This document shows positions 1 through 37,409 of a stretch of 37,409 bases of DNA, piece by piece. The stretch is from an uncultured Leptospiraceae bacterium (GTDB lineage Bacteria; Spirochaetota; UBA4802; JAGODF01): positions 1 through 37,409 of the forward strand of contig CAZPZJ010000007.1 in assembly GCA_964591055.1 (NCBI GenBank), read 5' to 3'. The notes under the pieces were generated by a model, which was not told the origin of the DNA, did no database searches, and saw nothing but the letters and a program-made list of their open reading frames with translations. The position numbers and the translations under genes were made by a program. Each line of letters starts with the position of its first letter. The stretch's first letter is position 1.

Positions 1-939
1 GAGCGCGACGCCGTAGTCGTTCATCAGCTCCGAGTACTCAAACCCGTCGGCGCGCCTTAACACTTTCAGCACGTTGAGCGAGGCGTTGAAGCATTCAATC
101 GCGTTTCCAAGCGGGGAGGAATCGCTTCCGGCCATGCCAAGATACGCCCGCCCCTTCAGGCCCATCACCGCGGCGTACTGGGCGCTTGCCCTCTCGTTCC
201 GCGTGCGGAGTATCTTCTCCGCGCCGTCAAGGTATTGAACCGCCGTTTCGTGCCGCGAAAACACATCGCTGTGCAGCCCGGCAAGCTCGCCGATTGCGTC
301 CACATACTCCCCGTCCGCGTTGACGGCCTTTTGAAAATACGTCAGCGCAAGCCGCGGATCGGAATGGCGCTTTTCAAGCCCCATGCAGTAGTATCGGTAC
401 GCTGTCTGGCTCGTCTTCCGGCGGGCGCCGCCGTCAAACGCGGTCCCGCCCAGGTCGACGCCCTTTTCGCGAAGAAGCCGAAGCAGCGTAAACGCGATCT
501 GCTCCTGCTTCTCACGAAGCTGTCCCGGCGCGCCGGTGATCCGAAACGACTCCAGTATTTTCTGCTTCCGCACGTCGATGAAGTCCGTGGTGATGGTAAG
601 ACCGCTGTCGTCGATGCGGTACGACCCGGTCGCGATGTACTGCGCCGCCAGGAGCCTGCCGACCTTGATCTGGTTTTCGTACACTCCGAGCTGGCTGAGT
701 GTTATCTCGCCCAGGGCTCGGTCCCGCGCTTCAGGCGTCACCACCGTGATTGCGGGCGAAGACGTAAGATCGCTCGCGAGCGCCCTGGCTATCCCCGCGC
801 CCGCGTACGAGTGCTCGGCCGCGCCCAGGTTGCGGTAATTCATCACGCTGACCACCGCCCGGCCGGCGGCCTCCCCCGCGCCGGAATACGCCATGACCAT
901 GAAAAGCGCCGCAAGCGCACATAAGGGTTTCAGCTTCAT
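1..939 (-). CDS. Secreted CsgG/LpoB-like N-terminal domain + TPR protein (C-terminus runs off the window)
   Basis: This gene is not in the supplied track because it is open at the window edge. Hand translation of the minus strand from ATG 939..937 (GGAGG 4 nt upstream) gives MKLKPLCALAALFMVMAYSGAGEA (signal peptide). Next comes VVSVMNYRNLG..GIARALASDLTSS..ITVVTPEARDRALGEITLSQLG..KVGRLLAAQYIATGSY, a CsgG/LpoB-type pattern. TPR-like helices follow (YRYYCMGLEK..ALTYFQKAVNADGEYVDA). The frame stays open to base 1. The +strand ORF 235..924 is its antisense shadow. Confidence 0.6.
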   Translation of the reverse strand, partial: MKLKPLCALAALFMVMAYSGAGEAAGRAVVSVMNYRNLGAAEHSYAGAGIARALASDLTSSPAITVVTPEARDRALGEITLSQLGVYENQIKVGRLLAAQYIATGSYRIDDSGLTITTDFIDVRKQKILESFRITGAPGQLREKQEQIAFTLLRLLREKGVDLGGTAFDGGARRKTSQTAYRYYCMGLEKRHSDPRLALTYFQKAVNADGEYVDAIGELAGLHSDVFSRHETAVQYLDGAEKILRTRNERASAQYAAVMGLKGRAYLGMAGSDSSPLGNAIECFNASLNVLKVLRRADGFEYSELMNDYGVAL

Positions 940-949
940 AGCGCCTCCA

Positions 950-1687
950 CTAAAAATCATCAATCCGCACGACGATGGCCGAGGAGTTGTCCGCGCCTCC
1001 CCGGTCATTCGCCATCTGCACCAGGTCCCGTGCGATTCTCTCCGTGTCGGGATCGCCTGAAATCGCCGCGCCGATATCGGGGTCGTCGACGTATCCGCAG
1101 ATCCCATCCGTGCACAGGAGCAGGATGTCGTTCCTCTTCAGCTTTTCAGTCTTCACATCCACCGCGACTTCGGGTGACGTTCCCACCGCGCGCATGATGA
1201 CATTCCGCTCCGGATGCGTTATCGCCTCTTCGGGCCTGATGATTTTCGCGTCGACAAGCATCTGCACCTTCGAATGGTCCCTGGTTATCTGTATAAGCCT
1301 GTTTTTCCTGTAAATATAAAGCCTGCTGTCGCCCACCCAGCCCACATGCAGGTATTTCCCTGCGAGCAACGCGACCACCGCGGTCGTCCCCATCCCTTTT
1401 TTCGAGGGATCGGCCAATGCCGCGGCATAAATCCCGCCGTTCGCCCGGATGATCGATCGCTCTATCAACGCCCTGGCGGCTTTGTCCTTCATTCCCTGCA
1501 CATATCCCGCGCGAAGGATTTCAAGCGCCGTACGCACCAGCTCCGCGCTCGCCACCTCGCCGCATGCGTGTCCTCCCATGCCGTCGGCAAGCGCGAACAG
1601 GCCAAGGGATTCGTCAAACCCGATCGAATCCTCGTTCAGCTTCCTCACGAGCCCCACGTCAGTTTTACCCGACACCGCGTATTCCAT
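950..1687 (-). CDS. PP2C-family Ser/Thr protein phosphatase
   Basis: The 245-aa product carries the classic PP2C motifs: GKTDVGLVRKLNEDS, FALADGMGGHACGEVAS, LLCTDGICGYV and RGGADNSSAIVV. It lies 10 nt upstream of the next minus-strand gene and 34 nt downstream of the FHA-protease gene, consistent with an operon. Confidence 0.9.
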   Translation of the reverse strand: MEYAVSGKTDVGLVRKLNEDSIGFDESLGLFALADGMGGHACGEVASAELVRTALEILRAGYVQGMKDKAARALIERSIIRANGGIYAAALADPSKKGMGTTAVVALLAGKYLHVGWVGDSRLYIYRKNRLIQITRDHSKVQMLVDAKIIRPEEAITHPERNVIMRAVGTSPEVAVDVKTEKLKRNDILLLCTDGICGYVDDPDIGAAISGDPDTERIARDLVQMANDRGGADNSSAIVVRIDDF

Positions 1688-1721
1688 AAGCTCTCCACCA
1701 CGTATGTGATTTTTCCATCAA

Positions 1722-3404
1722 TCAGTACTGAAGCGCAACGTGCTGTCCGGCGAAAACCCGCGCGGAACTTCCCGATATCCCCGTATTGATCGGGGCGGGA
1801 TTTGCCGAGACCTTTCTCGCCAGAGATCCCAGATCGCCGATTTCAACCGTTCCCGACGTGTCAAGCTCCGGTTGCGCCCCGTCGTCAGAAAGCGTCATCA
1901 TGGTCTCCACGCCCTGGTTTATAAACTGCCTTCCGCCGTCGAGGTACAGCCCGGCCCTGTGTACGGCGATCACCTTCCCCTCCGGCGTTATGACGGGGCC
2001 GCCCGAGTTTCCTTCCTGCGTGGTGATGTCGTACAGGAGCCTTCCGCCTTCATCCACCCTCGACACGATCCCGGCGAGCGCCGTGCATGACGCGATCGAT
2101 CCCGGCTCGTCAAGGCCCGAAGGAAACCCGAGGATCACCACCGGGCACGCCTGGGCCGGTGCCTGTGACTCGATTTTCAGGCTGGGGCACCCCGATTTAT
2201 CGACTTTCAGCAGCGCGAGATCGGCCTGCCGGTCCACCGCGACAATCCTCGCGCCAAGTGCGCCGCCCGTGCCGTTAAAGGTGACAGTGATGGCACGCAG
2301 CCTCCCGGTGAATCCCCTGTCGCGGAGGTCGTCATGAAACGCCCACGGATTGGCCACGTGCGCGTTGGTGATGATGTAGCCGTCCTCTCTGACGCAAAAC
2401 CCGCTGCCCCGCATGGAAAAACGGCACGGCCTGCCGTCATACATTCCCCGCCGCCCCGTACCCGCCTCCACCAGGTCGTATGTTGTCGCGATTCGGACAA
2501 CCGCCTTCCCCGCCTCGTTTACAGCTCCGCTCATCGCCTGGATGGAACGCCTCATTGAACGCACGTTTCTTTTCAGCGCCTCTATGTCATCGCGAGCGGT
2601 CTTTCCGTCCCGCTCGAGCAGCGCAACCTTCTCAAGAAGGGCGCTCTCGGAATCGCGCACGCATTTTTCCAGCATCCTGTCGGCCGTCTTGAGCTCCGTG
2701 TAATGATAGTATTCACGAACGCCCGTGAACGCCGCTCCCAGCGCGACCAGTGCGATGACAAATGCGAGTGCGTAGATGTTCATCCTTGTTTTCTTTCTTT
2801 CCTGGCCGATACGCAGGTCGATTTTTTTCTCTTCCTGCTTTAAAACGCGCAGGAACATGCTCTTCCGCACAAAGTCCTTCCCGGACTCGAATGCCCTGAT
2901 CACCGCGCTATCGCTTTTTATTCGCGGACCGCCGGGAGCCCTTTCGCGCGCATGCGCGTCATCCACGAATGTCCCGTCCGCAGCTTCGCGGCGCGCACCC
3001 CCCTCCGCCATTCCCCGGTCCCGCACGGGCGGGACGGGGATGTACGGACGATCGTCACGGATCGGCGTATCTTCATAGATGGCAACCCTCACCTGCGGGC
3101 CGTTCAGGCCGCACTGGATGACATCACCGTTCCGCAGCTGCTGCTCTTCCACCAAAAGGGAATTCACGTAGGTCCCGTTCTTCGCTCCCGCGTTTTTAAG
3201 CACATAAGCATTTCCCACCAGCTTCACTTCGCAGTGCATGCCGCGAGTCGCGACGGCATCCGCGAGGTGATCAAAGGAAATATCGCAGTCCTGACTGCCA
3301 GGTTTCATCTCCCTCCCCAGGACAATGCTCTCTTTTTCACGCCCGTATTCGCGTACAAGACCTTTTTTCCCGCCGGAAATGACCTCAAGGCATATCTTCA
3401 TCAT
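1722..3404 (-). CDS. FHA domain - TM - coiled coil - trypsin-like (S1/DegP-type) serine protease fusion
   Basis: The N-terminus is an FHA domain (VLGRE..CDISF..RGMHCEV..NAGAKNGTYVN..L.NGDVIQCG). A single TM follows (IYALAFVIALVALGAAF), then a coiled coil. The catalytic triad contexts are ITNAHVA, DLALLKV and GNSGGPV. I chose the start at the ATGATG at 3404 (GAGGGG upstream) rather than the track start at 3473. Confidence 0.85.
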   Translation of the reverse strand: MMKICLEVISGGKKGLVREYGREKESIVLGREMKPGSQDCDISFDHLADAVATRGMHCEVKLVGNAYVLKNAGAKNGTYVNSLLVEEQQLRNGDVIQCGLNGPQVRVAIYEDTPIRDDRPYIPVPPVRDRGMAEGGARREAADGTFVDDAHARERAPGGPRIKSDSAVIRAFESGKDFVRKSMFLRVLKQEEKKIDLRIGQERKKTRMNIYALAFVIALVALGAAFTGVREYYHYTELKTADRMLEKCVRDSESALLEKVALLERDGKTARDDIEALKRNVRSMRRSIQAMSGAVNEAGKAVVRIATTYDLVEAGTGRRGMYDGRPCRFSMRGSGFCVREDGYIITNAHVANPWAFHDDLRDRGFTGRLRAITVTFNGTGGALGARIVAVDRQADLALLKVDKSGCPSLKIESQAPAQACPVVILGFPSGLDEPGSIASCTALAGIVSRVDEGGRLLYDITTQEGNSGGPVITPEGKVIAVHRAGLYLDGGRQFINQGVETMMTLSDDGAQPELDTSGTVEIGDLGSLARKVSANPAPINTGISGSSARVFAGQHVALQY

Positions 3405-3551
3405 TGCGTTTCCCCTCACAATGGCCACGTGTTCTGTAACGGATGTGCGACATACAGGAATAGACGGCTGCAAGCATAAGATTTCAACTTTATTTCAGCC
3501 TATGATAATATTTTTTTTCGTCCATTAATTATTAACATGCCATTATTGCCC

Positions 3552-3581
3552 TTGACAATCAATTTAAATTTGGCGTACATT
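3552..3581 (+). promoter_or_regulatory. Sigma70-like promoter candidate for the FHA-PrsW gene
   Basis: TTGACA (3552..3557), an 18-nt spacer, then TACATT (3576..3581). It sits in the AT-rich divergent intergenic region about 35 nt upstream of the ATG at 3616. Confidence 0.4.
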
Positions 3582-3615
3582 CAACCGGTGAAAAAAAGTG
3601 GGCGGGAGAGCAAGC

Positions 3616-4875
3616 ATGAGCGTGATGTCCGAAAGCAGCATGATTACCGTAACATTCATCAGCGGCCCCAGGAAGGGCGAAACGTTGAGGTTCGGCAAGA
3701 GCGTAATCACATTCGGCAGGGAGGAATCATGCGACGTTTCATTCAGGGGAGAGAGTTACTCCACGGTATCCGCAAGGCACGCCGCACTGGAATTCAAATC
3801 GGGCTCATGGGTGCTCACCGACACCAGCACAAACGGCACCTACGTCGGGGATAAAAAGCTTCTGCGCAAATCGTACGTCACGCTGAAGAGCGGAGACACG
3901 TTTCGGTTTTCGCGAAACGGCGACCTGCTCAGAGTAAGTATGGAAGGGGACGTTCCGAGGGAAGACGGCTTTATGACCAATCCCGGCATCACAAAAATAA
4001 TCCCCATCGCCAGAATGGACTTTATCACAAACCTCAAATCACAGCCCTTCTTCATCATCGGAATCATCACCGCAATCTCCGGGGTTCTGCTCTTCTCGCT
4101 GCTGAACGCCGCAGCCGAGAGCCCATCGGGCACGGCCACCGGCTACATCTACGCGTACGAGCTTTTGCTCGGGCTGTACATCGGGGCTTTGATTCTCTTC
4201 GCCATTACCAGAATCTCGAAAACCAGGATGCCGGCATGGTTTATCGCCTGGCCCGCGGCCACCACGGCGGTAATGCTTTTCTTTTTCAGCCCCCTCCTGG
4301 TGAACACGTCGCACTCTTCGCTGTTCAGCCCGCTGCTTTCCGAATACAACAGGAGTTTCATCCTGTCGCTCGCCGGCCACTTCCTCGGGGTCGGACTTCC
4401 CGAGGAGCTATTTAAAAGCATCCCCGTATGGATTGGCGTCATTTTCGCGCCGGCCTTCGAGAAAAGAAAGATCAGCGGCTTCGGCGGAGGGCGCCTCCAC
4501 CAGAAAGCGGCCGTTTTCATCGGCGCGTCATCGGCGATCGGATTCATTATCGTGGAGACCCTCTTTGTGTACGTGCCGGGAATTCAGCGGCACGGGGACA
4601 TCGCTGCGGGGCTGATGCTGCTCATTCCTCGATTCATCACGGGGATCAGCGGGCACGTGGCCTGGAGCGGCACGTTCGCTTACTTCATCGGGCTGGCGCA
4701 GAACATAAAGGCGGGAAAACTCAAGTACGTCGCCGGGGCATGGCTTGCCGCCGGGCTGCTCCATGGGCTCTGGAACGCGGCGTCCATAACGGGCTCACCG
4801 CTCCTTCTGGGCGGCATCGTCGCCGTCATTTCATTTATCGCCTTCAGCGCCTATCTCTACAAGGCCCAGGATTGA
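3616..4875 (+). CDS. FHA domain fused to a PrsW-like polytopic intramembrane metalloprotease
   Basis: The N-terminus is an FHA domain (FGREESCDVSF..STVSARHAALEF..DTSTNGTYV..LKSGDTFRF). At least 6 hydrophobic helices follow, carrying PrsW-type motifs: EELFK (ExxK), IIVETLFVY, GHVAWSG and HGLWNA (HxxxN). I placed the start at ATG 3616 (GGGAGAG upstream); the track's GTG is at 3598. Confidence 0.8.
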   Translation: MSVMSESSMITVTFISGPRKGETLRFGKSVITFGREESCDVSFRGESYSTVSARHAALEFKSGSWVLTDTSTNGTYVGDKKLLRKSYVTLKSGDTFRFSRNGDLLRVSMEGDVPREDGFMTNPGITKIIPIARMDFITNLKSQPFFIIGIITAISGVLLFSLLNAAAESPSGTATGYIYAYELLLGLYIGALILFAITRISKTRMPAWFIAWPAATTAVMLFFFSPLLVNTSHSSLFSPLLSEYNRSFILSLAGHFLGVGLPEELFKSIPVWIGVIFAPAFEKRKISGFGGGRLHQKAAVFIGASSAIGFIIVETLFVYVPGIQRHGDIAAGLMLLIPRFITGISGHVAWSGTFAYFIGLAQNIKAGKLKYVAGAWLAAGLLHGLWNAASITGSPLLLGGIVAVISFIAFSAYLYKAQD

Positions 4876-4879
4876 CGCC

Positions 4880-4904
4880 GAACGCCGGGGCTCCCCCGGC
4901 GTTC
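4880..4904. terminator. Hairpin between convergent genes (bidirectional terminator candidate)
   Basis: GAACGCCGGGG-CTC-CCCCGGCGTTC forms a perfect 11-bp GC-rich stem. It lies between the stops at 4875 (+) and 4934 (-). There is no long T-run. Confidence 0.55.
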
Positions 4905-4933
4905 GCACAATCCATTCGGCGCATTACGGCCTG

Positions 4934-7495
4934 TCAGAAGGGATATCTAAGAAACTTTCCCTCTCTGTTGATGTATGCAATCTTAAAATCGTATGTGCTG
5001 TTTGGATTGAGTACATAGACCTTCGCCACGCCGTTTTTAAATACGTAGGCGTCCCTGTCTTGCATTATTGCTTTTTCATTACTTGTATCAATACCCGGAT
5101 AACGGTAGGCCAGCTCGAACACGGGCCTGTTGTCCCTGTCAATGTACTTGATAATTCCCCCGGCCACGACCGCGGCGAGCCCCTCACTGAAATCAAACGC
5201 CCTGTCATACTGAAAGTTTATCTTGACGTCTCCCGAGGCGGTTACATACCCCCAGCGTGATTGCATGCTGGCTCTTGCGAGGCCCTCACTGAAATTGCCG
5301 GCACGATCATACTCAAAAATGGAAGTATTGAAATTCGAGTCGATATAGGTAAATTTCCCGTTTTTCCTAATCGAAGCCCGCCCCTCGTGGAAATCCGAAC
5401 AGGTGATTCTGTTTAATGATAATGAATACTCACCTCGATCGCTTCCGCCATGTAAAAAAACTCTTATGTAAAACACACCGCTGATAGACATGGTCAGGTA
5501 ATCGGAGACATCACTGCTATAAGCGCTACCTATCAGATTATTCATCGTTCCGTCATAAACCTCGAAATCGATATTGGTTAAGCTGTCATGATTGAGCTCA
5601 ATATCGACGGGATTCACCAGATTTCCTCCAACCAGGAACCAATCCTCCTGATCGCCGAAACCGAGAATTCCTTGAATAATGTCTCCGGGATTGGCATTGC
5701 TCAATCTGTCCGGATTGAATGCCGTATTGTTATTTGTTAATCCTGCACTTATTATTTCCGATTCAAGCATAATATTTATGGTCTGGAGCGTCTTCTTCAT
5801 ATCGCCACTTTTATCAATATACCCCATGTGCATGTTATCCCGCGCACACGCAAAGCCCTCATAAAAATCGCCCGCGCTTGTAAAACGCGGCGGAATCACC
5901 TCCTCTCCGCTTCTATTGATGAATCCGAACAGGAGCTTGTTCCCGTCTCTTTTACTGACACGCGCCAGCCCGTCAGAGAAATCATATACGCATGAGTAAT
6001 TCTGATTTACATTCATTCTCTTCCCGTTTAAATCGATGTAATCATAGACACCGTTTATATGAACCCAGGCCTTCCCCTCGTGGAAATTGCCGGTAAAGTC
6101 AAATATCGGATCCGTTACGGCTTTACCCGATGTGCCAATAAATCCGATTTTTCCATTTTTTAAATACCACGCCCTTCCCTCAAAAAACTCACCCAGCCCA
6201 TCAAATGTGGGCCGAATCACTTCTTCGCCGTCACTGTCCATTGCGCCCCAGTTGTTTCCCGCTTTAAACGGATACAGTGTCCGCGGACAGCTCAGCGCCA
6301 GCCAGAGAACAACAATCAGGACAAGCGCCCCAAGCGCCGCTCCCCCAACGATTGATTCCTTTTTTCTGGCGCGAATGAACTGCAGTACGATGTCCCTCAT
6401 GTTTTTAATGCGCTCGATGGCCATTCCGAAATAGTTCTTCTTCACCGACGCAACAACGCCGACGGGAATATCCGGGACCGTTTCCTCTCTCATCACCGGC
6501 TTTACCACCGTCACTGTTTCCACTGCGGCATCGTCCTTCCGGCCTTCATCTTTCACCGGATCGGGCTTCACCTGCTTTCCGGACAGCTTCGCGATAGCTT
6601 CAAGTACGGCCTCGGCGCTTTGAGGCCTGTTCTCCTTTCTTTTTTCCAGCATTCCGTCCACAAGTTTCACAAGCCCGGCGGACACATAGGGCGCAACGTT
6701 CGCGAGGGACTCCGGTTTCACTTTCACCTGCTTGGACAGGAGGTCGTCTGTCGAGCTGCCGTCCAGTGGGACGCGCCCCGACAGCATTTCATACATCATA
6801 ACTCCCAGCGCATACAGGTCGGACCGCCCGTCCACGCCCTCCTTCCCCGAGCACTGCTCCGGCGACATGTACCGCAGCGTACCCACCGTGTGCCCCCGGG
6901 TTGTCAATCCCGTTTCGCCCATCACTTTCGCAATGCCGAAATCCATCACATAGAGATTCTCCCCGCCGTTTTCAATCCTGCCAATCATTATGTTGTCGGG
7001 TTTAAGGTCCCGGTGAAACACCTCCGTGGAGTGGGCGAATTTGAGGGCCTCACACACCTTGCTCACATACTCGACAACATCGCCCTCAGGCAGCGTTTTT
7101 TTCCTGGCGATCATGGCCGACAGCGTTTCGCCCTCCACAAGGGGCATGGTGAAAAACGTGATCCCGTTTATGACATCCGCGGAAAAAATCTGAATGATGT
7201 TCCTGTGATTGAGCCGCGCCAGGACCTGTATTTCCTGCAGAAACCTCTTGCGCACTCTTTCATTGAACGATAACGCCTTTGGCAGCACCTTGATCGCCCT
7301 CGGCCGGTCGAGCATGACATCCCTGACCTGGTACACAATCGCCATGCCCCCGCGGCCTATTTCCCTGATCACCTCGTACTTCCCGGACAGGGCGTTTCGA
7401 ACCTCCCGCAAATCGGCGTCCTCAAGCATTCGCCCGCATCCAATGCAGAAAGAAGCGCCGTCCTCATTCTCGGTATTGCACACATTACACAGCAT
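4934..7495 (-). CDS. Zinc-ribbon / Hanks-type Ser/Thr kinase / TM / WG-repeat ectodomain with embedded PPC-like domain
   Basis: The protein starts MLCNVCNTENEDGASFCIGCG (a CxxC..CxxC ribbon). The kinase motifs are GRGGMAIVY, AIKVL, HRDLKPDNIM, MDFGIAK and GTLRYMSPE. A TM helix follows (GGAALGALVLIVVLWLAL). Many WG-type repeats are present (F.EG.A....GK.GYID..G). A PPC-like block is also present (GDIIQGILGFGDQEDWFLV..GVFYIRV..GEYSLSL). I placed the start at ATG 7495 (GAGGGGG upstream); the track start at 7513 is a TTG. Confidence 0.9.
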   Translation of the reverse strand: MLCNVCNTENEDGASFCIGCGRMLEDADLREVRNALSGKYEVIREIGRGGMAIVYQVRDVMLDRPRAIKVLPKALSFNERVRKRFLQEIQVLARLNHRNIIQIFSADVINGITFFTMPLVEGETLSAMIARKKTLPEGDVVEYVSKVCEALKFAHSTEVFHRDLKPDNIMIGRIENGGENLYVMDFGIAKVMGETGLTTRGHTVGTLRYMSPEQCSGKEGVDGRSDLYALGVMMYEMLSGRVPLDGSSTDDLLSKQVKVKPESLANVAPYVSAGLVKLVDGMLEKRKENRPQSAEAVLEAIAKLSGKQVKPDPVKDEGRKDDAAVETVTVVKPVMREETVPDIPVGVVASVKKNYFGMAIERIKNMRDIVLQFIRARKKESIVGGAALGALVLIVVLWLALSCPRTLYPFKAGNNWGAMDSDGEEVIRPTFDGLGEFFEGRAWYLKNGKIGFIGTSGKAVTDPIFDFTGNFHEGKAWVHINGVYDYIDLNGKRMNVNQNYSCVYDFSDGLARVSKRDGNKLLFGFINRSGEEVIPPRFTSAGDFYEGFACARDNMHMGYIDKSGDMKKTLQTINIMLESEIISAGLTNNNTAFNPDRLSNANPGDIIQGILGFGDQEDWFLVGGNLVNPVDIELNHDSLTNIDFEVYDGTMNNLIGSAYSSDVSDYLTMSISGVFYIRVFLHGGSDRGEYSLSLNRITCSDFHEGRASIRKNGKFTYIDSNFNTSIFEYDRAGNFSEGLARASMQSRWGYVTASGDVKINFQYDRAFDFSEGLAAVVAGGIIKYIDRDNRPVFELAYRYPGIDTSNEKAIMQDRDAYVFKNGVAKVYVLNPNSTYDFKIAYINREGKFLRYPF

Positions 7496-7525
7496 AGCAT
7501 CCCCCTCTCGCAATCGCTTGATGTA

Positions 7526-8920
7526 TTATCTGTTTGAACCGAACTTCTCAACCAGCGCATTGATCTTATACTGCAGATATATGGCCCCCAGAAAGAACGT
7601 GGCCGCCCCGGAAAAAGCGACGTCCGCCTTCATGTGGAGGTTAAAATGCTCGTCAAGCATTCGCTGCCCCTTGAACGCCTGCACCACGAGCAAAACCGGC
7701 AGAAGAATCATGAGAGCCAGAAACAACAGGATAGCGATGCCGAGCGCATCCGATTGGCTATGTGGGTTTTCCGCAGTTACGCTCCATACATACAGGAAAA
7801 GAATCGCCTCGGTGATGCAGAGTATGATAATAACACCAAGGACATTCTGGCTGAACTTTTCGCGCGTTGTCAGGCTGTTAAACAGTTTCATCCTGCCTGA
7901 AAACCAGAATGGCATGTACAACCCGGCCGATACAACCGTGAAAAGAATCACAAGCGCAAGATTCGTTTTTTGCAATTCAAGGGGGCCATCGGGAACGTCC
8001 GCGCCGCCTCCCGCCGCTTCCAGGGCCTTTGCCGCCTCCGCGGCGCTTTGCGGCCTTTCCGACGGTTTTTTTTCAAGAAGCGAATCCACAAGCCCCGCCA
8101 GTCTCCTGTCGATCTTTGGATTGACGGCGAGCAGAGATTCAGGCTTTTCATGAATATGATTGTACATCAGCGAAGTGGTCTCCCCCTCAAAGGGGAGCCG
8201 TCCGGAAAGCATCGCGTAAAGGACAACCCCCAGCGCGTAAAGATCGGTTCTCTGGTCCAGTTGCCCCCCGGTCCACTGCTCCGGCGCCATGAACTGCGGA
8301 GTGCCCACAAGTTTATCGCTTGAAGCCCTGTCTGAGTCCGACATCGCCTTCGCGATACCGAAGTCCATGATGTAAACATGGTTCCAGCGGTCCACCATGA
8401 TGTTTTCAAGCTTCAAATCCAGGTGAAGGACCTTCCTTGTATGGGCGTATTCAAGCGCACGGCACACCTGAAGCGCAATTTCCACCGCTTCCCGTGAAGA
8501 CAACGCACCCCGTTCCTGGAGGTAATTTTGTAAGTTATTTCCCTCAACATGTTTCATGGTGAAATAGAAATATCCATCCACGCTATCGGCGCTGTAGAGA
8601 TGAACGATGTTCGGATGGTCGATTTTAGCGAGCAACCTCACCTCATGCTTGAATTGCTCAATAAAACTGGCGTTATATGTGAGGTCCCTGGGGAGGACCT
8701 TCAATGCGACGTCCCTGTCAAGAGAAACATCCCTCGCCAGATACACAATCGCCATGCCCCCCCGGCCTATTTCACGCGTTATCTCATACCTGTCCCTGAC
8801 GAGGCCTCTCAACTCCTCGATTGTTTTATCGTTTTCCGGCGCTACGATCAGCTCGTTGCCGCATTTTTTACAGAACTTCGCGCTTACTATATTCCCTGTT
8901 CCGCATTTATCGCATATCAT
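7526..8920 (-). CDS. Zinc-ribbon / Ser/Thr kinase (non-RD, HLD) / C-terminal polytopic DUF4234-like membrane module
   Basis: The protein starts MICDKCGTGNIVSAKFCKKCG. The kinase motifs are GRGGMAIVY, VALKVL, HLDLKLENIM, MDFGIAK and GTPQFMAPE. The C-terminus has four or more hydrophobic helices with GLYMPFWF and GAIYLQYKIN signatures. I prefer the start at 8920 because of a GGAGG 5 nt upstream; the track start is 8974. Confidence 0.85.
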   Translation of the reverse strand: MICDKCGTGNIVSAKFCKKCGNELIVAPENDKTIEELRGLVRDRYEITREIGRGGMAIVYLARDVSLDRDVALKVLPRDLTYNASFIEQFKHEVRLLAKIDHPNIVHLYSADSVDGYFYFTMKHVEGNNLQNYLQERGALSSREAVEIALQVCRALEYAHTRKVLHLDLKLENIMVDRWNHVYIMDFGIAKAMSDSDRASSDKLVGTPQFMAPEQWTGGQLDQRTDLYALGVVLYAMLSGRLPFEGETTSLMYNHIHEKPESLLAVNPKIDRRLAGLVDSLLEKKPSERPQSAAEAAKALEAAGGGADVPDGPLELQKTNLALVILFTVVSAGLYMPFWFSGRMKLFNSLTTREKFSQNVLGVIIILCITEAILFLYVWSVTAENPHSQSDALGIAILLFLALMILLPVLLVVQAFKGQRMLDEHFNLHMKADVAFSGAATFFLGAIYLQYKINALVEKFGSNR

Positions 8921-9303
8921 TTCATCCTCCGCGCACTCAAGTGGGAAATAAGTCCCTTCCATGGCCCATGTCATACCGGCACCGAACTTATCTGACGCTT
9001 CCTCCGTATTTTTTCAAGAAAATAAATATTATACGGTTTGCGACCTGCCCGCACGGGATCATTTGGATGAACGCTGTCCCGGTCGTAAGCCCCCCGAAGT
9101 CGCTTTTCATGAAAACCAGCCGCGGGACACATCGCAGTACTTTATAAGAGGACGTTTCACGTCCTTAAAATTTATAAAAAATCCCCCATGATTATTCGCG
9201 CGGAGAGCTTGCGTTCTTCAGCGCACGCATCCGTGATGGAAATGAAACCTGCGTCCTCCACAAGCCTCTTCACCATCGGGGCGCATCCGCACGATCAACC
9301 TTT

Positions 9304-9816
9304 TCACACCTTGCGCGTTTTTTCCTGTATCACCTCTCCCAGCTTTGCCCCACCCAGGCCGACAAGGTAGAGGATGGCGAACCCGAAGATGTTGAATCCC
9401 TCCATCTTCCCGGTGAACAGGGCGGATATGAGGTTGATGAGCAGAATCACGATAACCGCCCCGATCGCCGGTTCCTTGAGCGTCACGCCGGGCGAGCGGT
9501 ATGCCGAAAACATGCTGCCGAGGAAAATGCCGATAAAGGCGCCGACGCCCAGATAGGGAAGCGCGGCCGCATTGTCCTCCAGGTTGCCACCTCCGGAAGC
9601 GTAGATGATAATGGCGATGATGATACAGATAAACCACGCCGCCCCGATAATGAGCGCCGATTTCGCGACCCATTTCCAGTCGATCGTTTTGGCCGGCGGT
9701 TGTTCAGCCGCCGTTGCCGCGGCCGGCGCCGATTCAATCCTCGCGCCGCACGATGTGCAGAAAACGCTGTCCGATGCCGATTCCCTGCCGCATTTCTGAC
9801 ACAACCTGTTTTCCAT
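9304..9816 (-). CDS. N-terminal zinc-ribbon membrane protein (4 predicted TM helices)
   Basis: MENRLCQKCGRESASDSVFCTSCG is followed by an Ala/Pro linker and then Gly-rich hydrophobic helices. AGAGGGGG lies upstream of the ATG. The gene sits 21 nt downstream of the PrsW gene. Confidence 0.65.
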   Translation of the reverse strand: MENRLCQKCGRESASDSVFCTSCGARIESAPAAATAAEQPPAKTIDWKWVAKSALIIGAAWFICIIIAIIIYASGGGNLEDNAAALPYLGVGAFIGIFLGSMFSAYRSPGVTLKEPAIGAVIVILLINLISALFTGKMEGFNIFGFAILYLVGLGGAKLGEVIQEKTRKV

Positions 9817-9837
9817 ACGATTCCCCCTCTGATGTGT

Positions 9838-10722
9838 TTATACGATTTTCCGCCCGCATTGCGGGCAAAACAACGCCGATTTCGAGGTTTTGCCGCCGCA
9901 TGAATCGCAAATCATAAAAAACTCGTTTTCAACCCGTATACTTCTCCCGCACCGGCCGCAAAACGCGTCCAAAGCCGCATTCACGGTCAGGCAATACGGG
10001 CACTGGCCCGGCTTGAGGAAATTGCTGCGCGCGAGCAGGTAGTCGGTTTTCCTCAGCGCGTACAGGTACAGAACGACGACAAGCGGCAGCACCGCGAGCC
10101 CTCCGGGCGTTCCCATCTGAGTGAACGCAATGAAGTCGTACAGCGCGTGCAGCAGCGCCCCCGCGGCGACATACGGCCACATCACCGCCGCGTAAGACCT
10201 CTCCGGGTGCTCGAATTTCGCCATCGCAAGGCCGTAGCCCCATACCGCCGCGAACCCTATATGGCCCGGCACCGCCATCAGCGAGCGCGCGACAAGGGTC
10301 CCCATCCCCTCAACCAGCGAGCCCGCGAGCGAATACCCGATGTTCTCGAACACGGCGAACCCGAGTGAGACTGTCATCGCGTATATCATGCCGTCCACGG
10401 GTTCGTTGAAATCTTTCATTTTTTTCACAAGCAGCACGGTGACGGCGGCCTTGACGGCCTCCTCGTTGAAACCGACAAACGTCGCCATCCACAGCGCGGT
10501 GAGGGGCGGCATCACCGCCTCCACCGAAACGCCGGAGATGCCGCCCGCCGCGAAATTGAACGCAGAGGCGACACCACCGCTCGCCAGGCCGCCCACCAGC
10601 CCCACCCTGAGCAGCTCCTTCATGGGCTCCGGTTCAACCCGGTCGCGCTTATACAGGATGTAAAACCATACGGCCCCGGCCGCGAAGACCGCGATCAGTA
10701 TTAGCAGATTATTCATTATCAT
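9838..10722 (-). CDS. PrsW-family intramembrane metalloprotease with two C-terminal zinc ribbons
   Basis: The PrsW motifs are canonical: FNEEAVKA (EExxK), GFAVFENIGY, PGHIGFAAVWGYG and HALYDF (HxxxD). The C-terminus carries CPYCLTVNAALDAFCGRCG and CDSCGGKTSKSALFCPQCG. Confidence 0.75.
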   Translation of the reverse strand: MIMNNLLILIAVFAAGAVWFYILYKRDRVEPEPMKELLRVGLVGGLASGGVASAFNFAAGGISGVSVEAVMPPLTALWMATFVGFNEEAVKAAVTVLLVKKMKDFNEPVDGMIYAMTVSLGFAVFENIGYSLAGSLVEGMGTLVARSLMAVPGHIGFAAVWGYGLAMAKFEHPERSYAAVMWPYVAAGALLHALYDFIAFTQMGTPGGLAVLPLVVVLYLYALRKTDYLLARSNFLKPGQCPYCLTVNAALDAFCGRCGRSIRVENEFFMICDSCGGKTSKSALFCPQCGRKIV

Positions 10723-11073
10723 ACCGCCTTTTCAGTGCGCCCGTCTTTCCGGAAGCTTGCCCTGATGGGACAGCCCTGATTGTTCCATCGCGATGTTCGG
10801 CATATCCGCCCCACACTAACTCCCGCCCGCATCTTCAGCAGCGGGTGATTCCATACGTCATATTCAATCGAAATACGCACACTTGCGCATTACTTTCACG
10901 TGCATTTCCCGTCAGAAAAACCAATCCGCGTCGGCGCTTACTGCTTTGCGATGTTCTTGCGAGGAGACATCCCGCAGTTGAATGATAGTATTGTTTTCAT
11001 ATTAATTACTGCTCATTTATATATTAAAAGTCAATAATAATTCCCTCGCCGTACATGGTTCCATCAGTATCCC

Positions 11074-11685
11074 TCAATTCCTGTCGCACCCGATGGCGAT
11101 GTGCGGATAGTTCCGCTCGATGAATGTCAGCACGAGAAGATTGAGGTCGTCCTGCGCCAGGATATTCGGGTGCATTCTCGGCAGGGGTAGGCCCTTTTCC
11201 GTTTCAAAGTTTCTGTCGTTGAACAATCCCCTTTTCGGGGAATTCTCGCCGTGTTCGGGAACAAAGAGAATGATGTAACTGGACATCAGCGCCCCATTGG
11301 TGTAATCCTGATGAATCCAGGCGCGCGTGACGTCTTTCATGTTGAACACGAACCTGTCGGCGTATTCCGATTTCCTGCAGACGACGATGTCATCACGGTC
11401 CTTATACACTACAAGCTCGTCCTCATCCCTGTACCTCGAAAATTTGATCCTGATTAACACCGAAACTACAACGACTGCGGCCAGGATCGCCGATATAAAG
11501 CGCGTTTCCGGGTAAAACAGCCATATCCCCCCGAACACCACCGGCAGAAGCAGAAACATGGAAAAAAACCACGGCGCCATGAGAAGCGATTTCACCGAGA
11601 CTTTCACCTTTAAAACGAGACGCCCCGATGCCGGATCGTTCTCGGGCGAGGGTTGAATGTCCTTGCTGATTGGCCTCTGTTTCAC
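11074..11685 (-). CDS. Hypothetical membrane protein (2 TM near N-terminus)
   Basis: The 203-aa ORF has typical codon usage and hydrophobic helices (WFFSMFLLLPVVFGGIWLF and ISAILAAVVVVSVLI). I recognise no family. Confidence 0.5.
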   Translation of the reverse strand: MKQRPISKDIQPSPENDPASGRLVLKVKVSVKSLLMAPWFFSMFLLLPVVFGGIWLFYPETRFISAILAAVVVVSVLIRIKFSRYRDEDELVVYKDRDDIVVCRKSEYADRFVFNMKDVTRAWIHQDYTNGALMSSYIILFVPEHGENSPKRGLFNDRNFETEKGLPLPRMHPNILAQDDLNLLVLTFIERNYPHIAIGCDRN

Positions 11686-11792
11686 TGTCCATTGCCTCCT
11701 TTGTGTTCATGTTCCCGGTGTCACACTCATGCGACGCGCGCCATCATGCAATTTTCACCGCGCGGACATCTCTTCCGCCGCGGCTTTCGCCG

Positions 11793-12695
11793 CTACATCG
11801 CCCCCGCCTTCAGGAGCATGTCGACCACCTCCCCGTGGCCGTTCTTCTTCGCCAGTCCAAGCGCCGACTGCCCGTTGGGCGCGTAGACTTTCGGTTTTGC
11901 GCCATGCGCAAGCAGGCACCTGACAATGTCCGTGCGCCCAAGCGCGGCGGCGCCGAACAACGCCGTACGTCCGTCGGAACCGCATTTGTCAACCGCGGCC
12001 CCGCGCGCGAGCAGGAGCCTGACCGCGTCCAATCGATTTTCATATGCCGCGTACATGAGGGCGGTCTTGCCGAAACGGTCTGAAGAATTTGCGTCCATTC
12101 CCCTGTCGAGCAGGAACTTCAGCGCCCCCGTGGAGCCGTGTTCGGCGGCAAGGAGAAGCGCGCTCATCCCTGAAGCCACTGCTCCGTCCAGGGGGGCCTT
12201 CGCGGCGTGGAGGATTGCAAGGCATTCGACGCAATCCGCCGTCGCGGCGTCCATGACGGGCGTGATGTCCAGGCGCTTTTCCGCCTTCAACGAAGGATCA
12301 GCGCCCGCCCGGATAAGGATTTTCATGGTCTCCGGGCGGCGCGACATGATGGCGTGGGACAGCGCGCTCTTCCCGTCCTGGTCCAGAAGCCGCACATCCG
12401 CGCCATGCGCGAGCAGGAAGCTGACCATTGCATTGTCGCCGCCCGCCGCGGCTGACATGAGCGGCGTGTATTCGCGGAGCGTATTGGTGTACACGGTAGT
12501 GGTGCGCCCGACCGTGGTCGACATGACCGTGCGCCTGTAATCGTTCACGTTCGCGCCGCGCTCCAGCGCCTTCCCCGCCCGTGCGATATCGCGGTACAGC
12601 ACGGCGTCCCAGAGGTCCTCCGTCGCCCCCGAGCAGGAGAGGGCCAGCGGCACAAGCAGCGCATTGACTGCGGCTTTCACTGTACTCATCTTCAT
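11793..12695 (-). CDS. Ankyrin-repeat lipoprotein/secreted protein
   Basis: The signal peptide and lipobox-like sequence are VNALLVPLALSCSG. About 7 ankyrin repeats follow (TPLMSAAAGGDNAMVSFLLAHGADV, GKSALSHAI.., GMSALLLAAEHGSTGALKFLLDRGMD, GKTALMYAA.., GRTALFGAAALGRTDIVRCLLAHGA). GGAAGG lies upstream of the ATG. Confidence 0.85.
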   Translation of the reverse strand: MKMSTVKAAVNALLVPLALSCSGATEDLWDAVLYRDIARAGKALERGANVNDYRRTVMSTTVGRTTTVYTNTLREYTPLMSAAAGGDNAMVSFLLAHGADVRLLDQDGKSALSHAIMSRRPETMKILIRAGADPSLKAEKRLDITPVMDAATADCVECLAILHAAKAPLDGAVASGMSALLLAAEHGSTGALKFLLDRGMDANSSDRFGKTALMYAAYENRLDAVRLLLARGAAVDKCGSDGRTALFGAAALGRTDIVRCLLAHGAKPKVYAPNGQSALGLAKKNGHGEVVDMLLKAGAM

Positions 12696-12790
12696 GGCGT
12701 ACCTTCCATATAATTGATATCAAGCTCCGTTCAGGATGAACGGGCGCTTTACCTCCCGACGGGCCGCCTGAAGCCGGGCCCCCTTCCCCG

Positions 12791-13378
12791 TCAGACACGC
12801 CGCCTGCACTTCAGCCGCGCAACACCGATGGCCCCCACACACGCTGCCGCCGCGACAGTGATACCAAGCCTGATGCCGGCATTGATGAGATGCCCCCTCC
12901 TGTCCTCGATCAGCTCAAGATAGCGGGATCCTTCATCAAATGTAAACTGCTCCCGCTGCGAAAGCGCGATGAGTTGATATGCATCCCGCATCTCAAAGGG
13001 GCGCACAATGGCCGTTATCTCCCGCTCCCCGGGATGGCGCCCTGCGAGCATTTCCTGCGTATAGTCCGAGGAAACGTACAGGTGGTCGCCCGCGGCGTCT
13101 ACGAAGAGAGTGAAATAGGAACGCTCCGTCAATTCCTCCCTGCCATTGCGGCCCTTCGAGGTTTTCTCCCGAACAAATCCGACATCGGGCATAAATCTCC
13201 CTCGCACCCGCACCATGCGTGATTCCGGCGCGCCACCGTCGTGGACATCCCCGATGCATACAGGAACCGGTTCTGGAAAGAGCAGGCACTTCAGTGGCTC
13301 GCTCCCTCCGCACCAGAGGATGAGCGCCGCGAGGGCGAGCAACGCAACACCAGTAATGTGTTCAATCAATGCATTCAT
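12791..13378 (-). CDS. Hypothetical protein with N- and C-terminal TM anchors
   Basis: I chose the start at MNALIEHITGVALLALAALILW (ATG 13378). The upstream 146 codons of the track ORF are Arg/Pro-rich and cross a terminator hairpin. A C-terminal TM is present (GIRLGITVAAAACVGAIGV). I recognise no family; the bitopic layout resembles GIDE-like proteins, but only vaguely. Confidence 0.5.
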   Translation of the reverse strand: MNALIEHITGVALLALAALILWCGGSEPLKCLLFPEPVPVCIGDVHDGGAPESRMVRVRGRFMPDVGFVREKTSKGRNGREELTERSYFTLFVDAAGDHLYVSSDYTQEMLAGRHPGEREITAIVRPFEMRDAYQLIALSQREQFTFDEGSRYLELIEDRRGHLINAGIRLGITVAAAACVGAIGVARLKCRRRV

Positions 13379-13519
13379 AACGATAAGCTCTCTTCGCGCG
13401 CGCCACATGGCCCATGCGCATGACCGCATCCCGCGCGGGCACACGGCGTACAACCGGGCGAGATTCAGATATACAGACGGGCGAAGGCGCGTTTTTTCAA
13501 CAATTTTCAGGAACATCGT

Positions 13520-13562
13520 AAAAAAAAGGCCGCCGCCCGGAAGGCTTGCCTTCGGCGGGCGC
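13520..13562 (-). terminator. Intrinsic-terminator-like hairpin + T8 on the minus strand, inside a divergent intergenic region
   Basis: The minus strand reads GCCCGCCGAAGGC-AA-GCCTTCCGGGCGGC, then GGCC, then TTTTTTTT. No minus-strand CDS lies upstream of it. Confidence 0.5.
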
Positions 13563-13726
13563 AGCGGGGCGAGTGGAAACCCGCGTGTGCGCGCCATACC
13601 ACGGGTTTCAAAGCGGTATGCGCACAAAGGGCTTGACATGCGCCGCGTTGCGATGCATACAGGGTGTACGCTGGTACCTTTGGGAATGGCGATCAGTTCC
13701 GGGCAGGGATGGCGAAGGGGGGAGAG

Positions 13727-14506
13727 ATGAAACAAAACGCGTTGCTGGCCCCGGTGTTGCTGTTCACGCTCGCAATGGGCGCGTGCGACGGTGGCGGCAC
13801 TGAGGCCGTCCTGCATGCAGCGATGCCGGAGGTTAGGTTAATGAATGTTAATAATGTTTTAAGTGCCTATGGTATGACTCAGGGTTTTGTTAGAGGTTCT
13901 CCAATTATAAGAAATATACCTTTTTCTAGAATGGTTGAGTTTGGCCCTATAGAAAATAATCCATCTATTGATACCCCTGAAGAATTTATCACTGCAGCGT
14001 TTTATTCGCCGATAGAAGTATCTGCCAGTGCACGGGCGGCGATAAATAGGGAATTGCCGCAGGGTAGAGAAGGGGCGTTGAGACTGGGAGCGATGTGGCT
14101 GAAGAAGAGTGCGGAAATGCCGCAAAATGCCGGGGCTTATCAGAGAGCGTTAAGTATGATTATGCAGCGGTCAGGCGTATCGGAGAGGGAAATCCGGGAA
14201 TATTATGTTAGAATAATGACAGATACTATTAATGCTGCTGGTCAGAGATATTTAGGCAGATATTACACAAGGGAACAGTTGGTGAACACAATTTGCCGTC
14301 CTTTAGTGGAATATTATAGTAATCCAACAACAAGTAATTATAATACATTGGTTCAAACAGGCGGTTCATTAGGTAGAGAAAGAGATAATAGAATGGTACA
14401 TTTTTTGGCAATGATAAGATTATTAGATCCTATTTATGAATTTAGACACAGGGTTACAGAAGATATTTTTAGTTACGGTCGCCAGGTTGCAGGTTCTGCC
14501 CGTTAG
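13727..14506 (+). CDS. Lipoprotein of unknown function, compositionally mosaic
   Basis: The protein starts MKQNALLAPVLLFTLAMGAC (lipobox LAMGAC), with GGGGGAGAG upstream of the ATG. GC content drops sharply after about 13833 inside the same reading frame. I recognise no family. Confidence 0.65.
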   Translation: MKQNALLAPVLLFTLAMGACDGGGTEAVLHAAMPEVRLMNVNNVLSAYGMTQGFVRGSPIIRNIPFSRMVEFGPIENNPSIDTPEEFITAAFYSPIEVSASARAAINRELPQGREGALRLGAMWLKKSAEMPQNAGAYQRALSMIMQRSGVSEREIREYYVRIMTDTINAAGQRYLGRYYTREQLVNTICRPLVEYYSNPTTSNYNTLVQTGGSLGRERDNRMVHFLAMIRLLDPIYEFRHRVTEDIFSYGRQVAGSAR

Positions 14507-14527
14507 AAGTTAAAAAATATTAAATAA

Positions 14528-14568
14528 AAAGAAGGCTGTCCAAAAGACAGCTTTCTTTATTTATTTTT
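14528..14568 (+). terminator. Rho-independent terminator of the lipoprotein gene
   Basis: AAAGAAGGCTGTC-CAAAA-GACAGCTTTCTTT forms a 13-bp stem with one G-U pair, followed by ATTTATTTTT. It lies 22 nt after the stop at 14506. Confidence 0.7.
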
Positions 14569-14599
14569 CAGTCACTTTGGACGTGGTTTTCCCTGGGAT

Positions 14600-14794
14600 T
14601 ATTATAGTAATCCAACAACAAACAATTATACTACATTGGTTCAAACAGGTGGGTCTTTAGGCAGAGGCAACACAGCTATAATGGCGCGTTTTTTGGCAAT
14701 AGTTAGATCATTAAATCCGGTTTATGAATTTCGGCGCAGGGTTTCAGAAGATGTTTCTAGATATAACTTACAGGTCGCAGGTTCTGTCCGGTAG
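14600..14794 (+). pseudogene. Orphan, promoterless copy of the last 64 codons of the upstream lipoprotein gene (silent cassette or gene remnant)
   Basis: The 195 nt align without gaps to 14312..14506. By my hand count about 150/195 are identical. Both copies end in TAG. The translations are YYSNPTTNNYTTLVQTGGSLGRGNTAIMARFLAIVRSLNPVYEFRRRVSEDVSRYNLQVAGSVR versus YYSNPTTSNYNTLVQTGGSLGRERDNRMVHFLAMIRLLDPIYEFRHRVTEDIFSYGRQVAGSAR. The frame is open back only to a TAA at 14525 and contains no ATG. Confidence 0.6.
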
Positions 14795-14805
14795 AAAGGG
14801 TTGCG

Positions 14806-14843
14806 CCCCCGAAGGCGCGAAAACGCTTTCGCGCCTTCGGGGG
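14806..14843. repeat. Palindromic REP-like element, copy A
   Basis: CCCCCGAAGGCGCGAAA-ACGC-TTTCGCGCCTTCGGGGG forms a 17-bp perfect stem. The 30-nt core at 14810..14839 is the exact reverse complement of 24663..24692. Confidence 0.6.
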
Positions 14844-15042
14844 ATGATCATGACCGTCGCCTGGCATGCCTCCGGAAAGGATCGCGCCTGCGCGCCGGGG
14901 CGTTGATAACGGGTAACGATAATGCCGATACTGCTTAGGACGTGGTTTCCACCTCCTAACCCGGGAAAAGAGGGACGGAGGGCGGAAAAACACCTGTCCC
15001 TTTCGCCCCCTCCGGGGGTCGGGGGGATCAGGGCGCAGCGCC

Positions 15043-16623
15043 TCACGCTTTCTGTTCCGCATGCCTGCCGAACCCCACCCTGCTCGTGTTCTGAGTCCGC
15101 TCGAAATCCTTGAACGCCCGGCGCACGTCGATTTCACGGATGATGATTTCCGCCGACTCGCCATGCACGTCCTCGAGGGCGTGCCGCAGTATCGCGGTGG
15201 AAAGCTCCACCACCATCGAGCCTGTCATCACGGAATGCGACGGGACGACATCCATGAAACGCTCGAATGACTTCCCGAACGCGTAAAGTTTCTTTTCAAG
15301 AAGCTCCGCGATGCGCTCCCTGCCGAGCTCTCCCATGAACACGCGGGAGTCTATCCTTCCGGGCCGGTCTACGATCGCTTTTTCGATATTGTCGATCCTG
15401 TTGGTGGTGATGACGACGAGTATTCCGTCATTCTCCTCAAGCCCGTCCAGGTGGCTCATCAGGCTCGCGGTGCCGACCCTGTTCGTGTTCATGCTGTCGC
15501 GGTCCTCGATGTAAAAATCAAGGTCCTCAAGGATGATAACAGACGGCCTCCCGATCCTGGCGATCCTGAAGATGCGGTTGATATCATCGACGGTTGCGAT
15601 ATCGCCGGCTTTCACCCATATAACGGTCTGTTCCATAACGCTCGCGATAATCTTGGCAAGCATGGTCTTGCCGGTGCCGGGAGGGCCATAGAGCGCCACC
15701 CCTCGCTTGAACGGCAATCCGGCTTTCCTGTACACCGGCTCCATTGTAAAGAAGCTGAATATCTCCCGCTCTATCTTCGCCCGCACCGCGTCTTCGAGCA
15801 CCAGGTCGTCCAGCGCGAGTTTCTCCTTCAGCTTGATGATCCGCTGGTCGCCGGTAAATTTGCCGCCTTTGATATCGATATTGTCCATCAGCAGCGCCTC
15901 AAAATTCTCGCCGAACAGCCGTTCCACCTTCTCCGTATCACCGGCCCTGGCGAACGCCTTGAGCACAAGCTTTGAACCCAGGGAGCAGTCGTCCTGCCTG
16001 GCGATGCCGACGGCGAACACCAGGTCGTCTTTCATGAACACCCGGTAGCTGTTTATATCGACATACTTGAAGACGTCCTCCCTCACCTCGATGCGCATCT
16101 TCTCCGGCGATTTATAAATGTCCTTGCTCCACGACACCGCGCCGAGGCAGGCGTAATCATGAAAGAGCCTGTCAATCGCGGCAGGCACCGACATCAGCAT
16201 CGAATCGGAAACGGTGGCGACCGCGATTTCCATGTGCTTTCCCAGGAAAAAGGTGAAGTGCTCCATGGACACAAACCGGTCGGGTGTTTCTTTCATTATC
16301 GTCGATTTCAGATCGGGAAGAAACGCCTTCGCGAAGCCGTCGCACGGCGTTTCAGCCGAGCACGTCAGCCGGTGCATCGCGCCGTAGTAATTCTTCTCCC
16401 TCTCATCCGCTTCAGCCAGCTCGAGCACCATGCGCGTTCCGCCCGCCAGCTCGATCGTCATGTCCGATCGCACCGGAATCGCGGTGGAACCGTTGACGAA
16501 CACGTTCCGTGTTCCCGCCGTCCCCCCGGTGATTGAAAAACCCCGCATGGCTGACATCTTCTCAAGTGCCCTGTCGAGATTGAGCATTTCAAATTCTGAA
16601 AGATACAATGCGTACTGTTCCAT
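15043..16623 (-). CDS. AAA+ ATPase (classical FtsH/Cdc48-clade single AAA module) with about 300-aa uncharacterised N-terminal region
   Basis: The motifs are Walker A GVALYGPPGTGKTMLAK, Walker B PSVIILEDLD, and the second region of homology VVITTNRIDNIEKAIVDRPGRIDSRV. The N-terminal 300 aa have no motif I recognise. Confidence 0.9.
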   Translation of the reverse strand: MEQYALYLSEFEMLNLDRALEKMSAMRGFSITGGTAGTRNVFVNGSTAIPVRSDMTIELAGGTRMVLELAEADEREKNYYGAMHRLTCSAETPCDGFAKAFLPDLKSTIMKETPDRFVSMEHFTFFLGKHMEIAVATVSDSMLMSVPAAIDRLFHDYACLGAVSWSKDIYKSPEKMRIEVREDVFKYVDINSYRVFMKDDLVFAVGIARQDDCSLGSKLVLKAFARAGDTEKVERLFGENFEALLMDNIDIKGGKFTGDQRIIKLKEKLALDDLVLEDAVRAKIEREIFSFFTMEPVYRKAGLPFKRGVALYGPPGTGKTMLAKIIASVMEQTVIWVKAGDIATVDDINRIFRIARIGRPSVIILEDLDFYIEDRDSMNTNRVGTASLMSHLDGLEENDGILVVITTNRIDNIEKAIVDRPGRIDSRVFMGELGRERIAELLEKKLYAFGKSFERFMDVVPSHSVMTGSMVVELSTAILRHALEDVHGESAEIIIREIDVRRAFKDFERTQNTSRVGFGRHAEQKA

Positions 16624-16829
16624 GTCGTTTTCCCATCCATCCGATCATTATGCGTTTCACGCCATTCATGGTGATAGACTGTTGGAGCGCATTTAATTTA
16701 GCAATTTTTTGTATGAACGACGGAAAACGATTTTCCGGACGCTCTCATGATCGGGGAGGCAGCCAGCGCCATGGAGCGATACGGCGGGAGGCGCGCTTTC
16801 GATTATTTTCGGGCCGTTCGTCCGGCCAT

Positions 16830-17519
16830 TCAATGCCAGCAATGCCAGTCAACCAGCAGGGAAACCAGGTACATGTAATCCTTGTGCGCAATGGATTGGC
16901 CGAGGGCGTATTGTGCAATCCTGCCTTTCTCGTCCCAGACATGATCGCCAAGCGACCATCCGGATGCGTCCGGCCTCACCTGCGTAATGCCGCTCCAGCA
17001 CAATCTTCCCAACGAGTCTCTGGTGGCATTTACGAACAGGGAATAGCCGCCCCGGGGATAAAAATCGCGGTTTTTCGCCGCGCTCCGCGCCGGGCCGTTA
17101 CGCGATTCCTCGTGGCCTGTGTGCGCGCCATCTTCCCACGCTTTCAGCACGCGGCCGCTCATTATGAGCATCGACCGCCTGTAGACAATCAGCGTTTTGT
17201 ATCCCATGGGTACGATGTCACGCAGGGTTTCATTCCCGTGGGGATCGGAAAAATCGCCGGGATTTTCCGAAAGATACGACAGCCCGTTGGCGTAGAGAAA
17301 ATAATCGCCGGTTGCGTGAATATCGAACGGATTTTCACCTGATAAGGCCGGATACCGGTAGGTTACGGGCGGAAGCGGCGAGCGGGAACTGTGGTTTACA
17401 AAGATATCTTCGCGGCTTTCAGGCGTTTCGGCGCCACCGCCGCACGCGGTCTTCAACGATAGCGAAAGCGCACACACCGCGACAAGCAAGCCAATGACGA
17501 GACAGACCGCCAACTCCAT
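16830..17519 (-). CDS. Hypothetical lipoprotein
   Basis: I placed the start at MELAVCLVIGLLVAVCALSLSLKTACGGG (ATG 17519, GGAGAA upstream). The sequence is lipobox-like (LKTAC). I recognise no family. Confidence 0.55.
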   Translation of the reverse strand: MELAVCLVIGLLVAVCALSLSLKTACGGGAETPESREDIFVNHSSRSPLPPVTYRYPALSGENPFDIHATGDYFLYANGLSYLSENPGDFSDPHGNETLRDIVPMGYKTLIVYRRSMLIMSGRVLKAWEDGAHTGHEESRNGPARSAAKNRDFYPRGGYSLFVNATRDSLGRLCWSGITQVRPDASGWSLGDHVWDEKGRIAQYALGQSIAHKDYMYLVSLLVDWHCWH

Positions 17520-17555
17520 GCGCCATTCTCCGCGGGAGAGGATGAACAAAACCGC

Positions 17556-18089
17556 TCAATCGGCCTTTGTTCCCGGAACGGCGCTTCCCCCGGGAGCGGC
17601 GGAGCTCAATCCGCCGCCATTTCCGCGGCGTGCGCCGATGATGCGAACCACCGCCCTGTGAAACGCCGGGAGAGGAACGTCAAGAAGGGGAAGCTCCCTG
17701 TACGCGCGCTCGATGACGGCGTTCTCCCCTGCGCTCATGGGGAGCCCCTGCGACGCCGATTCGATGCGGCGGGCGATCATGCCCTGCAGGGCCTTCACCG
17801 CGGGGCGCGGGGAATACTTCGCGATCATCTTCCTCGCGTACTCCGCCAGGCCGGCAAGCTCCTCCTCGGTTTCGTATGAGGGGTTCTTGCCCAGCGCGAG
17901 CTTATCATACAGCGCCCTGCCCCTTCGGGTCACCAGCCTGCTGTCCGGCTTGACCGGTCCGCCCGAGGCGCTCGCCGATTTGCGCAGGGCGTGGACTGCG
18001 ACCCCGTAGTATTCGTCGGCCGCTTCGCCAAGATTCCCGGCGAGAATGGCGTCCGCGGCTATGCGTTTTTTGCTTTCATCACCCGCCAT
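17556..18089 (-). CDS. Hypothetical soluble protein downstream of the sigma-factor gene
   Basis: I placed the start at MAGDESKK (ATG 18089), with GAGGAGG 6 nt upstream, immediately after the sigma stop at 18101. It has no TM helix and no recognisable anti-sigma (ZAS) motif. Confidence 0.5.
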   Translation of the reverse strand: MAGDESKKRIAADAILAGNLGEAADEYYGVAVHALRKSASASGGPVKPDSRLVTRRGRALYDKLALGKNPSYETEEELAGLAEYARKMIAKYSPRPAVKALQGMIARRIESASQGLPMSAGENAVIERAYRELPLLDVPLPAFHRAVVRIIGARRGNGGGLSSAAPGGSAVPGTKAD

Positions 18090-18100
18090 GCGATTCCTCC

Positions 18101-18727
18101 TCAGCACGCGAGGCTCTCGTTGTAGCCCTTGACCGAAAGGCAGTTGCGCAGAAACTGCATCGCCTTCTGAAGGTTCTGGCTCAGCAGCGAAGGGGATATC
18201 CCGAGTTCCCTGGCGATGTTCTTCTTCCGCCTTCCCGCCAGGACCTCGTGGATGATGCCCCGAAGCGTCGGCGAGAGCGTTTCAATGCAGGAATAGAGCG
18301 CTTCGAACTCGTGGTTCAATTCGACATCGCGGGCCACGTGCGCCCGGGAGTCCTGAAACCCCTCCTCCATATCGCAGGCACGCGCTTTCGCGGCCCTCCG
18401 GGCCCCGTCGGTGATCAGGTTGCGGATGACCGTTCTCATGTAGTTGTAGAACTCGCCCACGGAGTTTCCCCTGAATTCCGCGCTCTTCTCGATGAACCTG
18501 GTGAACGCTTCGTGAATGATGTCGAGATACTCCTCCTCGACACCGGTGCGCACCATCGTCCCGAACCAGCCCTGTACCAGATTGTACACGTCAAGAAACA
18601 CCTCCTGATCAATCTGCTTTCCCCCGCGCACCTGGGCGATGAACATGATGACCCGCCCGGCGCAATCGCCCTGTTCCGTGCGCTCGGCGTATGGGTGTGT
18701 GGTCTGCCTCTGGTTCTCGATAAACAT
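18101..18727 (-). CDS. Sigma-70 family RNA polymerase sigma factor, ECF-like (group 4)
   Basis: Region 2-like sequence: IIHEAFTRFIEKSAEFRGNSVGEFYNYMRTVIRNLITDGARR. Region 4 helix-turn-helix: LSPTLRGIIHEVLAGRRKKNIARELGISPSLLSQNLQKAMQFLRNCL. The start is uncertain (18727 or the internal ATG at 18646). Confidence 0.8.
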   Translation of the reverse strand: MFIENQRQTTHPYAERTEQGDCAGRVIMFIAQVRGGKQIDQEVFLDVYNLVQGWFGTMVRTGVEEEYLDIIHEAFTRFIEKSAEFRGNSVGEFYNYMRTVIRNLITDGARRAAKARACDMEEGFQDSRAHVARDVELNHEFEALYSCIETLSPTLRGIIHEVLAGRRKKNIARELGISPSLLSQNLQKAMQFLRNCLSVKGYNESLAC

Positions 18728-18820
18728 GTCCTCAACCGGCCGTCCTCAAGGATTGAACGTCGCCAACGCCAACAGTTGCTCATTCACGGGGCGCGTTCAA
18801 GCCTTTTTCGGCCTCCCTGC

Positions 18821-19426
18821 TCATTTTTTCACCCTTCGCGCCGCAAGCCACGCAAGGAATCCCGCGATCGCCAGCGACACCGCCCCGGCGATCGCGGCAT
18901 GCGCGGCGATCCTTCTTCCGCCCGAGCGTATCTCTTCGCCGGAAAAACCCACCCTGACCAGCCCGCACTCGCTCCCGCTCAATGGATTGACAAGCACGTC
19001 CGAATATTCGTGAACGCCTGCCGGGAGCTTCTCGTCGGGCGCTATAAAGCGGTAACGCGCGCCGTGGGCATCCACGCCCCGAACGCGGCCCGGAATCCCT
19101 GAATCCGGCCCTGCGATCATGCCATTTTCGCCGGGATCGAGGGAAATCCGCACAGTGTTGTCCGCTCCGATGACGCGCGCGAATGCAAGCGGGGAGTGCT
19201 TCTTGAAGTTGTGAAGTATCGTTAATACGCTTATGTCGTCGCCCGTCTTTATCGCGTCCGTAGCGACGCCGGCGAAGAACACCGTTTCAGACCTGTATCG
19301 GTTCAGCGTCTCCTGCCGGAATATCCGCCACGCGTAGCATCCGAAAAAGACCGTCAGCGCGATTATCGCGACGGCGATTGGCGCCATCACCTTTCCCGGA
19401 AAAATACCATTTCCTTTCAGTTCCAT
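18821..19426 (-). CDS. Hypothetical bitopic membrane protein (TM - about 130-aa extracytoplasmic domain - TM)
   Basis: The N-terminal TM is MAPIAVAIIALTVFFGCYAW and the C-terminal TM is AAIAGAVSLAIAGFLAWLAA. It is the first gene of the minus-strand run that contains the sigma factor. I recognise no family. Confidence 0.55.
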   Translation of the reverse strand: MELKGNGIFPGKVMAPIAVAIIALTVFFGCYAWRIFRQETLNRYRSETVFFAGVATDAIKTGDDISVLTILHNFKKHSPLAFARVIGADNTVRISLDPGENGMIAGPDSGIPGRVRGVDAHGARYRFIAPDEKLPAGVHEYSDVLVNPLSGSECGLVRVGFSGEEIRSGGRRIAAHAAIAGAVSLAIAGFLAWLAARRVKK

Positions 19427-19502
19427 TGTACCTCCCGATTGCGGCTTGATTCTTTGTTCTTATGCGCGATCACGCGCATCGCACATAAGAACAGACGCGA
19501 AC

Positions 19503-19526
19503 ATGCTGAAAAATTCAGCATTTTTT
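19503..19526. terminator. Hairpin + T6 (terminator-like) downstream of the DUF805 gene
   Basis: ATGCTGAA-AAA-TTCAGCAT is followed by TTTTT on the + strand. On the minus strand (the strand of the flanking genes) the run of As precedes the stem, so the orientation and function are ambiguous. Confidence 0.35.
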
Positions 19527-19551
19527 CATAAAACCGCGGCTGCGGCATTTT

Positions 19552-19929
19552 TTATTGCTGCGGCTGTGCTTTGGGGTTCGGCCCGTACCCGTTGGTCTGC
19601 GGATCGCTGTCCGTCACGCTGAAGACGAAGAGCACTATCGCCCCGACAAAAGGAACCAGGATGATGAAAAGCCACCACCCGCTCTTTCCCACATCATGGA
19701 GACGCCTCACTGACACCGCAAGTCCCGGCAGGAGAACCGCAAGAGAGTACAGAGTCCCCAAAAGCCCCATTCCCAGCGCTTCCGCCGACACCGTGCCGGC
19801 CATCACATCAACCACGCCCAGCGCGAATGCAATCAAAATATTGAACAGGGTGAACATCCAGTACTCCTTCCTTCGCGCACGTCCGTCAAATACCGCGTAT
19901 TTTTTCAGCACTTCAAGATACCACTTCAT
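19552..19929 (-). CDS. DUF805 (YhaH/YhaI-like) inner-membrane protein
   Basis: MKWYLEVLKKYAVFDGRARRKEYWMFTLFNILI..LLPGLAVSVRRLHDVGKSGWWLFIILVPFVGAIVLFVF is the typical DUF805 signature. I placed the start at ATG 19929 (GGAGGG upstream), not the track start at 20082. Confidence 0.8.
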   Translation of the reverse strand: MKWYLEVLKKYAVFDGRARRKEYWMFTLFNILIAFALGVVDVMAGTVSAEALGMGLLGTLYSLAVLLPGLAVSVRRLHDVGKSGWWLFIILVPFVGAIVLFVFSVTDSDPQTNGYGPNPKAQPQQ

Positions 19930-20093
19930 TGTTCCCTCCAAAATATAAACATTATATTTGTACGTCCCGGTAAAACCGGGATGCTGTACGCGTTCAAGCA
20001 CCTTCATCCCGTCTCCCCGGAGGGGATTGGCTGTATGGCGGAATCCCGGACATTTCAATACAGGGGAAAAGTCAATGGGCAATCAAATTATCA

Positions 20094-20122
20094 TTGACAT
20101 CATAATAAGTGATGTATATGAT
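20094..20122 (+). promoter_or_regulatory. Near-consensus sigma70 promoter upstream of the FliM-like gene
   Basis: TTGACA (20094..20099), a 17-nt spacer, then TATGAT (20117..20122). This implies a leader of about 135 nt before ATG 20263. Confidence 0.5.
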
Positions 20123-20262
20123 TCTTGCAACAAACTATTTTTCACAGCCAGCAAATTATTGCTAAAAAAAATACGGAGTCACCGTCTATTCAGGAGAGCG
20201 GCCATGCGGGACAGCCCGGCGAAGCCGCTGTGTTGAATACCAACGGAACCCAGGAGGAGTTC

Positions 20263-21180
20263 ATGACGGATATACTCTCAAAGGAGGAGATCGAAGCCCT
20301 TCTCAACGCGATTGCCACGGGCAATTTCGATACGACACATCATTACTATGGAAAAGAGCAGCGAAAAGTCACGCACTACGATTTCCGCCGTCCTGAAAAG
20401 TATACTGAGGCCCACCTGCAGGCACTCCGGAGGGTGCACAAGGACTTCGCGGCGCAAGCCATGCGCGTCCTCTCGGGCCAGCTTGGCGTTCGCGCCGACG
20501 TTCAGATCGATGGGGTGCACCAGCTTACCTATGAAGAGTTCTTACGCACCCTGCCTAATCCCACGGCCCTGGGCATCATCGCAATGGATCCCCTGGGCGA
20601 ATACGCGGCGCTGGAGATAGACCCTGCGCTCGCGTGTGCGATGATTGATTTACTGTGCGGCGGGACAGGGGACTATTGTACAACTCCGCGCGCTCTGACC
20701 GACGTGGGGCTCTCGATCATGGAATTTATCTTTGTCCGCCTGCTGGGAGAGCTGCGGCAATCATGGTCGGGCATCATCGACCTGCTCCCGCGGCTGATGA
20801 ACATCGAGCCCGATCCGCGAAACGCGCGGCTCACAAACCCCGATGAAATGATTGTTTCTATCGCCTTCTCCACAAAGGTTGGCCCGGTCGAGGGGGTCAT
20901 CAATCTCTGCCTGCTCGAAAAAGCCTGCGGCCTCCATAAAACCGTTGACACGGCAAGCCGCAGCGGAGCGCCTCCGGCGGGAAAGGGAATCCTCGCTGAC
21001 GCGATTGAAAAGACCGTGTACTCCCTGTACCGCGTCTATCCGCTTCGCGCTCCGGCAGGATATCCTTCGTGGTCAATCCCGGCCACAAAGGGCCTTAAAA
21101 TCGCCGTCGACCCGAACGTGCGGGATACCACGGAATATGAGCAACACAAAACCTGTCAGGGAGGCGGCCATGAACAGTGA
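20263..21180 (+). CDS. fliM: FliM-like flagellar switch (C-ring) protein
   Basis: AGGAGG lies 5 nt upstream of ATG 20263. The N-terminus MTDILSKEEIEALLNAI matches the LSxxEIDALL-type CheY-P-binding peptide. The core reads YDFRRPEKYTEAHLQALRRVHKDFA..VHQLTYEEFLRTLPNPTALGIIAMDPLGEYAALEIDPALACAMIDLLCGG and ..GVINLCLLEKACGL, which is close to the FliM consensus. The C-terminal 80 aa or so are divergent, and by eye I cannot decide whether a SpoA fold is present. Confidence 0.8.
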   Translation: MTDILSKEEIEALLNAIATGNFDTTHHYYGKEQRKVTHYDFRRPEKYTEAHLQALRRVHKDFAAQAMRVLSGQLGVRADVQIDGVHQLTYEEFLRTLPNPTALGIIAMDPLGEYAALEIDPALACAMIDLLCGGTGDYCTTPRALTDVGLSIMEFIFVRLLGELRQSWSGIIDLLPRLMNIEPDPRNARLTNPDEMIVSIAFSTKVGPVEGVINLCLLEKACGLHKTVDTASRSGAPPAGKGILADAIEKTVYSLYRVYPLRAPAGYPSWSIPATKGLKIAVDPNVRDTTEYEQHKTCQGGGHEQ

Positions 21181-24172
21181 AGAGCGCGAAATAGCAAATA
21201 CGCTTGACGGACTTGACAGCCTTGAGTCCCCACCCCATCGCGAACGCACCGAAAGCCGACGCGAGGACGGGACGGCAGCGGCGGTGCGGCCGGAAGACTG
21301 CGAAAGGATCACGCGCTCGCTTCTCGAGTGCGCATCCGAGCTGAAAACGGACTTCAATCGAGAAACAGCGATTACGCCCCGGGCGCCCTTTCACGGCACG
21401 GCAGGACAACTGCGCGAAACAATGCCGGCTGACTTCATTCGCGTTGCGGTGGCGTGTAATCCGGCCGACCGCAACGGCGCGCTCGCCGGAATCGCCATCG
21501 GGAGGGGGCAGGCCGTCGAAATCGCAACGCTGATTGACGGAGCTCCTCCCGCTGATGACGAACGCATGTCCGAAACAATCCGGGATTTCGCGTTCACCCT
21601 TGTCAATCGGGCGCTTCCGCTTCTCCTCGGATCGCCGACTCCCCCGCCCGCGATCGGCCCTGTTCAGGAAAACATTGACCACACGGTCGAGATTATTATC
21701 GCCCCGTGCGAAATCCGTTTCGACGCCGCGGGGACCCTGCCCTTTTTCTTTTTCATCGAGCCGTCCCTGCTTCAAGACAACGGCGGCTTGGCGACATTCG
21801 ACCAGGACAGCATTAACGCGATTCCGTACGCCCATAACGAACCGACCGGCGCCGGCGCGCAACCGCTCCCTGCGCCCGCGCCGTCCCGGCCGCAACGCCC
21901 GGCGTCCGTACACCTTCGCGTGTTCGACATGGTGCGCGCCGGAGGGGTCACCTCGACGTGGAAGGCGCGCAGGGCCGCCCGGAAACTGCTCTCCTCCCTG
22001 ACCGGCGATGAGAAGCGCGCGCTCACGGGCGTCGCCGATGTCCCCCAAGCCGGACGGCCGGCCCTCGACGCGCTCCTTTGCATGATAAAGGAGGAAATCG
22101 CACGACATAAAAAGGGGATTATCAACATGGAATTCCTCGTGCCGGAACTCGCGCAGCTTCCCGAGCTCCCCCTGCCGCTTGCCGTCCGCTTTGACGGCGG
22201 CGCCTTCAGGCCCGGCGAAACGCCCTCCATCGCCGACGCGTCGCACCAGCCCATCGAGCGCTATCTCGGCTGCCGGGGAGAGCTGCTGTTCGCCGGAAAA
22301 ACGATCGCGCATGCGACGCTCAGGCGCTCCGAACGCGAGGGGCTGCACCTTGAAATCGACACTCAGCCCGCGCCGCGCACGGGCGCAGAAATCGCCGCCA
22401 TCGCCCTTGACCACATGGCGCCGCTTTCCGTTGAAATCGGCCGCGTCGTTCTTGACGCCGGGGAAGCGGCCTCGCTCCGGGAAGGCTCCGTCATCGCCTT
22501 CAACCGCCTGGCGGGCGAACCTCTTTCCGTGATGTATGGGGCAAGCGATATCACGCTGTTCAGCGGCGAGATTGTAACAATTGAAAATGATTACGGCTCA
22601 AAGAATTTCGCCGTGCGGGTGACGGACGTCGCGCGCAGGATGGACAACCCGAAAGTCCTTCCCATGTTTACAAAGCGGCCCCGAACGCCCGGCGCCCCGT
22701 CGCTTACCGCCCGCTTTCTGCTGGGAACGACGTCAGTTCCGTTGAAAGACCTCATCTGCTTCGGCGAAGGCTCCCTCATCGAGCTCGACAGGAAGATTGA
22801 CGAGCCGGCATGGCTGGAGTTCAGCGACGGCTCGATAGTGAGCGTTGAAACCATAATACAAGATGAATTGTTTGCCGCGAGGATCACAAGCGGGCAATCG
22901 GGCGCAACGGCGGAAACATGCGCCGCCGCGTCGGATGAATGTTTCCTGCCCGAGGAGGAAAGCCCGGAGGGAAATCCCGGCCCCGCCATTGAGGACATGC
23001 CGGCAGGCGGAGCGGAAGACACGTTCGCGCCGGACGCTTTCGACGAGTTCCACGCGCTCATTGAAACCATGCGACAGTCCATTGAACGGGACGATTCCGG
23101 ACGCGACATTGAACGCGAGCTCAACGAGCTCATTGACGTCGACCCCGGAAAAACGGCCCGTGCGCTCGCCCGATGGATTGAAAGCGAACCCCAGCGCGCC
23201 GCGGCGTTTCTCGTCGCGACTGGAGACGAGCGCGCGGCGAAGCTTGTCAGCCTGACTCCCGACGAATTGCTCGGGACAATCACGTTTGAGCTCAGCCGCG
23301 CCGGGGACGTCCTTCCCTCGAGGAAACGGGAACTCGTCGTCGAGGCGCTCGCACGGATACACGCGCTCGACGCCGTTTCATCCGGCGGCGTCGACTACGC
23401 CCGAAAAGTGCTCGAACGGGCCGTGGGCGAGCAGAGGGCCATCGATATCGTCAACCGGCTTACCGCGTCGCTGGTGGCGCTCCCGTTTGACTTCATTCGG
23501 CGCGCCGACCCGGAACAGCTTCGCAACATCATCTGCGACGAACACCCGCAGGTGATCGCGCTCGTCCTGGCGCACCTGGACCCGTCCATGAGCGCGCAGA
23601 TCCTTTCCGGGCTCAGCCACCAGATCCAGGCGATCGTGGCGATGCGCATCGCCATTATGGGCCGCACCTCTCCCGGCGTGATTCGCGAAGTGGAGCGAGT
23701 GCTGGAGCGCAGGCTCTCCACGCTGGACGGCGGGGATTTCATGACGGCGGGCGGCATCGACGCCCTGGTGGAAGTGCTCACCAACGTGGACCGCGGAACC
23801 GAGAAGATGATCATCGAGGCGCTCGAAGAGGAGGAACAGGAGCTCGCCGAGGAGATCAAGAAGCGGATGTTCGTGTTCGAGGACATCGTGCTACTGGACG
23901 ACCTCTCCATCCAGAAGGTGCTCCGGGAGGTCGACACCCGGGACCTGGCCAGGGCGCTCAAGTGGGCGGACGCGGAAGCGCAGGAGAAATTTTTCCGCAA
24001 CATGTCGGAGCGCGCCTCCTCGCTGCTGCGCGCGGACATAAACTTCATGGGCCCCACAGTCCTGCGCGACGTCGAGGAGGCTCAGCAGAAGATTGTGAAC
24101 ATTATCAGGAAACTTGAGGAAGCCGGCGATATCATCATCGCCCGCGCCGGCGACAATGAGCTTGTCGTCTGA
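21170..24172 (+). CDS. fliG: 1000-aa fusion: N-terminal (CheC/FliM-middle-like?) region + three SpoA/FliN-type domains + acidic linker + full-length FliG
   Basis: I placed the start at ATG 21170 (AGGGAGG 6 nt upstream); it overlaps the fliM-like stop (ATGAACAGTGA). SpoA-type blocks lie at 22172..22360 (degenerate), 22424..22630 (LSVEIGRVVLDAGEAASLREGSVIAFNRLAGEPLSVMYG..FAVRVTDV) and 22703..22888 (LTARFLLGTTSVPLKDLICFGEGSLIELDRKIDEPAWLEF..FAARIT). FliG spans 23141..24169 (EHPQVIALVLAHL, MFVFEDIVLLDD, SIQKVLREVDTRDLARALK, NMSERASSLLRADINFMGP, DVEEAQQKIVNIIRKLEEAGDIIIA). The track start at 20852 adds an Arg-rich out-of-context extension. Confidence 0.85.
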   Translation: MNSEEREIANTLDGLDSLESPPHRERTESRREDGTAAAVRPEDCERITRSLLECASELKTDFNRETAITPRAPFHGTAGQLRETMPADFIRVAVACNPADRNGALAGIAIGRGQAVEIATLIDGAPPADDERMSETIRDFAFTLVNRALPLLLGSPTPPPAIGPVQENIDHTVEIIIAPCEIRFDAAGTLPFFFFIEPSLLQDNGGLATFDQDSINAIPYAHNEPTGAGAQPLPAPAPSRPQRPASVHLRVFDMVRAGGVTSTWKARRAARKLLSSLTGDEKRALTGVADVPQAGRPALDALLCMIKEEIARHKKGIINMEFLVPELAQLPELPLPLAVRFDGGAFRPGETPSIADASHQPIERYLGCRGELLFAGKTIAHATLRRSEREGLHLEIDTQPAPRTGAEIAAIALDHMAPLSVEIGRVVLDAGEAASLREGSVIAFNRLAGEPLSVMYGASDITLFSGEIVTIENDYGSKNFAVRVTDVARRMDNPKVLPMFTKRPRTPGAPSLTARFLLGTTSVPLKDLICFGEGSLIELDRKIDEPAWLEFSDGSIVSVETIIQDELFAARITSGQSGATAETCAAASDECFLPEEESPEGNPGPAIEDMPAGGAEDTFAPDAFDEFHALIETMRQSIERDDSGRDIERELNELIDVDPGKTARALARWIESEPQRAAAFLVATGDERAAKLVSLTPDELLGTITFELSRAGDVLPSRKRELVVEALARIHALDAVSSGGVDYARKVLERAVGEQRAIDIVNRLTASLVALPFDFIRRADPEQLRNIICDEHPQVIALVLAHLDPSMSAQILSGLSHQIQAIVAMRIAIMGRTSPGVIREVERVLERRLSTLDGGDFMTAGGIDALVEVLTNVDRGTEKMIIEALEEEEQELAEEIKKRMFVFEDIVLLDDLSIQKVLREVDTRDLARALKWADAEAQEKFFRNMSERASSLLRADINFMGPTVLRDVEEAQQKIVNIIRKLEEAGDIIIARAGDNELVV

Positions 24173-24234
24173 GCCCGTATTCAAATCGTGACGGACTATC
24201 ATCCGAATAAACACCTAATCAGGGATGTCACACT

Positions 24235-24633
24235 ATGTTCAACAGTAAGTTCATCGGTAAATGGGCCTGGGAATCACAGGACGCCCAGAAGCGCTCCATT
24301 GAATTCTCCGACGACCACGGCCGACTGGCGTACAGGATTACCGACAACGGGATTAATGCCTGGACCCCCAAAGCCCTGGAGGTTGAAAAAGTAGACGGCG
24401 GTTGTTTCTTTACCAACAACTGGATGGGCGAGAACGGCGACGCGATGTTTCTGTACGAGGTCAGGGACCGCACCGGAGAAGCCGAAAACGTCAACACGTT
24501 CATCAACGTCCAGGAATGGAGAATCATTTCCGATACTTCTTTGAACCAGGTGAACAGGGGATTTACATTCGACAGGAAGGAAAACGCATGGAAGGAGTTC
24601 CGTGAGGAGCTGCTCCTGCGGAAATTGAGCTGA
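24235..24633 (+). CDS. Small hypothetical protein (132 aa), possibly co-transcribed with the FliG fusion
   Basis: This clean ORF starts 62 nt after the fusion gene. It is Trp-rich and looks beta-rich (FIGKWAWESQD..RLAYRITDNG..FLYEVRD..WRIISD). I recognise no family, and the RBS is weak. Confidence 0.5.
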   Translation: MFNSKFIGKWAWESQDAQKRSIEFSDDHGRLAYRITDNGINAWTPKALEVEKVDGGCFFTNNWMGENGDAMFLYEVRDRTGEAENVNTFINVQEWRIISDTSLNQVNRGFTFDRKENAWKEFREELLLRKLS

Positions 24634-24662
24634 GATGGACGCCCGGCAATGAATTCCCCCGA

Positions 24663-24692
24663 CGAAGGCGCGAAAGCGTTTTCGCGCCTTCG
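24663..24692. repeat. Palindromic REP-like element, copy B (inverted relative to copy A)
   Basis: CGAAGGCGCGAAAGCGTTTTCGCGCCTTCG is the exact reverse complement of 14810..14839. A second perfect hairpin follows at 24727..24749 (CCAAAGGGGC-GAA-GCCCCTTTGG). Both lie between convergent genes. Confidence 0.6.
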
Positions 24693-24833
24693 TTATGCAA
24701 CCCCTTCACGCCACAAAAAATCGCGACCAAAGGGGCGAAGCCCCTTTGGAATCCCCTTCCAGTACTCCAGTCGGCCTGGGGTCCAGTGGGTCCCTCTGAC
24801 GCCCTTCATCACACCCATGACCGTACGCTCCCA

Positions 24834-26129
24834 CTACTTCCCACCAGCCGAAACAACCACGCGGAACCCGTTCCCTGACCAGCCGAACGCGAAGTCGGGA
24901 TTGTTCCAGTCCCGGAAGGCGGAACGGAGGTTGAGGTAGTAGCCTTGGTACCACGAGCCGCCGCGAAGAACTCGGGATGTCCCGCGCTCAGGACCCTTCG
25001 GATTCCGCTCTGGACTGTTTGCATAATACTGCTCATCATACCAGTCAGCACACCACTCATTCACGTTCCCAATTATGTCATACAAGCCAAAGGCGTTCGG
25101 ACGGAATCTCCCCACCGGCGCCGTCGTATGCGCATACCCATCGTTACAATCAACAATTGAACAATCTGAGCTCATCCACGATCTATACGCCCTATACGCC
25201 CTGTCCAACAAGTTCCCATAGCGACAGGCATCCCTGACATTATCCCCCCAAAAATACGCCGTTTCGCTCCCCGCACGGCACGCGTACTCCCATTCCGCCT
25301 CCGTAGGAAGCCTCACCGCCACCTTATGCTTCTCGCTGAACTTCCAGCAGAACCCCTGCGCATTATGCCAACTCACCTGCTCCACCGGACGGTTCCCCTT
25401 AAACCAGCCCTTGAAATGACTGGGATTTTTTCCCATGATCTTCTTATACTGCGCCTGCGTCACCTCGTACTTGCCCATCCAGAACCCGTCAACACTCACC
25501 CGGTGACGCGGCTGCTCTCTTCGATAGTCCGAAATACCTCCCCCATACTTCCTCACCAACTCCTCCGGGCTCTCCTTTGAGCCCATCATGAAGCTCCCCG
25601 AAGGCACGTACACAAGCTCCATCCCGCCAACAGTTTTTGTCTCTCCCGCTTTATGGGTATCAACAAAAGTTGGCTCCGTCCGCGCCGCCTTCTTCTCCCC
25701 CGGCACGTACAGGTACACCGGCATCCCCTTCGCAAGCTTTCCAAAGTATTTGCGGCTTGCCGCCTCCAGCGTGCACTTTGACGAGGTCAGCATCGGGAAG
25801 GTCGCCGTCATCATCGCCTTCTCATCCCCCACCTCCGCGTACACACGCTCCCCCATGTGCAGAATCCTTTTCGTCCGCACCAGCACCTCCCGGTTTCCCC
25901 GATTCACCCGGTGGATGCTGCCCACCGGAGTGGATGGTGAAACCACGTTTTCTTCAACTGCAACCGCTTTCGATGGGTCCGCCTTCGGGGCTGCAATCTC
26001 AGTATTTGCGGGTTCCACCCTCGCCGGTTCAGCCCGCGGCGTCTCCACCCGCGGCCGCGTGGCGCACTGTGGCAGCGCAATCGCCGCGGCGAAGAGCATT
26101 ATGAGCACGCACATTCTCCGGTCCATCAT
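24834..26129 (-). CDS. FGE-sulfatase (SUMF1/formylglycine-generating-enzyme family) domain lipoprotein
   Basis: The signal peptide and lipobox are MMDRRMCVLIMLFAAAIALPQC. The FGE-family signatures are GSFMMGS, RHRVSVDGFWMGKYEVTQAQY, NRPVEQVSWHNAQGFC, RLPTEAEWEYACRAGS, FGLYDIIGNVNEWCADWY, RVLRGGSW and GFRVVV. An extra domain of about 70 aa lies at aa 79-151 (see findings). Confidence 0.85.
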   Translation of the reverse strand: MMDRRMCVLIMLFAAAIALPQCATRPRVETPRAEPARVEPANTEIAAPKADPSKAVAVEENVVSPSTPVGSIHRVNRGNREVLVRTKRILHMGERVYAEVGDEKAMMTATFPMLTSSKCTLEAASRKYFGKLAKGMPVYLYVPGEKKAARTEPTFVDTHKAGETKTVGGMELVYVPSGSFMMGSKESPEELVRKYGGGISDYRREQPRHRVSVDGFWMGKYEVTQAQYKKIMGKNPSHFKGWFKGNRPVEQVSWHNAQGFCWKFSEKHKVAVRLPTEAEWEYACRAGSETAYFWGDNVRDACRYGNLLDRAYRAYRSWMSSDCSIVDCNDGYAHTTAPVGRFRPNAFGLYDIIGNVNEWCADWYDEQYYANSPERNPKGPERGTSRVLRGGSWYQGYYLNLRSAFRDWNNPDFAFGWSGNGFRVVVSAGGK

Positions 26130-26243
26130 CTTCCTCCAAATAATCCATTGATATCGCACACGCGCAGGAAGGATTGCTTCGTCACCGGCGTTCCTCGCAA
26201 TATCGCTGACATAAAACGTCGTGCAACGCCTTTTTCCATTCGC

Positions 26244-26720
26244 TCATTCATTCCGCGGGGCCCTGCCCACAATCACATCGACAAACCGGATTATCATTCC
26301 CCGTATGAAGCGGTATCCCGCCCTGATGATATCCACGACGGTTTCCTTCCTGTAACGCCCGTCAACGGACAGCGCGACCGCGTTATGGATTTCCGGGACG
26401 AAATCATCGCCTCCTGAACACGGTATCTCCTCCACCCCGAGCCTCTTCAGAAACGCGATAAGCTGTGTCCTCAGCACAAGCGTGTAATTATGGACGACGC
26501 GGTTCCCGCCTTGTTCCACATCAGAAAGTCGCCGGAAAAACGCCTCCGATCGCGCCAGATCGTCAAGAATTTCAATCGACATCATCGTAACGGAGTTCCG
26601 GTCGCCCCCGTTCGCATTGACATGCCCGATAAGCATCTCGATCTTTCCGCTGATCAGTCCGACACCACGGCTGTAATCGCCGCTACCCTCCGCGATTACA
26701 CGGTCAAGCTTCTGCACCAT
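26244..26720 (-). CDS. GrpE-like (C-terminal beta-domain) protein, short form
   Basis: LKRLGVEEIPCSGGDDFVPEIHNAVALSVDGRYRKETVVDIIRAGYRFIRGMIIRFVDVIV parallels the GrpE C-terminal pattern (GVE.I...G..FDP..H.A......V......GY....R.IR.A.V.V). The product is only 158 aa and lacks the long N-terminal coiled coil. This call comes from pattern memory only. Confidence 0.45.
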   Translation of the reverse strand: MVQKLDRVIAEGSGDYSRGVGLISGKIEMLIGHVNANGGDRNSVTMMSIEILDDLARSEAFFRRLSDVEQGGNRVVHNYTLVLRTQLIAFLKRLGVEEIPCSGGDDFVPEIHNAVALSVDGRYRKETVVDIIRAGYRFIRGMIIRFVDVIVGRAPRNE

Positions 26721-26976
26721 CTGTTAAAACCCTCATCAAGCCGCATGGTCACTCCCGTGTACGCGCTCAAATCATCATCGGCGGTCAGTGGCCGCCAACT
26801 TCCTCTTGTTAAGCGGACGACGTTACGTGATTTTTTTAAAGAAAAAAAAGGCCCCTCCGAAAAAAGTTGATTTTATGGCGTGATGGTTTAAGAAAATGAA
26901 AAAATCGTTAAATTTTTCCGGCAAGCTCATCCATTACAACGATGAACGACATAATTCCACCATGCCACGAGGTAGT

Positions 26977-28668
26977 ATGAACATCGACATTCTCTCTTCC
27001 GCCACGCAGGAAATCTTCATTAAAAACCTGTTTTCGGTGCTTTCGGCCGACAGGGGTACGCGCCTTTTTGGAAGGGCCAGCATCGCGCACACGGTCAAGG
27101 AGCTCGCCCTGGGCAGGGACACGCTGCAGGAGTGGTTCACCGCGTGGAAGGAAAGCCCCGGCGAGATACATTCCCTTCATGACAGCGCGCAGGACCGCGA
27201 CATGGTGCTGCTGGTCTGCTCGGCCCTGCTGAACGACGAGACCACGCACAGCGAAATCATGAGCTCGCTGTGCGAGTACGCCTCGGCCCACGGCATCAGC
27301 GCCCGCACCGTCAACACCATCTTCGCCAACAAGCTCGAGCTGGTCGGCGAGCCCTCGCTCGTCAGGCGCGCGGCGAGGATCAAGATGACGTACCTTGGCA
27401 ACGGGGATCCTTCACGGCAGGCCGTGACGCGGAAGAAGATCGCCGGCGGGGAGCAAAGCTTCTTCATCGCCAACCAGGTGACCGACGAGGGCTTTGACGA
27501 GCTGCAGCGCCTCCTCATGGCCTACTACCTGGACGTGCACGCCGCCATCGACGGCCCTCCCGGCGTGGGGAAGACGCACAGCGTGATGGAGATCGCGAAG
27601 GTCCTCGGACTGAGCCTCTATACCAAGACCTGCTCCAACCGCACCACGGAGTCGCACATCATCTCCTACCCGGTGCTGGGCGCGCAGGACGGCGTGAGCG
27701 TCACCAGGCACGTCAACGGGCCGCTCATCTGCGCCATGACCGAGCCCGGCATCTTCTACGGCGACGAGTTCAACCTGCTCAAGGAGGACGTGCAGAAGCG
27801 CATGAACAGCGCCTTCGACGAGCGGCGCTCAATCGACCGCAGCGACGGCGTGCAGATGAACGCAAAAAAGGGGTTCTGGGGCGTCATCTCCTACAACCCC
27901 ACGCAGAACTTCACCTCGCGCGACCTGGAGGACTCGGTGGCCGACCGCTTCATCCACCTCCACTACGAGCGCTGGCCCTCGGATTTCAAGGCCTACGTGG
28001 CGCACCGCAAGGCCGTGGGAGAGAAGGCCGCCGGTGGATTTTCCGATTTCGGGATATCCCTTTCGTTGCGGGGAGTGTCGGCCGACGGGCGCTTTTTCAG
28101 GGGAGTGCCGGAAAACAACTCGATCGCCTGGCGCAACTTCTTCAACGACGAGAAGGCGGCGAAGGCGCCGGAGTACGTCTACCAGGTACACGACGCCAAA
28201 CAGACGTTCGGGTACGGCAAGGACTCAGCGAAAGTGCTCTCGGAGCTGGAGCGCAACGCGTACTCGGGCGTCACGTTCGCCAGGATGCTTTCAAGCTTCA
28301 CCGACCTCCTCAACTCGCTGGGGCGCACCGGCAAATCGCCGATGCTGAAAAAAATCGGCCTGGGCGACACGCTGGAAAACGAGGACCTGGAGCTTCTCAC
28401 CCTGCACGAAAGCTCGGCGCGCATCGAGATGGCGGCGCTACGCCATTACCACTACCTTCTGGAACGGGGCTTCAACCGCTTCCTCGCCCAGACCTATGCG
28501 ACGCGCCTGGTGATCGACCAGGTCTGCTACGGCCAGTACCGCGACAAGATGCTCCGGACCAACTCGGTCTACCAGCTGGTGATGATGATCGCCAAGAGCA
28601 TGCATTTGTTCGGCGACGTCACCAGGTACAACACCAACCTCGCTTCGGCGGCGGCCGCGAAGAAATAG
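26977..28668 (+). CDS. MoxR/AAA_5-type AAA+ ATPase with N- and C-terminal extensions
   Basis: Walker A is AIDGPPGVGKTHSV (27553 onward) and Walker B is GIFYGDEFNLL. The sensor region is FWGVISYNPT. I prefer the start at ATG 26977 (GAGGT upstream); the track start at 26896 has no RBS. It lies 12 nt upstream of the vWA gene. Confidence 0.85.
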   Translation: MNIDILSSATQEIFIKNLFSVLSADRGTRLFGRASIAHTVKELALGRDTLQEWFTAWKESPGEIHSLHDSAQDRDMVLLVCSALLNDETTHSEIMSSLCEYASAHGISARTVNTIFANKLELVGEPSLVRRAARIKMTYLGNGDPSRQAVTRKKIAGGEQSFFIANQVTDEGFDELQRLLMAYYLDVHAAIDGPPGVGKTHSVMEIAKVLGLSLYTKTCSNRTTESHIISYPVLGAQDGVSVTRHVNGPLICAMTEPGIFYGDEFNLLKEDVQKRMNSAFDERRSIDRSDGVQMNAKKGFWGVISYNPTQNFTSRDLEDSVADRFIHLHYERWPSDFKAYVAHRKAVGEKAAGGFSDFGISLSLRGVSADGRFFRGVPENNSIAWRNFFNDEKAAKAPEYVYQVHDAKQTFGYGKDSAKVLSELERNAYSGVTFARMLSSFTDLLNSLGRTGKSPMLKKIGLGDTLENEDLELLTLHESSARIEMAALRHYHYLLERGFNRFLAQTYATRLVIDQVCYGQYRDKMLRTNSVYQLVMMIAKSMHLFGDVTRYNTNLASAAAAKK

Positions 28669-28680
28669 CGGCGGGCAACC

Positions 28681-31600
28681 ATGGACAAAAAAAAGTTCAG
28701 ATCGCTGCTGTCCGCGCAGGCCAGGCGGGAAATCAAAAAGCGGATCGTCGACGCCCGTCACATCGACACGGCGTACTCCCTGGGCGCGGATTTTTTCGAC
28801 GACACGCAGGTCGGTCTCTTCGAACGCTTCGTGGAACATCCCGGCTTTGAAAAGTTCATGGAAACGCGGACCGCCTCGTCGATCTCCCGTTTCGAGCACA
28901 CGCTGTCAACGCTCTTGAGGCGCATCGCGCTCGGCATCGCGCCTGAAACCATCGCTGCGATCGCGGGCGAGATGTCGGGCAAGGCCTACCGTGCCGTAGA
29001 ACGGTCATTTTTCATGGTGCCGGTGGACCGCGAATCGTTCGAGGCGTTCGAGCGCCACTTCATCGCCATCGGCGAACAGCGGCAGGACCTGACGGCCCCC
29101 TTTGTCGAGTTCTGCGCCTCCACCGAATTCAGCACGCTGCGGCAGCAATTCGCGCCCGAGCGGCCGCTCTTCAACGAGATGTTCGCCCGGCTGGCCTCGC
29201 TGCTCCTCGCAGTGAAAGATCCCGACTCGGTCAAAGCCGCCGCCGCTCTCCTCACCGCCCCCCACTCGGTGCGCCTCATCCACCTGAGCTACGACATCGG
29301 GCGCTGGGAGGAGTTTGTACTGAACCTGTTCAACATCATAGCCCGGGGGCCCGACGCGGCGCGCTTTTTCAGGCTGCTCAAGCTCTTTTCGATGCGCTAT
29401 CCGGCCGTGAAGCACCAGTCGCTCGAAAAAAAGGAAAAGGAGCACACGCGGCTCTACAGGCGGCTTGCCGGAATATGGAACTGCCTCATCATCATGCCGC
29501 CGGACCGCGTTGACGATTACCGCGCGTTTTTAAAGGATTACGGCAGCCCGCGCGACGAATTTGAAAACTTCGTGTGGGAGCTCGTGTTCAGCCTTGAGCC
29601 GGAAAAGAGCCTGAAGGCGATCAGCATTTTCGTGTCCACCGCGTTTTCCTCGCTGCGCGGCTACTACGGCTTCACGACCGAGGTGGTCAGGTTCCTGATC
29701 CGCAACATTGTCTCGGTCATTTCCGAGATGGACATCCGCGACATCTCTATTTCGCTCTACCGCATCGTGCTCAAGCTGCTGCTGGGGCTCAAGGTGGACA
29801 AAAATTTCCTTGACAGGCGCGCGGCCTTCTTCATGTGGATGAAGGAGCAGACATCCTCGACGCTGGTTGAGCTCGAGGTGATACGATTCCTGCTGTTCGA
29901 GTACATCTTCATCGCGCTCAAGCTTGTCGACAACGGTCAGCGCATGAAGATGACGCGCTTCTGCGATCCCAACCACGCGGCGTTCTGCCATCATATCGAT
30001 GAGCTTTTCGGTGACATGCGATACATGCGCAACCGCTCGAAACTTGAGGTGTTTGCGCCGGTGCTCGCCATGATTCGCGCCGGCCTCTGGAAGCCCCTGT
30101 TTGAAAAATTCTCCCGTCAATCATTGCTCCTCGAAACGATCATCAGCGTCGCCGAGAGCATGGACATCGAGGACGCCGTGCTCAAAGCGCTCGCGGACAC
30201 CGAGCCCGAACACCTGGAGCGCTACTGCGAAACGCTGATGGACACGTTCAGGCAGGACCCTACAAGGACGCGCGAAGCCGCCGCGCCCGACTACTGGCAC
30301 CGCGTCACGCTCGTCGATGCGATGCCGTACGTGAAGGGCGTGGTGATGCCGCTCATCGGCGGGGTGCCGATCCTCGACGGCGGCCTGTACGCCAAAACCA
30401 ACGGAAGGGAGATATACCTTCCTTCACACATCAATTTCTTCAAGGATCCGCTCGACCCGCTCACGGAAAACAGAAATCTCACCGCCTACATCTTCTGCGC
30501 CCTCCACGAGGCGGGACACATTATCGCGGGGTCGTTCCGCTTCGACATGAAGTTCTACGCGTCAAACCTGGAGCTCCCCGACCTCTTCTTCCACATCTAC
30601 AACACTTTCGAGGACTTCCGCATCGAAAGCTACATGATCAGGATCGGCGCCCACCCGCAAGCGGGCGAACTCACGTTCTTCATGAACAGCTATTTCTCGA
30701 ACAGCTTCATGAACATGGAGCTCGGCGCCGCCGTGCGCACGCTCACGCACATCGTGGACGAGGCCGTGGGCTACAACAAGGACATACGCGAAACCCCGCA
30801 GTACATGGAGCTCATCGACAGCATCATGAACGCGAAACTTTCCACGGGGCGGTTCAGGGGCATGCGCGAGATGATCGACTACGGCGTGCAGCGGCTGCAG
30901 AACCTGGACTGCGCCAACCCGCTCGCCGTGTACCCGCTGGTGCGCGAGTTCTACGAGATCATGAAGCACTGGCACGAGGCGGACCTTGCCGGCATCCTTG
31001 ACCCGGAGTGCTCGGCAAAGCCGCTGCACGATTATGACGCTGCGTCATGTCCGGAAGGCCCCCTCTCGCGCGAGGAGCTTGACGCCCTCTACCGCGCGTA
31101 CAACGAAGACCCGCTGGGGTTCCTGCACCAGTACGGCCTGGAAGCGCCCGGCGACCTCGATCCCCGCGGCAGTGAACAACGGGGCGCCGCCTCCAACGCG
31201 CAGATCGATTCGTTCGCCACCGGCATGCTGGGGGTGGAATCGCCGGACTACTCCCTTACCGGCACCATGGACTATTCGCACCGCACCCGCGCCGACGATG
31301 AAGCGGCGAAGGTGCAGACCGGTGAAATAAAAATCAAGGGTAAAACGGGAAAGCCGCCCGAGAAGAAAAAATCGCCGGAAAAAACAGGGGAGAAAAAGAA
31401 GAACAAGGGTGGGAAGAAGAAGTACGTCTACTCCATCGATCCGCGCACGCGCTCTCGCACGCGCCTGTCCGAGATCAACGAATACCCTGTGCGGGACAGA
31501 AACGCCGAGTTCTTCCACAAGTTCAGGCAGTGGGAGTACCTGGCCCAGAAGGTCTATGACCGCCTCTCGGTGCTGCTGCCCATCGTCCGTGAGGAGGAGG

Positions 31601-32292
31601 ACACCTCTTCGTTTGAGGGCGAGCTCAACATCGAAACACTCATCGAGGTGCTGAGCGACCGAAACCGCCTCCACTCCGCCGAGTTCCTCGACATCTACCG
31701 GGAGAAGCGCAGGACGCTCGAGGTGATCATCGGGCTGGACGCGAGCGGCTCCACCGGGGCATTCATTTCCGGCGCGCCGCCGACGCCGCACGCCGCCGCC
31801 ACCGAGGTGCTTGACGTTGAAAAGGCGTTCGCGATCATCCTGGGCACGGCGCTGTGCCATCTGACCGAGCGCGTCAGCTCGTACGCGTTCAACTCGCTCA
31901 CCTCCACCAACGTCTACCGCGCCGAGACCATCGACGCGGTCTCGTCCTTCACCGCGCTCAACGGCAACAGGGACGGCGACTTCATCCGCTACATCAACAA
32001 CATCATGGAGAAGAGCGACGCCGAGGTGAAGTACTTCTTCCTGCTGAGCGACGGCATGCCGGCGTCCGACAACTACATGGGCAAAGAGGCGCTTGACGAC
32101 ACGCTGATCGCCATGCGCGAGACGGTGAATTCCGGCGTCAAGCTCATCTACTTCAACGTGGACTCCGAGCGCCGGGAATACTTTGACGCATTCAAGAAGG
32201 AGGCCACGTACGCCGAGCACTTCAGCAGCCCTGAGCAGATACTTCCCGCCATCCCGGAGCTGGTGGCCAAGATCGTGGATTCAATCAAGTGA
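28681..32292 (+). CDS. 1203-aa protein: about 600-aa helical N-terminal region + HExxH metallopeptidase-like domain + polybasic linker + C-terminal vWA domain
   Basis: HEAGH lies at 30505..30519 (FCALHEAGHIIAGSF, then FEDFRIESY). The vWA MIDAS motif is LEVIIGLDASGSTG (D at 31738), with later FFLLSDGMPASDNY. A Lys-rich stretch spans 31321..31425. The layout resembles the metallopeptidase+vWA partners of MoxR ATPases. Confidence 0.8.
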   Translation: MDKKKFRSLLSAQARREIKKRIVDARHIDTAYSLGADFFDDTQVGLFERFVEHPGFEKFMETRTASSISRFEHTLSTLLRRIALGIAPETIAAIAGEMSGKAYRAVERSFFMVPVDRESFEAFERHFIAIGEQRQDLTAPFVEFCASTEFSTLRQQFAPERPLFNEMFARLASLLLAVKDPDSVKAAAALLTAPHSVRLIHLSYDIGRWEEFVLNLFNIIARGPDAARFFRLLKLFSMRYPAVKHQSLEKKEKEHTRLYRRLAGIWNCLIIMPPDRVDDYRAFLKDYGSPRDEFENFVWELVFSLEPEKSLKAISIFVSTAFSSLRGYYGFTTEVVRFLIRNIVSVISEMDIRDISISLYRIVLKLLLGLKVDKNFLDRRAAFFMWMKEQTSSTLVELEVIRFLLFEYIFIALKLVDNGQRMKMTRFCDPNHAAFCHHIDELFGDMRYMRNRSKLEVFAPVLAMIRAGLWKPLFEKFSRQSLLLETIISVAESMDIEDAVLKALADTEPEHLERYCETLMDTFRQDPTRTREAAAPDYWHRVTLVDAMPYVKGVVMPLIGGVPILDGGLYAKTNGREIYLPSHINFFKDPLDPLTENRNLTAYIFCALHEAGHIIAGSFRFDMKFYASNLELPDLFFHIYNTFEDFRIESYMIRIGAHPQAGELTFFMNSYFSNSFMNMELGAAVRTLTHIVDEAVGYNKDIRETPQYMELIDSIMNAKLSTGRFRGMREMIDYGVQRLQNLDCANPLAVYPLVREFYEIMKHWHEADLAGILDPECSAKPLHDYDAASCPEGPLSREELDALYRAYNEDPLGFLHQYGLEAPGDLDPRGSEQRGAASNAQIDSFATGMLGVESPDYSLTGTMDYSHRTRADDEAAKVQTGEIKIKGKTGKPPEKKKSPEKTGEKKKNKGGKKKYVYSIDPRTRSRTRLSEINEYPVRDRNAEFFHKFRQWEYLAQKVYDRLSVLLPIVREEEDTSSFEGELNIETLIEVLSDRNRLHSAEFLDIYREKRRTLEVIIGLDASGSTGAFISGAPPTPHAAATEVLDVEKAFAIILGTALCHLTERVSSYAFNSLTSTNVYRAETIDAVSSFTALNGNRDGDFIRYINNIMEKSDAEVKYFFLLSDGMPASDNYMGKEALDDTLIAMRETVNSGVKLIYFNVDSERREYFDAFKKEATYAEHFSSPEQILPAIPELVAKIVDSIK

Positions 32293-32346
32293 GGTGCGCG
32301 GCGGTTGCGTCTACCAATATTAAGGGCATATTTTCCCCAACTTGAG

Positions 32347-32372
32347 TAATAGAGAGAAAGGACTCTCTATTA
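32347..32372. terminator. Hairpin between convergent genes at the GC-content boundary
   Basis: TAATAGAGAG-AAAGGA-CTCTCTATTA forms a perfect 10-bp stem. It overlaps the ankyrin gene's stop codon (32370..32372). Confidence 0.45.
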
Positions 32373-32969
32373 TTCCTGCCCCCCAGCATCCCTTAAAAAC
32401 TTCGTCATTTCTTCAATCTTGGCTAACTTATCAGGATCAGGCGGGCCATATGTAAAAATACGTTTTATCATAACAAGATTGCCGAGTGCAGTTTTGCCCA
32501 GATTGTTTCTTATATTTAGATTTGCTTTTTTCGATATAAGAAACTTCATCGGCTCGTTGTTTAATGATAAAGTTGAGTACATAAGAGGTGTGCTTCCATC
32601 CAAATCTACAGCATTAATATTGGCTTTTAATTGAATTAACATCTTCATCGCCTCAATACACCCACTCTGTGTTGCAATATGTAAAGGCGTCCCCCCCTTT
32701 TCTTCCTTAGCGTTAACATTAGCCCTTTTACTTAATAAATACTTTACAGCCTCAAGATTACAGTGATTACATGCCCATAATAAAGCCATTCCACCTGATT
32801 TTTTAATACTGGCCCCGGATTTTACCGCTTTTTTAATCCCTTCAAAGTCATTTTCTTTTGCTGCGTTAATTAAATTATCGTCAGATGGATTACTGTACAA
32901 ATTAACACAAGTAAAGGCAATACAGGCAAAAAGGGTGACCGCACCGATTATCGAAGAATGAGTTCTCAT
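32370..32969 (-). CDS. Ankyrin-repeat secreted protein (low-GC)
   Basis: The signal peptide is MRTHSSIIGAVTLFACIAFTC. The ankyrin repeats include GGMALLWACNHCNLEAVKYLLSKRANVNA, GGTPLHIATQSGCIEAMKMLIQLKANINA and GSTPLMYSTL. Confidence 0.85.
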   Translation of the reverse strand: MRTHSSIIGAVTLFACIAFTCVNLYSNPSDDNLINAAKENDFEGIKKAVKSGASIKKSGGMALLWACNHCNLEAVKYLLSKRANVNAKEEKGGTPLHIATQSGCIEAMKMLIQLKANINAVDLDGSTPLMYSTLSLNNEPMKFLISKKANLNIRNNLGKTALGNLVMIKRIFTYGPPDPDKLAKIEEMTKFLRDAGGQE

Positions 32970-33095
32970 TCCTTATCCCCCCGATATTTATTTGAATAAA
33001 ACAATACTAAATACAATATAAAATATATGCTTTACATATCAATTACTTTTATTAATTTTTACAGTATATAATAATAAAAACAAAGGATTTACTTT

Positions 33096-34382
33096 ATGAT
33101 ACGATCAACGGCACATAGCATAGTATTTATTTTCATAATATTTACATTCAATTGTCAAACATCCCACGAAGTAAGAGTTGACACAGTATCAACAAAAGAA
33201 AACACCCGTAAGAGTGGATGCATTTCGGGTAATTGCCTGAATGGATATGGAGTATATGTATCAGATAACGGGGGCCGTTATGAAGGACAATGGAACAACG
33301 GTCTTTTCGATGGGAAAGGGATCCTATTTTTCCCTGATGTAACAGGCACCTATAAAGGTGAATTCAAGAAAGGCTCACGTGAAGGCAATGGTATTAATAC
33401 ATTTCAAAATGGTGACCACTATGAGGGCAGTTTTTTCGCCAATATGCCAAACGGGAAAGGTGTCTTTATTTATGCCGATGGGACAATAGAGCGCGGAGTT
33501 TTTTCAAATGGGCTTTTTTGCGGTACAATAATGTTACCTGTTCTTCATGAAAATGTAAAGAAGAAGATTGGTATAATCAGATCAATTAATCCAGTATCCA
33601 AAGAGATTTTAGTACAGGTATATCAAACCGAGGGGGAAAAGATCCTCGCCATGGGGCAAAAAGTGTTTTTAGAATTACACAATGTTATGGCACCAATGGA
33701 AGTAACTTTTCCAATGATGGCATCAGCGAAGTGTAAAATGATTGGCCAAACATCTCCCTGGATTACTGATGTACGACCGAATATGCCCGTATATGAGATG
33801 ATAAAGGGAATGAAGCGAGGAGACGGAACTTTTTTATTTCCTAACGGGAATTCATATGCAGGCGAGCATAGAGGGAATCTTATGCATGGGAGTGGAATAT
33901 TCCGCTGGTCTAATGGAACTGTTTACACAGGGGAATATGCAAATGGAATGCGAAACGGAAAGGGGAAATTGTCATATTACCATGGTGACGTTTTTGAAGG
34001 AAACTGGAAGAATGGGATGATGCATGGAAAAGGAGAGTTGAAATTCAATAATGGCGACAGGTATGTAGGCAACTTTTTTCATGGCAGGCGGACAGGGAAA
34101 GGGAAATTCTACCATTTTAACGGCGGTACTTATGAGGGTGATTTTAAAAACGAAAACTTTGAGGGGAAAGGAATTCAGTGTTTTCCAGATGGCAACCGCT
34201 ATGATGGAGAGTTTATTAATAATAAATTTAACGGCAAAGGCACATACTATTTTAATGATCAGGCAACTTATTTTGCGGGAGAGTTTTCTCATGGCAAGCC
34301 GAATGGTGTTGGAAAAATATTCAAGAATGGAATAATAATTAAAGAAGGCCGTTGGGTATATGGAAACTATGTCGGTGAATAA
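33096..34382 (+). CDS. MORN-repeat secreted protein with a central non-MORN insert
   Basis: An N-terminal hydrophobic signal is followed by a CISGNCLNGYG motif. At least 12 MORN units are present (YEGQWNNGLFDGKG, YKGEFKKGSREGNG, YEGSFFANMPNGKG, YTGEYANGMRNGKG, FEGNWKNGMMHGKG, YVGNFFHGRRTGKG, YEGDFKNENFEGKG, YDGEFINNKFNGKG ...). They are split by an insert of about 80 aa (33567..33800). Confidence 0.9.
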   Translation: MIRSTAHSIVFIFIIFTFNCQTSHEVRVDTVSTKENTRKSGCISGNCLNGYGVYVSDNGGRYEGQWNNGLFDGKGILFFPDVTGTYKGEFKKGSREGNGINTFQNGDHYEGSFFANMPNGKGVFIYADGTIERGVFSNGLFCGTIMLPVLHENVKKKIGIIRSINPVSKEILVQVYQTEGEKILAMGQKVFLELHNVMAPMEVTFPMMASAKCKMIGQTSPWITDVRPNMPVYEMIKGMKRGDGTFLFPNGNSYAGEHRGNLMHGSGIFRWSNGTVYTGEYANGMRNGKGKLSYYHGDVFEGNWKNGMMHGKGELKFNNGDRYVGNFFHGRRTGKGKFYHFNGGTYEGDFKNENFEGKGIQCFPDGNRYDGEFINNKFNGKGTYYFNDQATYFAGEFSHGKPNGVGKIFKNGIIIKEGRWVYGNYVGE

Positions 34383-34548
34383 TAAATCGCAATAACAGGC
34401 AATTTAACCAGTAAACACTGACAATCATGTCGTCTCGGGACATAAAGCATTGACAAATGCTTTCCGTAATAGTTCATTTTACACTATATTTGTCTATTTA
34501 TCGTTAACTTACCTTCAAGATATATATAATCGCACAATATTATGGAAG

Positions 34549-34890
34549 CTAATTGGCGTTAAAAGGCGTAAACCACATCGGCTGCGGATGATTCTCCGGC
34601 TTTATCGGCTTTTCAAGCCTTTGAGGATTTGCCAGGCGCCATTCATATGAGCCGGGATATCCTTTTTCCTCATTGCATCCGATTATCTCAACCGTACCGA
34701 TGACGACTCCCGATGGCAGATCTCCCGGCTTCAGGCCGATATCTTCAAACTCCTCGATGTCCGCCGGTGTAAGGCTTGCGTAAATGTAAACTCGCGCACG
34801 CACCTTCGTGGGCTTGCTCCGGTACTCGATCTTCTTACCTCCGCGCATAATAAGCTCGGCCCATGGTTGTCGGACAGAGAGCGCTTTCAT
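34549..34890 (-). CDS. ASCH-domain protein
   Basis: MKALSVRQPWAELIMRGGKKIEYRSKPTKVRARVYIYAS is the typical ASCH N-terminal signature. I placed the start at ATG 34890 (GAGGT 8 nt upstream) rather than the track start at 34959. Confidence 0.75.
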   Translation of the reverse strand: MKALSVRQPWAELIMRGGKKIEYRSKPTKVRARVYIYASLTPADIEEFEDIGLKPGDLPSGVVIGTVEIIGCNEEKGYPGSYEWRLANPQRLEKPIKPENHPQPMWFTPFNAN

Positions 34891-35677
34891 TATGTTGACC
34901 TCAACATATATTTCAGGCATTCCCCAACCCGGGTTGATGAAAACACCTTCTCCACTCACGGCGGATAAAGCAACGGAAACACCTTACTCCCAAGGAGAAT
35001 ACCACATCGACATGACATCATAATTATCCCGCCCGTAAGGATTATTATTGTCTTTCAAGCTCGCCAATAGCCAGGAACACAACTCGATTGTATTGAGTAT
35101 TCTGATTACAATCACAGTTCGTCAGGAAACGACTTGTTTATATAAAGAACCGCACGAGATGCGGCTAACCCACTATTATAAAGATTGGTGGTCACAGACT
35201 ACATGTTTGTCAAGAAAATAATGCTTACACTACAGGTATATGCCATACCTTCGTATGATGTAATTTGGAAAGAATATCATAGGCTCATTTATTGAAAATC
35301 CTGTACACACGGTGCGGTTAAATGTTTGACACCATAAAGATTCATACACTGTACCGGGTTTGACAATTGATACGTAGACAACAAAAAATTGCCAGCTCAG
35401 CGGAAAATCGCCATTCTTGCATGCCAATTTCAGGTTAAACCCGCTTTGCAAGGAATAAATAATTAGCTCAGCGATAATGTTTTAATACAGGCCCGAGCGC
35501 ATTACTGTATCACTATTATATCGTGTAAATCCAGTCAGCTCCCGAGAGGCATACCCGGAGAGCATTTCATGTAAATCTTAAAACGTTTCGAGCCCCCCGG
35601 GTGCGTCGGATTATGCTTGCATGAACATAAACTAAACCATCTGGAAAAATGGAAGAATCATCTTCAGGAGGCTGTTT

Positions 35678-37075
35678 ATGAAAACTCGCAAGGCGAGAGG
35701 CTATTGGAAATGTTTTGAACACGTAGTCGACGCTCTGATGCCATTTGTCCGAGAACACGGACATCTGCCATCGCAAATTGAGATGGCAGAGCTTCACCTC
35801 TCTTCACTATGGGACGCCATGAGAAAATACCACGGCGGATACCGTGAGGTCGCAAGGTGTCTCATGATTCAAACTGCGCAGGAACATGCGGCAAACCTGC
35901 TCAAAGACTGGGACGCATTTTCCGCCGAGATCATGCCGATGGTAAGGGAGCGGGGATATTTCCCTACGCATGTGGAACTCATTAACGAGAAACGCGGCGA
36001 CATCATTTCCGCGCTACGAATATTTCACGGCGGAACGGTAAATGCAGCCCAAAGGCTGGGAATTCGAACATTCAACGACTACTACGAATTAAAAAGCTCC
36101 GGATATTGGAACCGGGAAAAGACAATAGACGCATATATTGACGTAATTGAGAAACACGGTTTCACACATTGGCCTTCTCCAAGCGAGCTCAAAGGCCTCG
36201 GATACGATGCGCTTCGAGCCGCTGTCGGACCACATGCCGGAAGCTTTCGGGAACTTCGTGAAATGTGTCGGGAGAGGGGCATTGATCTTTCGCCAAAGCC
36301 GAGAAAACTTGAGCACCTTCTCCCGTTTGAAACGCAGTATCCAATTGCCGATTACATCTTTCATGATTCAGAACTGAAATTTTACTTTATCGGGCTTATC
36401 GCAGCTGATGGTCATGTCATTCATACGAAGAGTGAGTGGAGTGTTGAAATTTGCCTGAATAAATACGACATTGGACTTATCGAAAAACTGCGTGACCTGA
36501 TCTCACCATCACGTCCCATTCACATCAAACCACATAAATCGAATCCGGCAAGCGATGCGGTGCGATTAAAGCTGTCGAGCCGCAAGCTTGTCGAGATGAT
36601 CGCCGGTTACATCGAGATCGAGGACAAAACCCATTCACTTTCCTGGCCGGGGAATATTCCGGATGATTATCTTCGTCATTTCATCCGAGGCTACTTCGAT
36701 GGTGATGGAACGATTGACCTGACGACCAATCAGCAAATTGTTGCCGGTGAGAAACGTTATTATCATGTGATGCGTCTCCGTTTCCTGGGAACTCGTCCAT
36801 TTCTCGAAGGACTCACTCAAGCAATTCATCGTCTGACCGACATCGAACCGGTGAAGGTTTCCTCAAAGGGATTGGAGAACGTCTCAGTGATTTACTATAC
36901 CGGCAAATCGGCAGTGAAAATTCTCGCCTATTTGTACGATGGCGCCACGCTGTATCTCGATCGGAAAAGAGCAGTGTATGCAAAGATTCGGGACACATCG
37001 AAAGAGAAGCTTGGAAAGATTTATAATTCACCGGAAGGCAGGCTCAATCACCGCGCGAAGCATGGTAAGCTCTGA
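35678..37075 (+). CDS. Free-standing double-motif LAGLIDADG homing endonuclease with three N-terminal homing-endonuclease-associated repeats
   Basis: AGGAGG lies 7 nt upstream. The two LAGLIDADG motifs are FYFIGLIAADGHV and FIRGYFDGDGTI. The N-terminus has three repeats of about 60 aa, each ending in a conserved pattern (MRKYHGGYREVARCL, LRIFHGGTVNAAQRLG, AVGPHAGSFRELREMC). Confidence 0.85.
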   Translation: MKTRKARGYWKCFEHVVDALMPFVREHGHLPSQIEMAELHLSSLWDAMRKYHGGYREVARCLMIQTAQEHAANLLKDWDAFSAEIMPMVRERGYFPTHVELINEKRGDIISALRIFHGGTVNAAQRLGIRTFNDYYELKSSGYWNREKTIDAYIDVIEKHGFTHWPSPSELKGLGYDALRAAVGPHAGSFRELREMCRERGIDLSPKPRKLEHLLPFETQYPIADYIFHDSELKFYFIGLIAADGHVIHTKSEWSVEICLNKYDIGLIEKLRDLISPSRPIHIKPHKSNPASDAVRLKLSSRKLVEMIAGYIEIEDKTHSLSWPGNIPDDYLRHFIRGYFDGDGTIDLTTNQQIVAGEKRYYHVMRLRFLGTRPFLEGLTQAIHRLTDIEPVKVSSKGLENVSVIYYTGKSAVKILAYLYDGATLYLDRKRAVYAKIRDTSKEKLGKIYNSPEGRLNHRAKHGKL

Positions 37076-37129
37076 TATTGTTGTCATGCCTAATATAACG
37101 CACCCATGCCGTGGGCATGAAAACCATGA

Positions 37130-37294
37130 TTAGACCTTGATGATCTCATCCCTGGCAAGTTTCGTGCCGATCTGGTCAAGGAAGAACTTATTGGTCTCGC
37201 CGAAGTCGAAATCACCGAACAAATCATTGTTGGTGCTGATAAGCTTCGAAAGGCGGAAATCCTCAATGAACATGAGTGCCGGTTGCTCTTTCAT
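37130..37294 (-). CDS. Small hypothetical ORF (54 aa), below the track cutoff
   Basis: Hand translation gives MKEQPALMFIEDFRLSKLISTNNDLFGDFDFGETNKFFLDQIGTKLARDEIIKV. It is convergent with the endonuclease gene. It has no obvious RBS and I recognise no family. Confidence 0.25.
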   Translation of the reverse strand: MKEQPALMFIEDFRLSKLISTNNDLFGDFDFGETNKFFLDQIGTKLARDEIIKV

Positions 37295-37409
37295 TAATCA
37301 TGGTATACATACATGCATAGTCTGCTTCCGCAGCATGACGAGGTCGTCGTCCAACCCGTGGCGGAGAAGATCGAGTCTGGATGACGCAGCCACGAGGCTT
37401 TCGGCGTGG

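Follow-up and report, generated by a model that had tools for sequence, protein, structure and literature searches.

Does this locus encode a signalling system in which phosphorylation in the cytoplasm is coupled to proteolysis? The question is raised by a 37,409-nucleotide stretch of DNA from an uncultured Leptospiraceae bacterium (contig CAZPZJ010000007.1; the whole stretch is referred to as the window), where two genes that each fuse an FHA domain to a protease lie beside genes for Hanks kinases and a PP2C phosphatase. The features of the locus are as follows.

1..939, minus strand: secreted TPR protein, third in the FHA-S1/PP2C operon; only the 5' part of its gene lies within the window
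950..1687, minus strand: PP2C Ser/Thr phosphatase of the Stp1/IreP type (Pfam, NCBIfam, motifs)
1722..3404, minus strand: FHA-TM-HtrA/DegS-like serine protease, FHA-S1, 560 aa (Pfam, TM prediction, AF2, Foldseek)
3072-3404, minus strand: FHA part of FHA-S1
2859-3068, minus strand: disordered linker of FHA-S1
2721-2777, minus strand: TM helix of FHA-S1
2508-2720, minus strand: helical stalk of FHA-S1
1947-2501, minus strand: protease part of FHA-S1
1725-1946, minus strand: clade-specific C-terminal extension of FHA-S1
3405..3615, no strand: AT-rich region between the two divergent genes, including a promoter-like site
3616..4875, plus strand: FHA-PrsW intramembrane protease, 419 aa (Pfam FHA and PrsW-protease, AF2)
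3643-3942, plus strand: FHA part of FHA-PrsW
4045-4869, plus strand: eight-helix PrsW domain of FHA-PrsW
4934..7513, minus strand: sensor kinase with Zn-ribbon, Hanks kinase domain, TM helix and WG-repeat ectodomain, the WG kinase (Pfam)
7526..8974, minus strand: Zn-ribbon / Hanks kinase / three-TM protein (Pfam, hydrophobic helices)
9304..9816, minus strand: Zn-ribbon / three-TM membrane protein (weak Pfam Zn-ribbon matches, three hydrophobic helices)
9838..10722, minus strand: second PrsW-family protease with a C-terminal double Zn-ribbon (Pfam)

The open reading frames of FHA-S1, FHA-PrsW and PP2C were located exactly where the first-pass annotation had placed them, and these coordinates together with the Pfam domains bear out its description of two divergent FHA-protease fusions and a PP2C operon. 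Both fusions match called genes already on record (P0001 and P0057) with 100% identity and are thus not chance reading frames. The two form a back-to-back divergent pair. On the minus strand FHA-S1 is followed by PP2C and then by the TPR gene in a tightly spaced operon, with 34 nt between the FHA-S1 stop and the PP2C start and 10 nt between the PP2C stop and the ATG of the TPR gene (939), which is preceded by GGAGG. The kinase gene ending at 4934 is convergent with FHA-PrsW and separated from its stop by 58 nt. Within the intergenic region, TTGACA-18-TACATT on the plus strand at 3552-3581 is a putative promoter judged by consensus match only, and an AT-rich block (ATTAATT.T.A...CATTAT) is common to this region and the equivalent regions of two metagenomic contigs, L007 and L008.

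FHA-S1 contains Pfam FHA at residues 28-99 (E 3e-11) and Trypsin_2 at residues 333-481 (E 4e-24), with no PDZ domain found in a Pfam search of the protein. The His, Asp and Ser contexts first read as intact are so: NAHVA, DLALL and GNSGGP are all found in the translation, and the catalytic codons were confirmed for H349 (2358-2360), D395 (2220-2222) and S467 (2004-2006), a triad conserved in an alignment with relatives. Of the TM helix and coiled coil initially described, the helix is present as a single hydrophobic segment at residues 210-228 with Lys and Arg richer on its N-terminal side, and the long helices that the AF2 model places ahead of the protease (residues 178-265 and 271-299) are compatible with a coiled coil. 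The top Foldseek matches of the protease domain are the protease domains of HtrA1, DegS and DegQ, with target TM-scores of 0.7-0.8. The protein falls below every NCBIfam HtrA, DegS and DegP cut-off, and its C-terminal extension of about 75 residues had no family match in a profile search.

FHA-PrsW has Pfam FHA at residues 31-98 (E 3e-16) and PrsW-protease at residues 206-409 (E 5e-22), and its AF2 model (mean pLDDT 87) shows a β-sandwich and, after it, eight long helices. EELFK and HGLWN are present in the translation and all four PrsW catalytic motifs are kept (E263/E264 at 4402-4407, E314 at 4555-4557, H347 at 4654-4656 and H383 at 4762-4764), with E263, E264, K267, F310, E314, H347 and H383 invariant in 28 homologues. 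Neither the Pfam search nor this alignment reassigned the polytopic domain, so its identification as PrsW stands; NCBIfam gave no PrsW-equivalog match for 3616-4875. The architecture is moderately widespread: among the top 150 representatives at 50% identity, at least 50 have it. The fusion was also known, since PrsW fused to FHA, PilZ, cNMP-binding and Zn-ribbon domains was already listed as a likely 'signaling peptidase' (Zhang, de Souza, Anantharaman, Iyer and Aravind, 2012; PMC3482391). The FHA-PrsW and the PrsW-Zn-ribbon protein of the window, whose architecture is likewise listed there, are both exactly of that kind. The published statement is a one-sentence prediction that contains no gene-neighbourhood analysis, FHA-S1 pairing or experiment, and the pairing of FHA-PrsW with an FHA-HtrA-like protease appears not to have been described before.

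The second PrsW-family protein (PrsW-protease E 1e-30, DZR E 4e-7) has only about 23% identity to the PrsW part of 3616-4875 and is thus not a recent duplicate. It may belong to this signalling locus, as may, judged by adjacency only, the three-TM protein at 9304..9816.

The phosphothreonine-binding residues of the FHA domains, on which the initial proposal depended, are fully kept in one of the two fusions. Specifically, the G-R / S-x-x-H / N pattern of the FHA-PrsW family (G34, R35, S52, H55 and N73) is invariant in 28 homologues down to 25% identity, and a structure search matched this domain to the phosphothreonine-binding FHA domains of GarA, OdhI and FhaA as well as to that of Bdellovibrio DgcB (FHA-GGDEF, PDB 6hc1). 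The FHA-S1 domain has invariant G30, R31, H57 and N76 on alignment with its relatives, but Thr replaces their phosphate-contacting Ser at position 53 and there is a one-residue insertion, so its phosphothreonine binding could be weakened. The two domains are related to each other (32% identity, E 6e-12), and FHA-Trypsin proteins are the top non-PrsW matches of the FHA-PrsW query, which suggests that one FHA module was grafted onto two protease types.

Pkinase matches in both 4934-7513 and 7526-8974 confirm the two Hanks kinases reported at the locus, which together span 4934-8974 on the minus strand, convergent on FHA-PrsW, with 12 nt separating the second gene from the WG kinase gene downstream of it. 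The WG kinase contains Zn_Ribbon_1, Pkinase (E 9e-49) and five WG_beta_rep stretches, a TM helix at residues 388-406, intact HRDLKPDN, DFG and SPE motifs, and an activation loop with TT. The other kinase contains Pkinase (E 3e-56), a Zn ribbon, three hydrophobic helices and the motifs HLDLKLEN (a non-RD kinase), DFG and APE. Both kinases are apparently active. The PP2C gene, correctly placed after FHA-S1, matches Pfam PP2C/PP2C_2 (E 2e-12) and NCBIfam Stp1_PP2C_phos (235.8 bits, above the cut-off of 230) and has the metal-site motifs DGMGG, GDSR, TDG and ADN. The TPR protein begins with a hydrophobic signal-like segment and is 45% identical to the gene that follows PP2C on L007, which has TPR_12 repeats. 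Helix prediction and AF2 place both FHA domains and the kinase domains in the cytoplasm and the S1 domain outside. Candidate docking sites are the TxxV and TxxD motifs of the WG kinase juxtamembrane linker (ETVTVV and EETVPDI) and a semi-conserved Thr in the disordered linker of FHA-S1.

From these sequence features we consider it somewhat probable that the locus is a membrane-bound Ser/Thr kinase/PP2C module whose outputs are two membrane proteases docked through FHA domains. Activation of one or both kinases, with the WG-repeat domain of one acting as an extracytoplasmic sensor, would put phosphothreonine, at the cytoplasmic face, on the kinases or on a partner in the membrane. Both proteases would then dock onto these phosphothreonines through their cytoplasmic FHA domains, and docking would recruit, position or allosterically switch them: the HtrA/DegS-like serine protease, which lacks PDZ and is held in the periplasm on a helical stalk, and the intramembrane protease of PrsW type. 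Both would cleave a membrane or periplasmic target, and the Stp1-type PP2C would strip the phosphate and reset the system. The co-transcribed secreted TPR protein is likely a periplasmic partner or substrate. The earlier phrase 'both sides of the membrane' is loose, the FHA-S1 protease being periplasmic and PrsW intramembrane. The sequence itself shows the domains, the intact catalytic and phosphothreonine-binding residues, the operon layout and the conserved linkage, whereas control of proteolysis by FHA-phosphothreonine docking, its direction and its substrate are what we infer here. Phosphorylation-gated proteolysis is a reasonable reading because the domains, motifs and layout hold and none of the three objections foreseen at the outset (a neighbourhood not conserved, a polytopic domain of another family, missing FHA residues) was borne out outright.

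This putative module has likenesses to several known systems. Relative to Bacillus subtilis PrsW (MEROPS M82), the RsiW site-1 protease, FHA-PrsW has the same Pfam family (PF13367) and the same EExxK, FxxxE, H and HxxxN motifs in a polytopic membrane domain, but adds an N-terminal cytoplasmic FHA domain, and the trigger there is envelope stress whereas the input proposed here is cytoplasmic phosphothreonine. There is also no SigW/RsiW-like pair near FHA-PrsW; the window holds no site-2 protease or membrane anti-sigma factor, and its ECF sigma factor (18101-18727) has no TM-bearing neighbour. Escherichia coli DegS, also a site-1 protease, resembles FHA-S1 in its S1C-family fold, catalytic triad, N-terminal membrane anchor and periplasmic protease. 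FHA-S1 differs from DegS/HtrA proteins in lacking PDZ, in the cytoplasmic FHA domain and roughly 70-residue disordered linker that precede its anchor, and in its C-terminal extension. Precedents for FHA-gated effectors in Hanks-kinase/PP2C modules are PpkA-PppA-Fha1 of the Pseudomonas aeruginosa T6SS, PknF-Rv1747 of Mycobacterium tuberculosis, where Rv1747 is an FHA-ABC transporter, and the FHA-GGDEF protein DgcB of Bdellovibrio. In the vWA-STPK-FHA-PP2C operon of Deinococcus radiodurans, FHA and PP2C exert push-pull control on kinases. The shared logic is that a membrane kinase writes phosphothreonine, an effector-linked FHA domain reads it and PP2C erases it. Unlike in such modules, T6SS, ABC-transporter and GGDEF genes are absent here, the effectors are proteases, so that the output would be irreversible, and two different protease classes are paired.

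A different reading, unlikely but the strongest of the alternatives, is that the FHA domains are localisation or scaffold tags and not on/off gates. The proteases would work constitutively in the quality control or maturation of the envelope, one in HtrA-like housekeeping and the other in PrsW-like cleavage of division or cell-wall factors, and the FHA domains would only tether them to a kinase hub, on the model of FhaA and FhaB/FipA around PknA/PknB in actinobacteria. The best NCBIfam match of the FHA-PrsW FHA domain is indeed FhaB/FipA (46 bits, cut-off 125), and that of the S1 domain is MarP (63 bits, cut-off 250), a membrane-anchored periplasmic protease that acts on a cell-wall hydrolase. 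The N-terminal domain of the TPR protein has a weak LpoB-like match (E 0.034), and neighbours of the relatives include the envelope and transport genes NamZ, TatC/SecDF, PEGA, BamE-like and YkuD. However, every one of these similarities is below the family cut-off, and genes for cell division or peptidoglycan synthesis (RodA, PBP) are absent from the cluster in the window. Tagging also requires FHA-phosphothreonine docking and differs from gating only in what docking brings about.

We consider it very improbable that the locus is, as was once suggested, an NTP-dependent conflict system of the vWA/MoxR type, which could act against phage with peptidases that, once triggered by phosphorylation, kill the cell or arrest it. 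Operons of FHA-PrsW relatives do include vWA-FHA proteins, trypsin-like peptidases and kinases are known from some defence systems, and PADLOC gave domain-level matches to RT-Protease_XI and PD-T4-6. These cover generic kinase and protease domains only, however, with no match for FHA-PrsW. Pfam found no vWA, MoxR or VMAP gene inside the 13-kb cluster. The window also has an AAA_5 ATPase and a 1203-aa orphan protein at 26896-32292, but the AAA_5 gene is ~22 kb away, past GrpE, FGE and flagellar-switch genes. In Kaur et al. (2020), FHA and PP2C come up only in passing and PrsW not at all. Finally, both kinases have a sensor-type membrane architecture, and the operon lies among housekeeping genes and stays collinear across phyla, whereas defence islands are typically variable.

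The linkage is conserved beyond this genome. The divergent protease pair recurs with order and orientation kept on L007 and L008 at 39-53% protein identity. On L007, FHA-PrsW is divergent from FHA-S1, PP2C (53% identical to that of the window) and the TPR gene, after which come genes for a Zn-ribbon protein and a kinase. On L008, FHA-S1 is divergent from an FHA-PrsW that is convergent on a WG-repeat gene, in the same position as the WG kinase. PP2C and TPR genes thus accompany the pair on one of the two contigs; in a third locus, L006, an FHA-Trypsin gene shares an operon with kinase and PP2C genes. PP2C and a kinase adjoin FHA-PrsW in 8 of the 10 loci with context, from several phyla, including Marinimicrobia, Opitutia and Leptospirales MAGs and three further metagenomic loci, and in some lineages a collinear multi-FHA/vWA/MotA-ExbB operon accompanies it. 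Fortuitous adjacency of functionally unrelated FHA-protease genes to generic kinase and phosphatase genes is therefore already disfavoured by synteny and by the tight operon spacing and is the least probable reading, even though Hanks kinase, PP2C and FHA genes are abundant in some genomes and two cyanobacterial FHA-PrsW genes are solitary, with no neighbouring kinase or PP2C.

The neighbourhood conservation expected at the outset holds in part: the FHA-S1/FHA-PrsW pairing is confined to three loci, all close relatives, and the S1 partner is missing from most FHA-PrsW loci. The FHA-PrsW / FHA-S1 / PP2C trio is thus a lineage-restricted variant. If phosphorylation does gate these proteases, the locus would be a bacterial circuit that puts protein cleavage at the membrane under the control of phosphorylation.

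The gene cluster at the start of the window is a Hanks-kinase/PP2C/FHA module that has FHA-fused proteases as its putative outputs and that is conserved yet lineage-restricted. The open reading frames and domains match the genes and coordinates of the first-pass annotation, and the FHA, Trypsin_2, PrsW, PP2C and Pkinase domains that it had named all score above Pfam or NCBIfam thresholds. The domain-level claims on this locus are solid. Both fusion proteins are also present as called genes in a public protein collection. The genes that carry the argument are as follows.

950-1687, minus strand: PP2C phosphatase of the Stp1/IreP type (NCBIfam equivalog, 235.8 bits versus a cut-off of 230)
1722-3404, minus strand: FHA-S1, 560 aa, with FHA at aa 28-99 and Trypsin_2 at aa 333-481, without PDZ (Pfam)
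3616-4875, plus strand: FHA-PrsW, 419 aa, with FHA at aa 31-98 and PrsW-protease at aa 206-409 (Pfam)
4934-7513, minus strand: Zn-ribbon, Hanks kinase, TM and WG repeats (Pkinase E 9e-49; HRDLKPDN, DFG, SPE)
7526-8974, minus strand: Zn-ribbon, Hanks kinase and three TM helices (Pkinase E 3e-56; HLDLKLEN, DFG, APE)

The Trypsin_2 domain of FHA-S1 scores 86.3 bits and has the triad residues H349, D395 and S467. As the first-pass annotation had it, the protein contains one TM helix, a single hydrophobic stretch (aa 210-228) whose N-terminal side is the richer in basic residues. Its AlphaFold model (mean pLDDT 71) consists of a confident FHA sandwich (aa 2-111), a disordered linker (aa 113-182), a very long helix (aa 178-265) that holds the TM segment, a second helix (aa 271-299), the protease (aa 302-486) and a poorly predicted C-terminal tail, and this C-terminal extension gave no Pfam match up to E 1. 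The top Foldseek matches of the protease are the protease domains of HtrA1, DegS and DegQ, with target TM-scores of 0.7-0.8. The chymotrypsin fold and the His/Asp/Ser triad are thus common to FHA-S1 and the HtrA/DegS/DegP proteases (S1C), whereas the C-terminal PDZ domains of the latter, one or two in number, have no counterpart among the Pfam matches of FHA-S1. When scored against NCBIfam models, FHA-S1 reached 51 bits for degP_htrA_DO (cut-off 416), 42 for DegS (cut-off 423) and 63 for MarP (cut-off 250). FHA-S1 is therefore predicted to have an HtrA-type protease domain, yet one that lies outside the named HtrA, DegS, DegP and MarP families. A metagenome scan with an alignment of the FHA-S1 clade, which was dominated by ordinary HtrA proteases matching the pattern GYI[IV]TNAH, yielded no further clade member and no locus with FHA-PrsW.

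In regards to FHA-PrsW, the PF13367 profile (MEROPS M82) scores 78.8 bits over aa 206-409 versus a cut-off of 23.5, and the motifs EExxK/R, FxxxE, H and HxxxN/D are all present in a polytopic membrane domain. Across 28 aligned FHA-PrsW homologues, whose identities reach down to 25%, E263, E264, K267, F310, E314, H347 and H383 are invariant and N387 is kept in at least 90%. The AlphaFold model (pLDDT 87) joins an FHA sandwich by a short low-confidence linker to eight long helices, in line with the polytopic topology originally suggested, and its best 50 Foldseek matches are all FHA structures. The NCBIfam model intramemb_PrsW gave no match for FHA-PrsW. An M50 (site-2) protease was not found within the window, and a search of the window for a membrane anti-sigma factor or a protease substrate identified none. 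The only ECF sigma factor of the window (18101-18727) was considered as part of a PrsW-type substrate pair and rejected because its neighbours are soluble-looking, none of them bearing a TM helix. The sequence evidence consequently does not indicate orthology to B. subtilis PrsW or its function, that is, site-1 cleavage of an anti-sigma factor paired with an ECF sigma factor and followed by a site-2 protease.

The FHA domains score 60.1 bits in FHA-PrsW and 44.0 bits in FHA-S1 (Pfam cut-off 20.7) and are modeled by AF2 with a pLDDT of about 90 in both proteins. The FHA part of the FHA-PrsW model superposes on GarA, OdhI and FhaA with Foldseek target TM-scores above 0.8, and the FHA domains of these three proteins bind phosphothreonine (pThr). 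The expectation that the pThr-binding residues (Gly-Arg, Ser-x-x-His, Asn) would be in place holds in full for FHA-PrsW, where G34, R35, S52, H55 and N73 are invariant in the 28 sequences, and in part for FHA-S1. Specifically, G30, R31, H57 and N76 are invariant in the FHA-S1 family, but position 53 of the window protein is Thr, not the phosphate-contacting Ser that its three closest relatives have, and its FHA domain has a one-residue insertion. By these residues FHA-PrsW is predicted to be a complete pThr reader and the FHA-S1 of the window a partial match. The two FHA domains of the window are mutually related, sharing 32% identity (E 6e-12). Furthermore, the best non-PrsW matches of the FHA-PrsW query are FHA-Trypsin proteins, which suggests that one FHA module has been joined to two protease types.

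The remaining genes of the module supply the putative writers and eraser of the phosphorylation signal. The PP2C phosphatase keeps its metal-binding motifs (DGMGG, GDSR, TDG, ADN) and starts 34 nt after the FHA-S1 stop. Its own stop is followed after 10 nt by the ATG (939) of a TPR gene, preceded by GGAGG, which encodes a secreted protein and continues beyond the window edge; the N-terminal domain of this TPR protein has a sub-threshold LpoB-like match only (E 0.034). Both kinase genes converge on the PrsW gene, and both products have the Pkinase profile and the catalytic-loop Asp/Lys/Asn, DFG and APE-type (SPE in one of them) sequence motifs of active Hanks kinases. Close to these genes there is also a second PrsW-family protease (9838-10722, minus strand) that is joined to a double Zn-ribbon; with 23% identity between the two, it did not arise from the first by recent duplication. 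A Zn-ribbon protein with three TM helices lies directly upstream of the kinases (within 9304-10722, minus strand), and both kinases begin with a Zn-ribbon, so that Zn-ribbons recur across the locus. Zn-ribbon proteins are also encoded in two of the comparison loci (L007 and L002).

We next consider conservation of this arrangement in other genomes and metagenomes. Two contigs of one metagenome assembly (L007 and L008, GCA_030154545.1) repeat it at 39-53% protein identity. On L007, the FHA-PrsW gene is divergent from a series of FHA-S1, PP2C and TPR genes, after which come genes for a Zn-ribbon protein and a kinase-FGE fusion, and L008 has FHA-S1 divergent from FHA-PrsW and convergent with a WG-repeat gene. 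Elsewhere, a kinase-PP2C operon has an FHA-TM-Trypsin as its last gene (L006), and an FHA-FHA-Trypsin gene is located close to a kinase (L096). When 1.84 billion representatives were searched with an FHA-PrsW profile, 773 matched at E ≤ 1e-30, and by our count FHA and PrsW fall in one alignment stretch in at least 50 of the top 150; a genome-collection scan with a 15-sequence alignment gave four loci. An operon whose roughly 10 genes are collinear is shared by Marinimicrobia (L001-L004), the Opitutia MAG L011 and loci of two more metagenomes (L094, L095). It codes for a pair of small FHA proteins, a weak-vWA protein, MotA/ExbB, FHA-PrsW, vWA-FHA, a TM-FHA protein with DUF805 or DUF975, PP2C and a kinase-TPR protein. 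We did not find a description of this operon in the literature. A Leptospirales MAG has FHA-FHA, X-FHA, PP2C, kinase and FHA-PrsW genes together, as L098 has vWA, PP2C, FHA, FHA-PrsW and kinase genes, and two cyanobacterial loci have FHA-PrsW without an adjoining kinase or PP2C. The neighbourhood conservation that the first-pass annotation proposed to test is seen in the divergent pair of L007 and L008 and in the linkage of FHA-PrsW to PP2C and kinase, which occurs in eight of the ten distinct loci with context, whereas FHA-S1 is a partner of FHA-PrsW only in the near relatives of the window.

Several further features of these loci were observed. In L011 (PAZC01000044.1, 1-15243) the FHA/vWA/PP2C/kinase/MotA-ExbB/FHA-PrsW operon is present in two tandem copies 9928 nt apart, and their 87.6% identity across a 5315-nt overlap suggests either that the operon was duplicated in tandem or that strains were mixed in the assembly. 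An RDD-domain gene adjoins FHA-PrsW in L005 (11424-13562, 1701-3263) and L098 (9412-11054), two loci, one of them cyanobacterial, whose FHA-PrsW is about 29-30% identical to that of the window and that also have a weak Peptidase_M50 (site-2 protease) match in a nearby gene. An AT-rich block, ATTAATT.T.A ... CATTAT, is common to the divergent intergenic regions of the window (3515-3550), L008 (1634-1967) and L007 (1126-1471), and could conceivably be a common promoter or operator, on a comparison of three sequences of which two are closely related. Finally, the kinase of the syntenic L007 locus (7080-9065) is fused to an FGE-sulfatase domain, and a stand-alone FGE-sulfatase-domain protein is encoded in the window (24834-26159, minus strand) 20 kb from the cluster.

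How these parts might work together is suggested by their topology. Both FHA domains are N-terminal, ahead of the first TM helix and without signal peptides, and are therefore cytoplasmic by topology, like the kinase domains. The S1 domain is downstream of a single TM helix and therefore outside, and the PrsW domain is located in the membrane. A pThr made by a kinase would recruit or switch both proteases, and PP2C would reset them. Candidate pThr sites are the kinase activation loop, juxtamembrane TxxV/TxxD sites and the disordered FHA-S1 linker, and the secreted TPR protein, whose gene is co-transcribed, may be a partner or substrate in the periplasm. DegS and PrsW are the two classical site-1 proteases. 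The two protease domains are homologous to these, but lack the usual envelope-sensing elements (no PDZ) and have a cytoplasmic reader added. Phosphorylation gating of proteolysis, as initially proposed, is a plausible reading of this locus. A more specific reading, which we consider rather unlikely, is that the pair forms a phosphorylation-licensed proteolytic cascade in which a Hanks kinase times the cutting of a shared membrane substrate. Under such a cascade the DegS-like and PrsW-like homologues may each have had their envelope-stress sensor replaced by an FHA domain on the cytoplasmic side, and the substrate, which may be an anti-sigma-like protein, the ectodomain of the kinase itself or the co-encoded TPR protein, may be cut in the periplasm first and in the membrane second.

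The first-pass annotation had also raised membership in the NTP-dependent vWA/MoxR conflict systems. This assignment is unsupported since Pfam detects no vWA or MoxR gene in the cluster (1-12.7 kb) and PADLOC returned generic domain matches and none specific to a defence system. The vWA-MoxR ternary systems comprise adjacent vWA, MoxR-type AAA+ and VMAP genes with effector domains, a combination that is not seen here, and the paper that describes them makes brief mention of FHA and PP2C and none of PrsW (Kaur et al., 2020). An AAA_5 (MoxR/McrB-like) ATPase gene at 26896 is unlinked to the protease cluster; it is followed (26896-32292, plus strand) by a gene for a 1203-aa protein that has no Pfam, NCBIfam or PADLOC match. 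An AAA ATPase (15043-16623, minus strand) matches PADLOC IetA models (E 3.7e-14), probably generically because the partner protease is not adjacent. Elsewhere in the window (20125-24172, plus strand), a divergent FliM without the FliN-like C-terminal domain precedes an ORF that spans some 1000 aa from a likely start at 21170 and has two FliN/SpoA-like segments and a complete FliG (N, M, C), a predicted fused flagellar-switch arrangement that is unusual. A FliM search gave divergent matches only, 48% identical at best. Between 32000 and 37409 the G+C content drops from about 0.58 to about 0.40 and ankyrin, MORN-repeat and LAGLIDADG-like proteins are encoded, so this segment may be a foreign island.

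Bacterial Hanks-kinase/PP2C/FHA modules are regulators of secretion, transport, metabolism and the synthesis of the cell wall, and the same kinase-FHA-effector logic is found in PpkA/PppA/Fha1 of the T6SS and in PknF/Rv1747. Regulated membrane proteolysis is triggered by envelope signals, and we know of no bacterial precedent for a regulated-proteolysis pathway controlled from the cell interior. PrsW fusions to FHA and to Zn-ribbons have been listed, and signaling peptidases predicted (Zhang et al., 2012; PMC3482391); both architectures occur in the window, as FHA-PrsW and as the PrsW-Zn-ribbon protein at 9838-10722. Among experimentally studied systems, the one closest to the wider module is the vWA-STPK-FHA-PP2C operon of D. 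radiodurans, for which a recent preprint describes FHA/PP2C push-pull control over kinases. Thus, the FHA-PrsW fusion was predicted earlier and the kinase/FHA logic is familiar, and for the FHA-S1/FHA-PrsW pair no publication was found in the literature searched. The link from pThr-FHA to membrane proteases has so far been a prediction from domain architecture, and the present locus is a small system in which it could be examined, as it encodes proteases of two classes, two kinases, a single phosphatase and a putative partner in the periplasm. The locus further leads to a larger operon (multi-FHA, vWA, MotA/ExbB, FHA-PrsW, PP2C, kinase) that is conserved among uncultured lineages, marine ones included. 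If the cascade were true, a reversible phospho-signal would become irreversible and regulated proteolysis would be steered from inside the cell.

Follow-up and report, generated by a model that had tools for sequence, protein, structure and literature searches.

A FliM paralogue coupled to a SpoA3–FliG fusion: an apparently undescribed variant of flagellar rotor genes in uncultured, mostly spirochaete-like bacteria

The window analysed here, a 37,409-nt stretch of DNA from an uncultured Leptospiraceae bacterium, carries on its plus strand two overlapping genes for flagellar rotor proteins. The first (20263..21180, +) encodes a 305-aa FliM paralogue (FliM′), assigned by Pfam FliM, NCBIfam models and alignments, and the second (21170..24172, +) encodes a 1000-aa fusion protein in which an N-terminal domain, three SpoA domains, a linker and FliG follow one another in a single ORF, read through without interruption as the first-pass annotation of this DNA had claimed. 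That annotation had also reported an 11-nt overlap between the two genes, which we find at 21170..21180 (+) in ATGAACAGTGA, where the TGA of the first gene (21178–21180) lies beyond the ATG of the second (at 21170), implying, at least as the sequence reads, that the FliM paralogue and the fusion would be translationally coupled. GGAGG-type ribosome-binding sites precede both starts. A candidate sigma-70-like promoter (TTGACA-17-TATGAT; 20094..20122, +), a pattern match only, at 11/12 of the consensus, lies some 140 nt ahead of the FliM paralogue, and folding of the 5′ leader is moderate (z = −2.2); an Rfam scan of the whole window, leader included, gave no match. Downstream, a 132-aa ORF (24235..24633, +) is possibly co-transcribed with the pair; no terminator-like site was found between it and the fusion gene, and it has neither a Pfam match nor a homologue at the other module loci examined. 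No flagellar or chemotaxis genes besides the pair were found by Pfam on the 37-kb contig, from which fliF, motAB, export-gate and che genes are absent, and the Pfam neighbours (DUF805, ECF sigma, AAA and FGE-sulfatase) are those that had been listed before.

The FliM paralogue, whose N-terminus is MTDILSKEEIEALL, is made up of an LSKEEIEALL N-peptide, a middle domain whose GGXG motif reads GGTG and, at its C-terminal end, a short stretch equivalent to the front half of a SpoA domain. Its start MTDILSKEEIEALLNA aligns with canonical MTEILSQDEIDALL, placing there a putative CheY-P-binding-type (LSQxEIDALL type) peptide, and its CGGTGD is the GGXG motif of the CheC-fold middle domain, the predicted FliG_M contact. 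The ORF and N-peptide first described are thus confirmed in their coordinates and by the Pfam FliM match (PF02154, 1.2e-43 over aa 39–217), but to call the protein a ‘near-consensus FliM’ was to overstate the case: it scores 177.5 on TIGR01397 against a cutoff of 219.6, with model positions 1–214 of 320 covered, its SpoA domain is cut short, and the alignment shows 8 aa missing from the conserved NLC(I/L)PYxxxEP segment, just after NLCL. The tail (aa 218–305; 20914..21177, +), a SpoA remnant without its last strands, can be aligned with canonical FliM SpoA over the latter's first half, after which it stops ~35–40 aa short. Pfam did not match FliMN_C in this protein, so that a complete C-terminal SpoA was not found, and hhalign of the tail against SpoA profiles gave a weak 19-column match (probability 35%); the truncated-SpoA reading is drawn from the direct alignment with canonical FliM and not from hhalign. 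This tail is kept across the family.

Over its N and middle domains, the FliM paralogue is ~51–52% identical to the canonical 340-aa FliM of Spirochaetota MAGs. Canonical spirochaete FliMs are 80–86% identical to one another, whereas the FliM paralogues are 28–52% identical to one another and 43–70% to canonical FliM, which is, as far as sequence comparison tells, the pattern of fast-evolving paralogues.

In a family alignment of the N-terminal region of the fusion (aa 1–330; 21170..22159, +), the N-domains of relatives P0005 and P0007 open with a CheY-binding-type peptide, LxQ(D/E)EI(D/N)xxL, that is degenerate in the window copy (MNSEEREIANTLDG). The tentative label ‘CheC-like’ given to this region earlier finds no support in any of the comparisons made. 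Pfam at E ≤ 10 (with aa 1–330 and two homologous N-domains), a PDB profile search with aa 1–330 and hhalign of the same residues against the canonical FliM profile and its middle domain all returned no match, while AlphaFold, given a 3-sequence alignment, produced an unusable model (pLDDT 38) on which the Foldseek matches, RNase H and integrase noise, are meaningless.

The three SpoA domains claimed for the next part of the chain are best taken as two plus one: the second and third, at aa 411–489 and 511–574, exceed the Pfam threshold and are also matched in the PDB sequence search, while the first falls below Pfam detection and is backed by hhalign and AlphaFold. SpoA1 (aa ~337–398; 22178..22363, +), too divergent for Pfam, matches the SpoA2 family profiles in hhalign (probability 85%, E 5.6e-6), forms a beta-rich unit with pLDDT of about 80–87 over most of its length in the AlphaFold model, and is kept across the family alignment. 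The FliN-type SpoA2 (aa 411–489; 22400..22636, +) is matched by Pfam FliMN_C (PF01052) and TIGR02480, and in the PDB by Salmonella FliN (8umd_D, 2e-06). SpoA3 (aa about 511–577; 22700..22900, +) is matched by NF005275 at aa 512–573 and in the PDB by H. pylori FliY (5xrw_C); hhalign relates it to SpoA2 with a probability of 99%. The AlphaFold model contains three beta-rich units, and its Foldseek matches are FliN and FliM_C::FliN structures, the best being the single-chain FliM(SPOA)::FliN dimer 4yxb (E 1e-9, TM 0.70–0.74). No internal ribosome-binding site with ATG was found ahead of the SpoA or FliG parts, nor any internal start in the fusion gene from which FliG or a SpoA fragment could be made on its own.

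A linker of ~95 aa (aa 578–672; 22901..23185, +), predicted by AlphaFold to be an acidic disordered stretch (pLDDT below 50 at model residues 247–290) followed by three helices (residues 292–341), leads into FliG_N. The FliG that ends the chain is complete, as had been claimed, and has its three domains in order: FliG_N (aa 673–768; 23186..23473, +; Pfam 2.8e-22), FliG_M with EHPQ (aa 781–853; 23510..23728, +; Pfam 4.6e-29) and FliG_C, which contains MFVFEDI and whose torque helix, SERASSLLRADINFMGPTVLRD, is altered (aa 883–990; 23816..24139, +; Pfam 1.6e-43). TIGR00207 matches aa 675–999 at 360.2 bits, above its cutoff of 226.7; the EHPQ(R) segment reads CDEHPQVIALVL and the MFVFEDI segment KRMFVFEDIVLLDD. 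Unlike the stand-alone FliG of ~330–345 aa encoded after fliF, this FliG forms the C-terminal third of a 1000-aa chain on a contig with no fliF.

Aligned to T. maritima FliG (1lkv), the M and C domains of the window FliG give E 1.7e-77, and this alignment agrees with the earlier suggestion that the acidic pair of the torque helix is half retained. The charged residues of this helix that face MotA are K264, R281, D288, D289 and R297 in E. coli numbering. Where T. maritima reads LKDELEYMGPVRL and KRAAALLKDELEYMGPVRL, the window has LRADINFMGPTVL and ERASSLLRADINFMGPTVL respectively: one acidic residue survives, as does the first Arg, the other acidic residue has become Ala (E→A) and the last Arg Val (R→V). 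Among the fusion proteins more widely, the acidic pair (ED) is kept in 15 of 19, the Arg in many and EHPQ in nearly all. Measured against a canonical set picked for its resemblance to the query, a choice that biases the figures, fusion FliG_M and FliG_C are 39.5% and 44.3% identical to canonical FliGs (canonical vs canonical, 39.8% and 46.2%) and fusion FliG_N is 24.9% identical (canonical vs canonical, 31.8%); the window FliG_C shares about 50% identity with canonical FliGs. In a neighbour-joining tree of the M and C domains, most fusion FliGs lie apart from the main canonical cluster, but the tree is star-like and we do not rely on it. On these comparisons FliG_M and FliG_C appear as conserved as in ordinary FliGs, with FliG_N, the FliM paralogue and the N-domain evolving fast, and the window copy looks to be a divergent family member with weakened torque-helix charges.

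An exhaustive search of representative proteins recovered a family of such fusions, and the FliM paralogue is tightly coupled to SpoA3–FliG on at least seven independent contigs, one of them a Spirochaetaceae MAG. The paired products (FliM paralogue + fusion) measure 306 + 979 aa at L001 (GCA_964419435.1), 302 + 679 aa at L004, 286 + 657 aa at L007 (Spirochaetaceae UBA1306), 300 + 737 aa at L046 to L048 and 306 + 713 aa at L049, and at L006 a 5′-cut FliM-paralogue ORF accompanies a 932-aa fusion. The junction between the two genes varies among relatives from a 4–8 nt overlap to an 8-nt gap or full fusion, the last being represented by the single-chain FliM–SpoA3–FliG proteins P0043 and P0083. 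Other relatives are rearranged further: P0010 has DUF4116 repeats between FliM and FliG_MC, and P0028, P0072, P0106 and P0149 could not dock on FliF, because they are without FliG_N. The module is flanked at L007 by MCP-CheW and MCP genes, whereas in most other loci no fliF, motAB, export-gate or che genes adjoin it; across the loci compared there are no conserved neighbours beyond the two genes, the neighbourhoods ranging from TPR/CHAT/GGDEF/WD40, PrsW and ADP-ribosylglycohydrolase to FGE-sulfatase/ankyrin and FHA/Ser-Thr kinase. Other searches had a narrower return. A word-index homologue search with the whole fusion found the query alone, the same search with the SpoA-trio alignment found ordinary FliN proteins only, exact-sequence look-ups placed the window proteins on this contig only, and an insensitive peptide-pattern scan of GTDB species representatives found one fusion locus (L007) together with ordinary FliGs of Fibrobacterota and others.

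This recurrence answers a question that the first-pass annotation had raised, namely whether the architecture would be seen again, and in which surroundings: the same pair is present in independent assemblies with variable neighbourhoods. Its claim of SpoA and FliG domains in one chain likewise stands, profile searches having matched both. We found no annotated family for the fusion, as NCBIfam sees generic FliG and FliN only, with weak FliY matches over the SpoA parts, and literature searches for natural FliN–FliG or FliM–FliG fusions, a third FliG or SPOA–FliG architectures returned nothing relevant. The gene pair is a real variant of flagellar rotor parts, apparently undescribed in the literature searched, and its carriers are uncultured, mostly spirochaete-like bacteria.

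The ratio of 1 FliG : 1 FliM : 3 FliN was settled recently by cryo-EM of Salmonella motors. In such a C-ring there are one FliM_C and three FliN_C per FliG (PMC11087270), and the suggestion made at the outset, that FliM + SpoA×3–FliG mirrors this stoichiometry, agrees with both the domain content and the recurrence of the pair. Like the Salmonella C-ring (8umd, 8umx, 9n49), the module has FliG N, M and C domains, a FliM N-peptide and middle domain, SpoA domains in the same 1 : 1 : 3 ratio, and the EHPQ and GGXG motifs, and its SpoA units are predicted from the structural model to pair as FliM_C:FliN do. It differs from Salmonella in that three FliN-type domains and FliG share one polypeptide, the FliM lacks the end of its own SpoA, the fusion has an extra 330-aa N-domain, the genes do not lie beside fliF or other flagellar genes, and the torque-helix charges of the window copy are partly lost. 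FliY of Bacillus, Thermotoga and Helicobacter, with its N-terminal CheY-binding peptide, CheC-like domain and SpoA, resembles relatives P0005, P0007, P0021 and P0025, whose chains open with an LxQ(D/E)EIDALL-type peptide and continue through a variable stretch into SpoA; in contrast, no CheC-like domain was detected in aa 1–330 of the window fusion, where the peptide is degenerate, and its three SpoA domains (vs one) are joined to FliG. The engineered FliM(SPOA)::FliN dimer (4yxb/4yxc) and the tandem SPOA1–SPOA2 of SctQ (Spa33/SpaO/YscQ) offer a parallel to the intramolecular pseudo-dimer predicted here, but the fusion is natural, has three SpoA domains in tandem and runs on into FliG, and a search for an internal translation start of the SctQ_C kind found none.

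Two further parallels concern FliG itself. FliG1 of Borrelia burgdorferi stands alone and is not known to carry SpoA domains or to have a FliM paralogue as its partner. Compared with FliG2 it is a FliG paralogue that, like the fusion, is encoded apart from the main flagellar operon (PMC7225975); it supplements the canonical FliG, and the proposal is that it lends motors distinct properties (PMC7225975). In FliF–FliG fusions, known from Vibrio constructs (PMC10941966) and occurring naturally in P0047 (an 817-aa YscJ_FliF + FliG protein), FliG accepts an N-terminal fusion to a ring partner, and because such fusions are tolerated (PMC10941966) a covalent linkage at the FliG N-terminus can suit ring assembly.

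Taken together, the evidence points to the module being a fast-evolving paralogue of spirochaete C-ring genes that exists beside a canonical set, which we assume to be encoded elsewhere. The alternatives framed by the first-pass annotation were a re-wired switch complex and a C-ring-derived module co-opted for a non-flagellar role; the anatomy it described holds, and the evidence leans to a third reading, that of an accessory paralogue intermediate between the two. We hypothesize, and think it somewhat probable, that this conserved two-gene operon encodes a paralogous accessory C-ring protomer in what is most likely a spirochaete-like host, the canonical set and flagellation of that host being assumed. 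The placing of the host is drawn from the similarity of a single gene and from one related MAG. Gene 1 would supply a FliM paralogue with a CheY-P-binding-type N-peptide, a GGXG middle domain and half a SpoA, and gene 2, coupled to it, three FliN-type SpoA domains, a flexible ~95-aa linker and a complete FliG, so that the pair would provide 1 FliG : 1 FliM : 3 FliN-type domains in a ratio fixed by covalent fusion and coupled translation. Within the unit, FliG_M (EHPQ) would bind the middle domain (GGXG) of the FliM paralogue, two SpoA domains would pair within the chain as a pseudo-dimer, the divergent SpoA1 would take as its partner the shortened SpoA at the end of the FliM paralogue, and FliG_C would face a MotA-type stator. 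By analogy with the second Borrelia FliG, the module may then serve as an accessory or alternative rotor/switch unit beside the canonical fliG, fliM and fliN. Several features were counted against this accessory-protomer reading, namely the lack of flagellar neighbours, the E→A and R→V changes in the torque helix, the 8-aa FliM deletion and the degenerate N-peptide of the fusion, as well as a FliG_N that is divergent here and absent in some relatives.

It is also possible, if rather doubtful, that the pair has been co-opted as a scaffold or ring that stands by itself in the cytoplasm, answers to a CheY-like regulator and no longer docks on FliF or drives a flagellum. The module always lies apart from flagellar genes, in variable neighbourhoods, its FliM paralogue and FliG_N evolve fast, FliG_N is missing from some relatives and DUF4116 repeats have entered another (P0010), and half of the torque-helix charges are lost in the window copy, all of which would suit such a role. 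Several points speak against it. Spirochaete flagellar genes lie scattered over several loci, the FliG_M and FliG_C domains are conserved as in working FliGs, EHPQ and MFVFEDI included, most members keep FliG_N and the stator-facing charged residues, and Borrelia fliG1, a second FliG, affects swimming (PMC7225975). Since FliG_M, FliG_C and the stator-facing charges are conserved, a MotA-like partner is hard to do without. A neighbouring idea, which we would likewise entertain only tentatively, is that of a distinct, self-sufficient C-ring unit apart from the canonical switch, being either a different rotor on a subset of motors (e.g. pole-specific) or a non-flagellar, CheY-like-responsive ring that works with such a partner.

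That the re-wired pair has replaced the separate fliG, fliM and fliN, as the sole switch complex of a scattered and otherwise ordinary flagellar regulon, seems to us improbable. All three C-ring functions are encoded in the correct stoichiometry and the FliG–FliM contact motifs are kept, but canonical 340-aa FliM is widespread and highly conserved in Spirochaetota MAGs, the FliM paralogues diverge much faster, as expected of redundant copies, the insensitive GTDB scan recovered the module in only one species representative, and a sole, essential switch is unlikely to tolerate the degenerate features of the window copy. Least probable is that the fusion arose by mis-assembly or frameshift, or that the genes are decaying and non-functional. 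The window is a contig of a single assembly with some degenerate motifs, and its high G+C inflates ORF lengths (long antisense ORFs are present); against this, the same fused architecture is found in independent assemblies from NCBI, JGI, ENA and Logan, the linker and SpoA trio align lengthwise across 12 proteins, the 3-kb ORF is intact, its FliG_C sharing some 50% identity with canonical FliGs, and a GGAGG ribosome-binding site stands at the start of the gene with no internal start. The presence of the same pair on independent contigs thus argues that the fusion is not an assembly artefact.

If evolution has fixed the 1 : 1 : 3 ratio into one or two polypeptides, the module is independent evidence for a Salmonella-type protomer, and it would indicate that a tether of some 95 residues can link FliN at the base of the ring to FliG at its top. 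The fusion could also serve as a ready-made construct for structural and assembly studies. Were the self-sufficient unit real, the FliM–FliN3–FliG single chains of relatives would be the first ‘one-polypeptide C-ring protomers’. The family also points to hidden rotor diversity, in the form of SpoA3–FliG, FliM–SpoA3–FliG, FliM–FliG and versions without FliG_N, among fast-evolving C-ring paralogues whose genes are found away from flagellar loci in bacteria of the spirochaete-like and termite-gut types, and to a gap in annotation, as pipelines would name the fusion protein simply ‘FliG’. Spirochaetes must drive the motors of their two cell ends differently, and how the polar sets run asymmetrically is unsolved. 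With the two ends run differently and an additional FliG already at work in Borrelia, a further complete switch unit is a concrete candidate for motor specialisation in spirochaetes, or else for rotor parts turned to a new task outside the flagellum; should the pole-specific rotor reading prove true, the module would bear on the asymmetry of the spirochaete polar motor sets.

Two forward-strand genes, one for a FliM paralogue (20263..21180, 305 aa) and one for a SpoA3–FliG fusion (21170..24172, 1000 aa), each have a GGAGG-type ribosome-binding site, and because the TGA of the first falls within ATGAACAGTGA they overlap by 11 nt, as the first-pass annotation had read them. A sigma-70-like promoter match (TTGACA-17-TATGAT, 20094-20122, a match by sequence) precedes them, and the 140-nt leader between this promoter-like site and the FliM paralogue start (20123-20262) is somewhat more stably folded than its shuffled counterparts (z = -2.2) and has no match in Rfam. 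No internal ribosome-binding site with an ATG was found ahead of the SpoA or FliG parts of the second gene, which gives no sign of FliG being translated on its own. Antisense ORFs of up to 439 aa lie opposite the fusion gene (e.g. 21095-22414, reverse strand), most probably as a consequence of its G+C-rich coding sequence (62-64%); what look like homologues of them in other loci simply reflect, on the reverse strand, the conservation of the FliG gene.

The first protein matches Pfam FliM (1.2e-43, aa 39-217) and scores 177.5 bits against TIGR01397, below the cutoff of 219.6, covering positions 1-214 of the 320 in that model. Aligned with sequences from Spirochaetota MAGs, its N-terminal and middle domains are ~51-52% identical to a canonical (ordinary, separate) 340-aa FliM, which it tracks as far as the middle of the SpoA domain, VYSLYRVYPL...IPATKGLKIAVDP aligning with VELPIVVEVG...LAIQAGDVIKLPN; it ends ~35-40 residues earlier, and its copy of the conserved NLC(I/L)PYxxxEP segment is 8 residues short. 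Both the CheY-binding-type peptide LSKEEIEALL and the GGXG motif (GGTG) are kept. Judged from its sequence, this protein is a truncated FliM paralogue. Such paralogues are 28-52% identical among themselves and 43-70% identical to canonical FliM, against 80-86% among canonical spirochaete FliMs, a pattern which we read as the signature of fast-evolving paralogues.

In the fusion, Pfam detects two SpoA (FliMN_C) domains (aa 411-489 and 511-574), and an alignment of aa 331-672 with the matching segments of 11 related proteins contains three conserved units. In profile–profile comparison, unit 2 matches unit 3 with a probability of 99%, and the divergent unit 1 matches unit 2 with a probability of 85% (E 5.6e-6, 55 columns in register). 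The AlphaFold model built from this alignment (mean pLDDT 70, most domain blocks 80-92) shows three units rich in beta structure, then an acidic stretch without order and three helices leading to FliG_N, the linker of ~95 aa comprising ~45 disordered residues and the three helices. Its top PDB match, a structural resemblance drawn from the model, is to 4yxb/4yxc (E 1e-9, TM 0.70-0.74, ~166 columns), an engineered single-chain FliM(SPOA)::FliN dimer, the matches ranked next being to FliN, from the Salmonella C-ring and from T. maritima. The three SpoA domains proposed in the first-pass annotation are therefore right, and a pseudo-dimer within the chain is predicted for at least two of them.

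FliG_N, FliG_M and FliG_C span aa 673-990 and the fusion scores 360 bits against TIGR00207 (cutoff 226.7), which bears out the proposal that it ends in a complete FliG. Mean identity of fusion FliGs to canonical FliGs is 24.9% in FliG_N, 39.5% in FliG_M and 44.3% in FliG_C, compared with 31.8%, 39.8% and 46.2% among canonical FliGs, figures biased in that resemblance to the query decided which FliGs entered the canonical set. The fusion FliGs conserve EHPQ and MFVFEDI, and the acidic torque-helix pair is retained in 15 of 19 fusion proteins; in the window it reads Ala-Asp, half retained as had been suspected, with Val where the following conserved Arg stands. In searches that relied on exact peptide patterns, and were biased by them, the nearest canonical FliGs were non-spirochaetal, coming from a Firmicute-type codY-flgB operon (52% identity) and from Fibrobacterota (45-47% identity).

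The N-terminal region (aa 1-330) showed no similarity to CheC, CheX or the FliM middle domain by PDB profile search, hhalign or Pfam at E <= 10, and Foldseek on its low-confidence AlphaFold model (pLDDT 38) gave no informative match; the CheC-like type tentatively suggested in the first-pass annotation is a conjecture. Homologous N-regions in two related proteins, P0005 and P0007, start MSDGxLxQ(D/E)EI(D/N)xxLxG, a CheY-binding-type peptide as on FliM and FliY that is degenerate in the window fusion (MNSEEREIANTLDG); these N-regions share a DEKR-containing helix ahead of SpoA1.

Searching 1.8 billion representatives exhaustively with HMMER showed that the SpoA-SpoA-SpoA-linker-FliG layout recurs, in variable neighbourhoods (e.g. 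P0003, P0004, P0005, P0007, P0013, P0020, P0021, P0025). At every related locus with upstream DNA visible a FliM paralogue lies directly upstream of the fusion, overlapping it by 4-8 nt except in L007 (Spirochaetaceae bacterium UBA1306), where an 8-nt gap separates proteins of 286 and 657 aa. Paralogue and fusion measure 306 and 979 aa in L001 (NCBI GCA_964419435.1), 302 and 679 aa in L004, 300 and 737 aa in L046 and L047 (L048 being cut upstream) and 306 and 713 aa in L049; in L006 the paralogue ORF is cut by the contig end and the fusion has 932 aa. These two genes are the only ones common to all module loci, and in P0083 and P0043 they are joined as one FliM-SpoA3-FliG chain.

Related but different stand-alone arrangements include fusions of FliM to FliG that lack the SpoA trio (P0008, P0032, P0065), SpoA3-FliG_MC proteins without FliG_N (P0028, P0072, P0106, P0149) and P0010 (996 aa), with FliM, six DUF4116 repeats, FliG_M and two FliG_C stretches. 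Metagenome contig Ga0268262_10000909 (L073, 7185-9877) carries an unfused fliM and fliG pair 9 nt apart, with no other flagellar genes within 18 kb; its FliM (438 aa) has a complete SpoA domain and a ~100-aa insert, its FliG (455 aa) has an N-terminal extension of ~125 aa, and the ancestor of the fused module may have looked like this pair. Two further proteins were seen: P0047 (817 aa), a natural FliF-FliG fusion of YscJ/FliF and full FliG, and P0098 (1699 aa), in which a FliG M/C-type segment occupies residues ~1300-1535, close to the C-terminus. For the fusion NCBIfam offers only its generic FliG and FliN models, and in full-text literature searches neither natural FliN-FliG or FliM-FliN-FliG fusions nor a stand-alone FliM paralogue with SpoA3-FliG turned up. 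The parts of the module are all known; the fusion architecture and the stand-alone two-gene unit appear to be new.

As first noted within a shorter range, no other flagellar or chemotaxis genes were found, here across the 37-kb contig. Neighbours include DUF805, an ECF-type sigma factor, AAA and AAA_5 ATPases, FGE-sulfatase and GrpE-like proteins, ankyrin, MORN and WG-repeat proteins and an FHA/Ser-Thr kinase/PP2C/PrsW cluster. This signalling cluster (950-10722) encodes a PP2C phosphatase, one FHA protein with a trypsin-like protease and another with a PrsW protease, a PrsW plus double zinc-ribbon protein and two zinc-ribbon Ser/Thr kinases, one of which also carries WG beta-repeats; a PrsW protease also lies directly downstream of the module in L006. 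At 26896-32292, the gene for a 590-aa AAA_5 (MoxR/dynein-type) ATPase ends 12 nt ahead of one for a 1203-aa protein that Pfam does not recognise, a possible two-gene system. G+C falls to 0.38-0.47 at 14001-15000 and 32001-37409, from 0.55-0.64 elsewhere, and the right-hand block, with ankyrin, MORN-repeat and LAGLIDADG-like-domain proteins, may be acquired DNA. Elsewhere the module's neighbours vary (FapA, TPR/CHAT, GGDEF, WD40, PrsW, ADP-ribosylglycohydrolase, FGE-sulfatase, ankyrin and Lcl_C genes); in L007, MCP-CheW and MCP genes flank it and a PAS-LuxR gene is nearby. A FapA gene (PF03961, flagellar assembly protein A/DUF342; L001 12958-14136) 17 nt downstream of the fusion gene in GCA_964419435.1 is the only flagellum-linked neighbour seen adjoining the module. 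The resemblance of the FliM paralogue to Spirochaetota FliM, the UBA1306 locus and the ankyrin/MORN/WG-repeat/FGE-sulfatase repertoire point tentatively to a Spirochaetota affiliation.

What the module does can be weighed from these features. An artefact or pseudogene is highly improbable, because the same pair recurs in other loci and is conserved. A sole, re-wired switch is improbable too, if less so. Co-option for a non-flagellar role is a possibility of some weight though not the likelier one, suggested by the lack of flagellar genes nearby, by some relatives having lost FliG_N and by the weakened torque helix of the window copy. We somewhat favour an accessory rotor/switch unit working beside a canonical set, because FliG_M and FliG_C are conserved as in working FliGs and because a second FliG is already in use among spirochaetes, namely Borrelia FliG1 (PMC7225975).

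The module encodes one FliG, one FliM N-terminal plus middle domain and three complete SpoA domains plus one half. A Salmonella C-ring protomer has this same content, the basal spiral beneath each FliG-FliM being built of FliM_C:3FliN_C (PMC11087270). In the likeliest mechanism, FliG_M would bind the FliM paralogue via EHPQ and GGXG, two SpoA domains would pair within one chain, SpoA1 would pair with the tail that truncation has left on the FliM paralogue, and the ~95-aa linker (roughly 150-200 Å) would be long enough to reach from the C-ring base to FliG_N; FliG_C would face a MotA-type stator, and the N-peptide of the FliM paralogue would receive a CheY-type signal.
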